Source: Mobula birostris
Lineage: Eukaryota
Direction: 5' to 3'
DNA: 64,000 nucleotides
Assembly: GCF_030028105.1 (NCBI RefSeq)
Contig: NC_092379.1
Location: 71,126,008 to 71,190,007, forward strand
The notes beneath the pieces were generated by a model, which saw nothing but the letters and a program-made list of their open reading frames with translations, did not search any database and had not been told where the DNA came from. The translations under genes and the position numbers were made by a program. This document shows positions 1 to 64,000 of the stretch, piece after piece; positions within the stretch are counted from its first letter, which is position 1; each line of letters opens with the position of its first letter.

Positions 1-199
1 ATCAAGCTTAGTGATAATTGTCTGTTTCTATTTGCTCCTTGGACTTCTGACTAAGTAACTTTGCTTGCCTTAAATTCAAGGAGCAATGAGAAAAGTTCAT
101 AGGATCTGTGCTGGAGTGAAAAATTGGGAATCAATAAACCAGCACAGACTGGGATCTAACCAGGGCTTTCACTGGCCTGGATAACTGATAACTTACGTA

Positions 200-760
200 G
201 TTTGAAAGACTATCTTAGAACAAGTAATTACAGGCCAGTTAGTCTAATGTCAGCGGTAGAGAAATTCATGGAAAGCATTCCAATGTGCAGGATGAATCTG
301 TACTTGGAGAGCCATGGATCAATCAGGGATAGTCAGAACAGATTTGTTAGTGGGAAATCCTATCTGACTAATTGAATTGTGTTTCTTGAAGGTCAATAAG
401 TTGATGAAGTCATTGGAGCATGTGGTTTACATGCACAGTCCCACATGAAGGGCTGGTTCAAAACATTAGCGCTCTTGGAATCTAGGTTATAATAATAGCT
501 GATTGGCACTGAAGGTGTTAGTGGATGTCTACTTTTGTGATTAGAAGCTTGTGACCAGTGGTTTAATACAGGGATTAGCGCTGGGACTACTACTCTCCGT
601 TTAATGGGTATGTCAGAAATATGTAGATGACATAAGGATTGTTGGTGGTGTTGAAAGTGAGGTGAATGGTTGTAAGCTATAGAATGATATCGATCAGCTG
701 GTAAGATGAGCAAAGCAATGGTAGATGGAATTTAACCCTAAACAATGTGAGGTGATGCGT
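200..760 (+). mobile_element. Old, decayed CR1-type LINE RT fragment
   Basis: Remnants such as aattacaggccagttagtctaatgtc (NYRPVSL), cagaacagatttgttagtgggaaatcc (QHGF..GKS-like) and gtgaccagtgg (VTSG); many stops. Boundaries approximate. Confidence 0.7.
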
Positions 761-859
761 GGAACACACACACAATGAATCTCAGGACTCCAGAGTGTAC
801 TGAGGAACAGGGGGACCCAGGTGAGGAAACCAAGGATCCCTTAATGTGACGGCACTGGT

Positions 860-3080
860 GGGCAGCTGGTTTACAAACCGAGGCAGTGTGTACTGAGGCT
901 GCTAGCAAGGACAGGCTGATGGCAGGGCAAAACTGCAGGATGAGTTGCAATGTAAAAGGGGGGCAAAATCAAAAAGGGTGATGAATGCAGGACTGAAGAT
1001 GATGTATTTGAATGTGTGCAGTATACAGAAGAAGTGAGATGAACTTGTAGTAAAATTAGAGATTAGCAGGTATGACATTATGGGCATCACTAAGTTGTGG
1101 CTGAGAAAAGATTATAGCTGGGAGCTTAACATCCAAGGATACACACTGTTTTGAAAGGATGGTCAGGTAGGCAGAGGGGACAGGGTGGTTATTTTGGTTA
1201 AAAAAATGAAATTAAGTCCTTAGAAAGAGGATTGGAAGATGTAGAATCCTCGTGAACAGAGCTAAGAAACTGCAGGGGTAAAAGCACCCTGAATGGAGTA
1301 CTAAAGGCAGTATGACAGAACCGCGGCCGACAAGGGAAGTCAGAGCCAACATAAAAGTCCAAGTGAGGGCAAAAATTAGTGGTAAGTTAGAGGATTGGGA
1401 AACTTTTAAAAACCACCAGAAGGCAACTAAAAAAGCCATAAAGAGTGTAAAGATGGAATATGAAGGTAAGCTAGCAAATAATATTAAAGAGGATAACAAA
1501 AGTTTCTTCAGATATATAAGTAAGAGAGAGCCGAAAGTAGATATTAGCTGGAAAATGATACTGGAGAGGTAGTCATGGGGTGCAAGGAAATGGCAGATGG
1601 ATGGAAAAATTATCTTGCATCAGTCTTCTCTGTGGAAGACACGAGCAGTATGCTGGAAGTTCGAGTGTGTCAGGGGACAGAAGTGAGGGAAGTTCCCATT
1701 ACTCGAGAGAAGGTACCTGGGAAACTGAAAGGTCTGAAGGTAGATAAGTCACTTGGACCAGATGGTCTACACCACAGGGTTTTGAAGAGGTAGCTGAAGA
1801 AATCATGGAGGCATTAGTAATGATCTTTCAAGATTCAGTAAATTTTGGCAAGGTTCCAGAAGACTGGAAAATTGCAAAGTGGAATTCCACTCTCCAAGAA
1901 GGGAGGGAGGCAAAAGAAAGGAAATTATAGGCCAGTTAGCCTGACCTCATTGGTTGGGAAGAAGTTGATTGATAAGGATGTGATTTCGGGGTACTTGGAG
2001 GCACCTGGTAAAAAAGGAAAGATATGAGATTGACTCGAGAATTGGCTGATTGGCAGGAGGCAAAGAATGGGAATAAAGGGAGAATCTTCCCTTTGGCTGT
2101 CAGTAACTAGTGGTGTTCTACAGGGGTCTGTTGGGACCACTTCTTTTTATGTTATATGTCAATGATTTGGATGATGGAATTGATGGCTTTGTGGACAAGT
2201 TTGCCAATGATATGAAGTAGTGTTGAGGGAGCGGGGAGGCTACAGAATGACTTAGACAGATTAGGAGAATGGGCAAAGACGTGGCAGATGGAATACAGTG
2301 TCAGCAAGTGTATGGTTATGCACTTTGGTAGAAAAAATAAAAGTGTAGACTATTTTCTAAATGGAGAGAAAATTCAAAACTCTAACTTGGGAGGCCTCAT
2401 GCAGGATTCTCTGAAGGTTAATTTATAGTTTGAGTCTGTGGTGAGAAAGGTAAATGAAATTTCTAGAAGACCAGAATATAAAAGCAAGCATGTAACTTTG
2501 AGGCTTTATAAGGCTCTGGTAAAGCCTCACGTGGAGTACTGTGAGCAGTTTTGGGCCCTTTATCTAAGAAAGGATGCGCTGACATTGGAGAAGGCCCAGA
2601 GGAGATTCACAAGAATGACTCTGGGAGCAAAAAGGTTACCACATGAGGACCAATTGTTGGCTCTGGGCTGATACACTGGAATTCAGAAGGATAATGGTTG
2701 GGGCAGAGGCGGGGGCGGAATCTCATTGGAACCTATCGAACGCTGGAAGGTTAGATGTGGAGAGGATGCTTCCTGTGGTGGGGGAGTCTCGGACCATAGG
2801 GCACGGAGACATCCATTTAGAATGGAGATGTGGAGGAATTTCTTTAGCCAGAGGGTGGTGAATCTGAGGAATTCATTGCCACAGGTGGCTGTGGAGGCCA
2901 TGTCATTGGTAGAGGTTAAGGCAGAGGTTAATAGATTCTTGATTAGTCAGGGCATGAAGGGATACAGGGAAAAGTCAGGAGATTAGGGCTGAGAGGGAAA
3001 TGGATCAGCCACGATGAAATGGTGGAGCAGATTTGATGGGCCAAATGGCCTCACTCTGCTCCTATATCTAATGGTCTTAT
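860..3080 (+). mobile_element. HER1/CR1 LINE, internally deleted and frameshifted ORF2 with 3' end
   Basis: ORF pieces KSLGPDGLHHRVLK, GNYRPVSLTS, LYKALVKPHVEYCEQFW, RNFFSQRVVNL; ends in CR1-type tail ...ctaatggtcttat. Confidence 0.9.
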
Positions 3081-3555
3081 AATGTTGTTTGGTATGGCAT
3101 TCATACTTCTAATTGAAGTGTGGCCCAGGAGGGGCAAATGCGAGCCTGTCTGTTTGGGAGCCGGGGTTGGGTCGATCTTTGCCTACATCTCGCCCACAGG
3201 CGTTCCAACATGGGTGGTCCTGAGATGGCATCGCCTAATGGAGTCCTTGATCCACACGAGCCTCCACACAATGTCAACGTGCTGATCCAGGTCATGGAGC
3301 GCCAGAGAGCTTGCAGAAGGACATTACCTGAGATTAATGGTTTTATTTATCAGGACAGGTTGTGAGGGTTGATATGTTTACCCTGAACCGAAGGGGTCTG
3401 AGGTTGATAGATGAAGCCAGGCGGGTGAGAAAGGTGGCTGGCAAAACAGGGTAGAGAGCAAGGAACATTTCCTTACGGCAGAGGTGCAGGCATATAGGTT
3501 TAATAGTCGGGGGGAAGGAATTTCTGTAGGGGATATTAGAATGAATATGGAATAA

Positions 3556-5045
3556 CATACACAAAATGCTGGGGAACTCAGCAGCCTAGGCAGCAACTAT
3601 GGAAATGAATAAACTGTCGATATTTTGGGCCAAGGCCCTTCTTTAAGAATGGAAATGATGGGGGAAGACACCAGAGTAAAAAGGTGGGGGGGGGGGAAGG
3701 AGGATAGCTGGAATGTGATAGGTGAAGCCAGGTGGGTGGGAAGGGTAAAGGGCTGGAGAAGAAAGAATCTGATAGGAGAGTGGACCATGGGAGAAAAGGA
3801 AGGTGGGGCATCACGGGTAGGTGAGGAGAAGATATAAGAGGCCAGAGTGGGGAATAAAAAAGGAGGGGAGGAGGAAGAAAAACTTTCTGGATGAACAAAT
3901 TGATGTTGATGCCATGCCATCAGGTTGGAGGCTACCTGGATAGAATAGGAGGTGTTGCTCCTCCACCCTGATAGTAGCCGCATCGTAGCAAGAGGAAGTG
4001 CTCTTGGGCTGACAGGAATTAAAACACTTGTCTGCCGAGAAATTCTGCTTTTGGGGGATGGAGCGGAGGTGCTTGAGAAAGCTGCCTCCCAATTTACGTC
4101 GGGTTTCACCAATGTAAGAGGAGGTAAAGATATTTTTGGTGGTAGGATCCTGTTGAGGTTGGTGGAAGTTGCAGAGAATGATGTGTTAGATGCAGAGGCT
4201 CAAGGGGTGGTGGGCAGGACAAGAGGAACTCTATCCGTTAGGGAGGTGGGAAGATGGGGTGAGCATGGATGTCCAGGAAATGGAGGAGATGCAGGTAAGG
4301 GTAGCATCAGTGGTGGAGGAAGGGACACCTTATTATTTGAAGGAGGAGGACATCTCTGAGCTCCTGAAAAGGAAAGCCTCATGCTGGGAATAGATGTGGC
4401 AGAGATGGAGGAACTAAGAAAAGGGAATAGCAGTTTTACAAGAAACAGGGTGGGAAGAAAGTGTAGTTAAGGTAACTGTGGGAGTCAGTAGGCTTATAAA
4501 AGATGTCGGTAGACAGATTGGTTTCAGAGATAGAGACAGGGAGATCAAGAAAGGGGAGGGAGGTGTCAGAAATGGACCAAGTGAATTTAAGGGCAGAGTG
4601 GAAGCTGGAGGTGAAGTTGATGAAATTGATGAGCTCATCGTGGGTGTATGAAGCAGCAGTAAAGCAGTCATCGACACAGCACAGGAAGAATTGAGAGTCA
4701 TTACCAGGGAAGGCTTGCAATGTGCACTGTTCCACGTAGTCAACAAAGAGACAGGCATAGCTGGGGCCCATGAGGGTGCTTAAGCCTACCGTGAGTTTGG
4801 AGAAAGTAGAAAGAGCTATACAAGAAACTGTTGAGGGTAGGACCAGTCATGCCAAACAGAGATGGGAGGTGGAGGGGAATTGGTTGGATCTTTTGTGGAG
4901 GAAGAAGTCGGGAGCTTTAAGGCCTGCTTGATGGGGGTTGGAAGTGTATAGGGACTGGGCATCCATGGAGAAAATTAGGCGATCAGGGCCAGGGAATTGA
5001 AAGTTGTGGAGATGGAAAGCATATGAAGTATCGTGGATGTGGAAG
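3556..5045 (-). mobile_element. Penelope-like retroelement (RT C-terminal part, GIY-YIG remnant, 3' pLTR)
   Basis: Minus ORF 4436..4771 MGPSYACLFV...DDC...LKFTWSISDTSLPFLDL...TDIFYKPTDSHSYL is typical PLE reverse transcriptase; VEEQHLLF..GSLQPDGM is the GIY-YIG C-terminus; terminal repeat acacaaaatgctgg..gaactcagc at 3556. Confidence 0.85.
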
Positions 5046-5210
5046 CCTCTCGGCTCAGTCCCTTTCCCCGAAGGCCAGCTGGAATCTGGAATGAACTATC
5101 TCAGGGGTGCTGGAAGCAGAGCATCACAACATTTAAGCAGCATGCAGATGAAGACTTGAATCACCAAGATATATAGAAGGCTGTGGACTAAGTGCTGGTA
5201 AATGGGATTA

Positions 5211-5248
5211 GTGTCCTGATGAAGGGTCTCACCCCGAAACATTGACTC
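5211..5248 (+). ncRNA. Minimal type I hammerhead ribozyme motif (Penelope pLTR), CpG-decayed
   Basis: gtgtc CTGATGA a gggtctcacccc GAAAC att gactc. Both core boxes are intact. The expected ACGTCG is ACATTG, i.e. two CpG transitions. Confidence 0.55.
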
Positions 5249-5536
5249 TTTTCCATAGATGCTACCTGCTCTGCTGAGTTCCTCCAGTATTGTGTGTGTG
5301 TCGCTTTGGACTTTCCTTGTGTTTTAGATGGATAATTTGGCTGGTATGACAGAGGGGGCAGAAAGTCCTATTTCTGTGTTCTATGACTCCGTAGGTATGA
5401 TGGCCTGGATGCTCTGTGTTCGGTGTTGAGCTTGAATCATGGCTCTGCTGTGTTTGAAATGAATTCATCTGATGTGTCAGTTCTTTCCTGGGCTGGCTTT
5501 GCCTAATTTTTTACTGATGGTTTCTGTCTGTTGCAG

Positions 5537-5614
5537 AAAGCAGAAAATCGACCTACCTTCAGTTTGCTGCTCAGTAACATCCAGGAGCTGGTGGAAGACG
5601 ACAGCCAGATATGA
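5537..5614 (+). CDS. BTK: Terminal coding exon of Bruton tyrosine kinase (Tec family); upstream exons outside the window
   Basis: Acceptor ttgcag|AAA, phase 0, KAENRPTFSLLLSNIQELVEDDSQI*. Resembles human BTK last exon [23 protein letters not shown]. Lies immediately upstream of TIMM8A on the same strand, as in human. Confidence 0.88.
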   Translation, partial: KAENRPTFSLLLSNIQELVEDDSQI

Positions 5615-5807
5615 GTAGTCCGACCACAGTTGGTCTGACTGCAGAGAAACCTTTGTTTAACCCTTTGCAACCATTTTGCACGGTGATACAAGACAGCAAC
5701 GTTTAAAAACTCACAGTCTACTTCTATGAACAGAGTTTTGAGCACAAAGGCATTGCCACACACAAAGTACACGCGCACCCTCACTCAAAAGCACAAGCAT
5801 TGAGCAA

Positions 5808-5813
5808 AATAAA
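5808..5813 (+). terminator. Candidate BTK polyadenylation signal
   Basis: AATAAA about 195 nt after the stop codon, followed by GT/T-rich sequence. Confidence 0.5.
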
Positions 5814-6065
5814 TCCTCAGTTCTATTTAAAAAGGCAAGCACTGTGTCATTAATATTGTTTCATGTGTGGCTGGAATGCAGGAGGCTCGGATTCCCACCT
5901 CCTGGAGATGGGAAGCATCCCAGGAGCACAGGTCCAGCCAGGGAAAGATTGCTAACATTTGAGGGATCCAAGGATTGGAGAGGGTTGGGAACATGGGATA
6001 AATGTGGAATCAAAGTTCAAACTACATTTATTATCAAAGTATGTATAAACTATACAACCTTGAGG

Positions 6066-6585
6066 ACAGGGAGGGTGCGAGGAGAGGGGGAGGGCGAGGA
6101 GAGGGGGAGAGCGCGAGGAGAGGGGGAGGGCGAGGAGAGGGGGAGGACGCGAGGAGAGGGGGAGGACGCGAGGAGAGGGGAGGGGCCGAGGAGAGGGTGT
6201 GGGCGAAGAGAGGGTGTGGGCTAGGAGAGGGGGAGGGGGTGGGTGAGGAGAGGGGGAGGGGTGGGCGAGGAAAAGGGAGGGGGTGGGCGAGGAGAGGGGA
6301 GGGGGTGGGCGAGGAGAGCGGGGAGAGGGCAAGGAGATGGGGAGAGAGGGTAGAGGGTGAGGAGAGGGGGAGAGGGTGAGGAGGGGAGAGGGGGGAGAGG
6401 GGGAGGGCGAGGAGAGGGGAGGGGGTGGGCGACGAGAGCGGGGAGGGGGCGAGGAGATGGGGAGAGGGTGAGGAGGGGGAGGGTGAGGAGAGGGGGAAGG
6501 CGAGAGGGTGAGGAGAGGGGAGAGGGTGAGGAGGGGGAGAGGGGGGAGAGGGTGAGGAGGGGGGAGGGCAAGGAGAGGGGGTGGA
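6066..6585 (+). repeat. Purine-rich low-complexity tract (GGAGAGGGGGAGGGCGA-like units)
   Basis: About 520 bp, almost entirely G/A on the + strand, with degenerate short units. Confidence 0.95.
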
Positions 6586-6599
6586 TGAAAATGATATAA

Positions 6600-9550
6600 A
6601 TGATGGAAGTGGGACAAGGCAGGCTCAATAGGACCGTAAGTGTTGATGGCAGGTTTTGAAAGAAACAATAATCGGCAGTGAACATTATGTAGAATAGGAA
6701 TGGAAATAGTGATAGATCAGGAAGGAATGCTGTAAAGGCTGATTGGGGAAAATTTAAAGAAATAAATTACAGAATATTGAAATCAATCAGGATGTGGATC
6801 TTTTGTGACAAGATTGGAGAAGGGATAATGACAGTGGCAACAATAAATGTACCAAGGAAATGGAATAGAGTTGAGAAAATGGTGCCATGGTTGACAAAAG
6901 AATGCGGGGAAGCAATAAGACATTGTAATAGAGCATTTAGAATGTTAAACAGCACACACAATTTTCAAAAATTAATTGAGTATAAAAAGATGCTAGCAAT
7001 AGTAAGGAAGACAATTTGAAAGGTGAAACAGGAATACTGGGGGAAGTTTTGGGAATCTGTAGGAATATAAGTACCCATTGAAGGAGTTTGAAAGATGATA
7101 AAAAGAATGAACGGGATCACCAGGAAAAGTGGATACTCAGTGTGATGTGATGGGGAGAGAGCTGCAGTATCGAACGTTGAGAAAGCAGAAATGCTCATGT
7201 AAACTTTAGTTAAAATACAGTTCTGACAATATGAGTAATGAAGGAAAAGCAGAAGAGAGGAAACATTACTAGAGAACTTGCAAGCATTAAGTAAGTAAGC
7301 ATTAAAGATGGACAGAAATTTTGAGGGTGCATTAAACATGATGTTCACCATGACAGAATTGAAGAGTGTTCTTGGGAAGGCAAAGAAAACATTCCTCGGG
7401 AAGGATCATATATGTTATGTTATCTAATTTGAGTGAGAAAGGCAAAGAAGTTATTTTAAAATTATTTCATTATGTATGGGGAAAAAGGAAATTGTTCTAA
7501 AGCATGAAAAGAAGCAATCATAGTTCCAATATGTAAACCAGGCAAAAATCCTAACAATCCAGCAAGTTATAGGCCAATAACGTTCACCTCACAGACTGAT
7601 ATATTACATTGAAACAAGATGGAGTATTTTTAAATATCAGAGTGGGCTTAAGAAGAGGAACCACAGATCCAGTTTTATGTCCAGCACATGAGGTGAGGAG
7701 GGCTCAATTGAACAGAGAAAGCATAGTAGCATTCTTTTTTTGATGTAGAGAAGCATATGATGTGATGTGGAAGGAAACTTTGATCATTAAATTATGTAAA
7801 TTGGGAATTAGAGGTTGAAAGCTAAATTTGATAGAAAGATTTTTCAATTGTTGCGAGTAGGGAAATCTATGTCAAGTAAAGAAATTGAGGAAAATGGAAC
7901 CCCTCAGGAAAGTATTATTTATCCATTATTTGCTATAATAGTAAATGATATATTTCCTAATCTAAATAGTAGTATCAGAGTATCACTATTTTTGGATGAA
8001 GGAACGATGTGGAAGAGTGGGGAGGGTATGTGGAATTTATAACATATATTTGAGAGTCAACAGTTAAGGTGGAAGATTGGGCATGAAAATGGGAATTCAG
8101 ATTTTCAGCTGAGAAATCTAAAATAATGTTTTTCACAAGGAAGATGATAGAACAACACTTGAAACTAAAATCTTTTGCAATAGAATTAGAAAGTGTGGAT
8201 ACCTTTAAATTTTCATGAATTTGGGTTGATAAAAGAATCACATTAAGGAAATAACAACCAGAAGTAAGAACGTGTTAAATGTTGTGGAAATAATAACCAG
8301 AAGTGAGAACGTGTTAAATGTTGTGAGGTGTTTAATAGGAAAGAGAAATTAATATGATCAATACTGGACTATGGAAGTATGGTATATAGATCAGCAACAC
8401 ACTGTGTGTTTAATAAACTGGATATAATTCAAAGTCAAGCATTAAGGTTAATCTGTGGGGCAGTAAGGACAACATACCAGTGGTGGCGATGCAGGTGGAG
8501 TTGGGAGACACCTCTGGAACCGAGAAGAAGACAGCTTGTGTTAACATATTGGGTAAACTTATAAGGGCATGGAGAAAATCATCCAACGAAACAGCTTTTA
8601 GATCCATGCTGGGAAAAGGAAAGAATGGAAATCAGAAGTTTTGCATGGACTATTGACGGACAAGCAGAAAGGACAGGGATTAGTAATAAGGCAGTGAATG
8701 CTACAGTGCCTTTTTCCTGGGTGCCTCCATGGCTGTGTGAAGCACCAGAAGTAGATCTTAAATTATTCAAATTGAGACAGAAAAATAGAGAAGTGATTTA
8801 ACTCAATATATAGCTGAATCTTACGTAAAGAATGATTATGGATATTTACCAATATACATAGGTATCTCAAAAACGGTAATAGTAGATTAGGGATGGATTG
8901 GTCGTGTCTGATTTTGACATGAAAAAGCAGGTCAGGATAAATGATGAATTCTCAGCGTATACAGGTGAAATGACAGCTGGACTATTCCCTTTGCAGTGGG
9001 TGGAGGAAGTGAGGCCGATGTGTCTTGTAATATTGTCTGATTGAAGCACAACAATCAGAAATCTAAGATTTACATCCAGAGACAAGACAAGACCAGACAT
9101 TATGTGCCAGATAACACCAGCTTTATTTAGAATTAAATGATGGGGCTCTGTGTATGTTTTATGTGGACTCCAGCACACGTGGGAATGTGTAAATGGATAA
9201 ATTAGTAAAGGAGTCAACCAGACCGGCAGGAGTGGACAATCAAATAAATTACAGTAAAAGAGAAATTAAAAACATTTTAAAAGCGAAATAATATAATAAT
9301 AATAAAAAATGTGGCGAAAATAACAGAAAACTGGAAGATATCTTTATAATATCCAGAACGAAGTGGGAATGCAGGAAAGAACAGGAGGGAGAAGGTGATC
9401 ATATCGAGATTGAGGTTTGGGCACACAGGGTTAAATGGTACATTTTTAATGAAGAAACACGATAATGGGAGGTGTAAATATTATAATTAGCAAGAAATTG
9501 TTGAGTATGTACTGCTGCGGTCTCCGAGATAAAATCAAGAGAGATATTTT
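6600..9550 (+). mobile_element. Decayed I-group (Nimb-like) LINE with RT, RNase H and C-terminal Cys/His region
   Basis: Fragments VPWLTKEC..AIR, PICKPGKNPNNPASYRPITFTS, FDVEK.YD, NGTPQESII, RNase H-like SAYTGEMTA..LQW and WTPAHVG, and C-terminal RLRFGHTGLN..GRC; many stops and frameshifts. Confidence 0.7.
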
Positions 9551-9659
9551 ATCAGAACCTGATGAAGACTCTGGGTCCGAAATCGACTGTTTATCCGCTT
9601 CTGCAGTTGCTGCCGGACACGGAAAGTTCTTCCAGCATTAATCTGTGAGCGTCCAGTAC

Positions 9660-9817
9660 CTTGTGCCCACGCATTGGAGCCAGCGTGCGAACTGGGGGCT
9701 GCCATGTTGAGGTCAGCGGGCTGTTTCCGGTTCCGGGTGACGGGCGGCTGAAGGTCGGCTCACCGGCGTGGTGGAAACTCGGCCTCGGAGCTGGTGGTCG
9801 GAGGGCGGATCTGCGTA
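9660..9817 (+). promoter_or_regulatory. CpG-rich TIMM8A promoter/5'UTR
   Basis: Locally high CpG. Reverse CCAAT (ATTGG 9673-9677), YY1-like GCCATGTTG (9701-9709), tandem ETS/GABP-like TTCCGGTTCCGG (9725-9736). Confidence 0.65.
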
Positions 9818-9928
9818 ATGGAAGCCACGGGTCTGTCGGCAGACCCGCACCTGCAGCAGTTCATCGAGGTGGAGAGTCAGAAGCAGAAGTTCCAGCAGCT
9901 GGTGCATGGGCTGACTGAGCTGTGCTGG
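9818..9928 (+). CDS. TIMM8A: TIMM8A exon 1 (mitochondrial import inner membrane translocase subunit Tim8 A)
   Basis: [37 protein letters not shown] then donor gtaact, phase 0. Confidence 0.97.
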
Positions 9929-10159
9929 GTAACTAGTGTTAACTCATCGGAATTCGCACCTCACTTGTGGTGATCGGGGCTGGATACGAGTGCCCTACTT
10001 ACTAAACCAGCGCCTAACTAGTAATAGCAGGGGCTGCGTAATTAATACTAACACCAGCACGAGTTCCTAACTCGTGGTGTCTGGGGCTGGGTTACTGAGG
10101 CTCCTCTTTCTGGAGCTGGAGTCTACCTGAAGGTGACCAGGTTTGAGAGACTGGACGCA

Positions 10160-10420
10160 GACTGCGAGTGATGCTAGTCCCTCTGCCTCGTCACAGCTTC
10201 AGAGACCGGGGTTCCGTCCTGGCAGCTTCAGTTTCCATCCACATTTCAATGATGTGAAGCTTGGTAGTTTAATTGTCCCTATTGTGAGTGAGTAGGAGAT
10301 GGTAGTGGGGGGAGGGGTAGATTAATGTGGGGAGTGAAAACAGGAGCAGTAGGGTCAAATCAAGTTTCTCCATGATGCAGCATAGGCAATGGGCTAAATG
10401 GCCTTGCATGTTACATAGGT
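10160..10420 (+). mobile_element. tRNA-derived SINE remnant (V-SINE-like)
   Basis: Head cctcgtcacagcttcagagaccggggttcc; body ccatccacatttcaatgatgtg..taattgtccc; LINE-like tail atgggctaaatggcct. Confidence 0.5.
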
Positions 10421-10516
10421 GTGAAGAAGAGCCCCACCTCAGTACCACCCATACTGTCAGCAAATCCTAGTCCTGTGGTCAATGGCCTAGGTGTCACAAT
10501 TATTGGGTTGGGGACC

Positions 10517-13500
10517 ACTGACATTGGAGCAGAATTAGGCTATTTGGCCCATCGAGTCTGCCTGCCCTTTTATCATGCCTGATCCTTTCCCCTCTCAACC
10601 ACATTCTGCTCCCTTCTTCCTGTAACCTTTCATGCCCTGACTAATAACAAACTTAACAATCTCCACTTCAAACAAACCCAATGACTTGGCCTTCTCAGCT
10701 ACTTGTGGCAACAAATTCCACAGATTCACCAGTCTCGGGCTCAAGAAATTCCTCATCTCCATTCTAAATGGCCGTCCCGCTATTCTGAAGAAGTTTCCTG
10801 TGGTCTCCCCCCACCACAGGAAACGTTGTCTCCAATCCTAGTCTTATAAAGGCCTTTCAATATTTGATAGGTTCCAATGAGATTCCTTCTCTTCTCCACC
10901 CCCCCCCCCATTCTTCTAAATTCCAGCAAGTAAAGACCCAGATCCATCAATTGTTTCTTAGATGATAAGCCCTTCATTTCTGGAATCATTCTCGCTAACT
11001 TCCTCTGAACCCTTCTCCAATATCAACACATCCCTTCTTAGATAAGGAGCCAAACTACTCGCAATATTCCAAGTGAGGCCTCACTAGTGCCTTACAAACC
11101 CTCAACATTACATCCTTGCTTTAATATTCTAGTCCTCTTGAAATAAATGCCAACATTGCATTTGCCTTCCTCACCACTGACTCAACCTGCAAATTAACCT
11201 TAAGGAAATCCTGCACAAGGACTCCCAAGCTCCCTTGCACCTCTGTTTTTTGAACTTACTCCCCATTTAGAAAGTAATCTATCCTTTTATTTCTTCTACC
11301 AAAATGCACGACCATACACTTCCTGACACTATTCCATCTTCCACTTCTTTGTCCATTCTCTGAATCTGTCCTTCTGCAGCCTCTCTGCTTCATCAACACT
11401 ACCTGCCCCTCCACTTATCTTTGTAATGTCTGCAAACTTGGCCACAGAGCCATCAATTGTCATCCAAATCATTGATATACAACGTAAAAATCAGCAGTCC
11501 CAACATCGAGCCCTGCGGTTCACCATTAGTCTCCGGCGGCCAATTGGAAAAGGCTCCCTTCATTCCCACTCTTTGCCTCCTGTTAATCAGCCAATGCTCT
11601 AAACATGCAAGTATCTTGTATTACCATGGCCTCTTAAGAGTCTCGTATAGTACCTGAAAATCCAAGTACAAAACTTCTACTAATTCTTCTTTGTCTATCT
11701 GCTTGTTATTTCCTTGAAGAATTCCAACAAATTTGGGATTCCAACAGATTTCCCATGAAATCATGCTGATCTTGGCCTATTTTTATCATGTGCCTCCAAG
11801 TATCCAAAACCACATCCTTAACAGGACTCTAACTTCTTCCCAACCACTGAGGTCAGACTAACTGACCTATAATTTTCTTTTTTCTGCCTCTCTCCATACT
11901 TGAAGAGTGGAGTGACTTTTGCAATTTTCGAGTCCTCCTGAACCATGGCAGAATCTGTTGATTCTTGAAAGATCATTAGTTATGCCTCCACAATCTGTTC
12001 AGGTACCTCTTTCAGACCCTGGGCTGTAGACAATCTGGTCCAGGTGACTTATCTACCTTTGGACCTTTTAGTTGCCAAGCGCCTCCTTAGTATTAGCAAC
12101 TGCATTCATTTCTGCCCCCGACGCTCTTGAACATCTGGCGTACTATCAGTATCTTCCACCGTGAAGACTAATGCAAAATACTTATTCAGTTAATCTGCCA
12201 TTTCCTCATCCTCCATTACTGCCCCTCCAGCACATTTTCCAGTGGACCAATATATAATTTCGCCTCTCTTTTACTCTTTATACATCTGAAAAAACATTTG
12301 GTATCCTCTGATATTATTGGCTAGCTTACCTTAATATCTCATCTTCCTCCCCCCCCCCCCCCCCCGCCACCATGGTTTTTTTTCAGTTGTCTACTGTTGG
12401 TTTTTAAAAGTTTCCCAATTCTCTAACTTCCCACTTATTTTTGCTCTATTATATACCGTCTCTTTTGCTTTTATGTTGGCTTTGACTTCTCTTGTCAACC
12501 ACAGTTGCGTCATCTTGCCTTTAGAATACTACTTAGGGATGTATCTATCTTGCGTCTTCCAAATTGCTCCCAGAAACTTCAGATGTTGCTGCTCTGCCAT
12601 CATCCATGCTAGTGTTCCTTTCCAATCATCTTTGGCCAGCTCCTCTTTCATGCCACTGTAATACTCCTACATCTGACTTTAGCTTCTCCCTCTTAAATTA
12701 CAGGGTGAAGCTCCCTAATCAAATCTGGTTCATTACACAACACCCAATCCAGAATAGCTGATCCCCCAATTGCCTCAACCACGAGCTGCTCTAAAAAGCC
12801 CTCTCGGGATCCATCACTAACTTGATTGTCCCAATATACCTGCATATTGATATCCCCTAAGACTATTATAACATTTCCCTTTTGACATGCTTTTTCTATC
12901 TCCTGTTGTAACGTGTAGCCCATATTTTGGCTAGTGTTAAGAGGCCTGTATATAACTCTCAACAGGGTCTTTTAAACCTTTGCAGTTTCTTAAATCTGTC
13001 TGCAAGGATTCTACACCTTCTGAACCTTTGTCTCCTCATTCTAAGAATTTGATTTCATTTTTTTAACCAACAGAGCCATCCCAACCCCTCTGCCTACCTA
13101 TCTGTCCTTTCGATACAATGTGTATCCTTGGATGTTAAGCTCCCAACTATAATCTTCTTTCAGCCACAACTCAGTGTTTCCCACAACATCATACCTGCCA
13201 GTCTCTTAACTATGCTACAAGATCATCTACCTTATTCCGCATATTGCGCGCATCCAAATATAGCACCTTCAGACCTGTGTCCATCACCTTTTATGATTTT
13301 GTTCCTTTTTTTACACTGCAACTCACCCACTGACTTCAATTTTGCCCTATCATCTGCCTGTCCTTACTGACAGTCTTACTGCCTCTGCCTGTAACCAACA
13401 GCTGTATCCTCAGTCCTATCACTCCAGTTCCCATCATCCTGCTAAATTAGTTTAAACCTTCCCCAACAGCTCTGGCAAATCTGCCTGCAAGGATATTGGT

Positions 13501-13520
13501 CCCCCTCGGGTTCAGGTATT
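10517..13520 (-). mobile_element. HER1/CR1 LINE, antisense in TIMM8A intron, decayed
   Basis: Reverse-strand ORF2 pieces (DLGLYLLEFRRM; IIVLGDIN..GFLEQLV..AILDWVLCNEPDLIREL from the endonuclease region); 3' tail at about 10520. Confidence 0.9.
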
Positions 13521-13639
13521 TAATGCCAGTGTGCCTTCTCCTCTTCACCTGCCTAACCCCAGGTAGCTTCCTGTGACACAGCATGTCGTCATCAACCCAT
13601 GGTATCCTCTACAATTAGAGCATTTGCTTGTCTGGGCCT

Positions 13640-14520
13640 AGGACTGAGTGAGCCAATGAGAACGTCCTCCTCTGTGCAACTGGATGTTGGACTTTCTGAC
13701 GACAGACCTCAGATGATTAGGATGCACAACTGCCCCTCTCACCCCACCATCCTTAACATGGGTGCCACCCAGGGCTGGCTGCTGAGCCCATTGCTGTACA
13801 CTCTGCTCACGCATGACTGCATGGCCAACCACCCGAGTAATCACACTGTCAAGTTCGCCGATGGTACAACAGTCGCATCACCAACAATGGAGGCGTAATA
13901 CCAGTCCTCTCCCTCATTGTCAGTTAGACAAAGGAGATGGTTATCGACTTCAGGAGAAGCCACACCACTCACACCCGTTTCTGCTTTGGTGGCATAGCAG
14001 AGTAAACTGCAAACGGTTTCGAACTCGGGCGTGCACATCTCACACAACCTCTCATTATCCCAGAACACATCCTACACAGTCAGGAACGCTCACCAACTCC
14101 TCTACTTTCTGAGGAGGCTGACGAGAGTTGAACTGTGCACATCTATGCTCCTGACCTTTTACAGATGCGCAGTAAAGAGCATCCTAACAAGCTGCATCAC
14201 TGTGGCAGACAGTAAGACAACAGGTAGTCAAAACTGCCCAATGCGTCACTAGCACCAGCCTACCCTCCGTCAAGGTTATATATACAGAAAGCTGCCAGAA
14301 AAAGCCCGGTGAAATCATGAATGATCTCACCCACCCTATTCAAGGACCTTTTCTCCCACTCCCATCAGAGAGGAGGCTTTGTAGCACCCATGTCAGGACC
14401 ACCAGACTCAAAATCAGTTACTTTCCTCAAGCAGTGTCTGATCAACACCTCCACCGACTAACCCACCCTCCACATCAGTTCCCCCCGCCCCCCCCCACCT
14501 CCACTTTGTCATTTCCTGTC
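13640..14520 (+). mobile_element. Rex1/Babar-type LINE fragment (3' UTR resumes at about 16713-16920 after the CR1 insertion)
   Basis: GATQGWLLSPLLYTLLTHDC..VKFADGT; LYFLRRL..FYRCAVKSILTSCITV; TTRLKISYFPQAV. Confidence 0.8.
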
Positions 14521-16713
14521 GGTAGGTATGAGACGTGAATTAGCTAAGATAGACTGGCAAATGACACTTAAAGGATTGATGGTGGATATGCAATGGCAAG
14601 CATTTAAAGGTTGCATGGATGAACTACAACAATTGTTCATCCCAGTTTGGCAAAAGAATAAATCAAGGAAGGTAGTGCACCCGTGGCTGACAAGAGAAAT
14701 TAGGGATAGTATCAATTCCAAAGAAGAAGCATACAAATTAGCCAGAGAAAGTGGCTCACCTGAGGACTGGGAGAGATTCAGAGTTCAGCAGAGGAGGACA
14801 AAGGGCTTAATTATGAAGGGGAAAAAAGATTATGAGAGAAAACTGGCAGGGAACATAAAAACGGACTGTAAAAGCTTTTATAGATATGTAAAAAGGAAAA
14901 GACTGGTAAAGACAAATGTAGGTCCCCTGCAGACAGAAACAGGTGAATTGATTATGGGGAGCAAGGACATGGCAGACCAATTGAATAATTACTTCGGTTC
15001 TGTCTTCACTAAGGAGGACATAAATAATATTCCAGAAATAGTAGGGGACAGAGGGTCCAGTGAGATGGAGGAACTGAGCGAAATACATGTTAGTAGGGAA
15101 GTGGTATTAGGTAAATTGAAGGGATTGAAGGCAGATAAATCCCCAGGGCCAGATGGTCTGCATCCTAGAGTGCTTAAGGAAGTAGCCCAAGAAATAGTGG
15201 ATGCATTAGTGATAATTTTTCAAAACTCGTTAGATTCTGGACTAGTCCCTGAGGATTGGAGGGTGGCTAATGTAACCCCACTTTTTAAAAAAAGAGGGAG
15301 AGAGAAACCGGGGAATTATAGACCGGTTAGCCTAACGTCGGTGGTGGGGAAACTGCTGGAGTCAGTTATCAAGGATGTGATAACAGCACATTTGGAAAGC
15401 GGTGAAATGATCGGACAAAGTCAGCATGGATTTGTGAAAGGAAAATCATGTCTGATGAATCTCATAGAATTTTTTGAGGATGTAACTAGTAGAGTGGATA
15501 GGGGAGAACCAGTGGATGTGGTATATTTGGATTTTCAAAAGGCTTTTGACAGGGTCCCACACAGGAGATTAGTGTGCAAACTTAAAGCACACGGTATTGG
15601 GGGTAAGGTATTGGTGTGGGTGGAGAATTGGTTAGCAGACAGGAAGCAAAGAGTGGGAATAAACGGGACCTTTTCAGAATGGCAGGCGGTGACTAGTGGG
15701 GTACCGCAAGGCTCAGTGCTGGGACCCCAGTTGTTTACAATATATATTAATGACTTGGATGAGGGAATTAAATGCAGCATCTCCAAGTTTGCGGATGACA
15801 CGAAGCTGGGTGGTGGTGTTGGCTGTGAGGAGGATGCTAAGAGGATGCAGAGTGACTTGGATAGGTTGGGTGAGTGGGCAAATTCATGGCAGATGCAATT
15901 TAATGTGGATAAATGTGAAGTTATCCACTTTGGTGGCAAAAATAGGAAAACAGATTATTATCTGAATGGTGGCCGATTAGGAAAAGGGGAGGTGCAACGA
16001 GACCTGGGTGTCATTATACACCAGTCATTGAAAGTGGGCATGCAGGTACAGCAGGCGGTGAAAAAGGCGAATGGTATGCTGCCATTTATAGCGAGAGGAT
16101 TCGAGTACAGGAACAGGGGGGTACTACTGCAGTTGTACAAGGCGTTGGTGAGACCACACCTGGAGTATTGTGTGCAGTTTTGGTCCCCTAATCTGAGGAA
16201 AGACATCCTTGCCATAGAGGGAGTACAAAGAAGGTTCACCAGATTGATTCCTGGGATGGCAGGACTTTCATATGAAGAAAGACTGGATGAACTGGGCTTG
16301 TACTCGTTGGAATTTAGAAGATTGAGGGGGGATCTGATTGAAACGTATAAAATCCTAAAGGGATTGGACAGGCTAGATGCAGGAAGATTGTTCCCGATGT
16401 TGGGGAAGTCCAGAACGAGGGGCCACAGTTTGAGGATAGAGGGGAAGCCTTTTAGGACCGAGATTAGGAAAAACTTCTTCACACAGAGAGTGGTGAATCT
16501 GGAATTCTCTGCCACAGGAAACAGTTGAGGCCAGTTCATTGGCTATATTTAAGAGGGAGTTAGATATGGCCCTTGTGGCTACGGGGGTCAGGGGGTATGG
16601 AGGGAAGGCTGGGGCGGGGTTCTGAGTTGGATGATCAGCCATGATCATAATACATGGCAGTGCAGGCTCAAAGGGCCGAATGGCCTACTCCACCTATTTT
16701 CTATGTTTCTATG
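14521..16713 (+). mobile_element. Young 5'-truncated CR1/HER1 LINE with an uninterrupted 666-aa ORF2 (RT) segment
   Basis: ORF 14528..16528 with KSPGPDGLHPRVLKE, NYRPVSLTS, QHGF, YLDFQKAFD, SGVPQGSVLGP, FADDTKL; no endonuclease; (TTTCTATG)n tail at about 16697-16713. Confidence 0.97.
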
Positions 16714-18016
16714 TACAGACACTCCTGAGTCTAGTGACACTTCACAGACATACAGTCAATCTACGTACTGTATAATAAGCTATCGTTTGAATTTATATTT
16801 ATTGTTCTTTATCATTGTGTTCTTTACTTTGTGTTTTTTATGCTGTATTGGATCCGGAGTAAGAATTATTTTGTTCTCCTGTACACTTGTGTACTGCAAG
16901 TGACATTAACCGATCTTCAATCTGCACACAGGAGAGCGGGCTGCAGACAACTGTGACGGATCTGGGACTGAGAAGGGTGTAGAGAGCATTGGGAATGGAT
17001 TCCAGTGGAGGCTGGGAGTGTTAACAGTGAAAGGTGCCAGAGTTTGCAGGACACTTGGTGCGGATTCAATGTCTGGGGACACAGAAGGGTGCCTTGTGCT
17101 GTTATGTTTGGTGAGGTTTATGAGTGTGTGTTGGGGACTGTGGTTCTCTGTCTTGGTGATCGCAGGAATGGAACTGTGTCCTTTGCATAGGGTGATCCTA
17201 ATTTTACTTCATGTCAAACAAGGTGTTTGCGAGCAGCATCTTTGGGGCTTTTACCTGTGGCTCAGTTTGAATTACGGAATTGTTACGGCAAAGGAGACCT
17301 CCTTTATGTGAGAGTACTCCCAATCCCACTGCACTGCCTTTTCCCAATTGCCCTCCCAAGTTCTTTTCTTTCAGGCACCAATGTACTTTTTTGTTCCTAG
17401 TGTTCAGCAAAATCAGGTACTTTGGCTACTTTACACAGAAAGTTGATATGCAGCAACTTCTGCTTTCTGTAAAATCACAATGAGTAACCATAACAACCAT
17501 GGACTAGTTCAACTTTTACCTGCTTCACTTCTTTGAAAGTCTCTTCCCTTCTTGCATATTCATAGACACTTTCTGTCCTTCTGCCACCTCCAATGTGTTT
17601 TTTTCCACCACTGGGCAGCACCTCCCACAAACAAATTGTTTTGGTTAGTAACAAACAAGATGCTGGAGGTGGGCACACAGCCAATGAGGGAAATGGATAT
17701 CTGTCATTTTGGGTTGAGATTGTTCACCAGTCCAGATGAAGGATCTCAACCCAAAATGTCAATTGTCCATTTCCCCTCTTTAGATGCTGCCTGACTTGCT
17801 GAGTTCCCTTAACATATTTTTATGTTGCTCTTAAATTCCATCACTCTGCAATCTTGTGTCTGGTATTAGTTACTGCTGTGAGCACTTTGAAAGCCACATG
17901 CAACATTCCAGTTCTACAGCTGACTGATACCCTAGAAGCTTGTGCCTGTGAGTCTCTTTGGCTAGACCCAGAATTTCTGCAAACCTCTCAGTTGCTTATC
18001 TTTCTCTCCCTGGTAG

Positions 18017-18175
18017 GACAAGTGTATGGATAAACCAGGCCCACGGCTTGATAGCAGAACAGAAACCTGCTTGGTTAACTGCGTGGAACGTTTCATTGAC
18101 ACCAGCCAGTTCATCCTCAATCGACTAGAACAGACACAGAAAAGCAAAATGTCTTCCGAGAGCTTAAGTGACTAA
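18017..18175 (+). CDS. TIMM8A: TIMM8A exon 2
   Basis: Acceptor ggtag|GAC; [52 protein letters not shown]. The spliced 89-aa protein has the twin CX3C motifs (CWDKC, CLVNC). Confidence 0.97.
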
Positions 18176-18363
18176 TTGGATGGTCAAGTGGGAGAGTTGA
18201 TACCACAGATCGCCACACTATATGGGACAGGCACCAGTGCTCTCCGATGGTGGTGAGAAGGCACTGGAGCAACTCCACTGGGCTTGGTAACCCACAGCTG
18301 CTCTTAAATGGATCTTATATAATGGTAATGTGTCTCTGAGACCGAATCTAAATAATATCCTGA

Positions 18364-18468
18364 AATAAAGCATGGTGGAATTTTTTTACAATAAATTGTG
18401 CATAATCATAGCAATGACATAATGTTTCAGGAGTTGTTTCAAAATTATTCATGTTGAGAGCAAATAAA
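18364..18468 (+). terminator. Cluster of candidate TIMM8A poly(A) signals
   Basis: AATAAA at 18364, 18390 and 18463. Confidence 0.55.
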
Positions 18469-18934
18469 GAAAGTAATTTTTATCTTTGAAGAGAGTTGAC
18501 TGAGATCCTTGGGAGGTGACTGGTATTGGCAAGAATGGCATTTCCTGGCCTCCTTATTATCTTTGTGAAGTCGGTGGTGGTATGCTGCTTTCTGGTGAAG
18601 GTACTATTATGGCGCAGTTGAATAGCGGATTCTGGGATTTAGAGCCAGCAATCCAATTTCCAAGTGCTGTTTAACTTGGAATAGGATCTGTAGTTGTGTT
18701 CCTGTGTTTTTACAGCCATCTGCCTTGGCAGTTGAGTGCTCAGGTTTGGGCAATGCTGTCGAGTCGACTAGGTGAGTGACTGTAGTATGTCTTGTAGATA
18801 GTGCAGTGGTAGAGGATGGTAAATTAGCTACTTTATCCTGGTATTATCGAAGGTCTCACCCTGAAACATTGACTGCCCTCTTCCCTCCACAGATGCTACC
18901 TGAACTACTGTGCACCTGCAGCGTTTTGTGGGTT

Positions 18935-19890
18935 GATCCAGGAGAGGTCACAGGTTGAACAGGAGATTGATGAAGTTGATGTGATGACTTAGTTTCAGTG
19001 ACCAGGGGTTGGAGGAAGGTAGATGGGTTGGCTGCTGAGAGACTGGTTTTGATCCAGGAGAGGTCAAGGGTTGGACAGGTGACCAGGGGTTAGAGGAAAG
19101 TAGATGGGTTGGCTGCTGAGAGACTGGTTTTGATCCAGGAGAGGTCAAGGGTTGGACAGGTGACCAGGGGTTAGAGGAAAGTAGATGGGTTGGCTGCTGA
19201 GAGACTGGTTTTGATCCAGGAGAGGTCACGGGTTGGACAGGTGACCAGGGGTTGGAGGAAGGTAGATGGGTTGGCTGCTGAGGGGCTGGTTTTGATCCAG
19301 GAGAGGTCACGGGTTGGACAGGTGACCAGGGGTTAGAGGAAAGTAGATGGGTTGGCTGCTGAGAGACTGGTTTTGATCCAGGAGAGGTCACGGGTTGGAC
19401 AGGTGATCAGGGGTTAGAGGAAAGTAGATGGGTTGGCTGCTGAGAGACTGGTTTTGATCCAGGAGAGGTCACGGGTTGGACAGGTGATCAGGGGTTAGAG
19501 GAAAGTAGATGGGTTGGCTGCTGAGAGACTGGTTTTGATCCAGGAGAGGTCACGGGTTGGACAGGTGACCAGGGGTTAGAGGAAAGTAGATGGGTTGGCT
19601 GCTGAGAGACTGGTTTTGATCCAGGAGAGGTCACGGGTTGGACAGGTGATCAGGGGTTAGAGGAAAGTAGATGGGTTGGCTGCTGAGAGACTGGTTTTGA
19701 TCCAGGAGAGGTCACGGGTTGGACAGGTGATCAGGGGTTAGAGGAAAGTAGATGGGTTGGCTGCTGAGAGACTGGTTTTGATCCAGGAGAGGTCACGGGT
19801 TGGACAGGTGATTGCTGAGTTGAAGTGATGACTTGGTTTCAGTGACCAGGGGTTGGAGGAAGGTGGGTGGGTTGGCTACTGAGGGGCTGA
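18935..19890. repeat. Minisatellite, 81-bp unit, about 10 copies, flanked by longer (~115-bp) boundary units
   Basis: gatccaggagaggtca recurs at 19051, 19132, 19213 ... 19780 (period 81), and at 18935 (116 bp earlier). Confidence 0.97.
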
Positions 19891-20619
19891 TGTTTCCTGG
19901 GCGATGTCAAGTTTCAGTGTAGTTGGCTGCATGTTACTTTCAAGTTGCATATGTTACATCACTTTTGTGCTTGGTGGACAATGGAATATCATTGGGATGT
20001 TGAGATTCTTGCAGTGGAATAACCAATCTGTTTAATAGTTTCAGCTTGCATCCATCAGTAAACGTAAAGTGAATAAGTAAACGTAGACGTATCAGTAAAT
20101 GTAGAGTGAATAAGTGAGCTCAGAGAAATTTGTTTACTGTTGAAGTTCATGGGATTTGAAGTTGGCCTGCATCCTAAAGTTCCCAAGGTGGTGACTGTGG
20201 AAAGGACAGATACATTGATTGTCTTCCAAAATTAGTTTCAAGAATTTCTATCAACTAGAAAGTACCTAGATGTAATGCTGTTATTTCACAAAGAAGCAAG
20301 AAGAAATGGAAACATGAGAAAACGCTGGTACCCTTGTGTCTCACCCTATCTTATCAAATAGGGTGACTATTGTTACTTCCAGTCTGCGTGAACCATTCTT
20401 CATTCTTTGGAATTTGAGATGGCAATTAATGCATTATTAGTGAAGTGTTAGGAGTTTAAACTGGTGAGGCAGCAAGCGAGACCCAGATGACTGTGCAGCA
20501 GGTGAGGAGACTCACTCCAGTGGACAGAGCAGACAGGGAAGAGGGGAAGCACAAGAGGGCTGGTGGCTTAACCGTATTTACCTTAATGCAAAGAGCCTCA
20601 CGGATCAGCACAAGGGGTG

Positions 20620-22760
20620 GTATTATTGTTGTGACCATGGAAATGTGGTTTTGGGAATAGCAGGACTGGAAGCTGAATGATCTGATGTATAGAAGTTACA
20701 GGTGCAAAAGGGGAGGAGTTGTACTGCTGATCAGCAAGAGTACTACAGTGAGGATATCCTGGAGAGAGTGGCCAGTGAGCTTAGATGTGTACAACTTCAG
20801 AATGAGACAGAGGCTGTCACTTTGGGGTTTACTATAGGCTTCCCAGTAGTCAGTCGGAATAGGAACAGAAGGCCATAAAGGCAGTAAAGCTGTACTAGTA
20901 AAGGAATGAAGTTTCTCAACATTGAATGAGATTGCTTTAGTTGAAAATGCTTTCAGGTTTTTCTGAAGCAACATGCACAGAGTCCAACTAGAGATGGGGC
21001 TGAATTAGGGAATACAGATGTGCAAATGATTGAAGAGATTGGTGGAGCTCTCTGGGATAAGTTTGGCAAGCTGGTAATGAAAAACAATAAAATAGTTCCC
21101 TTGAGTTTGGAGCGTAAATTAGGAGAAGGCAGTTTTCCATACTGTGGGATGGTACCTGGGAAAGGCAGATTTGGAGGAACTGCCAGAGGGAAACACATTT
21201 GGTAAATCCAGCGATTAGAAGTGAAATGACAAGAATTCGGAGTCCCTGTAAGAGATAATGAAGGATATTGAAAAACTGATCGGTAAAAGGAGGCATGTGT
21301 CAAATGTAGGAAGTCACCAAACAAGTCATTTGAAGTTCATAACAGACAGAAGAAAATGGAAAAATTAGGGCAAAAAGGAGTCATGAAATGTCCTTGGCAA
21401 GAATAATTACAGAATCGTAAAAATATATTAAAGTAAGAGGATAGCTAAGGAAGGAACTAAGGGGTGATCTAAGTGTGATCCTAAATGAGTAATTCCCATT
21501 GGTATTCACCAGGGAGGTGAATTTGTGGGCTGTCTAAAGTTGAGAGGGCTATAGTGGTTTGGAGCTGTAATGTCTGACTCAAAGGATAAGATTCTCATCA
21601 CTAAGGGGCCCAATTCCTTCTTAGCTAACCTCTTGTTTCAGTATGAAGGAGGTGTAAGAGCTAGAAATATTTGTGCACCTTAAAGTGGATTGATCCTAGG
21701 ACAAAGATGAAAGCAAAAATGGAGATTGCTCAGGCCTTGGAGATGTTTGCACTTTGTTAGTCATATGTATGGTACTATAAGACCGGAGGGCAGCTATTGT
21801 GCTTTTATTTAAAAAGGGCAGCTGAGACGAGCCTGGAAACTACAGGCCAGTGAACTTTACATCAGTGGTTGAAAAGTTGAAGGTTCTATGAGACCAGGAT
21901 TTATATTCACTTGGAAAGATGGGACTGATTGGGAGTTGCTATGATTTGTACGGAGGAGATCAAGTCTCAATCTTTTTTTGAGGAGGTAGCCAAGGAGTTT
22001 GACGAACAGTGTGGTAGATATTTCCTATATGTACATTAATAAAGCTTTTTACAAAATAGGCTGGCCTAGAAGGTAATGGTATGATGAAAGGTGTTGATAA
22101 ATTGGGTCCAAAATTGCCTGAGTGATATGAGACAGGGTAGTGGTGAAAGGGTGTTTTCTGACTGGAGAATGTGTAACAAGTATGCACTTCCCATCCTGCA
22201 GGGATGGTACTGGGGTCTTTGTTCATAATATATAGAAATGACTGGGAGTATGATTAAGCTTGCAGATAATATGAACATTTATGGAACAGCAGATAGTGAA
22301 GGCTGTTTAAAGTGATGGTGGGACATAATCAGAAAGTTGAAGGAGAATTCCAGGTAGAATTTAATCTGACCGAGTGTGAGGTAATACACTTGTGGTTAAA
22401 TTTTGGGTGAACATATGGAGTAAATGTCAGGGATGTTGTGAATATTGATGTAGTTAGATCTTGGGGTACCAGTCCATTGCTCCCTGAAAGCTCTGAAACA
22501 AGTGGATAGGACAGTAAAGAAGGCATTTTGTATGCTTGTTTTCATTGAGCATAAGAATTGGAACATCATGTTACAGCTTTAAATATTTAGACCACACTTG
22601 GATCATAATTGTGTACAGTTATGGTTGCCACACATGAGCAAGAATATGATAGCAATAGAGAGAATGTAGAAGAGATAAAGTCCATTTGCATCATCTTGGT
22701 GAGAATAGATACACATCTCAGTGGGGTGAAGGGCCTGTTTCTGTGGTGATCTTGCCAAAT
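20620..22760 (+). mobile_element. Old decayed CR1 LINE
   Basis: Remnants cctggaaactacaggccagtgaac (PGNYRPV), gggatggtactggggtc, ttgcagataat (FADD-like), agaccacacttgga (RPHLE). Confidence 0.7.
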
Positions 22761-24295
22761 GGCCTACTGTTAATGAAAAGCTTATCAAAATGCTAACTGT
22801 AAGTATCAGTTTGTTAGAAAACCTTTTCTTCAGGGTAGGAATTTCGCATCCTTACTTAATCTGGGTGTATATGTGAGCCCAGACTCACCAGTGACTCTGA
22901 GCTGGCTCCTCTGTACAGGTACAAGAAACACCAGTGACATCAACATCCGAAGTTAAGCTCACAATCCAAGAATAGGGAGTATCCCTGAAAGACATGGTGT
23001 TAGAAAGATCCCATTCGCTTAGTCTTGTATTTCACTGCCATCCCCTCACAAGAGGTTTTCCTCACAACAATGGGATGACAGTGACTCAATCCCTGAGCTG
23101 CTCCTTGCTGCTTTACTAAATCTAGGGGAAGCCCCTGGTCACGTTGTTCTACCTTTGTCCAAGTAAAGTGATTAAAAACCTCCACAGTGTTATCAGCACT
23201 GTAAAAATATATTTAATGTAAGACATTTTTCAGTCACTTAAATTAGAACAGTAGCTGGACTAAGTCGCAAGTGCCTGGGACTGATGAGAATTGTGTGTTG
23301 TTAGTTCTACGCTCTGTATAAAGGTTTCTCCTTTTGATATTTCTGATGAAAAGTACGTGCTGAAGAGCATCATCATGGAGCGTCCCTGAGGTGAAACGTC
23401 AACTGTTTCTTTTCTCACAGATACAACCTGACATGCTGAGTATTTCCAGCATCCACAGTATTTTGATCTGCAGTACATTTACTGTTTGGACAAAGGCTGT
23501 GCCAAGCAGGTAGTTTTTCAGTAGCATCTAGGTCTGATTACTTTCCAACAGCTTGAACTATTCAAGCCTTGCGATATGTTTGCAATGCTCATAGCTCCAG
23601 GTCTGCTTTCATCACCAGCCTAGCTCCAGGCAAGTGATGGGTTCACGTGTCAGAATATTAAAGCACTTTGAGCAACAGTCTGGACAAAGCACTTCACTGC
23701 ATGGGTGATAAAAGTGGAACTCCTTGTTTCTGTAATCCAGTAGAGCTGCTACCTCAACATAAGAGACCAGGGTTTGAGATCTAATGTAGGATTAATGTAA
23801 ATAGGGGATTTGATGGTCAGTGTGGACACTGGACAGTAGGGCATCTTGCTGTACTTTTCTGAAATCAACCCTGAACTCCTTTAAAGTCCCTTCTGCAATG
23901 CTCCAGTACGTACTTGCAGAGCAGGTCTAGCACTGGAATCAGTAAAAAGATGCTGATAAACTGTTGTATGTATTGTGTCACAGTCTACTGTGGTGGAGAG
24001 CTCAAGACTCCATTAGTGTAAGGAGAAGTCTTTCTACAGGTTGAAACTCTGGCCCAGCAGCATTTAGATCTTTAATACAGATCTGTACTAATTGGCTAAT
24101 TCTAAGGACTAAAATTAACTAAGATCTGTACCTGATTAACCTACCAGTGTAACTTTTACATTATCAGCCAACAGCTTTCCCAAGTTAGGGAAAATTTGAG
24201 TTACCAATAGTTCTTGAGAACAGAACCCTCACTAACTGGGGAGTGTCCTGTACTTAAAAGAACAGTCCTGATTAGTGGTAGATAATTGGGACAGT

Positions 24296-24301
24296 TTTAT
24301 T
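24296..24301 (-). terminator. Candidate poly(A) signal of the NIPA-like gene
   Basis: TTTATT on + (AATAAA on -) about 750 nt downstream of the stop; unverified. Confidence 0.35.
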
Positions 24302-25051
24302 GTAGTCTGGCACCAGACAATCCTAAAGTGCTGTATCATAGAGTTTCAACATGTGACTAATATGAAATCCCTGGATTATGGACCTTGCTATGTTGTGCCC
24401 AATGGAGATTGTGTTGGCATGTGAAAAATATGACCTCATAAGGAATGCTACTGCTAAGATCAACGATGAGAAAGAATACAACGGTACCAACTTCTAAGTA
24501 GTGCCTTTGGTTCTCTTCCTCAAACCTCACTACCTTCATTCTCTGAGTAGACTGAGGACAAGCATTGTCAAAATGAGATCCTTACATGGTGAGAGCTGGA
24601 TTCTTTTGTTTGATTTGGTGACCCAGGTTTCATGACATTATACCTGTCATGATCAAATTATTGAAACCTTTTACCCTTCCTGTCAAGACATGACAGTATT
24701 TCAAAGATAAATTGCCTGACACCTGAATTCCACACAGACACACACACACGCGCGCGCGATCATCTGTTCCCCCCCCATATTTAACAGTGCTGGGTAATGG
24801 GACACTCACTAGGACCAGCAACTTGGAACGAGTGAGTCCTTCTTCAGCTCAATATCATACTTGGAGAGGCAGCTCCGCCAACGTGTACCAGCTAACCATG
24901 AGGTGGATGGGAATGAACTCCAATATGATATTGCAGCCTGGGGAGGAATGCTAAATAAATGTGTGTAGACAGATCAGAAGGGTTTTGAACACACTGTCCC
25001 TGATCCTTCCAACTCGGCTCCCAGATGAAGCTATGCATTGCTGGCTTGGAG

Positions 25052-25623
25052 TTAGCAGCTGGGGCTTTCTGTCCCCTGGGAAGGCAGGGCTTGGTAAGGT
25101 TGGCTTCGGTCCACCCTGGGCTTGGCCTTCCTGAGGAACAGAGGCAGGATGCTAGGAGTGAAACTGATGTCCTTGAAAGAATGCAGCAGGAAGATACCAA
25201 GGACGATAACGAGGAACCCACTAATTGTGCCCACCATGTTGTAAATGGTCATGTGGTACCACTCCTTGAACAGAATGACTGAGCAGGTCATCACAGCAGT
25301 GGTAAAAAAGACATAGTAGATAGGAGTTACGATGGAGGTGTTGAAGATGTCGAGGGCTTTGTTCAGGTAGTTGATCTGGGTGCTGATGCAGACTATCAGG
25401 AAGACCAGCAGGATCCAGGTCATTGGGGATGATAGCACACGGTGGCCCACAAATAGCTCCTTAATGGCGATGCCCAGACCCTTAACACATGAGACAGAGA
25501 GGGAGCCAATGATGGAGCAGATGAGGATGTAGACCAGGACATTCTTCTGGCCGTAGCGGGGGGTCACCAACAAGATCAGGATCAAGCAGCTGACCACAAC
25601 ACACACAGCAAAAGCAATGAAAC
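25052..25623 (-). CDS. NIPA-family magnesium transporter (NIPA2-like), last coding exon (6)
   Basis: Acceptor ttgcag|GT, phase 1; [92 protein letters not shown]. Confidence 0.95.
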
Positions 25624-26438
25624 CTGCAAGGCAGAAACAAGGCTGGATTTAGATCGGGATGCAAGGTGTGTATGTGCACAATAAACAAAAAACCTGGCAG
25701 AACCAGTCCTGCTTTAAAAACACCTCCAACTTGGCACTAACTTGAAATGTGCCAGGTTACAGGGAAAATCCAGAATAAGCCAGAAATGCTGGAAGAACTC
25801 AGCCAGTTGGGAAGCTCCTGTTGGAAATAAACCAGTTAACATTTGCATTCAGAACTATGAGAGAGTGTCAGTTTTAAAAGCAGAGATGGAGAGTAGGAAG
25901 ATGGGGGACTAAACACTAGAAGGGGCCAGGTAAAGGTGATGAGCATGAATAGGATGGCGTGAGAAAGGGACAGGGTGAGATGAGATGTTGGGCCACAGTG
26001 TGGTAGTAGAGGAAGCCAAGCACAGACTAGAGTGGGATTGGGAAATAAAATGGCACAGGGAGAATCAATGTTCACTTGTGTGGCTGGTAACCAGAGCAGC
26101 CAGCTTTGACTGGAAAATGGGTGGATTTCCTTTGCTTTTGAAACTGAGTTTGTCATCACATGGAGTGTCATTCCTGAAAGCATACTGACAGCAGAATTAA
26201 GTGATTTTTTCAATAGGGAACTGGATAAATTTGTAGTTATAAAGTCTGCAGCACCAAGTAGAACCTAGAGTGAAACAGCTGCCTCACAAAGCACAGCCTG
26301 GCCAATCCCATGAAGGCCTTGACCCATCTACTGGAATCTATGATTCTGCCATAATTGATGGAGATGCATCTGTCCTGCACTGACACCTGTTGTTGTGGAA
26401 ACAAAGTATTCCACTAGATTTTACCCAATTTGTTCTAC

Positions 26439-26599
26439 CTGGATCCTTCAGCTTTTCCACCATTTCAGCCAAGGTTCCGACCTCCTCCTCCTGTGGGGCA
26501 TGGATGACCATCACCGTTGATCCCAGGATACTCAGAATGCAGCCCATCTTTCCGTGAAGGTTCAGCCGCTCATTTAAAAAGTATGAAGATAAGATAGCA
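26439..26599 (-). CDS. NIPA-like exon 5
   Basis: ctcag|T GCT..; (S)[53 protein letters not shown](G)|gtagaa; 161 nt, phases 2 and 1 match the neighbouring exons. Confidence 0.95.
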
Positions 26600-27590
26600 C
26601 TGAGGGAGAGTGGTGAGATTGTGTTAGGAATTCCAAAGACTGGATAGGAAACAGTAATAGAATTTACAAATTCCTGATCATTCTTTTTCTCTAGAGTTTC
26701 TTTAGAGTTTGTATCTGCTGCTACTTGCCTTGCCTTGAAGAGCAATATTTTAAAAGAAAAGCCTGGCCCCATTGATAGTTTTTGCTGTATCCATGCTCGA
26801 CTCCCAGACTCTCAAACAGGTTTTATTTATCATTTACCACACAAAATGCACAATCAAACTAACTGTACCTGACCCCATGGGGTAATGTGAAACGTCTTAA
26901 AACCCATGTCTAAAAGTAATCTATTTAAATTAATCTAAAAATCTGAATGAAAAAAGTTGAGAATACTCAACAGGACAAGATGGATGGAAGGTCCTTGCCT
27001 CCGCTTCTGTCTCCGTTCATGCTGCCTGATGCACCAAGCAATGCCATCCTCTTTCTCTTTAAGATGGAATATTATAAGACAGTGATAAAATGGGAAGTGA
27101 GAAAGACTCCGATGCTAGCAGTGTTGCAATGGGAGATGATGATGGGGGAAGGAAATGCTAAGGGCTGCACTGATGAAAGGATAGTGGGGTGTGAATACTG
27201 GGTCGCACCTGCTCTTTCAGATTCAATTGGGAATGGGGTCAGGCTTCAGTGGGCTGCAGTATTGTCTCCACTCTACCCCAGCTCAAGGTGACACCAACAT
27301 TGAAGTGACTGAATAGCTTCACTGCTGAACAACTCTTGCAGATCTCCTTGCTCAGCAAGAACCTGCTTATAGACTGTTTCTCCCACTCCCATTAGTGAAG
27401 AGGCCACACAGCATCTGCGCCAGGATCACAACAGTCAAAACCAGTTACTTTCCCCGAACTGAAAGGCTGCTCAACCCCTCCATCCATTCTCCCACCCCAC
27501 CACCCCCTTCCATTACATCTACATCATCCTCTCCTCTCCACAGCCCGTCCTTCATACCCCCACACACTGCCACTTGTACATTGTATTTTA

Positions 27591-28945
27591 TAGGATGACC
27601 TTTGATTCTGGCATGGTTCCAGATTGGAAAATTGCAAATGTCACTAAACTCTAAAAGAAGGGCAGAAGAAAGGAAATTATAGGCTAGTTAGCCTGACCTC
27701 AGTGGTTGGGAAGATGTCGGGAGTCGATTATTCAGGATGTGATTTCAGGGTACTTGGAGGCACATGATAAGATAGACCAACGTCAGCATGCTTTCCTCAA
27801 GAGAAAATCTTCCCTGACAAACCTGTTGGAATTCTTTGAGAAAATAACAAGCAGGATAGACGAAGGAGAATCAGTGGATATTGTATACTTGGATTTTCAG
27901 AAGGCCTTTGACAAGGTGCTGCACATGAGGCTGTTTGACAAGAGCTCATGCTATTACAGGAAAGATATTAGCGCGGGTAGAGCATTGGCTGACTGCCAAG
28001 AGACAGAGTGGGAATAAATGGAGCCCTTTCTGATTGACTACTGGTGACTAGAGGTGTTCTGCAGGAGTTGGTGTTGGGACCTTTTCATTTTACGTTGCAT
28101 GCCAATGATTTGGATGATGAATTGATGGCTTTGTGGCCAAGTCTGAGGACGATACAGAGATGGGGGAACAGCAGGTACTGTTGAGGAAGCAGGGAGACTG
28201 CAGGTGGACAAATTAGGAAAATGGCAAAGAAGTGGCAGGTGGAATACAGTATTGGGAAGTATTGGGTGTCATGAACTTTGGTAGAAGGAATAAAAGCATA
28301 GACTATTTTCTGAACAGGGCAAAAATTAAAAAATCTGAAGTGAAAATGGACTTGGGAGTCCCTGTGCATGATTCCCTAAAAGTTAACTTGCAGGTTGAGT
28401 CAATGGCAAGGAAGACAGATGCAATGTTAGCATTCATTTTGATAGGACTATATAAAATCTGTATTTTTAAGGCATTGGTGAGGCCTTGGAGTATTGTGAA
28501 CAGTTCTGGGCCTCCTATTTAGTAAGTAGGATTCTCCTATTGAGAACTATTTCAGGCATGAAAGGCTAATCATACGAGTAGCAATTGATGGCTCTGGACC
28601 TTTACTTGCTGCAATTTAGAATGAAGCTGGGATCTCATTGAAACCTATTGAATATTGAAAGGCTTAGATAGAATGGATTTGGAGATGACGTTTCCTCTAG
28701 TGGGGGAGTCCAGGAACAGCGTCAGAATAGAGGGTCTTTCATTTAGAACAGTGACGAGGAGGAATTTCTTTAGCCAGAGGGTGGCGACTCTGTGGGATTC
28801 AATATCAGAGGTTGTTATGGAAACCAGGTCATTGGGTCTATTTAAGGCAGAGGTTGATTAGAGAGTGAAAGGTTACGGGGATAAAGCAAGAGAATGGGGT
28901 TGAAAGGGAAATGGATGAATCCATGGTGAAAGATTGGAAGGAAGA
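27591..28945 (+). mobile_element. CR1/HER1 LINE fragment (RT to 3' end)
   Basis: LTNLLEFFEKIT..YLDFQKAFDKV; RRNFFSQRV. Confidence 0.9.
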
Positions 28946-28949
28946 AGCT

Positions 28950-29760
28950 CAGGCTGAAAAAAATAAAATCATATCCTTGCCTGTAAAGACTTTGCAAAGT
29001 GTTGCTTAGAAGATACTGTAAAGATGTGGGAAAATGCACAGTTGTGGTCTTGTGGTCAGATGAGCAAAGAGGAACTTTTTGGCCTGAATACTAAACATTA
29101 CAAGGGTTGTAAATCTAATACTGTGCATCAGCCAGGTAACACCATCCCTATTGTAAAATATGGTGGAGTAGTATGCTACGGGGATGCTTTTCAGCAGGAG
29201 GGGCTGGAAATCTGGTCGGGATTGATGGGAGGATGAATGCTGCTAAACACAGAGATTCTGGATAAAAACCTGCTTGCCTCTGCCAGAAAGCTTAAACTGG
29301 GGAGGAAGTTTGTCTTTCAGCAGGACAACAACCCAAAGCACACTGCCAGAGGAACCATGCTGTGGCTTCAAATGAAGAAAATTGATGTCCTTGAGTGGCC
29401 CAGTCAGATCCTGATCTTAACCCAACTGAACACCTCTAATAATACCTCAAGATTGCTATCCACTGCAGTCTTGCTCCTTCATGTTGTGGAAAGCTAATAG
29501 AGGCTTATCCAAAAAGACTACTGGATGTAATAGCTGAGGGAGGTGCTGAGCAAAGAAGGGTGAATACTTTTGAACTGCTGACATTTCAGTTTTTGAATCT
29601 TTAGCTTTTCTTATTTTACAATTTTCCCTGTTTTTTGGACTCTACTGTGAAACAAGGAGCATGTGATTCACATGTAAAATTCTCAGTTAAATTGATCAAA
29701 ATCCTTGCTTGTAATACTGGTTTAAGTGAACAAAGGTTGGGGGCTGAATACTTTTACCGT
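28950..29760 (+). mobile_element. Tc1/mariner DNA transposon remnant (3' half)
   Basis: [30 protein letters not shown] (Tc1 DDE motifs). Repeated gg.tgaatactttt at about 29558 and 29742 resembles the direct repeats of an IR/DR terminal repeat. Confidence 0.85.
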
Positions 29761-31019
29761 ATATACCAAATTTCCCAAAAGCTGTCCCACTGTTTGTTAA
29801 TCCTGTTGGAGAACTGTGCACTGTATTCTGTCTCTGAGATAAGGCTGTATTTCTCATAATCCTTTTACAGAAATATTCAATATTCCCATAATATTATAAA
29901 TGTTTCTTTATGGAAAAATGCAAAGTGAACTTTGAACCATACCATGAAAATGATGGGATGTGTAGAAAGATTTCTACACATTTCTAACATATGCTAACCT
30001 GACCTTGGGTCATACATCACAGAAACAAATTCTCCGGTCCACCATGTACATGTTTGTTCTCAACTACATTATCCCATTTATCCACATTAGGCCCATATTC
30101 TATGCCTTGACAATTCCAGTGTCTAAACACCTCATAAACACAGTGACTGTAACTTCTTCCACCACATTCTTATGGAAGCAAGTTCAAGATATAAACCATT
30201 GTGTGAGGAAGTTTCCCCTCTAAAACCCTGCCCATCCTCCTATAGTGTGGGCTGCCAGAAATGCACACAATACTCCCAAGTGTAGTGTTATTTGCAACAA
30301 AATGTTCCAATGTTTATATTTCTGTCACCTGACCCATGAAAGCAAGTATTCCAGGTACCTTCTTCACCACTCTATCCAGCTGTGTTGCCATTTTCCAGAA
30401 CCCTTGGGTGTGAACCGTTTGGTCTCTGTTCATCTACCTCCATTAGTGCCCTACAATTTATAGGTCTTACCTCTATTTAACTTTTCAAGGTGCACAACTT
30501 TGTAGTTGTCGTGAGTATTGTTAATGATTTTGAGCATATGAATCTCAGTTCTTGTTGGGAATGCTGGTGTTACTTGGCCTTGTGAGTGGGGATAATCGTG
30601 ATGAGGCCATGTCTCTCCTCTGTGTATTGGTGCTGCCTGCTGTTTGGTTTGTGAGCTGGATTGAAGGGTGGAGGGTCTCACACGGTGAAACTGCCTGACT
30701 GTGATTACACCGTTCAGGTGTTTGTAAAGAGTCAGTGTATGGGGAATGGGAAACCAGAATCAAGGCATTTAGCGTCAAATTGCACAGAAACAGGCCATTC
30801 GGCCCATTCTAACCAGGGGCACCCATTCCTTTAATCCCATCTCTCAGCAATTGGCCTGTAGCCTTACCAGGTAATTCAAGTGCTCATCTAGACACCAATG
30901 CTGTCCGCATCTCTGCTTCCACCTGTCTCAGGTAATCAGTTTGCATACTCAACACTCTAGGTGCAAAGGGTCCTCTTAAGATCCCCTCTGAATTTATTCG
31001 ACCCCCCCCCCCCCACCCT

Positions 31020-32295
31020 AAATCTAAGTCCTAGGTCAACGGCAGATGCCATCTCTCTGGCCCTACATTCCTCCTTAGAACACCTGGAGAATAAAGACGC
31101 ATACGTAAGGCTCCCTTTCATTGCCTACAGCTCTGCCTTTAATACCATCATTCCAAATAACCTGATTCCTAAGCTCCGGAACCTGGGCCTTAGCAGTCAG
31201 ATCTGCAGCTGGATCTTCAACTTCCTCACAGACAGGACCCAGGCTGTAAAAATAGGGGACAAGCTCTCCTCTACAATCACTCTGAGCACCGGTGCCCCAC
31301 AAGGCTGTGTACTCAGCCCCCAGCTGTACTCACTGTACACCCGTGATTGTGTAGCCAAGTTTCCATCAAACTCAATATATAAGTTTGCTGATGACACAAC
31401 AATTGTAGGCCATTTCTCGGGTAATGATGAGTTTGAGTACAGAGAGGAAATTAAGAACCTGGTGGCATGGTGCAAAGACAATAACCTATCCCTCAACGTC
31501 AGCAAGACGAAGGAATTGGTTGTTGACTTCAGAAGGAGTAGCGAACCACACAACCCAATTTACATCAGTGGTGTGCAAGTGGAACAGGTCAAAAGCTTTA
31601 AGTTCCTCGGGGTCAACATCACAAATGACCCGACTTGGTCCAACCAAGCAGAGTTCACGGCCAAGAAGGCCCACCAGCGCCTTTACTTCCTGAGAAAACT
31701 AGAGAAATTTGGCCTGTCCCCTAAAACCCTCACTAATTTTTATAGATGCACCGTAGAAAGCATTCTTCAAGGGTGCATCACAACCTGGTATGGAAGTTGT
31801 CCTGTCCAATACTGAAAGAAGCTGCAGAAGATTGTGAAAACGGTGCAGCACATCACATAAACCAATCTTCCGTCCTTGGACTCACTTTACACCGCACGCT
31901 GTCAGAGCAGTGCTGCCAGGATAATCAAGGACACAACCCACCCAGCCAACACACTTTTCATCCCTCTTCCCTTCAGGAGAAGGCTCAGGAGCTTGAAGAC
32001 TCGTACGGCCAGCTTTGGGAACAGCTTCTTTCCAACTGTGATAAGACTGCTGAACGGATCCTGACCCAGATCGGGGCCGTACCCTCCAAATATCCGGACC
32101 TGCCTCTCAGTTTTTTTGCACTACCTTACTTTCCATTTTTCTATTTATGATTTATAATTTAAATTTTTAATATTTACTAATTCTTACTATTTTTAATATT
32201 TAATATTTGTAATCCAGGGAGTGGGAGCGCAGAATCAAATATTGCTGTGATGATTGTACGTTCTAGTATCAATTGTTTGGCGACAATTAAGTATA
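31020..32295 (+). mobile_element. Rex1/Babar LINE, 5'-truncated, relatively young
   Basis: ORF 30961..31815: [51 protein letters not shown]; continues SFGNSFFPTVIRLLN, then an AT-rich 3' UTR. Confidence 0.92.
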
Positions 32296-32489
32296 TAGTT
32301 TTACCTACCCCTGATATGGATAATACTTTTTCACATCTCCCCCATCTGTACCAGTCATAATTTCATACACTTCAATTATGTGCCCTCTCAAGTTCCTCTG
32401 CTCCAGTCTTTCCTCATCACTGAACTGCTCCAACTCAGGCAACATCCTGAAGAATGGAGCCACAACAGCCTCTTACCCAGTGTAGCAAG

Positions 32490-33196
32490 ACCAAGGAGCT
32501 GATTATCATGTCGGAGGACCTGTCCTGGGCCCAGCATGTAAGTGCAATTATGAAGAAAGCACATCAGTGCCTCTGCTTCTTTAGGAGTTTGTGAGGACTT
32601 GACATGACATCTGAAACTTAGACCAACTTCTATAGGTGTGTAGTGGAGAATATATCGACCGGTTGCATCACTTCCTGTCATGGAAACACCAAAGCCCTTG
32701 AATGGAAAATCCTACAAAAAGTAGTGGATACGGCCCAGTCTATCACAAGTAAGGGCCCCCCCACCATTGATCACATCTGCATGAAACGCTGTCACAGGAA
32801 AGCAACAGGGACCCCACCATGCAGGTCATACTGTCTTCTCACTGCTGCAATCAGGAAGGTGGTACAGGAGCCTCCGAACTCACACCACCAGGTTCAGGAA
32901 CAGTTATTGCCCCTCAACCATCAGGCTCTTGAACCAGAGATAACTTCACTTGCCCCATCACTGAACTGTTCCCACATTATATAAACTCACTTTCAAGGGC
33001 ACCATCTCATGTTCTCAATATTTATTGCTTATTTAATTAATATTTCTTCTATTTCTATTTGTAGTTTGTTGTCTTTTGAACGCTGGTTGTCTGCCCTGTT
33101 GGTGCAGTCTTTCATTAAGCCTATTATAGTTATTGGTTTTATTGAGTATGCTGACAAGAAAATGAATCTCAGGATAATAAATTTACTTAGAACTTT
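32490..33196 (+). mobile_element. Rex1/Babar 3' fragment
   Basis: VENISTGCITSCHG..LQKVVDTAQSIT; accaccaggttcaggaacagttatt; tail aataaatttacttagaactt. Confidence 0.75.
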
Positions 33197-33370
33197 CACA
33201 AAATGTTGGAGGAACTCAGCAGGCCAGGCAGCATCTATGGAAAAGAGTACAGTCAACGTTTCGGGTTGAGTCGACTGTTTACTCTTTTCCATAGATGCTG
33301 CCTGGCCTGCTGAGTTCCTTGAGCATTTTATGTGTGTTGCTTGGATTTCCAATCTGCAGATTTTCTCTTG
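33197..33370. mobile_element. Short palindromic Penelope pLTR-derived insertion with 15-bp target-site duplication
   Basis: 33197-33332 is a near-perfect inverted repeat; flanks tttacttagaacttt (33182-33196) and tttactttgaacttt (33371-33385). Confidence 0.75.
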
Positions 33371-33582
33371 TTTACTTTGAACTTTGATCATTCAAGTAAG
33401 AGGTAAGCTACACTGTATGCAGTACTCCAGCTAAGGTCCAACCAATGTTTTATAAAATTGGAGCATAATCTCCCTATTCTTCTATTGAATGGTCCAAGTA
33501 ATGAAGACCAGTATCCCATACGCTGCCTTAGCCATGTTATCCATCTGTGCTGCCAGCTTCAAAGGTCACGGGAATTGCTCAT

Positions 33583-34294
33583 CAATGTCTCTCTTTTGTT
33601 AGTAATAGGCTTAAACACCACCGTTCAAGCTGCCATTCGTACCCCTCACCTCACACTAAACTCCATCTCAGCAATGTCTCTCTTTTGTTAGTAATAGGCT
33701 TAAACACCACCGTTCAAGCTGCCATTCGTACCCCTCACCTCACACTAAACTCCATCTCAGCAATGTCTCTCTTTTGTTAGTAATAGGCTTAAACACCACC
33801 GTTCAAGCTGCCATTCGTACCCCTCACCTCACACTAAACTCCATCTCAGCAATGTCGCTCTTTTGTTAGTAATAGGCTTAAACACCACCGTTCAAGCTGC
33901 CATTCGTACCCCTCACCTCACACTAAACTCCATCTCAGCAATGTCGCTCTTTTGTTAGTAATAGGCTTAAACACCACCGTTCAAGCTGCCATTCGTACCC
34001 CTCACCTCACACTAAACTCCATCTCAGCAATGTCTCTCTTTTGTTAGTAATAGGCTTAAACACCACCGTTCAAGCTGCCATTCATACCCCTCACCTCACA
34101 CTAAACTCCATCTCAGCAATGTCCCTCTTTTGTTAGTAATAGGCTTAAACACCACCGTTCAAGCTGCCATTCGTACCCCTCACCTCACACTAAACTCCAT
34201 CTCATCAATGTCTCTCTTTTGTTAGTAATAGGCTTAAACACCACCGTTCAAGCTGCCATTCGTACCCCTCACCTCACACTAAACTCCATCTCAG
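33583..34294. repeat. Minisatellite, 89-bp unit x8
   Basis: caatgtc at 33583, 33672, 33761 ... 34206; units nearly identical. Confidence 0.97.
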
Positions 34295-34584
34295 CCGACT
34301 TCACCAACATATCAATATCACCCTGTAGCCCAGACTATCCTCCATAATGAACAATGTGTCCATAGTGATCACGTCTACATCCACATGCACTGTCTACATT
34401 ACAAACACAAAGGATCTCAGCACCGATTTGTGACACAACAGAGGTCAACGGCCTCCAAATCACAAGAACAACCTCCACCATTACCCTGTTCTCAATGGTA
34501 AAGACAATTCTAGGTCTAGTTTACCAGCTTGTTGGGAGGGTAGGAAAGAGGAGACCATGAGCTGAAGGACATTGGGTTTGCTCA

Positions 34585-34698
<114 letters not shown>

Positions 34699-35089
34699 TT
34701 AGAGAGCAAACCAGGTACTCAATGTACCCGGTGCTCAGTCATCACACAACCCACACAGACAGTGACAGGCCAGAGAGGAGTAAAGGGACCCCAGGGTGAC
34801 AGGGTGGATGGAATCTGCGGGTGGGGTGGCAGAAGAGGATCAGAGTGGAATTGGCGGATGCGGAGGGCTGGAAGAATAGAGATGTAGCGGGACCCATTTG
34901 GGGGAGAGTATTTTGTGGGGGAAAGAGGGGTGGAGTGGGCAGGAGGGTGAGTGGGGTCGGGGTGTTAGGACACTGGGATAGGTGGAGGGTAGGTGGTCAA
35001 TGGAGTTGTAAGGTAGGAGGACACTGCCCACCCTCTTCTTGACCAAGAGAACCGATGCATGGCTGCTGTCCCGGTGTGAGCTCCCGTCA

Positions 35090-35245
<156 letters not shown>

Positions 35246-35419
35246 TTAAACACGGCACTCATACAGCCAGCCCCACCTAACTCACATCACCGGCTGTACC
35301 TCTGGGCTAGGGGCTTGCAGGCACTGGGATTGGGTAGGATAGGGAAGTGCAGCCAGTCGACCTGACACCAGGAGTTCACGGCAACAGTAACTGAGCCAGC
35401 AGAAAGCAATATGCTGCAG

Positions 35420-35745
35420 CCACTACGGTTGCTGCCTCATTGCGCCAGCGAGCCAAGGTCAGTCCTGACTGTGTGGAGTTTGCACGTTCTCCCAGTGATC
35501 CTGTGGGCTCCCCCCTTCCCCCCCAGTACTCACACTAGTTTGTTCCCACATCCCAAAGATGTGTCAGTTAGTGGGCTTTCTGGCTTCTGTAAATTGTCCC
35601 AGTGTGTAGGTGCGAGGTAAAATCTGGAGGAAATTGATGGGAACATGAGGCAGATTAAAAAAATGTAGGATTGGTGTAAATGAGCTGTGATAGTCAACAC
35701 AGACTCAATGGCCAAAGGGCCAGTTTCAGTGCTGTACGACTCTGA
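35420..35745 (+). mobile_element. V-SINE-like tRNA-derived SINE
   Basis: gctgcctcattgcgccag..tgtgtggagtttgcacgttctccc..cccacatcccaaagatgtg..gtaaattgtccc; LINE-derived tail atggccaaagggcc..gtgctgtacgactct. A related copy lies at about 36880-37195. Confidence 0.65.
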
Positions 35746-36097
35746 TTCGATTATCTCCTCTCATTGGTATGTGTGAGCTCTCCTATGGAGACTGATAAGA
35801 ATTGAAACGCAGTGTCACCACACAGAACACTGTGTTGGTAGTAACTGCTCCTTCCTGTGGCCAAATGGAGAACTGTAGCAGCACTGGACACTGACAGGTG
35901 GACATCACCTCCCCGAACCTGCCAACTTGTTCTCCCGTTCTCCTATGAAGGCCCTTACCTCCCCTTTCCCATCAGAGGGGCTGACTCTCTTACCCTCACC
36001 CCTCTGCAGTTCCTGGAGCAGAGACTCGTCTCTCTCATCCCAGCATTATTCCACTTGAGACCAGGTCACACAGTCCAGCTGCAGGAAGGCCACTTAC

Positions 36098-36245
36098 CTG
36101 CTCTCACCGCTGACTTCCCGGCCAGGCGCAGGAGTCCCTTCTTCTTCAGGATGAAACTGCTCCCAATGAAGATGCTGGAGCTAATGGCAAGAGCAAGCCC
36201 CAGGTAGAAGACATAATGCCCAGTGCTGCTGTCAGTGGCTGGAAG
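36098..36245 (-). CDS. NIPA-like exon 2
   Basis: ccccacag|CTT, phase 0; [49 protein letters not shown](G)|gtaagt; no in-frame Met, so an upstream coding exon is required. Confidence 0.92.
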
Positions 36246-38229
36246 CTGTGGGGCACAGGGCTGAGTTTACCGTTAGCTACAAAAATACAGGGAGCTACCA
36301 TACAGTGAAAAACCTGCTTGCAGTATAGCCAGCAAGTAGGTTCAGACAACATATAATATCAATTAGACATGAAATTATACTATACAGTGAAATAAAATGT
36401 CATGCAAAGAAAAACAAAGACACAATTGACGTTCATGACAGTACAAGACGTGGTCCATGTTGTTCCATTGCTGAGGGAGGAGTTATGCAGGTCCGTTGAA
36501 GAATTGTCATTGTGAGGGAGGGGGAGTTGGGGGTTCTAACTGTCATTCATTCTTTGGGGCACTGTTTTTGTGGATGTCTGAAGAAGAAGAATTTCTGGAT
36601 GTATATTGTACATATTTCTCTGACATTAGATGTACCTTTTGAACCGAGTGGAAGTAGGAAGGCAGCTGCTCTTGAATCTGGTGGTGTGGTTCTTCGGGCT
36701 TCTGTAGCTCCTGCCTGACAGTAGCAGTACAGTGGGGAAGCAGGGTCAGCACTTGCTCTGTCTAACATGGGAAACAGGGATATCCCTGCACCATAGAACA
36801 ACTTATTCCCCATACTGGACCAAGGAGGTGCTGACAAACCCGATACCAAACAGCACAGTGACATCAGGCAACAGGGACAGTGCAGGTAGAGCCATGACCC
36901 AGGTTTAATCCTGACCTCGGTCGCTGTCTGTGTGGGGTTTGCACGTTCTCTCCGTGACCCCATAGGTCTACCCCACCCCTACATCCCAAAGATGCACAGG
37001 TTGATGGATTAACTGGTGCTGGAACGTGTGTCTGCTGTGTGTGTGAGTGGTAGAATCTGGTGGGGGCTGGGGGAAGGGAAGCTGCAGAGTATGCGGGCAG
37101 AAAAAACTCACAATGTGGAATTAGTGTAAATGGGAACTTGTTAGTTGTCACACTCATTGAGTCGAAGGGTCTGCATCTGTGCAGTTGACTTTACAACTCT
37201 AATGGTCACTGTTGTCTGAGAATGACATACGTGTTTCCGAGCTGAGAATATAAGTGCCATGTCGCATGACATGAGCGATCATGGTCTCATGATCACGATT
37301 GTTCTTGGCAAACTTTTCGTCAGAAGTGGTTTGCCATGACCTCCTTCTGGGCAGTGTCTTTACAAGGCAGGTGACCCCAGCCATTATCAACACTCTTCAG
37401 GGATTCTGTCTGCCTGGCGTCAGTGGTCGCGTAACCAGGACTTGTGATATGCACCGGTCGTTCATACCGCCATCCACCACCTGCTCCCATGGCTTCACGT
37501 GACCCAGATCGGGGGTGGGGGGTGGGGGGTGGTTTAAGCAGGTGCTACACCTTGCCCAAGGGTGACCGGCAGGCTAGCAGAGGAAAGGTGTGCCTCACAC
37601 CTCCTTTGGTAGAGACGTATCTCCACCCCGATACCCACCGAGCTGGGAAGGAATTAGAAATTAAATTGGTGAAGCAGAGAGGAGGGAGGACCTTGAAGAT
37701 CTGGGCAAGTGGGTTGAAAGGTTATACTCAACAGAACTGTGCTCAAAGTCCTTACATAGGGTTTAAACAGCGCTGTGAGAAATGTTCAAACCCGATTATT
37801 ACAGGTACAGCAAAATGTGGGAGACAAACATTTAGAACATAGGGTAATTTAAGGTGAGGAGGTTATATGGGAGGCAGAGTTTAAGGGTCAGCACAACACT
37901 GAGGGTCGAAGGGCCTGTACTGTGCTGTACTATTCTATGTTCTATGTAATTCAAAACAGAGAGTGGACAGAAAATGGGATTACAATTGAGGCACTTTTGA
38001 AGGGATTTTAATATTTCTAAATACACTCAATTCTGTAGGAAGTCAAGGAGTTGAAGGTAATTTTAAACAAATAACTGTCTACATGGAGAGGGATGGTACA
38101 AATGTGCTGTCCAGTACTCCATCCATTAAGTATTACTGTAGTTAGTTTAGTGCAAGTTTCTGAACAGTAATAGGGAGACTGTGAGGTATTCTTGAAGGCA
38201 ACTTACAGAGGGACACCAAAAACGGCAGA

Positions 38230-39430
38230 AACTGATTTGCCTATCACCACATTTGGTCTATGGTGGACACATTCTTACTGGCTCTCCACTCAGTTTTGGA
38301 TCAGCTGGACAAAAGCAGGCTGCTGTTTATTGATTACAGCTCAGTGCTCAACACCATCATACCCTCGGTACTAATCAACGAGCTCCAAAACATGAGCCCC
38401 TACACCTCCCTCAGTATATGGAGTCTTAACTTTCTCATCGGGAAACCATAATCATTGCAGATTGGAAATAACATCTCCTCCTTGCTGGCAATCAACACTG
38501 GTGCACCTCAAGGAAATATGCTTATCCCAGTACTGTACTCTCGCTACACCCATGACTGTGTGGCTAGGCACAGCTCAAATGCCATCTATAAATTTGCTGA
38601 CAAGACAACTATTGTTGGCAGAGTTTCAGACGGTGACAAGGAGGTCACCATCAACAGACTATCTGGCTGAGGGGTGTCGCAGCAACAACCTTGTACTCAA
38701 TGTCAAAAAGACCAAGAAATTGATGGTGGACTTCAAGAAGGGGAAGTTGAGGGAAGACACCCAGTCCTCATCAAGGAATCAGAAATAGAAAGGGGGAGTA
38801 GTTTCAAGTTCCTGGGTATCAAAGTCTCTGAAGCTCTATCCTGGGCCCAACATATTGATGCAATTACAAAGAAGGCACAACAGCAGCTACATTTCATTAG
38901 GAGTTTGAGGAGGCTTGGAATGTCAGCAAAGACTCACAAATTTCTGCAGATGTACCCTGGGGAGCATTCTAACTGGTCGCATCACCGTCTGGTACGGAGA
39001 GGCCACTGCACTGGATTGGTAAAAGCAACAGGAAGTTACAAACTTAGCCAGCTCCGCCATGGGCACTAGCCTTACCGGCATCAAGGATATCTTCTAAAGG
39101 TGATGCCTCAGAAAAAGCGGCATCCATCCTTAAGAATAGCCAATATCCAGGGCATGCCCTCTTCTCACTGTTACCATCAAGGAGCTGGTTCGGGAGCCTG
39201 AAGACACACACTCAACATTTTACTAACAGCTTCATCCCCTCTGCCACCATATTTCTGAATGGAAAATGGACCCATTTATACTACCTTATATTTTAGCTCT
39301 GTTTTTGCTCTACCTATTTAATTGTATATTGCCTATTTTTTATAATTTTATTATGTATTACAATGCACTGCTGCCACAAAAAAAAACAAATTTCATGCAA
39401 AATGCCTGTGATATCAAACATGATTCTGAA
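38230..39430 (+). mobile_element. Rex1/Babar LINE fragment, decayed
   Basis: RLLFIDYSSVLNTIIP; NTGAPQG..YTHDCVA..IYKFADKTT; SFKFLGI..LHFIRSLRR. Confidence 0.85.
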
Positions 39431-39581
39431 TCAAAGGAGGAATTGATGAGCACATGAGAGAGAAAACATTGCAGGGGTAAATTGAGAGAATTGGGACAGT
39501 TGGGATTCATTCATGGGAGCTGGCATGAACCTGTGGCATGAATGGCCACCTCTTGTGTTATATTAGTATTTCTCTCCTAAA

Positions 39582-39913
39582 GTGTACAAGATAATAAGAG
39601 GAATAGATAGAGTGGACAGCCAGCTCCTCTTCCCCAGGGCACCACTGCTCAATACAAGAGGACATGGCTTTAAGGTAAGGGGTGGGAAGTTCAAGGGGGA
39701 TATTAGAGGAAGGTTTTTTACTCAGAGTGTGGTTGGTGCGTGGAATGCGCTGCCTGAGTCAGTGGTGGAGGCAGATACACTAGTGAAGTTTAAGAAACTA
39801 CTAGACAGGTATATGGAGGAATTTAAGGTGGGGGCTTATATGGGAGGCAGGGTTTGAGGGTCGGCACAACATTGTGGGCTGAAGGGCCTGTACTGTGCTG
39901 TACTATTCTATGT
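39582..39913 (+). mobile_element. CR1 3' fragment
   Basis: YKIIRGIDRVD..TRGHGFKVRG..FFTQSVVGAWNALP; tail gtgctgtactattctatg. Confidence 0.85.
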
Positions 39914-40379
39914 AAGTTATATTTCTGATAAATGTGAGTTATTGAAAAAATGTGAATATTGTTCATTATCCTTTGCATGAATTACATTTGAGCAGAACAC
40001 AGGTCCAAGTGATGTCCCTTGAACAAAGTTAGTAAAGATACTGCGACTGTGGAGTAAACCACTGATTCCTTGACAGAGTTGCAGAAATTTCTCTGCATCA
40101 ACTTTCCTCAATTAACATCAGTTTGCAATTCCAGCTTCACATCAGTGGCAAATATATCAAGTGTCTGCTGACTGCACGTGCAAAGCTACCTTTCATCACC
40201 TACCGAGACTGATGTGGAGATCGGTTCTGGCACCAGGAATACTCCACCAAGAGGAATTATCTCCATTCTCCTGGGACATACAAGAAGCGTCAACCGTTCC
40301 AGAAGGCAGGAAGAGGAAGTGACACAAGTATCACACCATCCTTCCCGGACAACAGACCCTTAATATGATGTAGTATTGC

Positions 40380-40935
40380 CGGCCCAACCTTACCTCTGCC
40401 TTCCATACCTCTGTCATCCTCCCCACCCTTCCCTTCATTACCTCACTTACCTATCTCCTCATTGCCCCAACACCCAACCTGACCCCATGCCCTTCTCTTC
40501 CCACATCCCTATCCTTCCGACCCTATGGACGCCCCTTCTATCCATCCCACCTGACTCCGCCCTCCTTCTCTACCCCTAGCTCTCCTTTTACTCCTCTGCC
40601 CGCACCCCCTTCCTCCCTAGACTGCCACCCCGTCCCTCCTTCCTTCCCAGCTCCCAACACTCTCCAACCCCGGCCCTCCTTTTACCTCCCTACCGTGGAG
40701 CCATCCAATCCCGACCACCTTATTCCCTCCTATCCTTGAACCCCTCTTCTCTCACAACCCCAATCCCAGCTTCCTTAATTATCTCCTTACCCCTGACACT
40801 CCTCCCTCCTCACCCAATTCCCCTTATTCCTTACAAACTCCAACTCTCCACCCCACCCCCTTCCCTCCTTCACCTCCAAACAGCGCCTCTTTCCTATCTA
40901 TTCTCAACTCCTGTAATTCCTCCTTTACCCCGCAC
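40380..40935 (+). repeat. Pyrimidine (C/T)-rich low-complexity tract at the start of NIPA-like intron 1
   Basis: About 550 bp strongly depleted of G on +, so G/A-rich on the NIPA sense strand. Confidence 0.8.
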
Positions 40936-40940
40936 CTCAC

Positions 40941-40955
40941 TGACAACTTCTCCAT
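40941..40955 (-). CDS. Predicted NIPA-like first coding exon (MEKLS)
   Basis: ggaagATGG strong Kozak; ATG GAG AAG TTG TCA|gtgagg is phase 0 and joins exon 2 in frame. Total CDS 15+148+57+91+161+572=1044 nt (347 aa). Confidence 0.65.
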
Positions 40956-41111
40956 CTTCCGATCCGCCGCTCCAGCCGTCCTCCCAGCCTACTTCCGCTC
41001 TGCTGTGTGCACCCCGCATCTGCCTCCCGGGTGGACTTCCGGCATGCCGGGTGAGGAACCAACGCCGTCCCGCGGGTTATGGACCGGAAAAGCTGCGGCA
41101 GCTGGAACAAG
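40956..41111. promoter_or_regulatory. Compact bidirectional CpG-rich promoter shared by NIPA-like (-) and TAF7 (+)
   Basis: CpG-rich 40950-41350; ETS-type cores ACTTCCGC (40991), ACTTCCGG (41035), CCGGAAA (41084); divergent ATGs on each side. Confidence 0.7.
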
Positions 41112-41118
41112 ATGACAG
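41112..41118 (+). CDS. TAF7: TAF7 predicted first coding exon (ATG ACA G)
   Basis: caagATGACAG|gtgggc; phase 1 joins exon 2 in frame, giving MTAKGQKQGSKSKEDAP, similar to the extended fish TAF7 N-terminus. Confidence 0.7.
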
Positions 41119-41444
41119 GTGGGCGCCGGGGATTGGGATTTCTCCGCGGCGATGGTCTCCGGGGAGACCGGGAGGGCGTTGTTCCCACCTCTGGAGCAGT
41201 TAGACATCTCCTGTAGTCTTCGGTACTGGAGTACAACACGGGAATCAGTCCTTCGCACGTTATGGAAATACCGGTCCCTTCGCCCATCCCATTAGTCCTC
41301 CCCGGATTCTGAGAGCTCAGAAGCGCCCAGGAGGCCTCTCGGCGCTTTGGGTCTACGCCAGTTAACTCTCAGTCCCGTGTGTTTATTCTCTCACACCCAT
41401 CATCTCTCATTTGATTCTTTTGTCATTAATCTGTACTCTAATTA

Positions 41445-42480
41445 ATCTGCCGGTTACCAGTGGTGTTCCACAGGGGTCCGTGTTGAGGCCGTTTCTTTTT
41501 ACATTGTACATCAACAATTTGGATTATGGAATAGATGGCTTTGTGGCTAAGTTTGCTGACGATACAAAGATAGGTGGAGGGGCCGGTAGTGCTGAGGAAA
41601 CAGAGAGTCTGCAGAGAGACTTGGATAGATTGGAAGAATGGGTAAAGAAGTGGCAAATGAAATACAATGTTGGAAAGTGTATGGTTATGCACTTTGGCAG
41701 AAGAAATAAATGGGCAGACTATTATTTAAATGGGGAGAGAATTCAAAGTTCTGAGATGCAACGGGCCTTTGGAGTCCTCATACAGGATACCCTTAAGGTT
41801 AACCCCCAGGTTGAGTCGGTGGTGAAGAAGGCGAATGCAATGTTGGCATTCATTTCTAGAGGAATAGAGTATAGGAGCAGGGATGTGATGTTGTGGCTCT
41901 ATAAGGCACTGGTGAGACCTCACTTGGAGTACTGTGGGCAGTTTTGGTCTCCTTATTTAAGAAAGGATGTGCTGACTTTGGAGAGGGTACAGAGAAGATT
42001 CACTAGAATGATTCTGAGAATGAGATGGTTAACATATGAGGAACGTTTGTCCGCTCTTGGACTGTATTCCTTGGAGTTTAGAAGAATGAGGGGAGACCTC
42101 ATAGAAACATTTCAAATGTTGAAAGGCATGGACAGAGTGGATGTGGCAAAGTTGTTTCCCATGAAGGAGGAGTCTAGTACGAGAGGGCGTGACTTAAGGA
42201 TTGAAGGGTGCCCATTCAGAACAGAAATGCGAAGAAATTAGTTTAACCAGAGGGTGGTGAATCTATGGAATTTGTTGCCACGGGCAGCAGTGGAGGCCAA
42301 GTCATTGGGTGTATTTAAGGCAGAGATTGATGGGTATCTGAGTAGCCAGGGCATCAAAGGTTATGGTGAGAAGGCGGGGGAGTGGAACTAAATGGGAGAA
42401 TGGATCAGCTCATGATAAAATGGTGGAAGAGACTCGATGCGCCGAATGGCTGACTTCTGCTCCTTTGTCTTATGGTCTTA
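41445..42480 (+). mobile_element. CR1/HER1 LINE 3' part
   Basis: ORF 41411..42241 VTSGVPQGSVL..KFADDTKIG..LVRPHLEYC; tail tcttatggtctta. Confidence 0.93.
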
Positions 42481-43449
42481 CTTACTTACAGCAAACAATT
42501 ACCCAACCGGCCTGCGCGTCTTTAGGATGTGGGGGGAAACCTACACAGTCACACACAGCAGCAGATGGTAACAGTGAGAAAAGGTAACGTCATGGGTGCA
42601 AGAGGTCCTTAATAATGGGTGCTGCCTTTCTGAGCCACTGTTCACTTTGTCCTGGGTACTGTGTAGGCTAGTACCCAAAATGGAGCTGACTAGATTTACA
42701 ACTTTCTGCAGCTTCTTTCGGTCCTGTGCAGTAGCCCCTCCATACCAGACAGTGATGCAGCCTGTCAGAATGCTCTCCACAGTACAACTATAGAAGTTTT
42801 TGAGTGTATTTGTTGACATGTGCTTGCATTGAAGGCTGCTTGTATAGACCTGAGCTGCCTTCAATTCCACAATTCAGCTGCTGCACATCATAAAATCGCA
42901 GCTCATCCTTCCTTAAATATGTTCTTAGTACCCTGGCTGTGGTTTCATATTTCCCTGCGATAGTGAAGTGGAGGTGATGCCAAATGTCTTCTCTCAGAGG
43001 TGAGTCGATGGAATTCTTGACATGGAGGATTGTCGAGGGGGGAGACATTTAGTATATTCGAGGTAGCAATTGACACACCTTTAAAGTGTATTGTGAACAG
43101 TCAGGTGGTACTGGGAGAGTGGTGTGTGTTGAAGACTAGAAGGCTGTGATGTTGTTAAATGACCAAGCAGGTTGGAGTGTTAGACTGATAGGCTACTGCT
43201 TCTATTCCTTCTGGTCTTGCCTTCTTAAGCGACTAGAATAGCCTGACCTTTGAAAGCCATGTTGGTGGTGTCTTCTCCACTCATCTCAGTGGGTTCCAGC
43301 GCAAGTTCTCTGTATTGCTGCAGTGGGAACAGGGAAGTTTTCCTGTTTTTTCTGTCAATATTTGGGTCAATAAACACAATTAGAGATCACCTGACCATTT
43401 ACCTTATTGCTATTTATGGGATCTTGCTATGCACAATCAATAACTGGAT

Positions 43450-44762
43450 TAGACAATGGGCAATAGACAATAGGTGCAGGAGTAGGCCATTCGGCCCTTC
43501 GAGCCAGCACCGCCATTCACTGTGATCATGGCTGATCATCCACAATCAGTACCCCGTTCCTGCCTTATCCCCATAATCTTTGATTCCACTATCTGTAACA
43601 GCTCTATCCATCTCTTTCTTGAAAGCATCCAGAGACTTGGCCTCCACAGCCTTCTGGGGCAGAGCATTCCATATATCCACCACTCTCTGGGTGAAAAAGT
43701 TTTTCCTCAACTCCGTTCTAAATGGCCTACCCCTTATTCTTAAACTGTGGCCTCTGGTTCTGGACTCATCCATCAGCGGGAACATGCTTCCTGCCTCCAG
43801 CGTGTCCAATCACTTAATAATCTTATATGTTTCAATAAGATCCCCTCTCAGTCTTCTAAATTCCAGAGTATACAAGCCCAGTCGCTCCAATCTTTCAACA
43901 TATGACAGTCCCGCCATCCCGGGAATTAACCTTGTGAACCTACGCTGCACTCCCTCAATAGCAAGAATGTTCTTCCTCAAATTTGGAGACCACAACTGCA
44001 CACAGTACTCCAGGTGGTCTCACCAGGGCCCTGTACAGCTGCAGAAGGACCTCTTTGCTCTTATACTCAATTCCCCTTGTTATGAAGGCCAGCATGCCAT
44101 TAGCTTTCTTCACTGCCTGCTGTACTTGCATGCTTGCTTTCAGTGACTGATGTACAAGAACACCTAGATCTCGTTGGGCTTCCCCTTTTCCTAACTTGAC
44201 TCCATTTAGATAATAATCTGCCTTCCTGTTCTTACCACCAAAGTGGATAACCTCACATTTATCCACATTAAACTGCATCTGCCATGCACCTGCCCACTCA
44301 CCTAGCCTGTCCAAGTCACCCTGCATTCTTATAACATCCTCCTCACATTTCACACTGCCATCCAGCTTTGTGTCATCGGCAAATTTGCTAATGTTACTTT
44401 TAATTCCCTGATCTAAATCATTAATATATATTGTAAACAGCTGCGGTCCCAGCACTGAACGCTGCGGTACCCCACTGGTCACTGCCTGCCATTCCGAAAG
44501 GGACCCGTTAATCGCTACTCTTTGTTTTCTGTCAGCCAGCCAATTTTCAATCCATGTCAGTACTCTGCCCCCAATACCATGTGCCCTAATTTTGCCCACA
44601 AATCTCCTATGTGGGACTTTATCAAAGGCTTTCTGAAAGTCCAGGTACACCACATCCATTGGCTCTCCCTTGTCCATTTTCATAGTTACATCCTCAAAAA
44701 ATTCCAGAAGATTAGTCAAGCACAATTTCCCCTTCATAAGTCCATGCTGACTCGGACCAATC
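43450..44762 (-). mobile_element. CR1/HER1 LINE 3' part, antisense in TAF7 intron 1
   Basis: ORF 43955..44764 QHGLMKGK..YLDFQKAFDKV..KFADDTKL; (CTATTGT)-type tail at about 43450-43470. Confidence 0.93.
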
Positions 44763-45152
44763 AAATGTGAACCAGTGGCTGACTTTCAGAAGTACTTCAG
44801 GATTGAACTTTGATGTTCTTTGGGATGGCAATAGATTGCAGAAGTGTGTTTATCAATGCAGTTGTCTTCAATAAAAAGTCTAAACAAATTTTCAAAATGG
44901 TTAAAAGTAAAGTTTACTGTCATATGCACAAGTAGGGAATTGAGTATCCATTTGCAGGGGAATGGGTCTTGAAGCTCAATGATGAGTCTGGATAGTATAT
45001 TGTGACATCATGTGCACGTGTACCCACACCCGCACGCTCACAAACTCTTTCTCTCTCCTCCTGCTCTCAGCCTTGTTTGTGATTTCCCTTTTGTTCCCTG
45101 ATGTTAAGAACTGGATGAATCTGACCCGCTCTATTTGTGATTTATATTTCAG

Positions 45153-45235
45153 CTAAAGGTCAGAAGCAGGGCTCAAAGAGCAAGGAAGATGCTCCGTATG
45201 AGCTGGAGAGTCAGTACATCCTGAGGCTGCCACCG
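45153..45235 (+). CDS. TAF7: TAF7 exon 2
   Basis: tttcag|CT; (A)KGQKQGSKSKEDAPYELESQYILRLPP|gtgagt; matches TAF7 SKDDAPHELESQFILRLPP. Confidence 0.95.
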
Positions 45236-45679
45236 GTGAGTGTGTCAGAGCGTCAGCTTCCGGCTTCAGGTGGAAATTGATTTTAAATAATGTTTTGTAA
45301 CCTGTTGTCAAAGTTTAATCCTTTGAAATGAAAGCTGTCCTGGTGAAAGGATGTGAATTGTTTTCCAACAATATAATCATCCTGACGGGTGGTGCCCAGC
45401 ACTGAAGATGGTCTAATCTGAAGTTTCTATCACCAAAATACTCTCCACCCCCTTTGTGTACCAGCCTACAGGCAGAGGTCAGCATCCATTAGTCTCTGTA
45501 ACTGGTGTTGGCATATTCTTCCCTCTGCCACTCTACACCCTATCTCAGTGAGAGGTATGGTCCTGCAGGGAAAAGGATCAGGCCAGTTTGGTGAAGCTGC
45601 GGTGTAGGATTCCATGTATTCTTAACAGCAAATGCTGGGGACTCACCTAACAAATCAGATCGAGGTTCTGAGTCCTGCC

Positions 45680-47180
45680 ACATACAACCATGAACTGTAG
45701 TGGACAGTCAAACCGTTAAAGGGGAGAAGAGGAGGCACCTCGTACTTCTCCATCCTCAATGATGTCAGGGACCATTGTGTAAGTCCTAAAGGCTGAAGCA
45801 TTTGCACTTATGTTCGGATGATCCATCCGACTCTCTGTCACAGGTCAGTCTTCAGTGATTCAGTCTCTACATCGGGAAATGGTTGAAAGCACTGGATGCA
45901 GCAGAGGCTCTGGGACCAGACAACATCCAGACTGAAGTGTTGAAGTCCTGCACTCCTGAGCTCATCCTGCTTTCAGCAAAGTTACAACACTGGCGTCTGC
46001 CCGGCCGTGCGGGAAGTGACAGCGCCGGCGACCACCCGGCCGTGCGGGAAGTTACAGCGCTGGCGTCTGCCCGGCCGTGCGGGAAGCTACAGCGCTGGCG
46101 TCTACCCGGCCGTGCAGGACGTTACAGCGCCGGCGTCCACCCGGCCGTGCGGGACGTTACAGCGCTGGCGTCTACCCGGCCGTGCGGGAAGCTACAGCGC
46201 TGGCGTCTACCCGGCCGTGCGGGAAGCCACAGCGCTGGCGTCTACCCGGCCGTGCGGGAAGCCACGGCGCTGGCGTCTACCCGGCCGTGCGGGAAGTTAC
46301 AGCGCTGGCGTCTGCCCGGCCGTGCGGGAAGCTACAGCACTGGCGTCTACCCGGCCGTGCGGGACGTTACAGCGCCGGCGTCCACCCGGCCGTGCGGGAC
46401 GTTACAGCGCCGGCGTCTACCCGGCCGTGCGGGAAGCCACGGCGCTGGCGTCTACCCGGCCGTGCGGGAAGCCACGGCGCTGGCGTTCGCCCGGCCGTGC
46501 GGGAAGCCACGGCGCTGGCGTCCGCCCGGCCGTGCGGGAAGCCACGGCGCTGGCGTCCGCCCGGCCGTGCGGGAAGCCACGGCGCTGGCGTCCGCCCGGC
46601 CGTGCGGGAAGCCACGGCGCTGGCGTCCGCCCGGCCGTGCGGGAAGCCACGGCGCTGGCGTCCACCCGGCCGTGCGGGAAGCCACGGCGCTGGCGTCCGC
46701 CCGGCCGTGCAGGACGTTACAGCGCCGGCGTCCACCCGGCCGTGCGGGACGTTACAGCGCCGGCGTCTACCCGGCCGTGCGGGAAGTTACGGCGCTGGCG
46801 TCTACCCGGCCGTGCGGAAGGTCGGCCAGGTGTATCCCGTTTACAGGGAGCAGGATAAATCAATGTAACTGGCCCAGTCAATCTGCTGCCAATCATCAGG
46901 AAAATGATGGAAGGTAGCAGCAGCCTCAACACTTGCACACGGGAACTGCTCACTGATGTTCTGTTCGGGATCTGAGTTGTCTTCACTCCAGGCCTCAATA
47001 CCAAGGCAGTATTTGACCAAGTGTGATGTCAGTGAGCCCTGGTAAAAGTGAAGCCTTTGGGCATTAAAGGGAAATCACTCCAGTGACTGGCATTATGTTT
47101 TATGCAAACAAAGATAGTTGACATCCCAGCCCTAGGATCTCAGGGCAGTGTCATAGGCCCAGTCATTTCCAGCTGCTTCC
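45680..47180 (+). mobile_element. Old LINE (CR1/L2-like) ORF2 remnant hosting the 35-bp array
   Basis: ALGPDNIQTEVLKSCTPEL before the array and ..YPAVRKVGQVYPVYREQDKS after it; later gcagtatttgaccaagtgtg (AFDxVW-like) and ctcagggcagtgtcataggccc (PQGSVIGP-like). Confidence 0.65.
45980..46820. repeat. GC/CpG-rich minisatellite, 35-bp unit, about 24 copies
   Basis: ccggccgtgc recurs at 46001, 46036, 46071 ... 46806; units 69-83% GC with 5-7 CpG each. Confidence 0.97.
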
Positions 47181-47454
47181 TTCCCAATCAGAATCAGCTC
47201 CATTATCTCTGACATAGGTCATGAAATTTGCTTTGCAGCAACAGTTACAGTGAAAGCCATTAAAAAATTTTGTTACAAACTGAAATAAAAAGTGCAAACG
47301 ATGAGTAACGAGGCAGTGTTCATGGACCGTTCAGAAATCTGATGGCAGAGCGAAAAAAGCTGTGCCAAAAATGTTGAACGTTGGTCCTCAGGCTTCTGTA
47401 CCTGCTGACTATATCACTCGCAACTCTGCAAGCGAAGTAGCCTATGCTTGTATA

Positions 47455-48440
47455 GTCATAGTCATACTTTACTGATCCCAGAGGAAATTTGTTTTCATTA
47501 CAGTTGCACCGTAAATAGTAATAAAACTACAAATAGTTAAGTAGTAATATGTAAATTATGCCAGTTAATTATGAAATAAGTCCAGGACCAGCCTATTGGC
47601 TCAGGGTGTCTGACCCTCCAAGGGAGGAGTTGTAAAGTTTGATGGCCACAGGCAGGAATGACTTCCTATGACGCTCTGTGCTGCATCTCGGAGGAATGAG
47701 TCTCTGGCTGAATGTACTCCTGTGCCCACCCAGTACATTATGTAGTGGATGGGAGACATTGTCCTAGATGGCATGCAACTTAGACAGCATCCTCTTTTCA
47801 GACACCACCGTCAGAGAGTCCAGTTCCATCCCCATAACATCACTGGCCTTACAAATGAATTTGTTGATTCTGTTGGTGTCTGCTACCCTCAGCCTGCTGC
47901 CCCAGCACACAACAGCAAACATGATAACACTGGCCACCACAGACTCGTAGAACATCCTCAGCATCGTCCGACAGATGTTAAAGGACCTCAGTCTCCTCAG
48001 GAAATAGAGACAGCTCTGACCCTTCTTGTAGACAGCCTCAGCGTTCTTTGACCAGTCCAGTTTATTGTCAATTCATATCCCCAGGTACTTGTAATCCTCC
48101 ACCATGTCCACACTGACCCCCTGGATGGAAACAGGGGTCACCGGTACCTTGGCTGTCCTCAGGTCTACCACCAGCTCCTTAGTCTTTTTCACATTAAGTT
48201 GCAGATAATTCTGCTCACACCATGTGACAAAGTTTCCTACCGTAGCCCTGTACTCAGCCTCATCTCCCTTGCTGATGCATCCAACTATGGCAGAGTCATC
48301 AGAAAACTTCTGAAGATGACAAGATTCTGTGCAGTAGTTGAAGTCCGAGGTGTAAATGGTGAAGAGAAAGGGAGACAAGACAGTACCCTGTGGAGCCCCA
48401 GTGTTGCTGATCACTCTGTCAGACACACAGTGTTGCAAGA
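47455..48440 (-). mobile_element. Rex1/Babar LINE 3' part, antisense in TAF7 intron 2
   Basis: NTGAPQGTVLSPFLFTIYTSDF..QKFSDDSAIVG; MLRMFYESVVAS; (GACTAT)n tail at about 47452-47466. Confidence 0.9.
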
Positions 48441-50042
48441 CCTAGGCGATGTTCAGGCATTGACTGGTAAAAGGCATATAATTTTCATGTTGCATATGTA
48501 CTGAGCAATGATCAGCTCCAGTGAGAGGGATTAACTACCTATCGTTGATGTTCAATGGCATTACCGTTCCTGAACTCTCCCAGCGTAAGTATCCTGTGGG
48601 CCATCAGTAAGACGAAGATGTTTCCCTTCCTTTCTATTTTAGTTATACTGTAAATAGATTGTAAAACTGAGTCCCCGGTACAGACCCTTGGAATTGCTAC
48701 TACACCATGCTTCCAAATACAAAACTGTTCTTTATAGTCATGGGATTGTACAGCACGGAAGCAGGACCTCCGGACCGCCACATCTACATCACTAACGAGA
48801 GAAAATCTGCAGGGGCCAGAAATCCGAGCAACACCCACAAAATGCTGGAGGAACTCAGCAGGCCAGGCAGCATCCATGGAAAAAAGTATAGTCAACATTT
48901 TAGGCCGAGACCCTTCAGCCGGACCTTCAGCAGCTTGTCCACATCGACCTTTGCCCTGACTACATTAATCCCATTTGCCCACGCAATCCCATGTGTCTTT
49001 CTGTGCACTGTCTATTTAAGTGTCTGTCTAAATGCCTCTTACACATATTTGACTTATATCATCTCCTAGCAGCACATTCTAGATATCAATTACTCTGTGT
49101 GTGAGGAAAAACTTACTCCTCAGATTCCCTCACTTGAAACCAATGCCCTTCTGTTTTTGATATCTCTTCCATGGGAGTCAAACAACTGACTGTCTTGTAA
49201 TCTTGTGTACTTCTGTCAGATCTCCTTTAATGCCCAGTTTCCTTTGTCCTTCAATCCAGGCAACATCCTACTAAATCTCCTCTGCACTCTCTCCAGCACA
49301 ATCACACCCTTCCTAAGTGCCTCATAGTATATAGCAGGATTGCACAAGTGGGGCCTGACCAGTTTTTGTATGTTGTAGAATGATGTCCCATCTTTTATAT
49401 CTTATGTCGAGACCGAGGAAAGCAATTATATCATACATCTTCTTCACCCTATCAACCCGAGAGAGAACTAGTTTAAGGTGAGAGGGCAAAGATTTAAATA
49501 GGAACTTAATGGGCAACATTTTTTTTTACACAAAGTGTGGTATCTGTGTAGAATGAGCTACCAGAGGAAGAGTTTGAGGCAGATACGATAACAACTTTTA
49601 AAAGGTGGCCAGGTACGTGGATTAGAAAGGTTAGGAAGGTTATGGGCAAATAGGCCCAGATTGGATGAGGGATATTGGTTGACATGAACCAAATGGGCTG
49701 AAGAAGCTGTTTCCATGCTGTATGACTTTGACTTGATAACCCTATCAACCTGCGTTGCTACCTTCAGGGAACTATGGACAGACTCCAAGTTCGGTCTGTT
49801 CATCAGAGTTTCTTAGTGTTCTTAGCGTTCCTCATCAAGCCATTTGCTGTTTGCATCCTGTCCCTGTTGTGCTTCCTACATTTGAGTGCCTAGCCTTCAA
49901 ACTAATGTTTGTAGAAGGGAGAGAGTTGCCTTCCATGTAATGTGATTTTTGTTGCAGTCCAAGTGAGATGGGTAATTTTAGAAGGGGCTGAAGGGTTGGA
50001 GGACTGCCTGGTAAAATTTGGGGTGGTCTTATTTCTCCACAG

Positions 50043-50121
50043 GAATTTGCAGCCACTGTACGGAGAGCAGTGCAGTCTGGGAATGTGAACCTGCGGGATC
50101 GACTTACCATTGAACTACACC
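50043..50121 (+). CDS. TAF7: TAF7 exon 3
   Basis: ccacag|GAA; EFAATVRRAVQSGNVNLRDRLTIELH(P)|gtgagt; 79 nt. Confidence 0.96.
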
Positions 50122-51479
50122 GTGAGTACTTTGACCCAGCATCTGCGCTTAAAGGAGTTTGAGTTACTGTATACTGAATCTCATCAGACCTGTACAAGGC
50201 CATGTCTAATGATCTGGGAAAAATAGTCTTTATTTCTCTCTGCTTTGGCATCAACCAATGTTGTAGCTGTCCCTCTGATGTCAGTTTTGTGTTGGAAAGA
50301 GACAATGCGCAAGGAAATGGGAGCAAGAGGAGGCCATTCAGCCCCTCAAGACTGCCCATCATTGAGCATGATCATAGCTGTTCTCTGCTGGCCTCAATTC
50401 CTCTTCTGTACCGGTTCCCCATAGCACTCAGTTTCTCTATCTTTCAAATACTTCTCTATCTCCACCTTAAATATACCTGGCAATCAATCTCCCCCAGCCT
50501 TGGGTGCAGAAAATTCTCGAGGTTCAGTATCCTCAGAGATTTCTGTGTACATCAATTTTGAACGTCTGACCCTTATCCTGTAATTATGTCTCTTGTTCAT
50601 CACTCTCACTAATGAAAACTTCCCAACATTTACCCTGTCTGGCCCCCATGGGAGCTTTGATGTTTGAATGATTCTTCTAAACTGCAAGGAATGCAGACCC
50701 AAACTGTTCAGCCTCTCAATAGGACCACTCTTTCACCCCATGAATTAGTCTGGTAAATCTTTGGATTTTAATGCTAGTGGTCTGTTGTATAGGTAAGGAG
50801 ATCAAAGCTATGCCTCACCAACAAAACCTCCCTATTCTTAAACTCCAACCCCTTTGCAATAAAGGCCAGAATGCAGTCTGCTACCTTCACTATGTGTTGG
50901 ATCGACCCGGTAACCTTTGCAGTCATACACACTGACACCGAGGTCCCTCTGAACTTTACCTCTCGGTTAGGTAATGATCCACCTTTCTTTTCTAGTTTAT
51001 GTCCCTAATGTGTAAGCCCTGGATGGTGACTCAGCTTTCAATAACCTCGACATTAAAGGTATTATTTATCATTATATTAAAACCTCTATAATGAGGGTTA
51101 GCTATTCTACTCACTCGCAGTGTGAAGGAGTCATCTTCACGACGTTTGCCACTGGTCTCGTGATTGACACAAATCTCATAGATGAGTAACTAGACTTCCC
51201 ACCAAGATTGTTGCCAGGCTATAGAGACTGTTTCCAGGAACTCCCCCACACCCTGGTAAGATTCTTGGTGTATATCATAATTGTATTCAGTGCTTCAACA
51301 AATTTAAATCAGTGGCTCAGCGTGCTGAAACCTTAAAGGTTCCCGCAGCCCACAGTGTGTGTGGTTGTCAGATATGTAAATCCTACACACACTTGTGAAA
51401 ATAGTATGAGAAAGGCAGGACACCATCCTTTTAGGGATGCCTGACACCTCACATCTCATGTAAATGAGCCTCATTTGAG

Positions 51480-52480
51480 CTCCGCACTCACCCCATCTTC
51501 CCACTGCCTTAACAGTGATAGAGTTCCTCTCATCCTTACTTACCACACATGAACCTCCCCATCCAACACACCATTCTCCGCAACTCCCGCCATCTCCAAA
51601 GGAATCCTACCACTAAACATAGATTTATCCCTCCCTGTCCATGTCGCGCAAAGATTGCTCCGTCTGTGATTCCCTTGTCCATTTGTCCCTCCCGGCGCTT
51701 ATCCCTCCAAGTGCCACACCTACCCATTCACCTTCTCCCTCACCTCCACTCAGGGCCCCGAACAGTTCTTTCAGCTGAGGCAGCACTTCACCTGTGAATC
51801 TGCTGGTGTTGTCTCTTGTGTCCAGTGCTCCCAGTGCAGCCTCCTCTACATTGATGAGACCTGTCATAACTTGGGGGACTGCTTCATCAAGCACCACCTT
51901 TCCATCTGCCAAAAGCAGAACTTCCCGGTGGCGGAATATTTTAATTCCGATTCCCATTCCTGTTCTGACGTGTGGTCATGGCCTCCTCATGTGCCATAAT
52001 GAGGACACCCTCAGGGTGGAGGAGCAACACCTTATATTCACTCTGGGTAGCCAGAAACCTAAATGCATGAATATCAAATTCTCCTTCTGGTAAACATTCT
52101 TTTCCCTCCCCTTCCCCTTTTCTTCTGTTCCCCAGTCTGGCCTTTTACCTTTTCACCTGCTCATTACTTTCCCCTCTGTCTGTTCCTCCTCCCCTTTCTC
52201 CTATGGTCCTCTCTTCTCTGCTAACAGATTCATTCTTCTTCAGCCCTTTACCTTTCCCTCCCACCTGGCTTCACCTATCACCTTCTAGCTAGCCTCCTTC
52301 CCCTCCTCCCACCTTTTTATTCTAGTGTCTTCCCCATCATTTCCAATCCTGAAGAAGGGTCTCGGTCCAAAATGTTGACTGTTTATTCCCCTATTTCAAT
52401 GCTGCTTGGCTTGCTGAGTTCCTCCAGCATTTGTGTGTGTCACTTTGGATTTCCAGCATCAGCAGACTTTCTTGTGTTTA
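51480..52480 (+). mobile_element. Penelope-like element 3' part (GIY-YIG plus pLTR with hammerhead-like motif at 52344-52381)
   Basis: cagcacttcacctgtgaatctg..cagtgctcccagtgcagcctcctctacattgatgagacc (C..C.LLYIxET); LRVEEQHLIFTLGSQKPKCMN; end ctgaagaagggtctcggtccaaaatgttgactg. Confidence 0.85.
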
Positions 52481-52908
52481 CAATGTTGACTCTGTTTCCA
52501 CGGGTGAAACTAGTCCTGCTTGAGCTGTATGGAGTTAAAACCAAGGCTAACAACTTCTCATAAACTTTAAATTTCTTCTGGGGAAGGACGGTGCCAGGAT
52601 ATGACATGGTGTTTTTCAATCCTTATTCAAATTCCTTTCCAAACTTCATCCAACTTCCCTTTAGGATTATATTTGAGCATCAGTGTCAATGTGCAAACCA
52701 TACCCTGTTCCATTAGGGCCCAACGTTAATATTGATCACAGCTTTGCAATGCAAATTTTATTGTCTCAGTTGCCTCTGCTCGCGGTTATTACCATGCTAT
52801 TAAGATTGTTTCTCTGTGGACGGATGCCTCACAGGGCAACTGCCTTTGGGTGAGGAAGGCACACGATGAAATGAGCAGCTGACGAGGTTTCTCTGCCCTC
52901 TTCCACAG

Positions 52909-53042
52909 CGGACGGTCGACATGGCATCGTGCGAGTGGACAAACAGCCCTTGGCTTCCCGGCTGGTTGATTTGCCCTGTATCATTGAGTCACTGAAGACC
53001 ATCGATAAGAAGACTTTCTACAAGACTGCAGATATCTGCCAG
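52909..53042 (+). CDS. TAF7: TAF7 exon 4
   Basis: ccacag|CG; (P)[44 protein letters not shown]|gtatgc; 134 nt; TAFII55_N core. Confidence 0.97.
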
Positions 53043-53728
53043 GTATGCAGATCCTCCTGTTTATTTCATGCTTTCTGAATTTGACAAAATGTTGAGATTG
53101 TGTTGGCCCAAGGCTCTAAGATAAAACTGCTTTCAGCTCTACGCCTGTGAGCTGGGCTTCTTATCCATCTACAGCTTGAATGAGAGAATGTAGTTACATG
53201 ATAAATCCTGTCACTTAAAGCAGAGGTGCATGGAAATCTCTTTTCTTCAAGGATAGTGAATCTCTGGAATTCTCTGCCCCCATGGGTGGTGGGGGCAGGA
53301 TCATTATTGGAGATGGATAAATATTTGAAGGATTGAGGAATGGGGAGGAATGGGAGGTTATGGGGAACTGGCACAGAAGAGGAGATGAAGTCGGTGTTGA
53401 TGCCCCATGATCGTATTGAATGGTGGGGAATGCTTGAGGGACCGAGTGGCCTTCTCATCTTTTCTGGGGATCTTACGCTGAATATTGATTTGAAGTGGTA
53501 GTAATAACTAATCCCAGTAACTGAAGGGCAAAACGTTCCCTGATGGAGTGGTGAGTGCAGAGGGCAGCAGTGAGTAGTGTTCAGGGCTCTTGTGTGGATT
53601 CCATTTGTTGGTCCTTGGGACATGGAGGAAGGATGTGTGTTGAGAGGTCTGAGATGAGAGGAGGGCTGACTGGATTTTGGAACAAAAGGTTCAGTTGCAT
53701 TTTTGGTGTTCTGCCTCCACCATTCCAG

Positions 53729-53849
53729 ATGCTGGTGTGCACCACAGATGGGGAGTTGTACCCTCCACAGGAGGAGCCTGTGCCAGTGGATCCCAAAAAC
53801 AAGAAGAAAGACAAAGACAAGGAGAAGAAGTTCCTGTGGAATCACAGCA
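53729..53849 (+). CDS. TAF7: TAF7 exon 5 (gene continues beyond the window)
   Basis: ttccag|ATG; MLVCTTDGELYPPQEEPVPVDPKNKKKDKDKEKKFLWNHS(I)|gtgagt; 121 nt. Confidence 0.95.
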
Positions 53850-54255
53850 GTGAGTCTCCAAAGTATCACAGACTATAGCAGTAGCAACCGGATGATGAGC
53901 CTTGACATTTCTAGCCCAGGGAGCAAATTCACCCAGACGGTTAAGCTCCTAACTGTTGTGTACTGACTTCCATAAGGATTTTATTGGTATGGACAGGCCT
54001 CAAATAGTCTGATTGTCTATACTTTCCAAGAAGGTACAACTACATTTATTTATTATCAAAGAAAGTATAAATTATACAACCTTGAGATTTGTTTGCTTAC
54101 TGGCGGCCATGAAGCAAGAAACCCGAAAGAACCCAATTAAAAAAAAAGACCAACACCTGATGCACAGAGAAAGGGAAACTAAAACACAAATCATGCAAAT
54201 GATAAAAGCGAGCAACAACGTTCCGAACCAGAATGAGTCCTTGGGTCCGAACCCC

Positions 54256-54541
54256 GAGCAGCCCGGACTGGACCCGAAGCCCCAGTATCAGTCCATCACA
54301 TTAGCACAGCACAGAGCAGCCTGGACTGGACCCGAAGCCCCAGTATCAGTCCATCACATTAGCACAGCACAGAGCAGCCTGGACTGGACCTGAAGCCCCA
54401 GTATCAGTCCATCACATTAGCACAGCACAGAGCAGCCTGGACTGGACCCGAAGCCCCAGTATCAGTCCATCACATTAGCACAGCACAGAGCAGCCTGGAC
54501 TGGACCCGAAGCCCCAGTATCAGTCCATCACATTAGCACAG
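54256..54541. repeat. Minisatellite, 58-bp unit x5
   Basis: gagcagc at 54256, 54314, 54372, 54430, 54488. Confidence 0.95.
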
Positions 54542-55209
54542 CAGCTGGGGGCATTCTCCATAGATTCAAGTGGACCATTTGAAGGAATATAGACTGTTGG
54601 GATGTAGAGAGAGAAGTTGTGAAGAAAATCTGGTTCATGAGCTCCAGATGGTGCAGGTTTGATATTAGAGTTTCTAATTTGTAGTATCCTTTTGGAGACA
54701 GATTACACTCTTTTAAGTTTCTGTCAAAGGGTGAAGAGTTGTATAAAATAGGCTGGTCAAACAGAGCTACAGATGGAAGCTATTAAGTGGATCTATTCTT
54801 TGCAAAAACTGTTACAAGTCTCTTGAGTATATGTAAGTTCCTACAGTTGAACTGTGGCAAGGTCCCAGGGTTAGAATGCAATATTTCTTTCTATTAAACT
54901 TTTTTTGTAGATAACAATTCTGAGAGTAGAAGGAACTTATTCATCCCACAGAGTTTTTGCCAGCTCTCAATACAATTACATCAGAGAGTTATGTAGAACT
55001 CCAGCCCACAGTCTGTGCTGACCATCAGCCTTCCATTCACACTAATTCTACAGTAGCCATCGTTTCGTTTTTATTCTCATATTCCCATCAATATGAGGCG
55101 CTGGAGTTTGGAGTTCAATCCCGATGCCATCTGTAAGGAATAAGAGCTGCATGGAATGTGTGTTTTTTTTTCTGGCTGCTGTGGTTTCCTCCCATGGTCC
55201 AAAAGCATA

Positions 55210-55738
55210 GGTTAATTGGTCACTGTGTATTGTCCTGCCATTCGGCTGTGGTTAATTGGTCACTGTATATTGTCCTGCCATTTGGCTGTGGTTAATTGGT
55301 CACTGTATATTGTCCTGCAATTCGGCTGTGGTTAATTGGTCACTGTGTATTGTCCTGCCATTCGGCTGTGGTTAATTGGTCACTGTGTATTGTCCTGCCA
55401 TTCGGCTGTGGTTAATTGGTCACTGTGTATTGCCCTGCCATTCGGCTGTGGTTAATTGGTCACTGTGTATTGTCCTGCCATTCGGCTGTGGTTAATTGGT
55501 CACTGTGTATTGCCCTGCCATTCGGCTGTGGTTAATTGGTCACTGTGTATTGTCCTGCCATTCGGCTGTGGTTAATTGGTCACTGTGTATTGTCCTGCCA
55601 TTCGGCTGTGGTTAATTGGTCACTGTGTATTGTCCTGCCATTCGGCTGTGGTTAATTGGTCACTGTATATTGTCCTGCCATTCGGCTATGGTTAATTGGT
55701 CACTGTATATTGGCCTGCCATTTGGCTGTGGTTAATTG
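55210..55738. repeat. Minisatellite, 40-bp unit x13 inside a SINE (about 55095-55805)
   Basis: ggttaattggtcactgtgtattgtcctgccattcggctgt, period 40 from 55210 to 55730. Preceded by SINE head ggagttcaatccc..ggtttcctccca and followed by tail gggccggaaggcctattccatgctgtatct. Confidence 0.95.
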
Positions 55739-56359
55739 TGGTTTGTTGGGAGTTGCTTGGCAGTGCAGCTCCAAGGGCCGGAAGGCCTATTCCATGCTGT
55801 ATCTCCAAATAACCCCCCCTCCCCCCCCCCCCCCCCAAGATTCTCATTCTCACCTACACGCTGGGGAGAATTTACAGTGGCCAATTAACATACCAGCTTG
55901 CAGGTTTTTGGGACGTGGGAGAAACCTGCGCACCCAGGGGAAGCCCACGCAGTGACAGGAAAACATGCAATGGATGTAATGGATAATGCTGGAATGAGCT
56001 TCCAGATTGAAACTTTACTAGAGCAAAGAATCAGAGAGTTCAACGTTAACTGTTCAAACCACAAGTGGTCATTAAGGAGAAGAGGCATGAAAGGCTGGGT
56101 TATTGAAGACAATGCTCAGCAGAGAGAGTGCAAGGTAGAACAGAATGAGGAGCTGTGTGGTAGATGGCAAGCTAACAATTCAAGCGAGAGTGAAGGTGAA
56201 TTTTGAAGGATCAGGTGAAAAGTGCGAAATAAAGTTAGACGAGTAAGTAGGAATATACACAATCAAGAATCCAGGAACATTGTATAGGAATATAAGGAAT
56301 AGTGGTGGGAAAATTAGGGCCAAAAGAATATACAAAAATGGAGGACATGGCTGTGAGTA

Positions 56360-57741
56360 CAAGTGGCCCCCGTTTTCCAAACTTTCGCTTTACGACACCT
56401 CGCTGTTACAGAAGACCTACATTAGTTACCTGTTTTCGCTAACAGAAGGTGTTTTCACTGTTTTGAAAAAAGGTAGCGCAGCGCGCCCGACCAGCCAAGC
56501 TCCTCCTCCAGAACTGCATTCTAGCCGGCTTTGCTTAAGCACATGCTTTATCTCGATTAACTTTGTGCATCCGTTAGCAAGATGAGTTCTAAGGTATCAA
56601 AAAAGCGTAAAGAGCTTGTGAGGATGTTACACTTAGCGTAAAACTAGACAGAGTTAAGCATTTTGATCATGGTGAATGAAGTAAGGACATTGTCCGTGCA
56701 TTGAATTTGCCTGCGTCCACCATTCGTACTATTAATACGCAGAGAGGAAGAATTTTGAAAGCTGCCGATGTTACTGTTGGTTCTGCTCGTAGCAAAGTGG
56801 TCTCTTTTAGTCGGCATCCAGTAATGGATAAAATGGAAAGTTCTATTGCTTGAGTGAATTGCTGGGTATACAAAGTGTGGTGTTCTGTTAAGTTTTTTTA
56901 TACTTAAGGAGAAATCAGTCAGTCTTTTTAATAAGCTGAAACAGAAAGCACTGGATGATGGTAATGCAAGTGTTGCGAAAATGGAATTTAAAGGGAGTCA
57001 TGGGTGGTTTGATCGGTTTCTGAGGCGAGGGCAGCTTCATAGTTTAAGCAGTGGTCCCCAACCTCCAGGCAGCGGACTGATACATTGCAGTGAAGCATGC
57101 AGGGGTACAGCGGTAGTCGGAACGCACCCAGCACATCTTTAAGAAAAAAGCCGAAATAAACAAGCTAATTAATTGGGTGCCGCCTGGCACATAAATGTTG
57201 GCCCAGATCAGAGGTGACTGCTGATTGCATCAGGTGGTTATTCGTATAAGCAAGTGTTTAACTGTGACGAAACTACAATTTATTGGAGTCCTTCCGATTC
57301 CGGTAAGTGAAACTACACTCTACAAACATTATTTCTACTTTATATAGGCTGTGTATTTTTATGTGTTATTTGGTATGATTTAGCAGCTTCATAGCTTGGA
57401 GGTTACTGGAGAGAGTGTTTCTGCCGAGAGTGCTTGCGCCGTGTTTCTGCCAAGAGCGCTTCCGAGAGATTTTCGCTGAGCTAGACAGTGCTGCAGAAAA
57501 GTATTTCTACTTTATATAGGCTGTGTATTTATCATATCATTCCTGCTTTTACTATATGTTACTGTTATTTTAGGTTTTATGTGTTATTTTGCATGATTTT
57601 GTAGGTTATGTTTTGGGTCTGGGAACGCTCAAAAATTTTTCCCATATTAATAAACGGTAATTTGCTTAATCACTTTACGATATTCCGGTTTACAAACCGT
57701 TTTATAGGAACGCTCTACCTTCGAATAGTGGGAGAAACCTG
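56360..57741 (+). mobile_element. Tigger (pogo family) DNA transposon, internally deleted, TA-flanked
   Basis: TA|caagtggcccccg...gggagaaacctg|TA termini; HTH remnants TLSVKLD..KDIVRALNLPASTIRTI and FKGSHGWFDRF; hAT-like cagtggtccccaacc segment at about 57050. Confidence 0.8.
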
Positions 57742-57743
57742 TA

Positions 57744-58243
57744 CAGGTGTCCCCACTTTTCGAACGTTCGCTTTACGAAACCTCACTGTTACGAAAGACC
57801 TACATCAGTTACCTGTTTTCGCTAACAGAAGGTGTTTTCACTGTTACGAAAAAAGGCAGCGCGCAAAAAAAGTCAGTGCGTGAAAAAAAGGCAGCGCGCG
57901 CCCCGAGCAGCCGCTTTCCCCTGGATTTGGAACGGCATTCTCGCCAGCATTGCTTAAACACGTGCCTGTGAGCAGCCGTTAGCAAGATGAGTTCTAAGGT
58001 ATCGGAAAAGCCTGAAAGAGCTCGTAAGGGTGTTATACTTAGTGTAAAACTAGATCGCATTTCGATCGTGGTGATCGAAGCAAGGACAAAGTAAGTTTGG
58101 CTTGTGGAAGTTGATGAAGATGATGTTGAAGACGTTTTGGCATCCAAAAAAAGAGCTGATGCAATTGGAAGAGGAAAGGATAACAATCGAAAATGAATGC
58201 AGTAATGAACGGACCGAAAGTGAAGTCATCCAAGAATTGAACG
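57744..58243 (+). mobile_element. Second, shorter copy of the same Tigger family, 3'-truncated
   Basis: Starts caggtgtccccacttttcgaacgttcgctttacg right after the shared TA; repeats the 5' end and start codon region (atgagttctaaggtatc) of the first copy. Confidence 0.8.
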
Positions 58244-59849
58244 TGTATAAGCCAATCCCCCATTTTCAAGGTTAAAAAAGTGACTTTTTCATGTTACCTT
58301 TGTATAAGCCGACTCCTTTTGTAGAAGTTTTTGATTTAACCAGAAAAGATCACAAGATCTCACATGACGGTACTCAGCTTTGACGGATCTGGTTCCTGGA
58401 AATTTTCTGAACCAGTACCTGCTAAGAAAATAGGCCTACATATTATAGAGTGTTATAAGTGAATTCTTAATAAATAAATCAGGGAGGGAAGTTTTGGATT
58501 AGGTTCCCAATGGATCCTCTGAAATGTAACCCCCGTGAAACCATTTAGTGCCCATCGTATTCTCGTTAAAACCTAACACGGGGTGGCGGGATCAGTATGT
58601 GTACACAGTATTGAGTTTGCAACCACCATGTACAAAAGATTAAAACGAATGCGATATGATGCTGGCTTCAAGCCGAAGGTTGTTGATTTTGCTAAAGGAA
58701 CGAATAATTCTGCAGCTGCTAAGAAGTTTTGTGTAAATGAGAAACAAGTGCGAGAGTGGAGAAGGCAGAGGACTCGCTGAGGGAAATGCCAGAGACGAAA
58801 TGTGCAAACCGCAGGAAAACATGTCAGTGGCCAGAAGTGGTAGAAGACGTTTTAGAGTGGGTGAATCGCCAGCGATCGTCTGGATACATTGTTACCAGAG
58901 AAATGATTCGAGTTCAAGTGTTGAAATGGGATGAAAAACACGGCGAGGTCAGCAGAAATTTCAAAGCTACGCGAAGCTGGTGCACCCGATTTGTGAATAG
59001 ACGTGATCTTGTGTTGAGACAAAAAACAAAGATTGCTCAGAAGTTGCCAGACGACCTTGAGAATAAGATTATGGCCTTCCAATCGTTTGTAATCAAACAT
59101 CGAAAGACACATTCTTACCCGCTCTACCTGATTGGTAACATGGACGAGACACCAATTTTCTTTGATTTTGCTGGCAACTGCACTGTCAATCAGAAGGGGG
59201 AGAAAACAGTCCTTGTCAAAACAACTGGACACCAGAAGCAACATTTTACTATCGAGTAAACGTGTATGGCTGATGGGACCAAGCTATCACCGATGGTGAT
59301 TTTTAAGAGGAAAACATTCCCAAAGAAAGAAGAATTCCCGCGGATGTTGTTGTTTCCGTTCAAGAATGCGGCTGGATGGACGAAGTGGGTTGCTTGAAGT
59401 GGGTTAAAGAGGTGTGGCATCGACGTCCGGAAGGTTTCAGGAAGGAAAAGTCGCTACTTGTCTGGGACATGTTCAAAGCACACTTGTCAGGTGAGACAAA
59501 AGCAGCATTGAAAGCTGAAAATACGGACATAGCAGTCATGATATGGTGACTGCCGAAGAAGGGGGACATGATTTTCGGAGAGTCAGATAATGAAGAGTAT
59601 GAGAGTTTCAAACTCTGAACGTTTGACGACAACAGTGTGTACAAGTAAATTAAGAAACAGAATGTGTTTTGTAGACCTTTTGTGTAGATTTCATAAATGT
59701 TTGTATTTTCTTTTGTATTCGACTCAAAAACAGCCAATATAAATACGACCACAAACACGAGGAAATCTGCAGATGCTGGAATTTCAAGCAACACACATAA
59801 AAAATGCTGGTGAACGCAGCAGGCCAGGCAGCATCTCTAGGAAGAGGTA

Positions 59850-59887
59850 CAGTCGATGTTTCAGGCCGGGACCCTTCGTCAGGATTA
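59850..59887 (-). ncRNA. Minimal type I hammerhead ribozyme motif in Penelope pLTR
   Basis: Reverse strand taatc CTGACGA a gggtcccggcct GAAAC atc gactg. Confidence 0.6.
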
Positions 59888-60081
59888 ATTGAAAGAAGAG
59901 ATAGTAAGAGATTTGAAAGGGGTAGGGGGAGATCTGAAATGATAGGAGAAGACAGGAGGGGGAGGGATGGAGCTAAGAGCTGGAAAGGTGATTGGCAAAA
60001 GGGATATGAGAGGATCATGGGACGGGAGGCCCAGGGAGAAGGAAAGGGGGAGGGGGGAAGCCCAGAGGATGGGCAAGGGGT

Positions 60082-60237
60082 NNNNNNNNNNNNNNNNNNN
60101 NNNNNNNNNNNNNNNNNNNNNNNNNNNNNNNNNNNNNNNNNNNNNNNNNNNNNNNNNNNNNNNNNNNNNNNNNNNNNNNNNNNNNNNNNNNNNNNNNNNN
60201 NNNNNNNNNNNNNNNNNNNNNNNNNNNNNNNNNNNNN
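60082..60237. other. Assembly gap (156 N)
   Basis: Run of N. Confidence 1.
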
Positions 60238-62330
60238 GTATAGTACAATTTGTCATGCACCAGTACAGCGGAAATGAGTTTTATTTTATATATATATATA
60301 TATATAATAAATAAGTAACGGATGGGGTATGAAGGGGAGGTGGGTCATTAACGGAAGTTAGAGAAGTCAATGTTCATGCCATCAGGTTGGAGGCTACTCA
60401 GACGGAATATAAGGTGTTGTTCCTCCAACCTGAGTGTGGCTTCATCTTGACAGTAGAGGAGGCCGTGGATAGACATATCAGAATGGGCTTCTGCCACCTC
60501 CAACAGGATCCCACTACTAGGTACATCTTTCTCTCCCCGCCCCTCTGCTTTCCGCAGTGATCGCTGCCTACGCGACTCCCTTGTCCATTCGTCCCCCCCA
60601 TCCCACTGATCTCCCTCCCGGCACTTATCCTTGTAAGCGGAACAAGTGCTAAACATGCCCTTACACTTCCTCCCTCACCACCATTCAGGGCCCCAGACAG
60701 TCCTTCCAGGTGAGGTGACACTTCACCTGTGAGTCATCTGAGGTGATATACTGCGTCCGGTGCTCCTGGTGCAGTCTTCTATATATTGGCGAGACCCGAC
60801 GCAGGCTGGGAGACCGTTTCGCTGAACACCTACGCTCTGTCTGTCAAAGAAAGCAAGATCTCCCAGTGGCCACATATTTTAATTCCACGTCCCATTCTCA
60901 TTCTGATATACTTCTTCCTATAGATGCTGCCTGCCTGCTGCCTTCACCAATAAATACAACCTGTCTTCTGTGTATTCGTTTTTCCAAAGTTGGCACCCTC
61001 TGTATAAGCCGACCCCTTAATTTTAGGACCAAAATTTAGGGCCAGATTCTTGGCTTATACACCAGAATTTACGGTACTTTGCATCTAGCTTTAATGAATC
61101 TGACCTTTGAATGGGTACTGGTGCAGGAAAGGAGTAGAGGGTTATGGGTTTAATGCAGGCAAATGGGATTATCCCAAAGCTTGTGTGGGTTGGAGAGTTA
61201 ATTTCCCACTGTAAATTTCCACTGCGTAGGTGAGTGCTAGAACCTGTGGGAATTGTTAGGAATAAAATGGGATTAGTGCGATTGACAGTTGTCATCAACT
61301 CTGTCATCTATTCTGTCTCTGTACTGCGTTTCTCTGTGACTTTACATTCTCCTGAGTGCGGGGATTCTGCTAAAGGTTAGATGGCTGACATATCGGGTAA
61401 ACCAAAACCAAAGTAGGTATGGCACAGCAGATAAATTGCTCAGTCTGGATAGGCAACCTCACAGGTTGCTAAAGGAAAGCTAGAAAGTGAAGAATTGTCA
61501 AAGCATCCTGTGTTCCTCAGAGGGGAGAAAATTTGCAAATATTATCTTGTGCACAAATTGATCCAAGGATTATCCCAAGAGCTCCAGATCAACGAGGTGA
61601 ACCTTGGTGTTGAGAAATCTCCCAAGAGAGTAGAAAAGAGAGTACAGTGGAGGTTTGTGAGGATGCATATGGAATACTTGAATAAATTCGGGCTGTTTTC
61701 TTTGTAACAGCGGAAGCAGAAAGGAAGATTAACTGAGACACCGAGGAGAGCAAGTAGAAATGACCTGTTTCCCTTAGCTGATAGGCCAGAAGCCAGCGGC
61801 AGAGATATAAAGCAAATGGTAGAAGGATTAGAGGAGTATTAAAGGAAAGTGTTGTCATGTAGAGGATGGTGATGTCTGGAACCTGCTGCCCGAATAGGTG
61901 CATCACATTTACATAGTACCCAAGAGTCATAAACTGCAGGCCATGGGCCCAGTACTGGAAGATGTGGTGAGTTGAGGTTAGGTAGCTCTTTATCAACCAG
62001 AACAGATGTAGTGGGCTGAATATTCTCCTGTGTCATAATTATTAATGATCATTTGGGCAAACTATGCATTGAAGCAAAGGGATACAGCATAGCTCTGTTA
62101 AAGGTAAATTGTGCTTAACCAACTTGAGTTTCTACCCGATGAGTCAAGTAAGTTTCTTGTCATTTAACTATATGTATGTATGCCATCAAATGAGACAACG
62201 TTTCTCCGGACCAGGGTGTAAAGCACAAAACACACAATAATCTAGGAAAGTAAGTAAGAAAGTTTTTAGTGCTTTCTCAGCATATATGATGAATAAACTC
62301 TTCTCAGGCTTCCAGCTGGGTACAGATATA

Positions 62331-63029
62331 AGGTACCGGTGACCCCGGTTTCCATCCAGGGGGTCAGTGTGGACATGGTGGATGATTACAAATACCTAGG
62401 GATACGAATTGACAATAAACTGGACTGGTCAAAGAACACTGGGGCTGTCTACAAGAAGGGTCAGAGCTGTTTCTATTTCCTGAGGAGACTGAGGTCCTTT
62501 AACATCTGCCAGAGGATGCTGAGGATGTTCTACGAGTCTGTGGTGGCCAGTGCTATCATGTTTGCTGTTGTGTGCTGGGGCAGCAGGCTGAGGGTAGCAG
62601 GCACCAACAGAATCAACAAACTCATTCATAAGGCCAGTGATGTTGTGGGGATGGAACTGGACTCTCTCACGGTGGTGTCTAAAAAGAGGATGCTGTCTAA
62701 GTTGCATGCAATCTTGGTCAATGTCTCCCATCCACTACATAATGTACTGGGTGGGCACAGGAGTACGTTCAGCCAGAGACTCATTCCACCGAGATGTAAC
62801 ACAGAGCGTCATAGGAAGTCATTCCTGTCTGTGGTCATCAAACTTTACAACTCCTCCCTTGGAGGGTCAGACACCCTGAGCCAATAGGCTGGTCCTGGAC
62901 TTATTTCATAATTTACTGGCATAATTTACGTATTACTATTTAACTATTTATAGTTCTATTACTATTTATTATTTATGGTGCAACTGTAACGAAAACCAAT
63001 TTCCCCCGAGATTAATAAAGTATGACTAT
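62331..63029 (+). mobile_element. Rex1/Babar LINE 3' part, same subfamily as 47455-48440, inserted into the end of a Penelope element
   Basis: ORF 62339..62887 VSIQGVSVDMVDDYKYLG..YFLRRLRSF..FYESVVAS; tail aataaagtatgactat. Confidence 0.92.
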
Positions 63030-64000
63030 ATCAATTTTAGTCGACATTTTGATGACAAACTCAGCCATCTTCATCAGTGATCATACCTGAGCATGTCTAG
63101 TCTGGTGGTATTTATACCCCCATAGTCTGCCCCTCCTGATTGGTTAGTCCTCATCCAATCAGATTTCTGCTCTCCCACCTTGTTTGCAATTGAATTCTAG
63201 TTCTTACTTAAAGTGAGACCTTTGTCTTTGTTAAAATTCTTTTCCTCTAGTTTTTTTTTCAATGGTTTCCTTTACCACAAGGTCCTAAAAACCATTGGCG
63301 TGGCACCGTAGTTTTGTGCTGTCAAAGTCAATCCTATGGCCGTTGCAAATGCAATGTTTGCCACCGCTGATTTCTCTGGGTAACCCAAATGGACACACTT
63401 CCTGTATTCCTTGACGCGAGTTTCTACCGTGTGTCCCATCTGGCTGATACACACTGCTCCGCATTTACAGGGAATCCTGTAAACACCAACCAACCTGAAT
63501 CCCAGGTCATCTTTGACCCGCGTGAGCTGTGGTTTGAGCTTCCTTGCGAATTTGTGTACGGTATTAATCCATTAGTTCTTCAGGATCCTGGCAATCCTTC
63601 CAGAAGCCATGGAAGCATAGGGAAGACAGGTGGTAGCGAATGGGTTCCTCCTCATTGTTGGGTTTCTTGGTTTTTCCGACGGCTCTTTTAAAGACCCAAT
63701 TAATTTCCTTCACCTTGTAGCCATTCTGTAGGAATGTCATATGTATAATCATCTTACTTCCTCTGGAAGACTCTCTGGGTCCAAAATAGTTCTTGCGCGG
63801 TTAATCAAGGTAGAGAGAACCACACAACATTGGGAGGCATGATGGTGGCTGTTATTGTTGAAATACAAGTCCGTGTGAGTGGGTTTCCAATAGACCCCTT
63901 GCCTGAGGTTACAGTCTGATTTCTGTCGTATTAAAATGTCCAGCAACGGAAGGCAACCATTCTTCTTCATCTCCATTGTAAGTTGAATGGTTGGATGTAA
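63030..64000 (-). mobile_element. Second Penelope family (Poseidon-like): RT thumb, GIY-YIG and terminal repeat (remainder of the terminus at about 62290-62330)
   Basis: MEMKKNGCLPLLDILI..VYWKPTHTDLYFNNNSHH..STLINRA; GVYRIPCKCGAVCISQMGHTVETRVKEY; hammerhead-like motif at 63038-63082. Confidence 0.85.

What the first reader, a model, noticed from the sequence alone, without database searches (positions are those of the whole stretch)
25052..40955. Intact NIPA-family gene between TIMM8A and TAF7(L): candidate fourth 2R ohnologue absent from the human BTK locus
Seen: a six-exon, phase-consistent, stop-free 347-aa NIPA2-like CDS lying between BTK-TIMM8A and TAF7. Established: human Xq22 has BTK-TIMM8A-TAF7L with no NIPA gene between them. 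The human relatives sit in one paralogon: NIPAL1 beside TXK/TEC (4p12), NIPAL4 near ITK/CYFIP2 (5q33) and NIPA2 beside CYFIP1 (15q11). Inference: a NIPA gene next to the Tec-family member BTK is the expected fourth whole-genome-duplication copy. It would be a distinct Mg2+ transporter lost in the human lineage and probably auto-labelled only 'NIPA2-like'.
Basis: partly seen in the sequence, partly recalled or inferred. Interest (0 to 1): 0.72.

Follow-up and report, generated by a model that had tools for sequence, protein, structure and literature searches.

The report
Fourth NIPA transporter lost in placentals
This ray gene is an intact, spliced fourth member of the NIPA membrane-transporter family that fish, amphibians, reptiles, birds, monotremes and marsupials keep and placental mammals appear to have lost; it likely arose in the early vertebrate genome doublings and is predicted to carry magnesium and nucleotides, but its origin and its loss already stand, unnamed, in two papers' supplements.

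Summary
The gene is real. RNA-type contigs join its exons at GT-AG sites, but it has seven coding exons (371 aa, or 363 from the second ATG), not six (347 aa). The protein is identical to a RefSeq giant manta ray record labelled 'NIPA2'. The genome holds separate NIPA2, NIPAL1 and NIPAL4 genes beside CYFIP and Tec-kinase genes. In trees it sits in its own shark-to-marsupial clade (100/98), sister to NIPA2 (91/98); recent duplication is rejected. No placental member was seen. All residues that bind Mg2+ and ATP in human NIPA2 are kept, so it likely works as a passive Mg2+/nucleotide uniporter; this is untested. Left open: a head-to-head 5' end shared with TAF7, and why placentals lost it.

The parts
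40936..40955 (-). NIPA coding exon 1 (20 nt, first ATG; used in one splice form)
   Evidence: joint 40269/40935 in contigs of X3 and X4; matches P0002
40204..40270 (-).
   Evidence: joint 36245/40204 in 4 of 4 runs; P0123 and P0125 start here
36098..36245 (-). NIPA coding exon 3 (148 nt; first helix, F28 site)
35167..35223 (-). NIPA coding exon 4 (57 nt, same length in all four paralogues)
34586..34676 (-). NIPA coding exon 5 (91 nt; E70, N73, G89, S92 sites)
26439..26599 (-). NIPA coding exon 6 (161 nt; H111, H129, acidic patch E133-E135)
25052..25623 (-). NIPA coding exon 7 (572 nt with stop; S192, K197, Q232, Y252, Y253, F256 sites)
24400..25051 (-). 3' UTR, at least this long (contigs run past the stretch laid)
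   Evidence: table 8
40850..41400 (.). CpG-rich stretch (GC 0.59, CpG o/e 0.80 against 0.29 for 30000-40000) holding the NIPA ATG (40955, -) and the TAF7 ATG (41112, +), 156 nt apart; likely a shared head-to-head promoter
   Evidence: single contigs of X3 and X4 run from NIPA exons into TAF7 exons
41112..53849 (+). TAF7, first five coding exons (41112-41118, 45153-45235, 50043-50121, 52909-53042, 53729-53849); the only TAFII55_N match in the genome
   Evidence: joints in 4 of 4 runs
9818..18175 (+). TIMM8A, two coding exons, 89 aa
   Evidence: zf-Tim10_DDP on both exons
5537..5614 (+). Last coding exon of BTK (inferred from position after the kinase exons just upstream of the window)
   Evidence: (upstream kinase exon: BTK 94.8 bits, BMX 76.7, ITK 63.1)

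Best explanation
This is an intact, spliced, seven-exon gene that belongs to a fourth jawed-vertebrate NIPA clade (zgc:101583), sister to NIPA2, likely made by the two early vertebrate genome doublings, apparently lost in placental mammals, and predicted to work like NIPA2 as a dimeric passive carrier of Mg2+ and nucleotides. Shown here: gene structure, separate NIPA2/NIPAL1/NIPAL4 loci with Tec-kinase and CYFIP neighbours, the four clades, and full conservation of the substrate residues. Inferred: the ancestral block was Tec kinase - CYFIP - NIPA; four copies became TEC-NIPAL1, ITK-CYFIP-NIPAL4, CYFIP-NIPA2 and BTK-(TIMM8A)-this gene. Inferred from human NIPA2: hydrated Mg2+ or Mg-ATP/ADP binds between two lobes (E70, S192, Q232; F28, N73, G89, S92, Y252, Y253, F256), the acidic patch and K197 close the outer lid, and the substrate moves down its gradient. 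The loss in placentals was likely tolerated because NIPA2 does the same job.
For: Splicing. Family: PF05653 440.7 bits, 523 bits to human NIPA2 chain 9z6n_A. Own genome: 5 last-exon matches of 26 scored = this gene, C8 NIPA2, C4 NIPAL1, C4557 NIPAL4, C8 NIPA1; 25 CYFIP exon matches on two loci only, next to NIPA2 and NIPAL4; Tec-family kinase exons 18-31 kb from NIPAL1's last exon and on the NIPAL4 contig, the latter best matching ITK. All four paralogues share 57/91/161-nt exons. Tree of 36 rows: this clade 100/98, NIPA2 98/93, the two together 91/98 (906 of 1000 bootstraps). AU tests reject shark+ray duplication, mammal duplication, and pairing with NIPAL1 (p 0.012) or NIPAL4 (p 0.003). 12 of 12 tested residues kept in the ray; all 12 in 146 of 157 clade rows with letters at every site (rows include isoforms). 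Lagman 2022 table puts the orthologue 2-11 kb from BTK in 8 species and inside the BTK span on opossum X.
Against: NIPAL1+NIPAL4 is not resolved as the other pair (352 of 1000 bootstraps; not rejected, p-AU 0.375). With the one lamprey sequence included, support for this clade falls to 93/98 and for the pair plus lamprey to 78/96. No amphioxus or tunicate outgroup was used. Placental absence rests on the best 120 of 3963 hits and on two papers' tables; I could not search a placental genome. No transport assay exists for this clade. The ray lacks the two acidic residues D277/D278 at the NIPA2 dimer face (Y, N). The C4 kinase is TEC only by recall: it matched BTK and ITK equally.
Confidence: 0.85

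Rival explanations
1. Same clade and history, but the protein has changed job (other substrate, partner or compartment), and that job became dispensable in placentals.
For: Long stem branch (0.21 against 0.12 for NIPA2); six clade-diagnostic sites, one (A190S) two residues from S192; D278 replaced by N or G in most rows; a different cytosolic tail. Marsupial copies have a worn acidic patch (EET, EDM, EEM).
Against: Every residue shown to contact Mg2+ or ATP in NIPA2 is kept; 77% identity to NIPA2 over 292 core columns.
Confidence: 0.09
2. An old small-scale duplicate of NIPA2, made before sharks and bony fish split, that landed next to BTK by chance rather than by genome doubling.
For: The four-clade tree is not fully symmetrical; no CYFIP copy lies next to this gene.
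Against: Three of the four NIPA loci sit by a Tec-family kinase and two by a CYFIP; this gene faces BTK tail to tail as NIPAL1 faces its kinase. Introns are kept, so it is no retrocopy. Lagman 2022 places the four clades on gar LG4, LG6, LG7 and LG17 with six other families.
Confidence: 0.05
3. The gene is NIPA2 itself (moved), or a recent ray- or shark-specific copy of NIPA2, as its database label suggests.
For: RefSeq names it 'magnesium transporter NIPA2'; NIPA2 is its nearest paralogue.
Against: A separate NIPA2, 88% identical to the human-like protein against 77% for this gene, lies between CYFIP and NIPA1 on C8. AU test rejects it, p 5e-8.
Confidence: 0.01

Closest known systems
zgc:101583 / unnamed 'LG7' NIPA clade of Lagman et al. 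2022 (PMC9803222, S7 Fig and S2 table)
   Same: Same clade: its coelacanth (368 aa) and gar (366 aa) members carry the same name and lengths as P0012 and P0014 in my tree; same place next to BTK; no human or mouse member; family judged consistent with 2R.
   Different: That tree's labels hold no cartilaginous fish, monotreme or Australian marsupial, and the clade is neither named nor discussed in the passages I read.
Genes with lost coding potential, Hezroni et al. 2017 (PMC5577775, Table S1)
   Same: Opossum, chicken, lizard, Xenopus and coelacanth gene ids of this clade are all listed as missing in eutherians.
   Different: Ids only; no family name, tree or function.
Human NIPA2 (SLC57A2; PDB 9Z6N, 9Z7R, 9Z7S, 9Z7T; PMC13500462)
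   Same: 77% core identity to the human-like P0206, all tested substrate and gating residues; same intron places as the ray's own NIPA2.
   Different: Paralogue, not orthologue; longer N-terminus, different C-terminal tail, D277/D278 not kept, G26 is S.
KDRL, the fourth VEGF receptor (PMC4898815, passages)
   Same: A fourth 2R family member not maintained in eutherians.
   Different: Unrelated protein; named and studied. That it lies in the same X-linked block is recalled, not checked.

Membership tests
NIPA (SLC57) family | Mg_trans_NIPA domain (PF05653) over its full length | tested here: met
   440.7 bits, profile 2-295 of 295, cut-off 26.2
NIPA (SLC57) family | Substrate residues F28, E70, N73, G89, S92, S192, Q232, Y252, Y253, F256 and gating residues E134, K197 (human NIPA2 numbering) | tested here: met
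   12 of 12 in P0002; list from PMC13500462
NIPA (SLC57) family | Nine transmembrane helices, dimer | tested here: inconclusive
   Simple hydropathy finds 8 peaks above 1.4; alignment to 9z6n_A has no gap across the helices; no model was folded
NIPA (SLC57) family | Passive Mg2+ and nucleotide transport | not testable with these tools
   Needs a liposome or cell assay
NIPA2 orthologues | Nests in the NIPA2 clade | tested here: not met
   Separate clades 100/98 and 98/93; AU p 5e-8
NIPA2 orthologues | Lies between CYFIP1 and NIPA1 | tested here: not met
   Another gene holds that place on C8
zgc:101583 / gar-LG7 clade | Monophyly with gar, coelacanth, teleost, bird and marsupial members | tested here: met
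   179 of 327 rows in the FastTree run
zgc:101583 / gar-LG7 clade | Adjacent to BTK | tested here: met
   BTK last exon 5537-5614, TIMM8A between; other species
2R ohnologue quartet NIPA2/NIPAL1/NIPAL4/this gene | Each clade spans cartilaginous and bony vertebrates, invertebrates outside | tested here: met
   NIPAL1 support is weak (76/56) and it has one cartilaginous-fish row
2R ohnologue quartet NIPA2/NIPAL1/NIPAL4/this gene | Four paralogous blocks with shared neighbour families | tested here: met
   C12, C8, C4, C4557 with Tec kinases and CYFIP; gar LG7/17/4/6 in PMC9803222
2R ohnologue quartet NIPA2/NIPAL1/NIPAL4/this gene | Symmetrical ((A,B),(C,D)) topology | tested here: inconclusive
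   This gene + NIPA2 in 906 of 1000 bootstraps; NIPAL1 + NIPAL4 in 352, not rejected
Genes lost in eutherians | No placental orthologue | tested here: inconclusive
   3 named placental hits and 1 human-like unnamed hit among the best 120 of 3963 all fall in NIPA2; no placental genome could be searched; papers agree

The most novel reading that the evidence does not exclude
All jawed vertebrates except placentals have an extra X-block Mg2+/nucleotide carrier whose promoter is shared head to head with the single housekeeping TAF7 gene; when that TAF7 copy became the testis-restricted TAF7L in mammals, the NIPA gene lost its body-wide promoter and decayed, with worn acidic-patch residues in marsupials marking the way. 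Shown: the head-to-head layout and single TAF7 in this ray. Not shown: the layout in amniotes, or the order of events; PMC6672047 dates the TAF7/TAF7L split to early mammals, before lineages that still keep the gene.
Probability: 0.1. Interest if true: 0.5.

Novelty: already known. Interest (0 to 1): 0.24.

Why it matters
It matters mainly for naming and for fish, frog and chicken work. Databases call this gene 'NIPA2' or 'NIPA2-like', and call the ray's NIPAL4 'NIPA2-like' too, so expression and knockout studies can mix paralogues; a zebrafish nipa2 model of the human 15q11.2 deletion may be buffered by a sister gene that humans lack (inference). With NIPA2 now shown to move nucleotides, the clade is a ready comparison for which residues set substrate choice. 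It adds one more case to a familiar pattern, the fourth genome-doubling copy lost in placentals.

Tried and rejected
The six-exon 347-aa model and a 351-aa variant (donor 40928): rejected by contig joints. Paper searches for NIPA2/NIPAL paralogy, 'zgc 101583' and eutherian loss of NIPA2 gave 0 papers; some searches listed papers, of which two mattered through their supplements. Kuraku and Kuratani 2011 (PMC3296468): no NIPA term in the main text, supplements not readable, so it may list the chicken gene too. The Taf7l knockout paper was not held, so that TAF7 is a retrocopy of TAF7L is recalled only. No RNA holder on record was listed; the runs used are guessed RNA. A scan of metagenome contigs for amniote loci found nothing (588 pattern matches, 0 confirmed), so the TAF7 layout outside this ray is untested. 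The two matches in Hezroni's Table S4 (mouse chr14 lncRNA via a TIMM8A anchor, human chr5 pseudogene via a taf7 anchor) are probably false synteny through moved gene copies, not relics of this gene (inference). Frog protein P0306 falls just outside the clade with weak support (0.59) and is a partial model. Earlier findings of the scan: none. No structure or complex prediction was run, since sequence identity to a solved structure already answers the fold.
Full report
Observation. The minus strand carries a NIPA-family gene between TIMM8A and TAF7. All internal splice sites are GT-AG. Laying contigs of four runs (two studies) on 24400-41400 shows the five downstream joints in 4 of 4 runs. The seven-exon CDS gives 371 aa, identical to P0002, a RefSeq giant manta ray protein named 'magnesium transporter NIPA2'. 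An in-frame ATG at 40266 gives 363 aa and matches the start of stingray and sawfish records, so it may be the main start. The tool only guesses that these runs are RNA, and contigs give neither strand nor level.

Neighbours. The kinase exon just upstream of the window matches BTK best (94.8 bits; BMX 76.7, ITK 63.1). TIMM8A has two exons, 89 aa. TAF7 is multi-exon, spliced in 4 of 4 runs, and the only TAFII55_N match in the genome (8 candidates scored). Its ATG lies 156 nt from the NIPA ATG on the other strand, in a CpG-rich stretch; single contigs of X3 and X4 run across both genes, which shows touching or overlapping 5' ends, not one transcript.

Other copies in this genome. The last exon finds five loci (26 candidates scored). 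CYFIP exons map to two loci only. On C8, CYFIP (20.915-20.971 Mb, +) faces NIPA2 (20.978-20.998 Mb, -), followed by NIPA1. On C4557 a kinase that matches ITK best, a CYFIP and NIPAL4 lie in a row; the N-terminal exon of what is likely the same kinase sits on C8 beside a long run of N. On C4 a third Tec-family kinase (TEC by recall; one search does not decide) faces NIPAL1 tail to tail, as BTK faces this gene. All four paralogues share 57-, 91- and 161-nt exons. So the gene is neither a moved NIPA2 nor a retrocopy.

Tree. With 50 proteins picked by hand from the searches (one or two per lineage, full length), four clades appear; the single lamprey row, a long branch, joins NIPA2 plus this clade and lowers support. 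After dropping lamprey, two long outgroups and 11 close relatives (36 rows), this clade has 100/98, NIPA2 98/93, NIPAL4 100/98, NIPAL1 76/56, and this clade plus NIPA2 91/98. AU tests reject a shark/ray duplication (p 5e-8), a mammal duplication (8e-61) and pairing with NIPAL1 (0.012) or NIPAL4 (0.003); NIPAL1+NIPAL4 is neither recovered nor rejected (0.375). Outgroups were molluscs and insects; no amphioxus or tunicate sequence was at hand. A FastTree run on 327 rows (rows outside 280-470 aa or over 35% gapped left out, a few kept by hand) puts 179 in this clade: sharks, rays, ray-finned fish, coelacanth, lungfish, salamanders, caecilians, reptiles, birds, both monotremes and seven marsupials.

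Loss. Searching with the platypus protein, marsupial orthologues rank above every true NIPA2; the three named placental hits and one human-like unnamed hit among the best 120 of 3963 all fall in NIPA2. This is not an exhaustive search, and I could not search a placental genome.

Mechanism. PMC13500462 (read: abstract, introduction, most results, discussion) shows human NIPA2 as a nine-helix dimer that moves Mg2+, ATP, ADP and GDP analogues down their gradients, with E70A, Q232A, F256A and E134A impairing transport. The ray protein keeps all ten cavity residues, E133-E135, K145, K197, H111, H129 and F299; it differs at G26 (S) and D277/D278 (Y, N). All 12 tested sites are kept in 146 of 157 clade rows with letters at each; most exceptions are E134D. 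The likely function is therefore a passive Mg2+/nucleotide uniporter like NIPA2. This is inference; nothing was assayed.

What is known. Lagman et al. 2022 (PMC9803222; read: passages, section 9, text of S7 Fig, NIPA sheet and BTK rows of S2; the figure itself was not seen) state that the NIPA family topology is consistent with expansion in 2R. S7 shows NIPAL4 (gar LG6), NIPAL1 (LG4), NIPA2 (LG17) and an unnamed LG7 group with medaka, stickleback, zebrafish zgc:101583, gar, reedfish, chicken, anole, opossum X, Xenopus and coelacanth, and no human or mouse. Its coordinates lie 2-11 kb from BTK in zebrafish, stickleback, medaka, gar, reedfish, coelacanth, Xenopus and chicken, and within the BTK span on opossum X. 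Hezroni et al. 2017 (PMC5577775; passages and supplement rows) list the opossum, chicken, lizard, Xenopus and coelacanth ids among genes missing in eutherians. KDRL is a named precedent (PMC4898815 passages). In ten paper searches I found no paper that names or studies the gene; subscription journals and some supplements were out of reach.

Verdict. The idea that the loss followed TAF7's change into testis-restricted TAF7L is a guess; PMC6672047 (passages) dates that duplication to early mammals, which does not fit simply with retention in monotremes and marsupials.

Noticed in passing
window 40936-41118: NIPA and TAF7 start codons are 156 nt apart on opposite strands, and single contigs cross from one gene's exons into the other's: touching or overlapping 5' ends.
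   Followed up: partly
window 25052-25054: The stop lies seven codons before the stop of stingray and sawfish records, and the skipped codons are still in frame behind it; a second Mobula record ends at the same place. A genus-specific trim of the cytosolic tail.
   Followed up: partly
P0181, P0183, P0187, P0190, P0193, P0194, P0498: All seven marsupial orthologues have a worn acidic patch (EET, EEM, EDM for EEE) and a long stem branch; possible relaxed constraint in therians.
   Followed up: no
G000:C4557 and G000:C8:172870001-172920656: An ITK-like gene seems split between unplaced C4557 and C8, where a run of at least 49 kb of N follows its BTK-motif exon; C4557 likely belongs in that gap.
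   Followed up: partly
P0397 (G000:C4557:7823-23976): The ray's NIPAL4 is also labelled 'NIPA2-like' in RefSeq, as are other shark NIPAL4 records.
   Followed up: yes
window 14462-16528: A 688-codon stop-free reverse-transcriptase frame (PF00078) in the TIMM8A intron; a recent LINE copy, CR1-like by recall.
   Followed up: no
window 56350-59600: Remnants of DNA transposons in a TAF7 intron; Tc5 transposase DNA-binding domain at 58741-59256.
   Followed up: no
window 18998-19811, 33578-34295, 45979-46817, 54256-54543, 55210-55738: Young tandem arrays (periods 81, 89, 35, 58, 40; 92-98% matches); the 35-bp array is CpG-rich and gives chance ORFs of about 300-350 codons.
   Followed up: no
P0009, P0098, P0173-P0177: Several teleost records of 540-690 aa look like NIPA1 and NIPA2 joined into one model; probably annotation artefacts of the adjacent genes.
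   Followed up: no
G000 whole genome: The BTK-motif search gave three Tec-type exons (C12, C4, C8) among 7 matches and no fourth that looked like BMX; only 150 of 439 candidates were scored, so absence is not shown.
   Followed up: no
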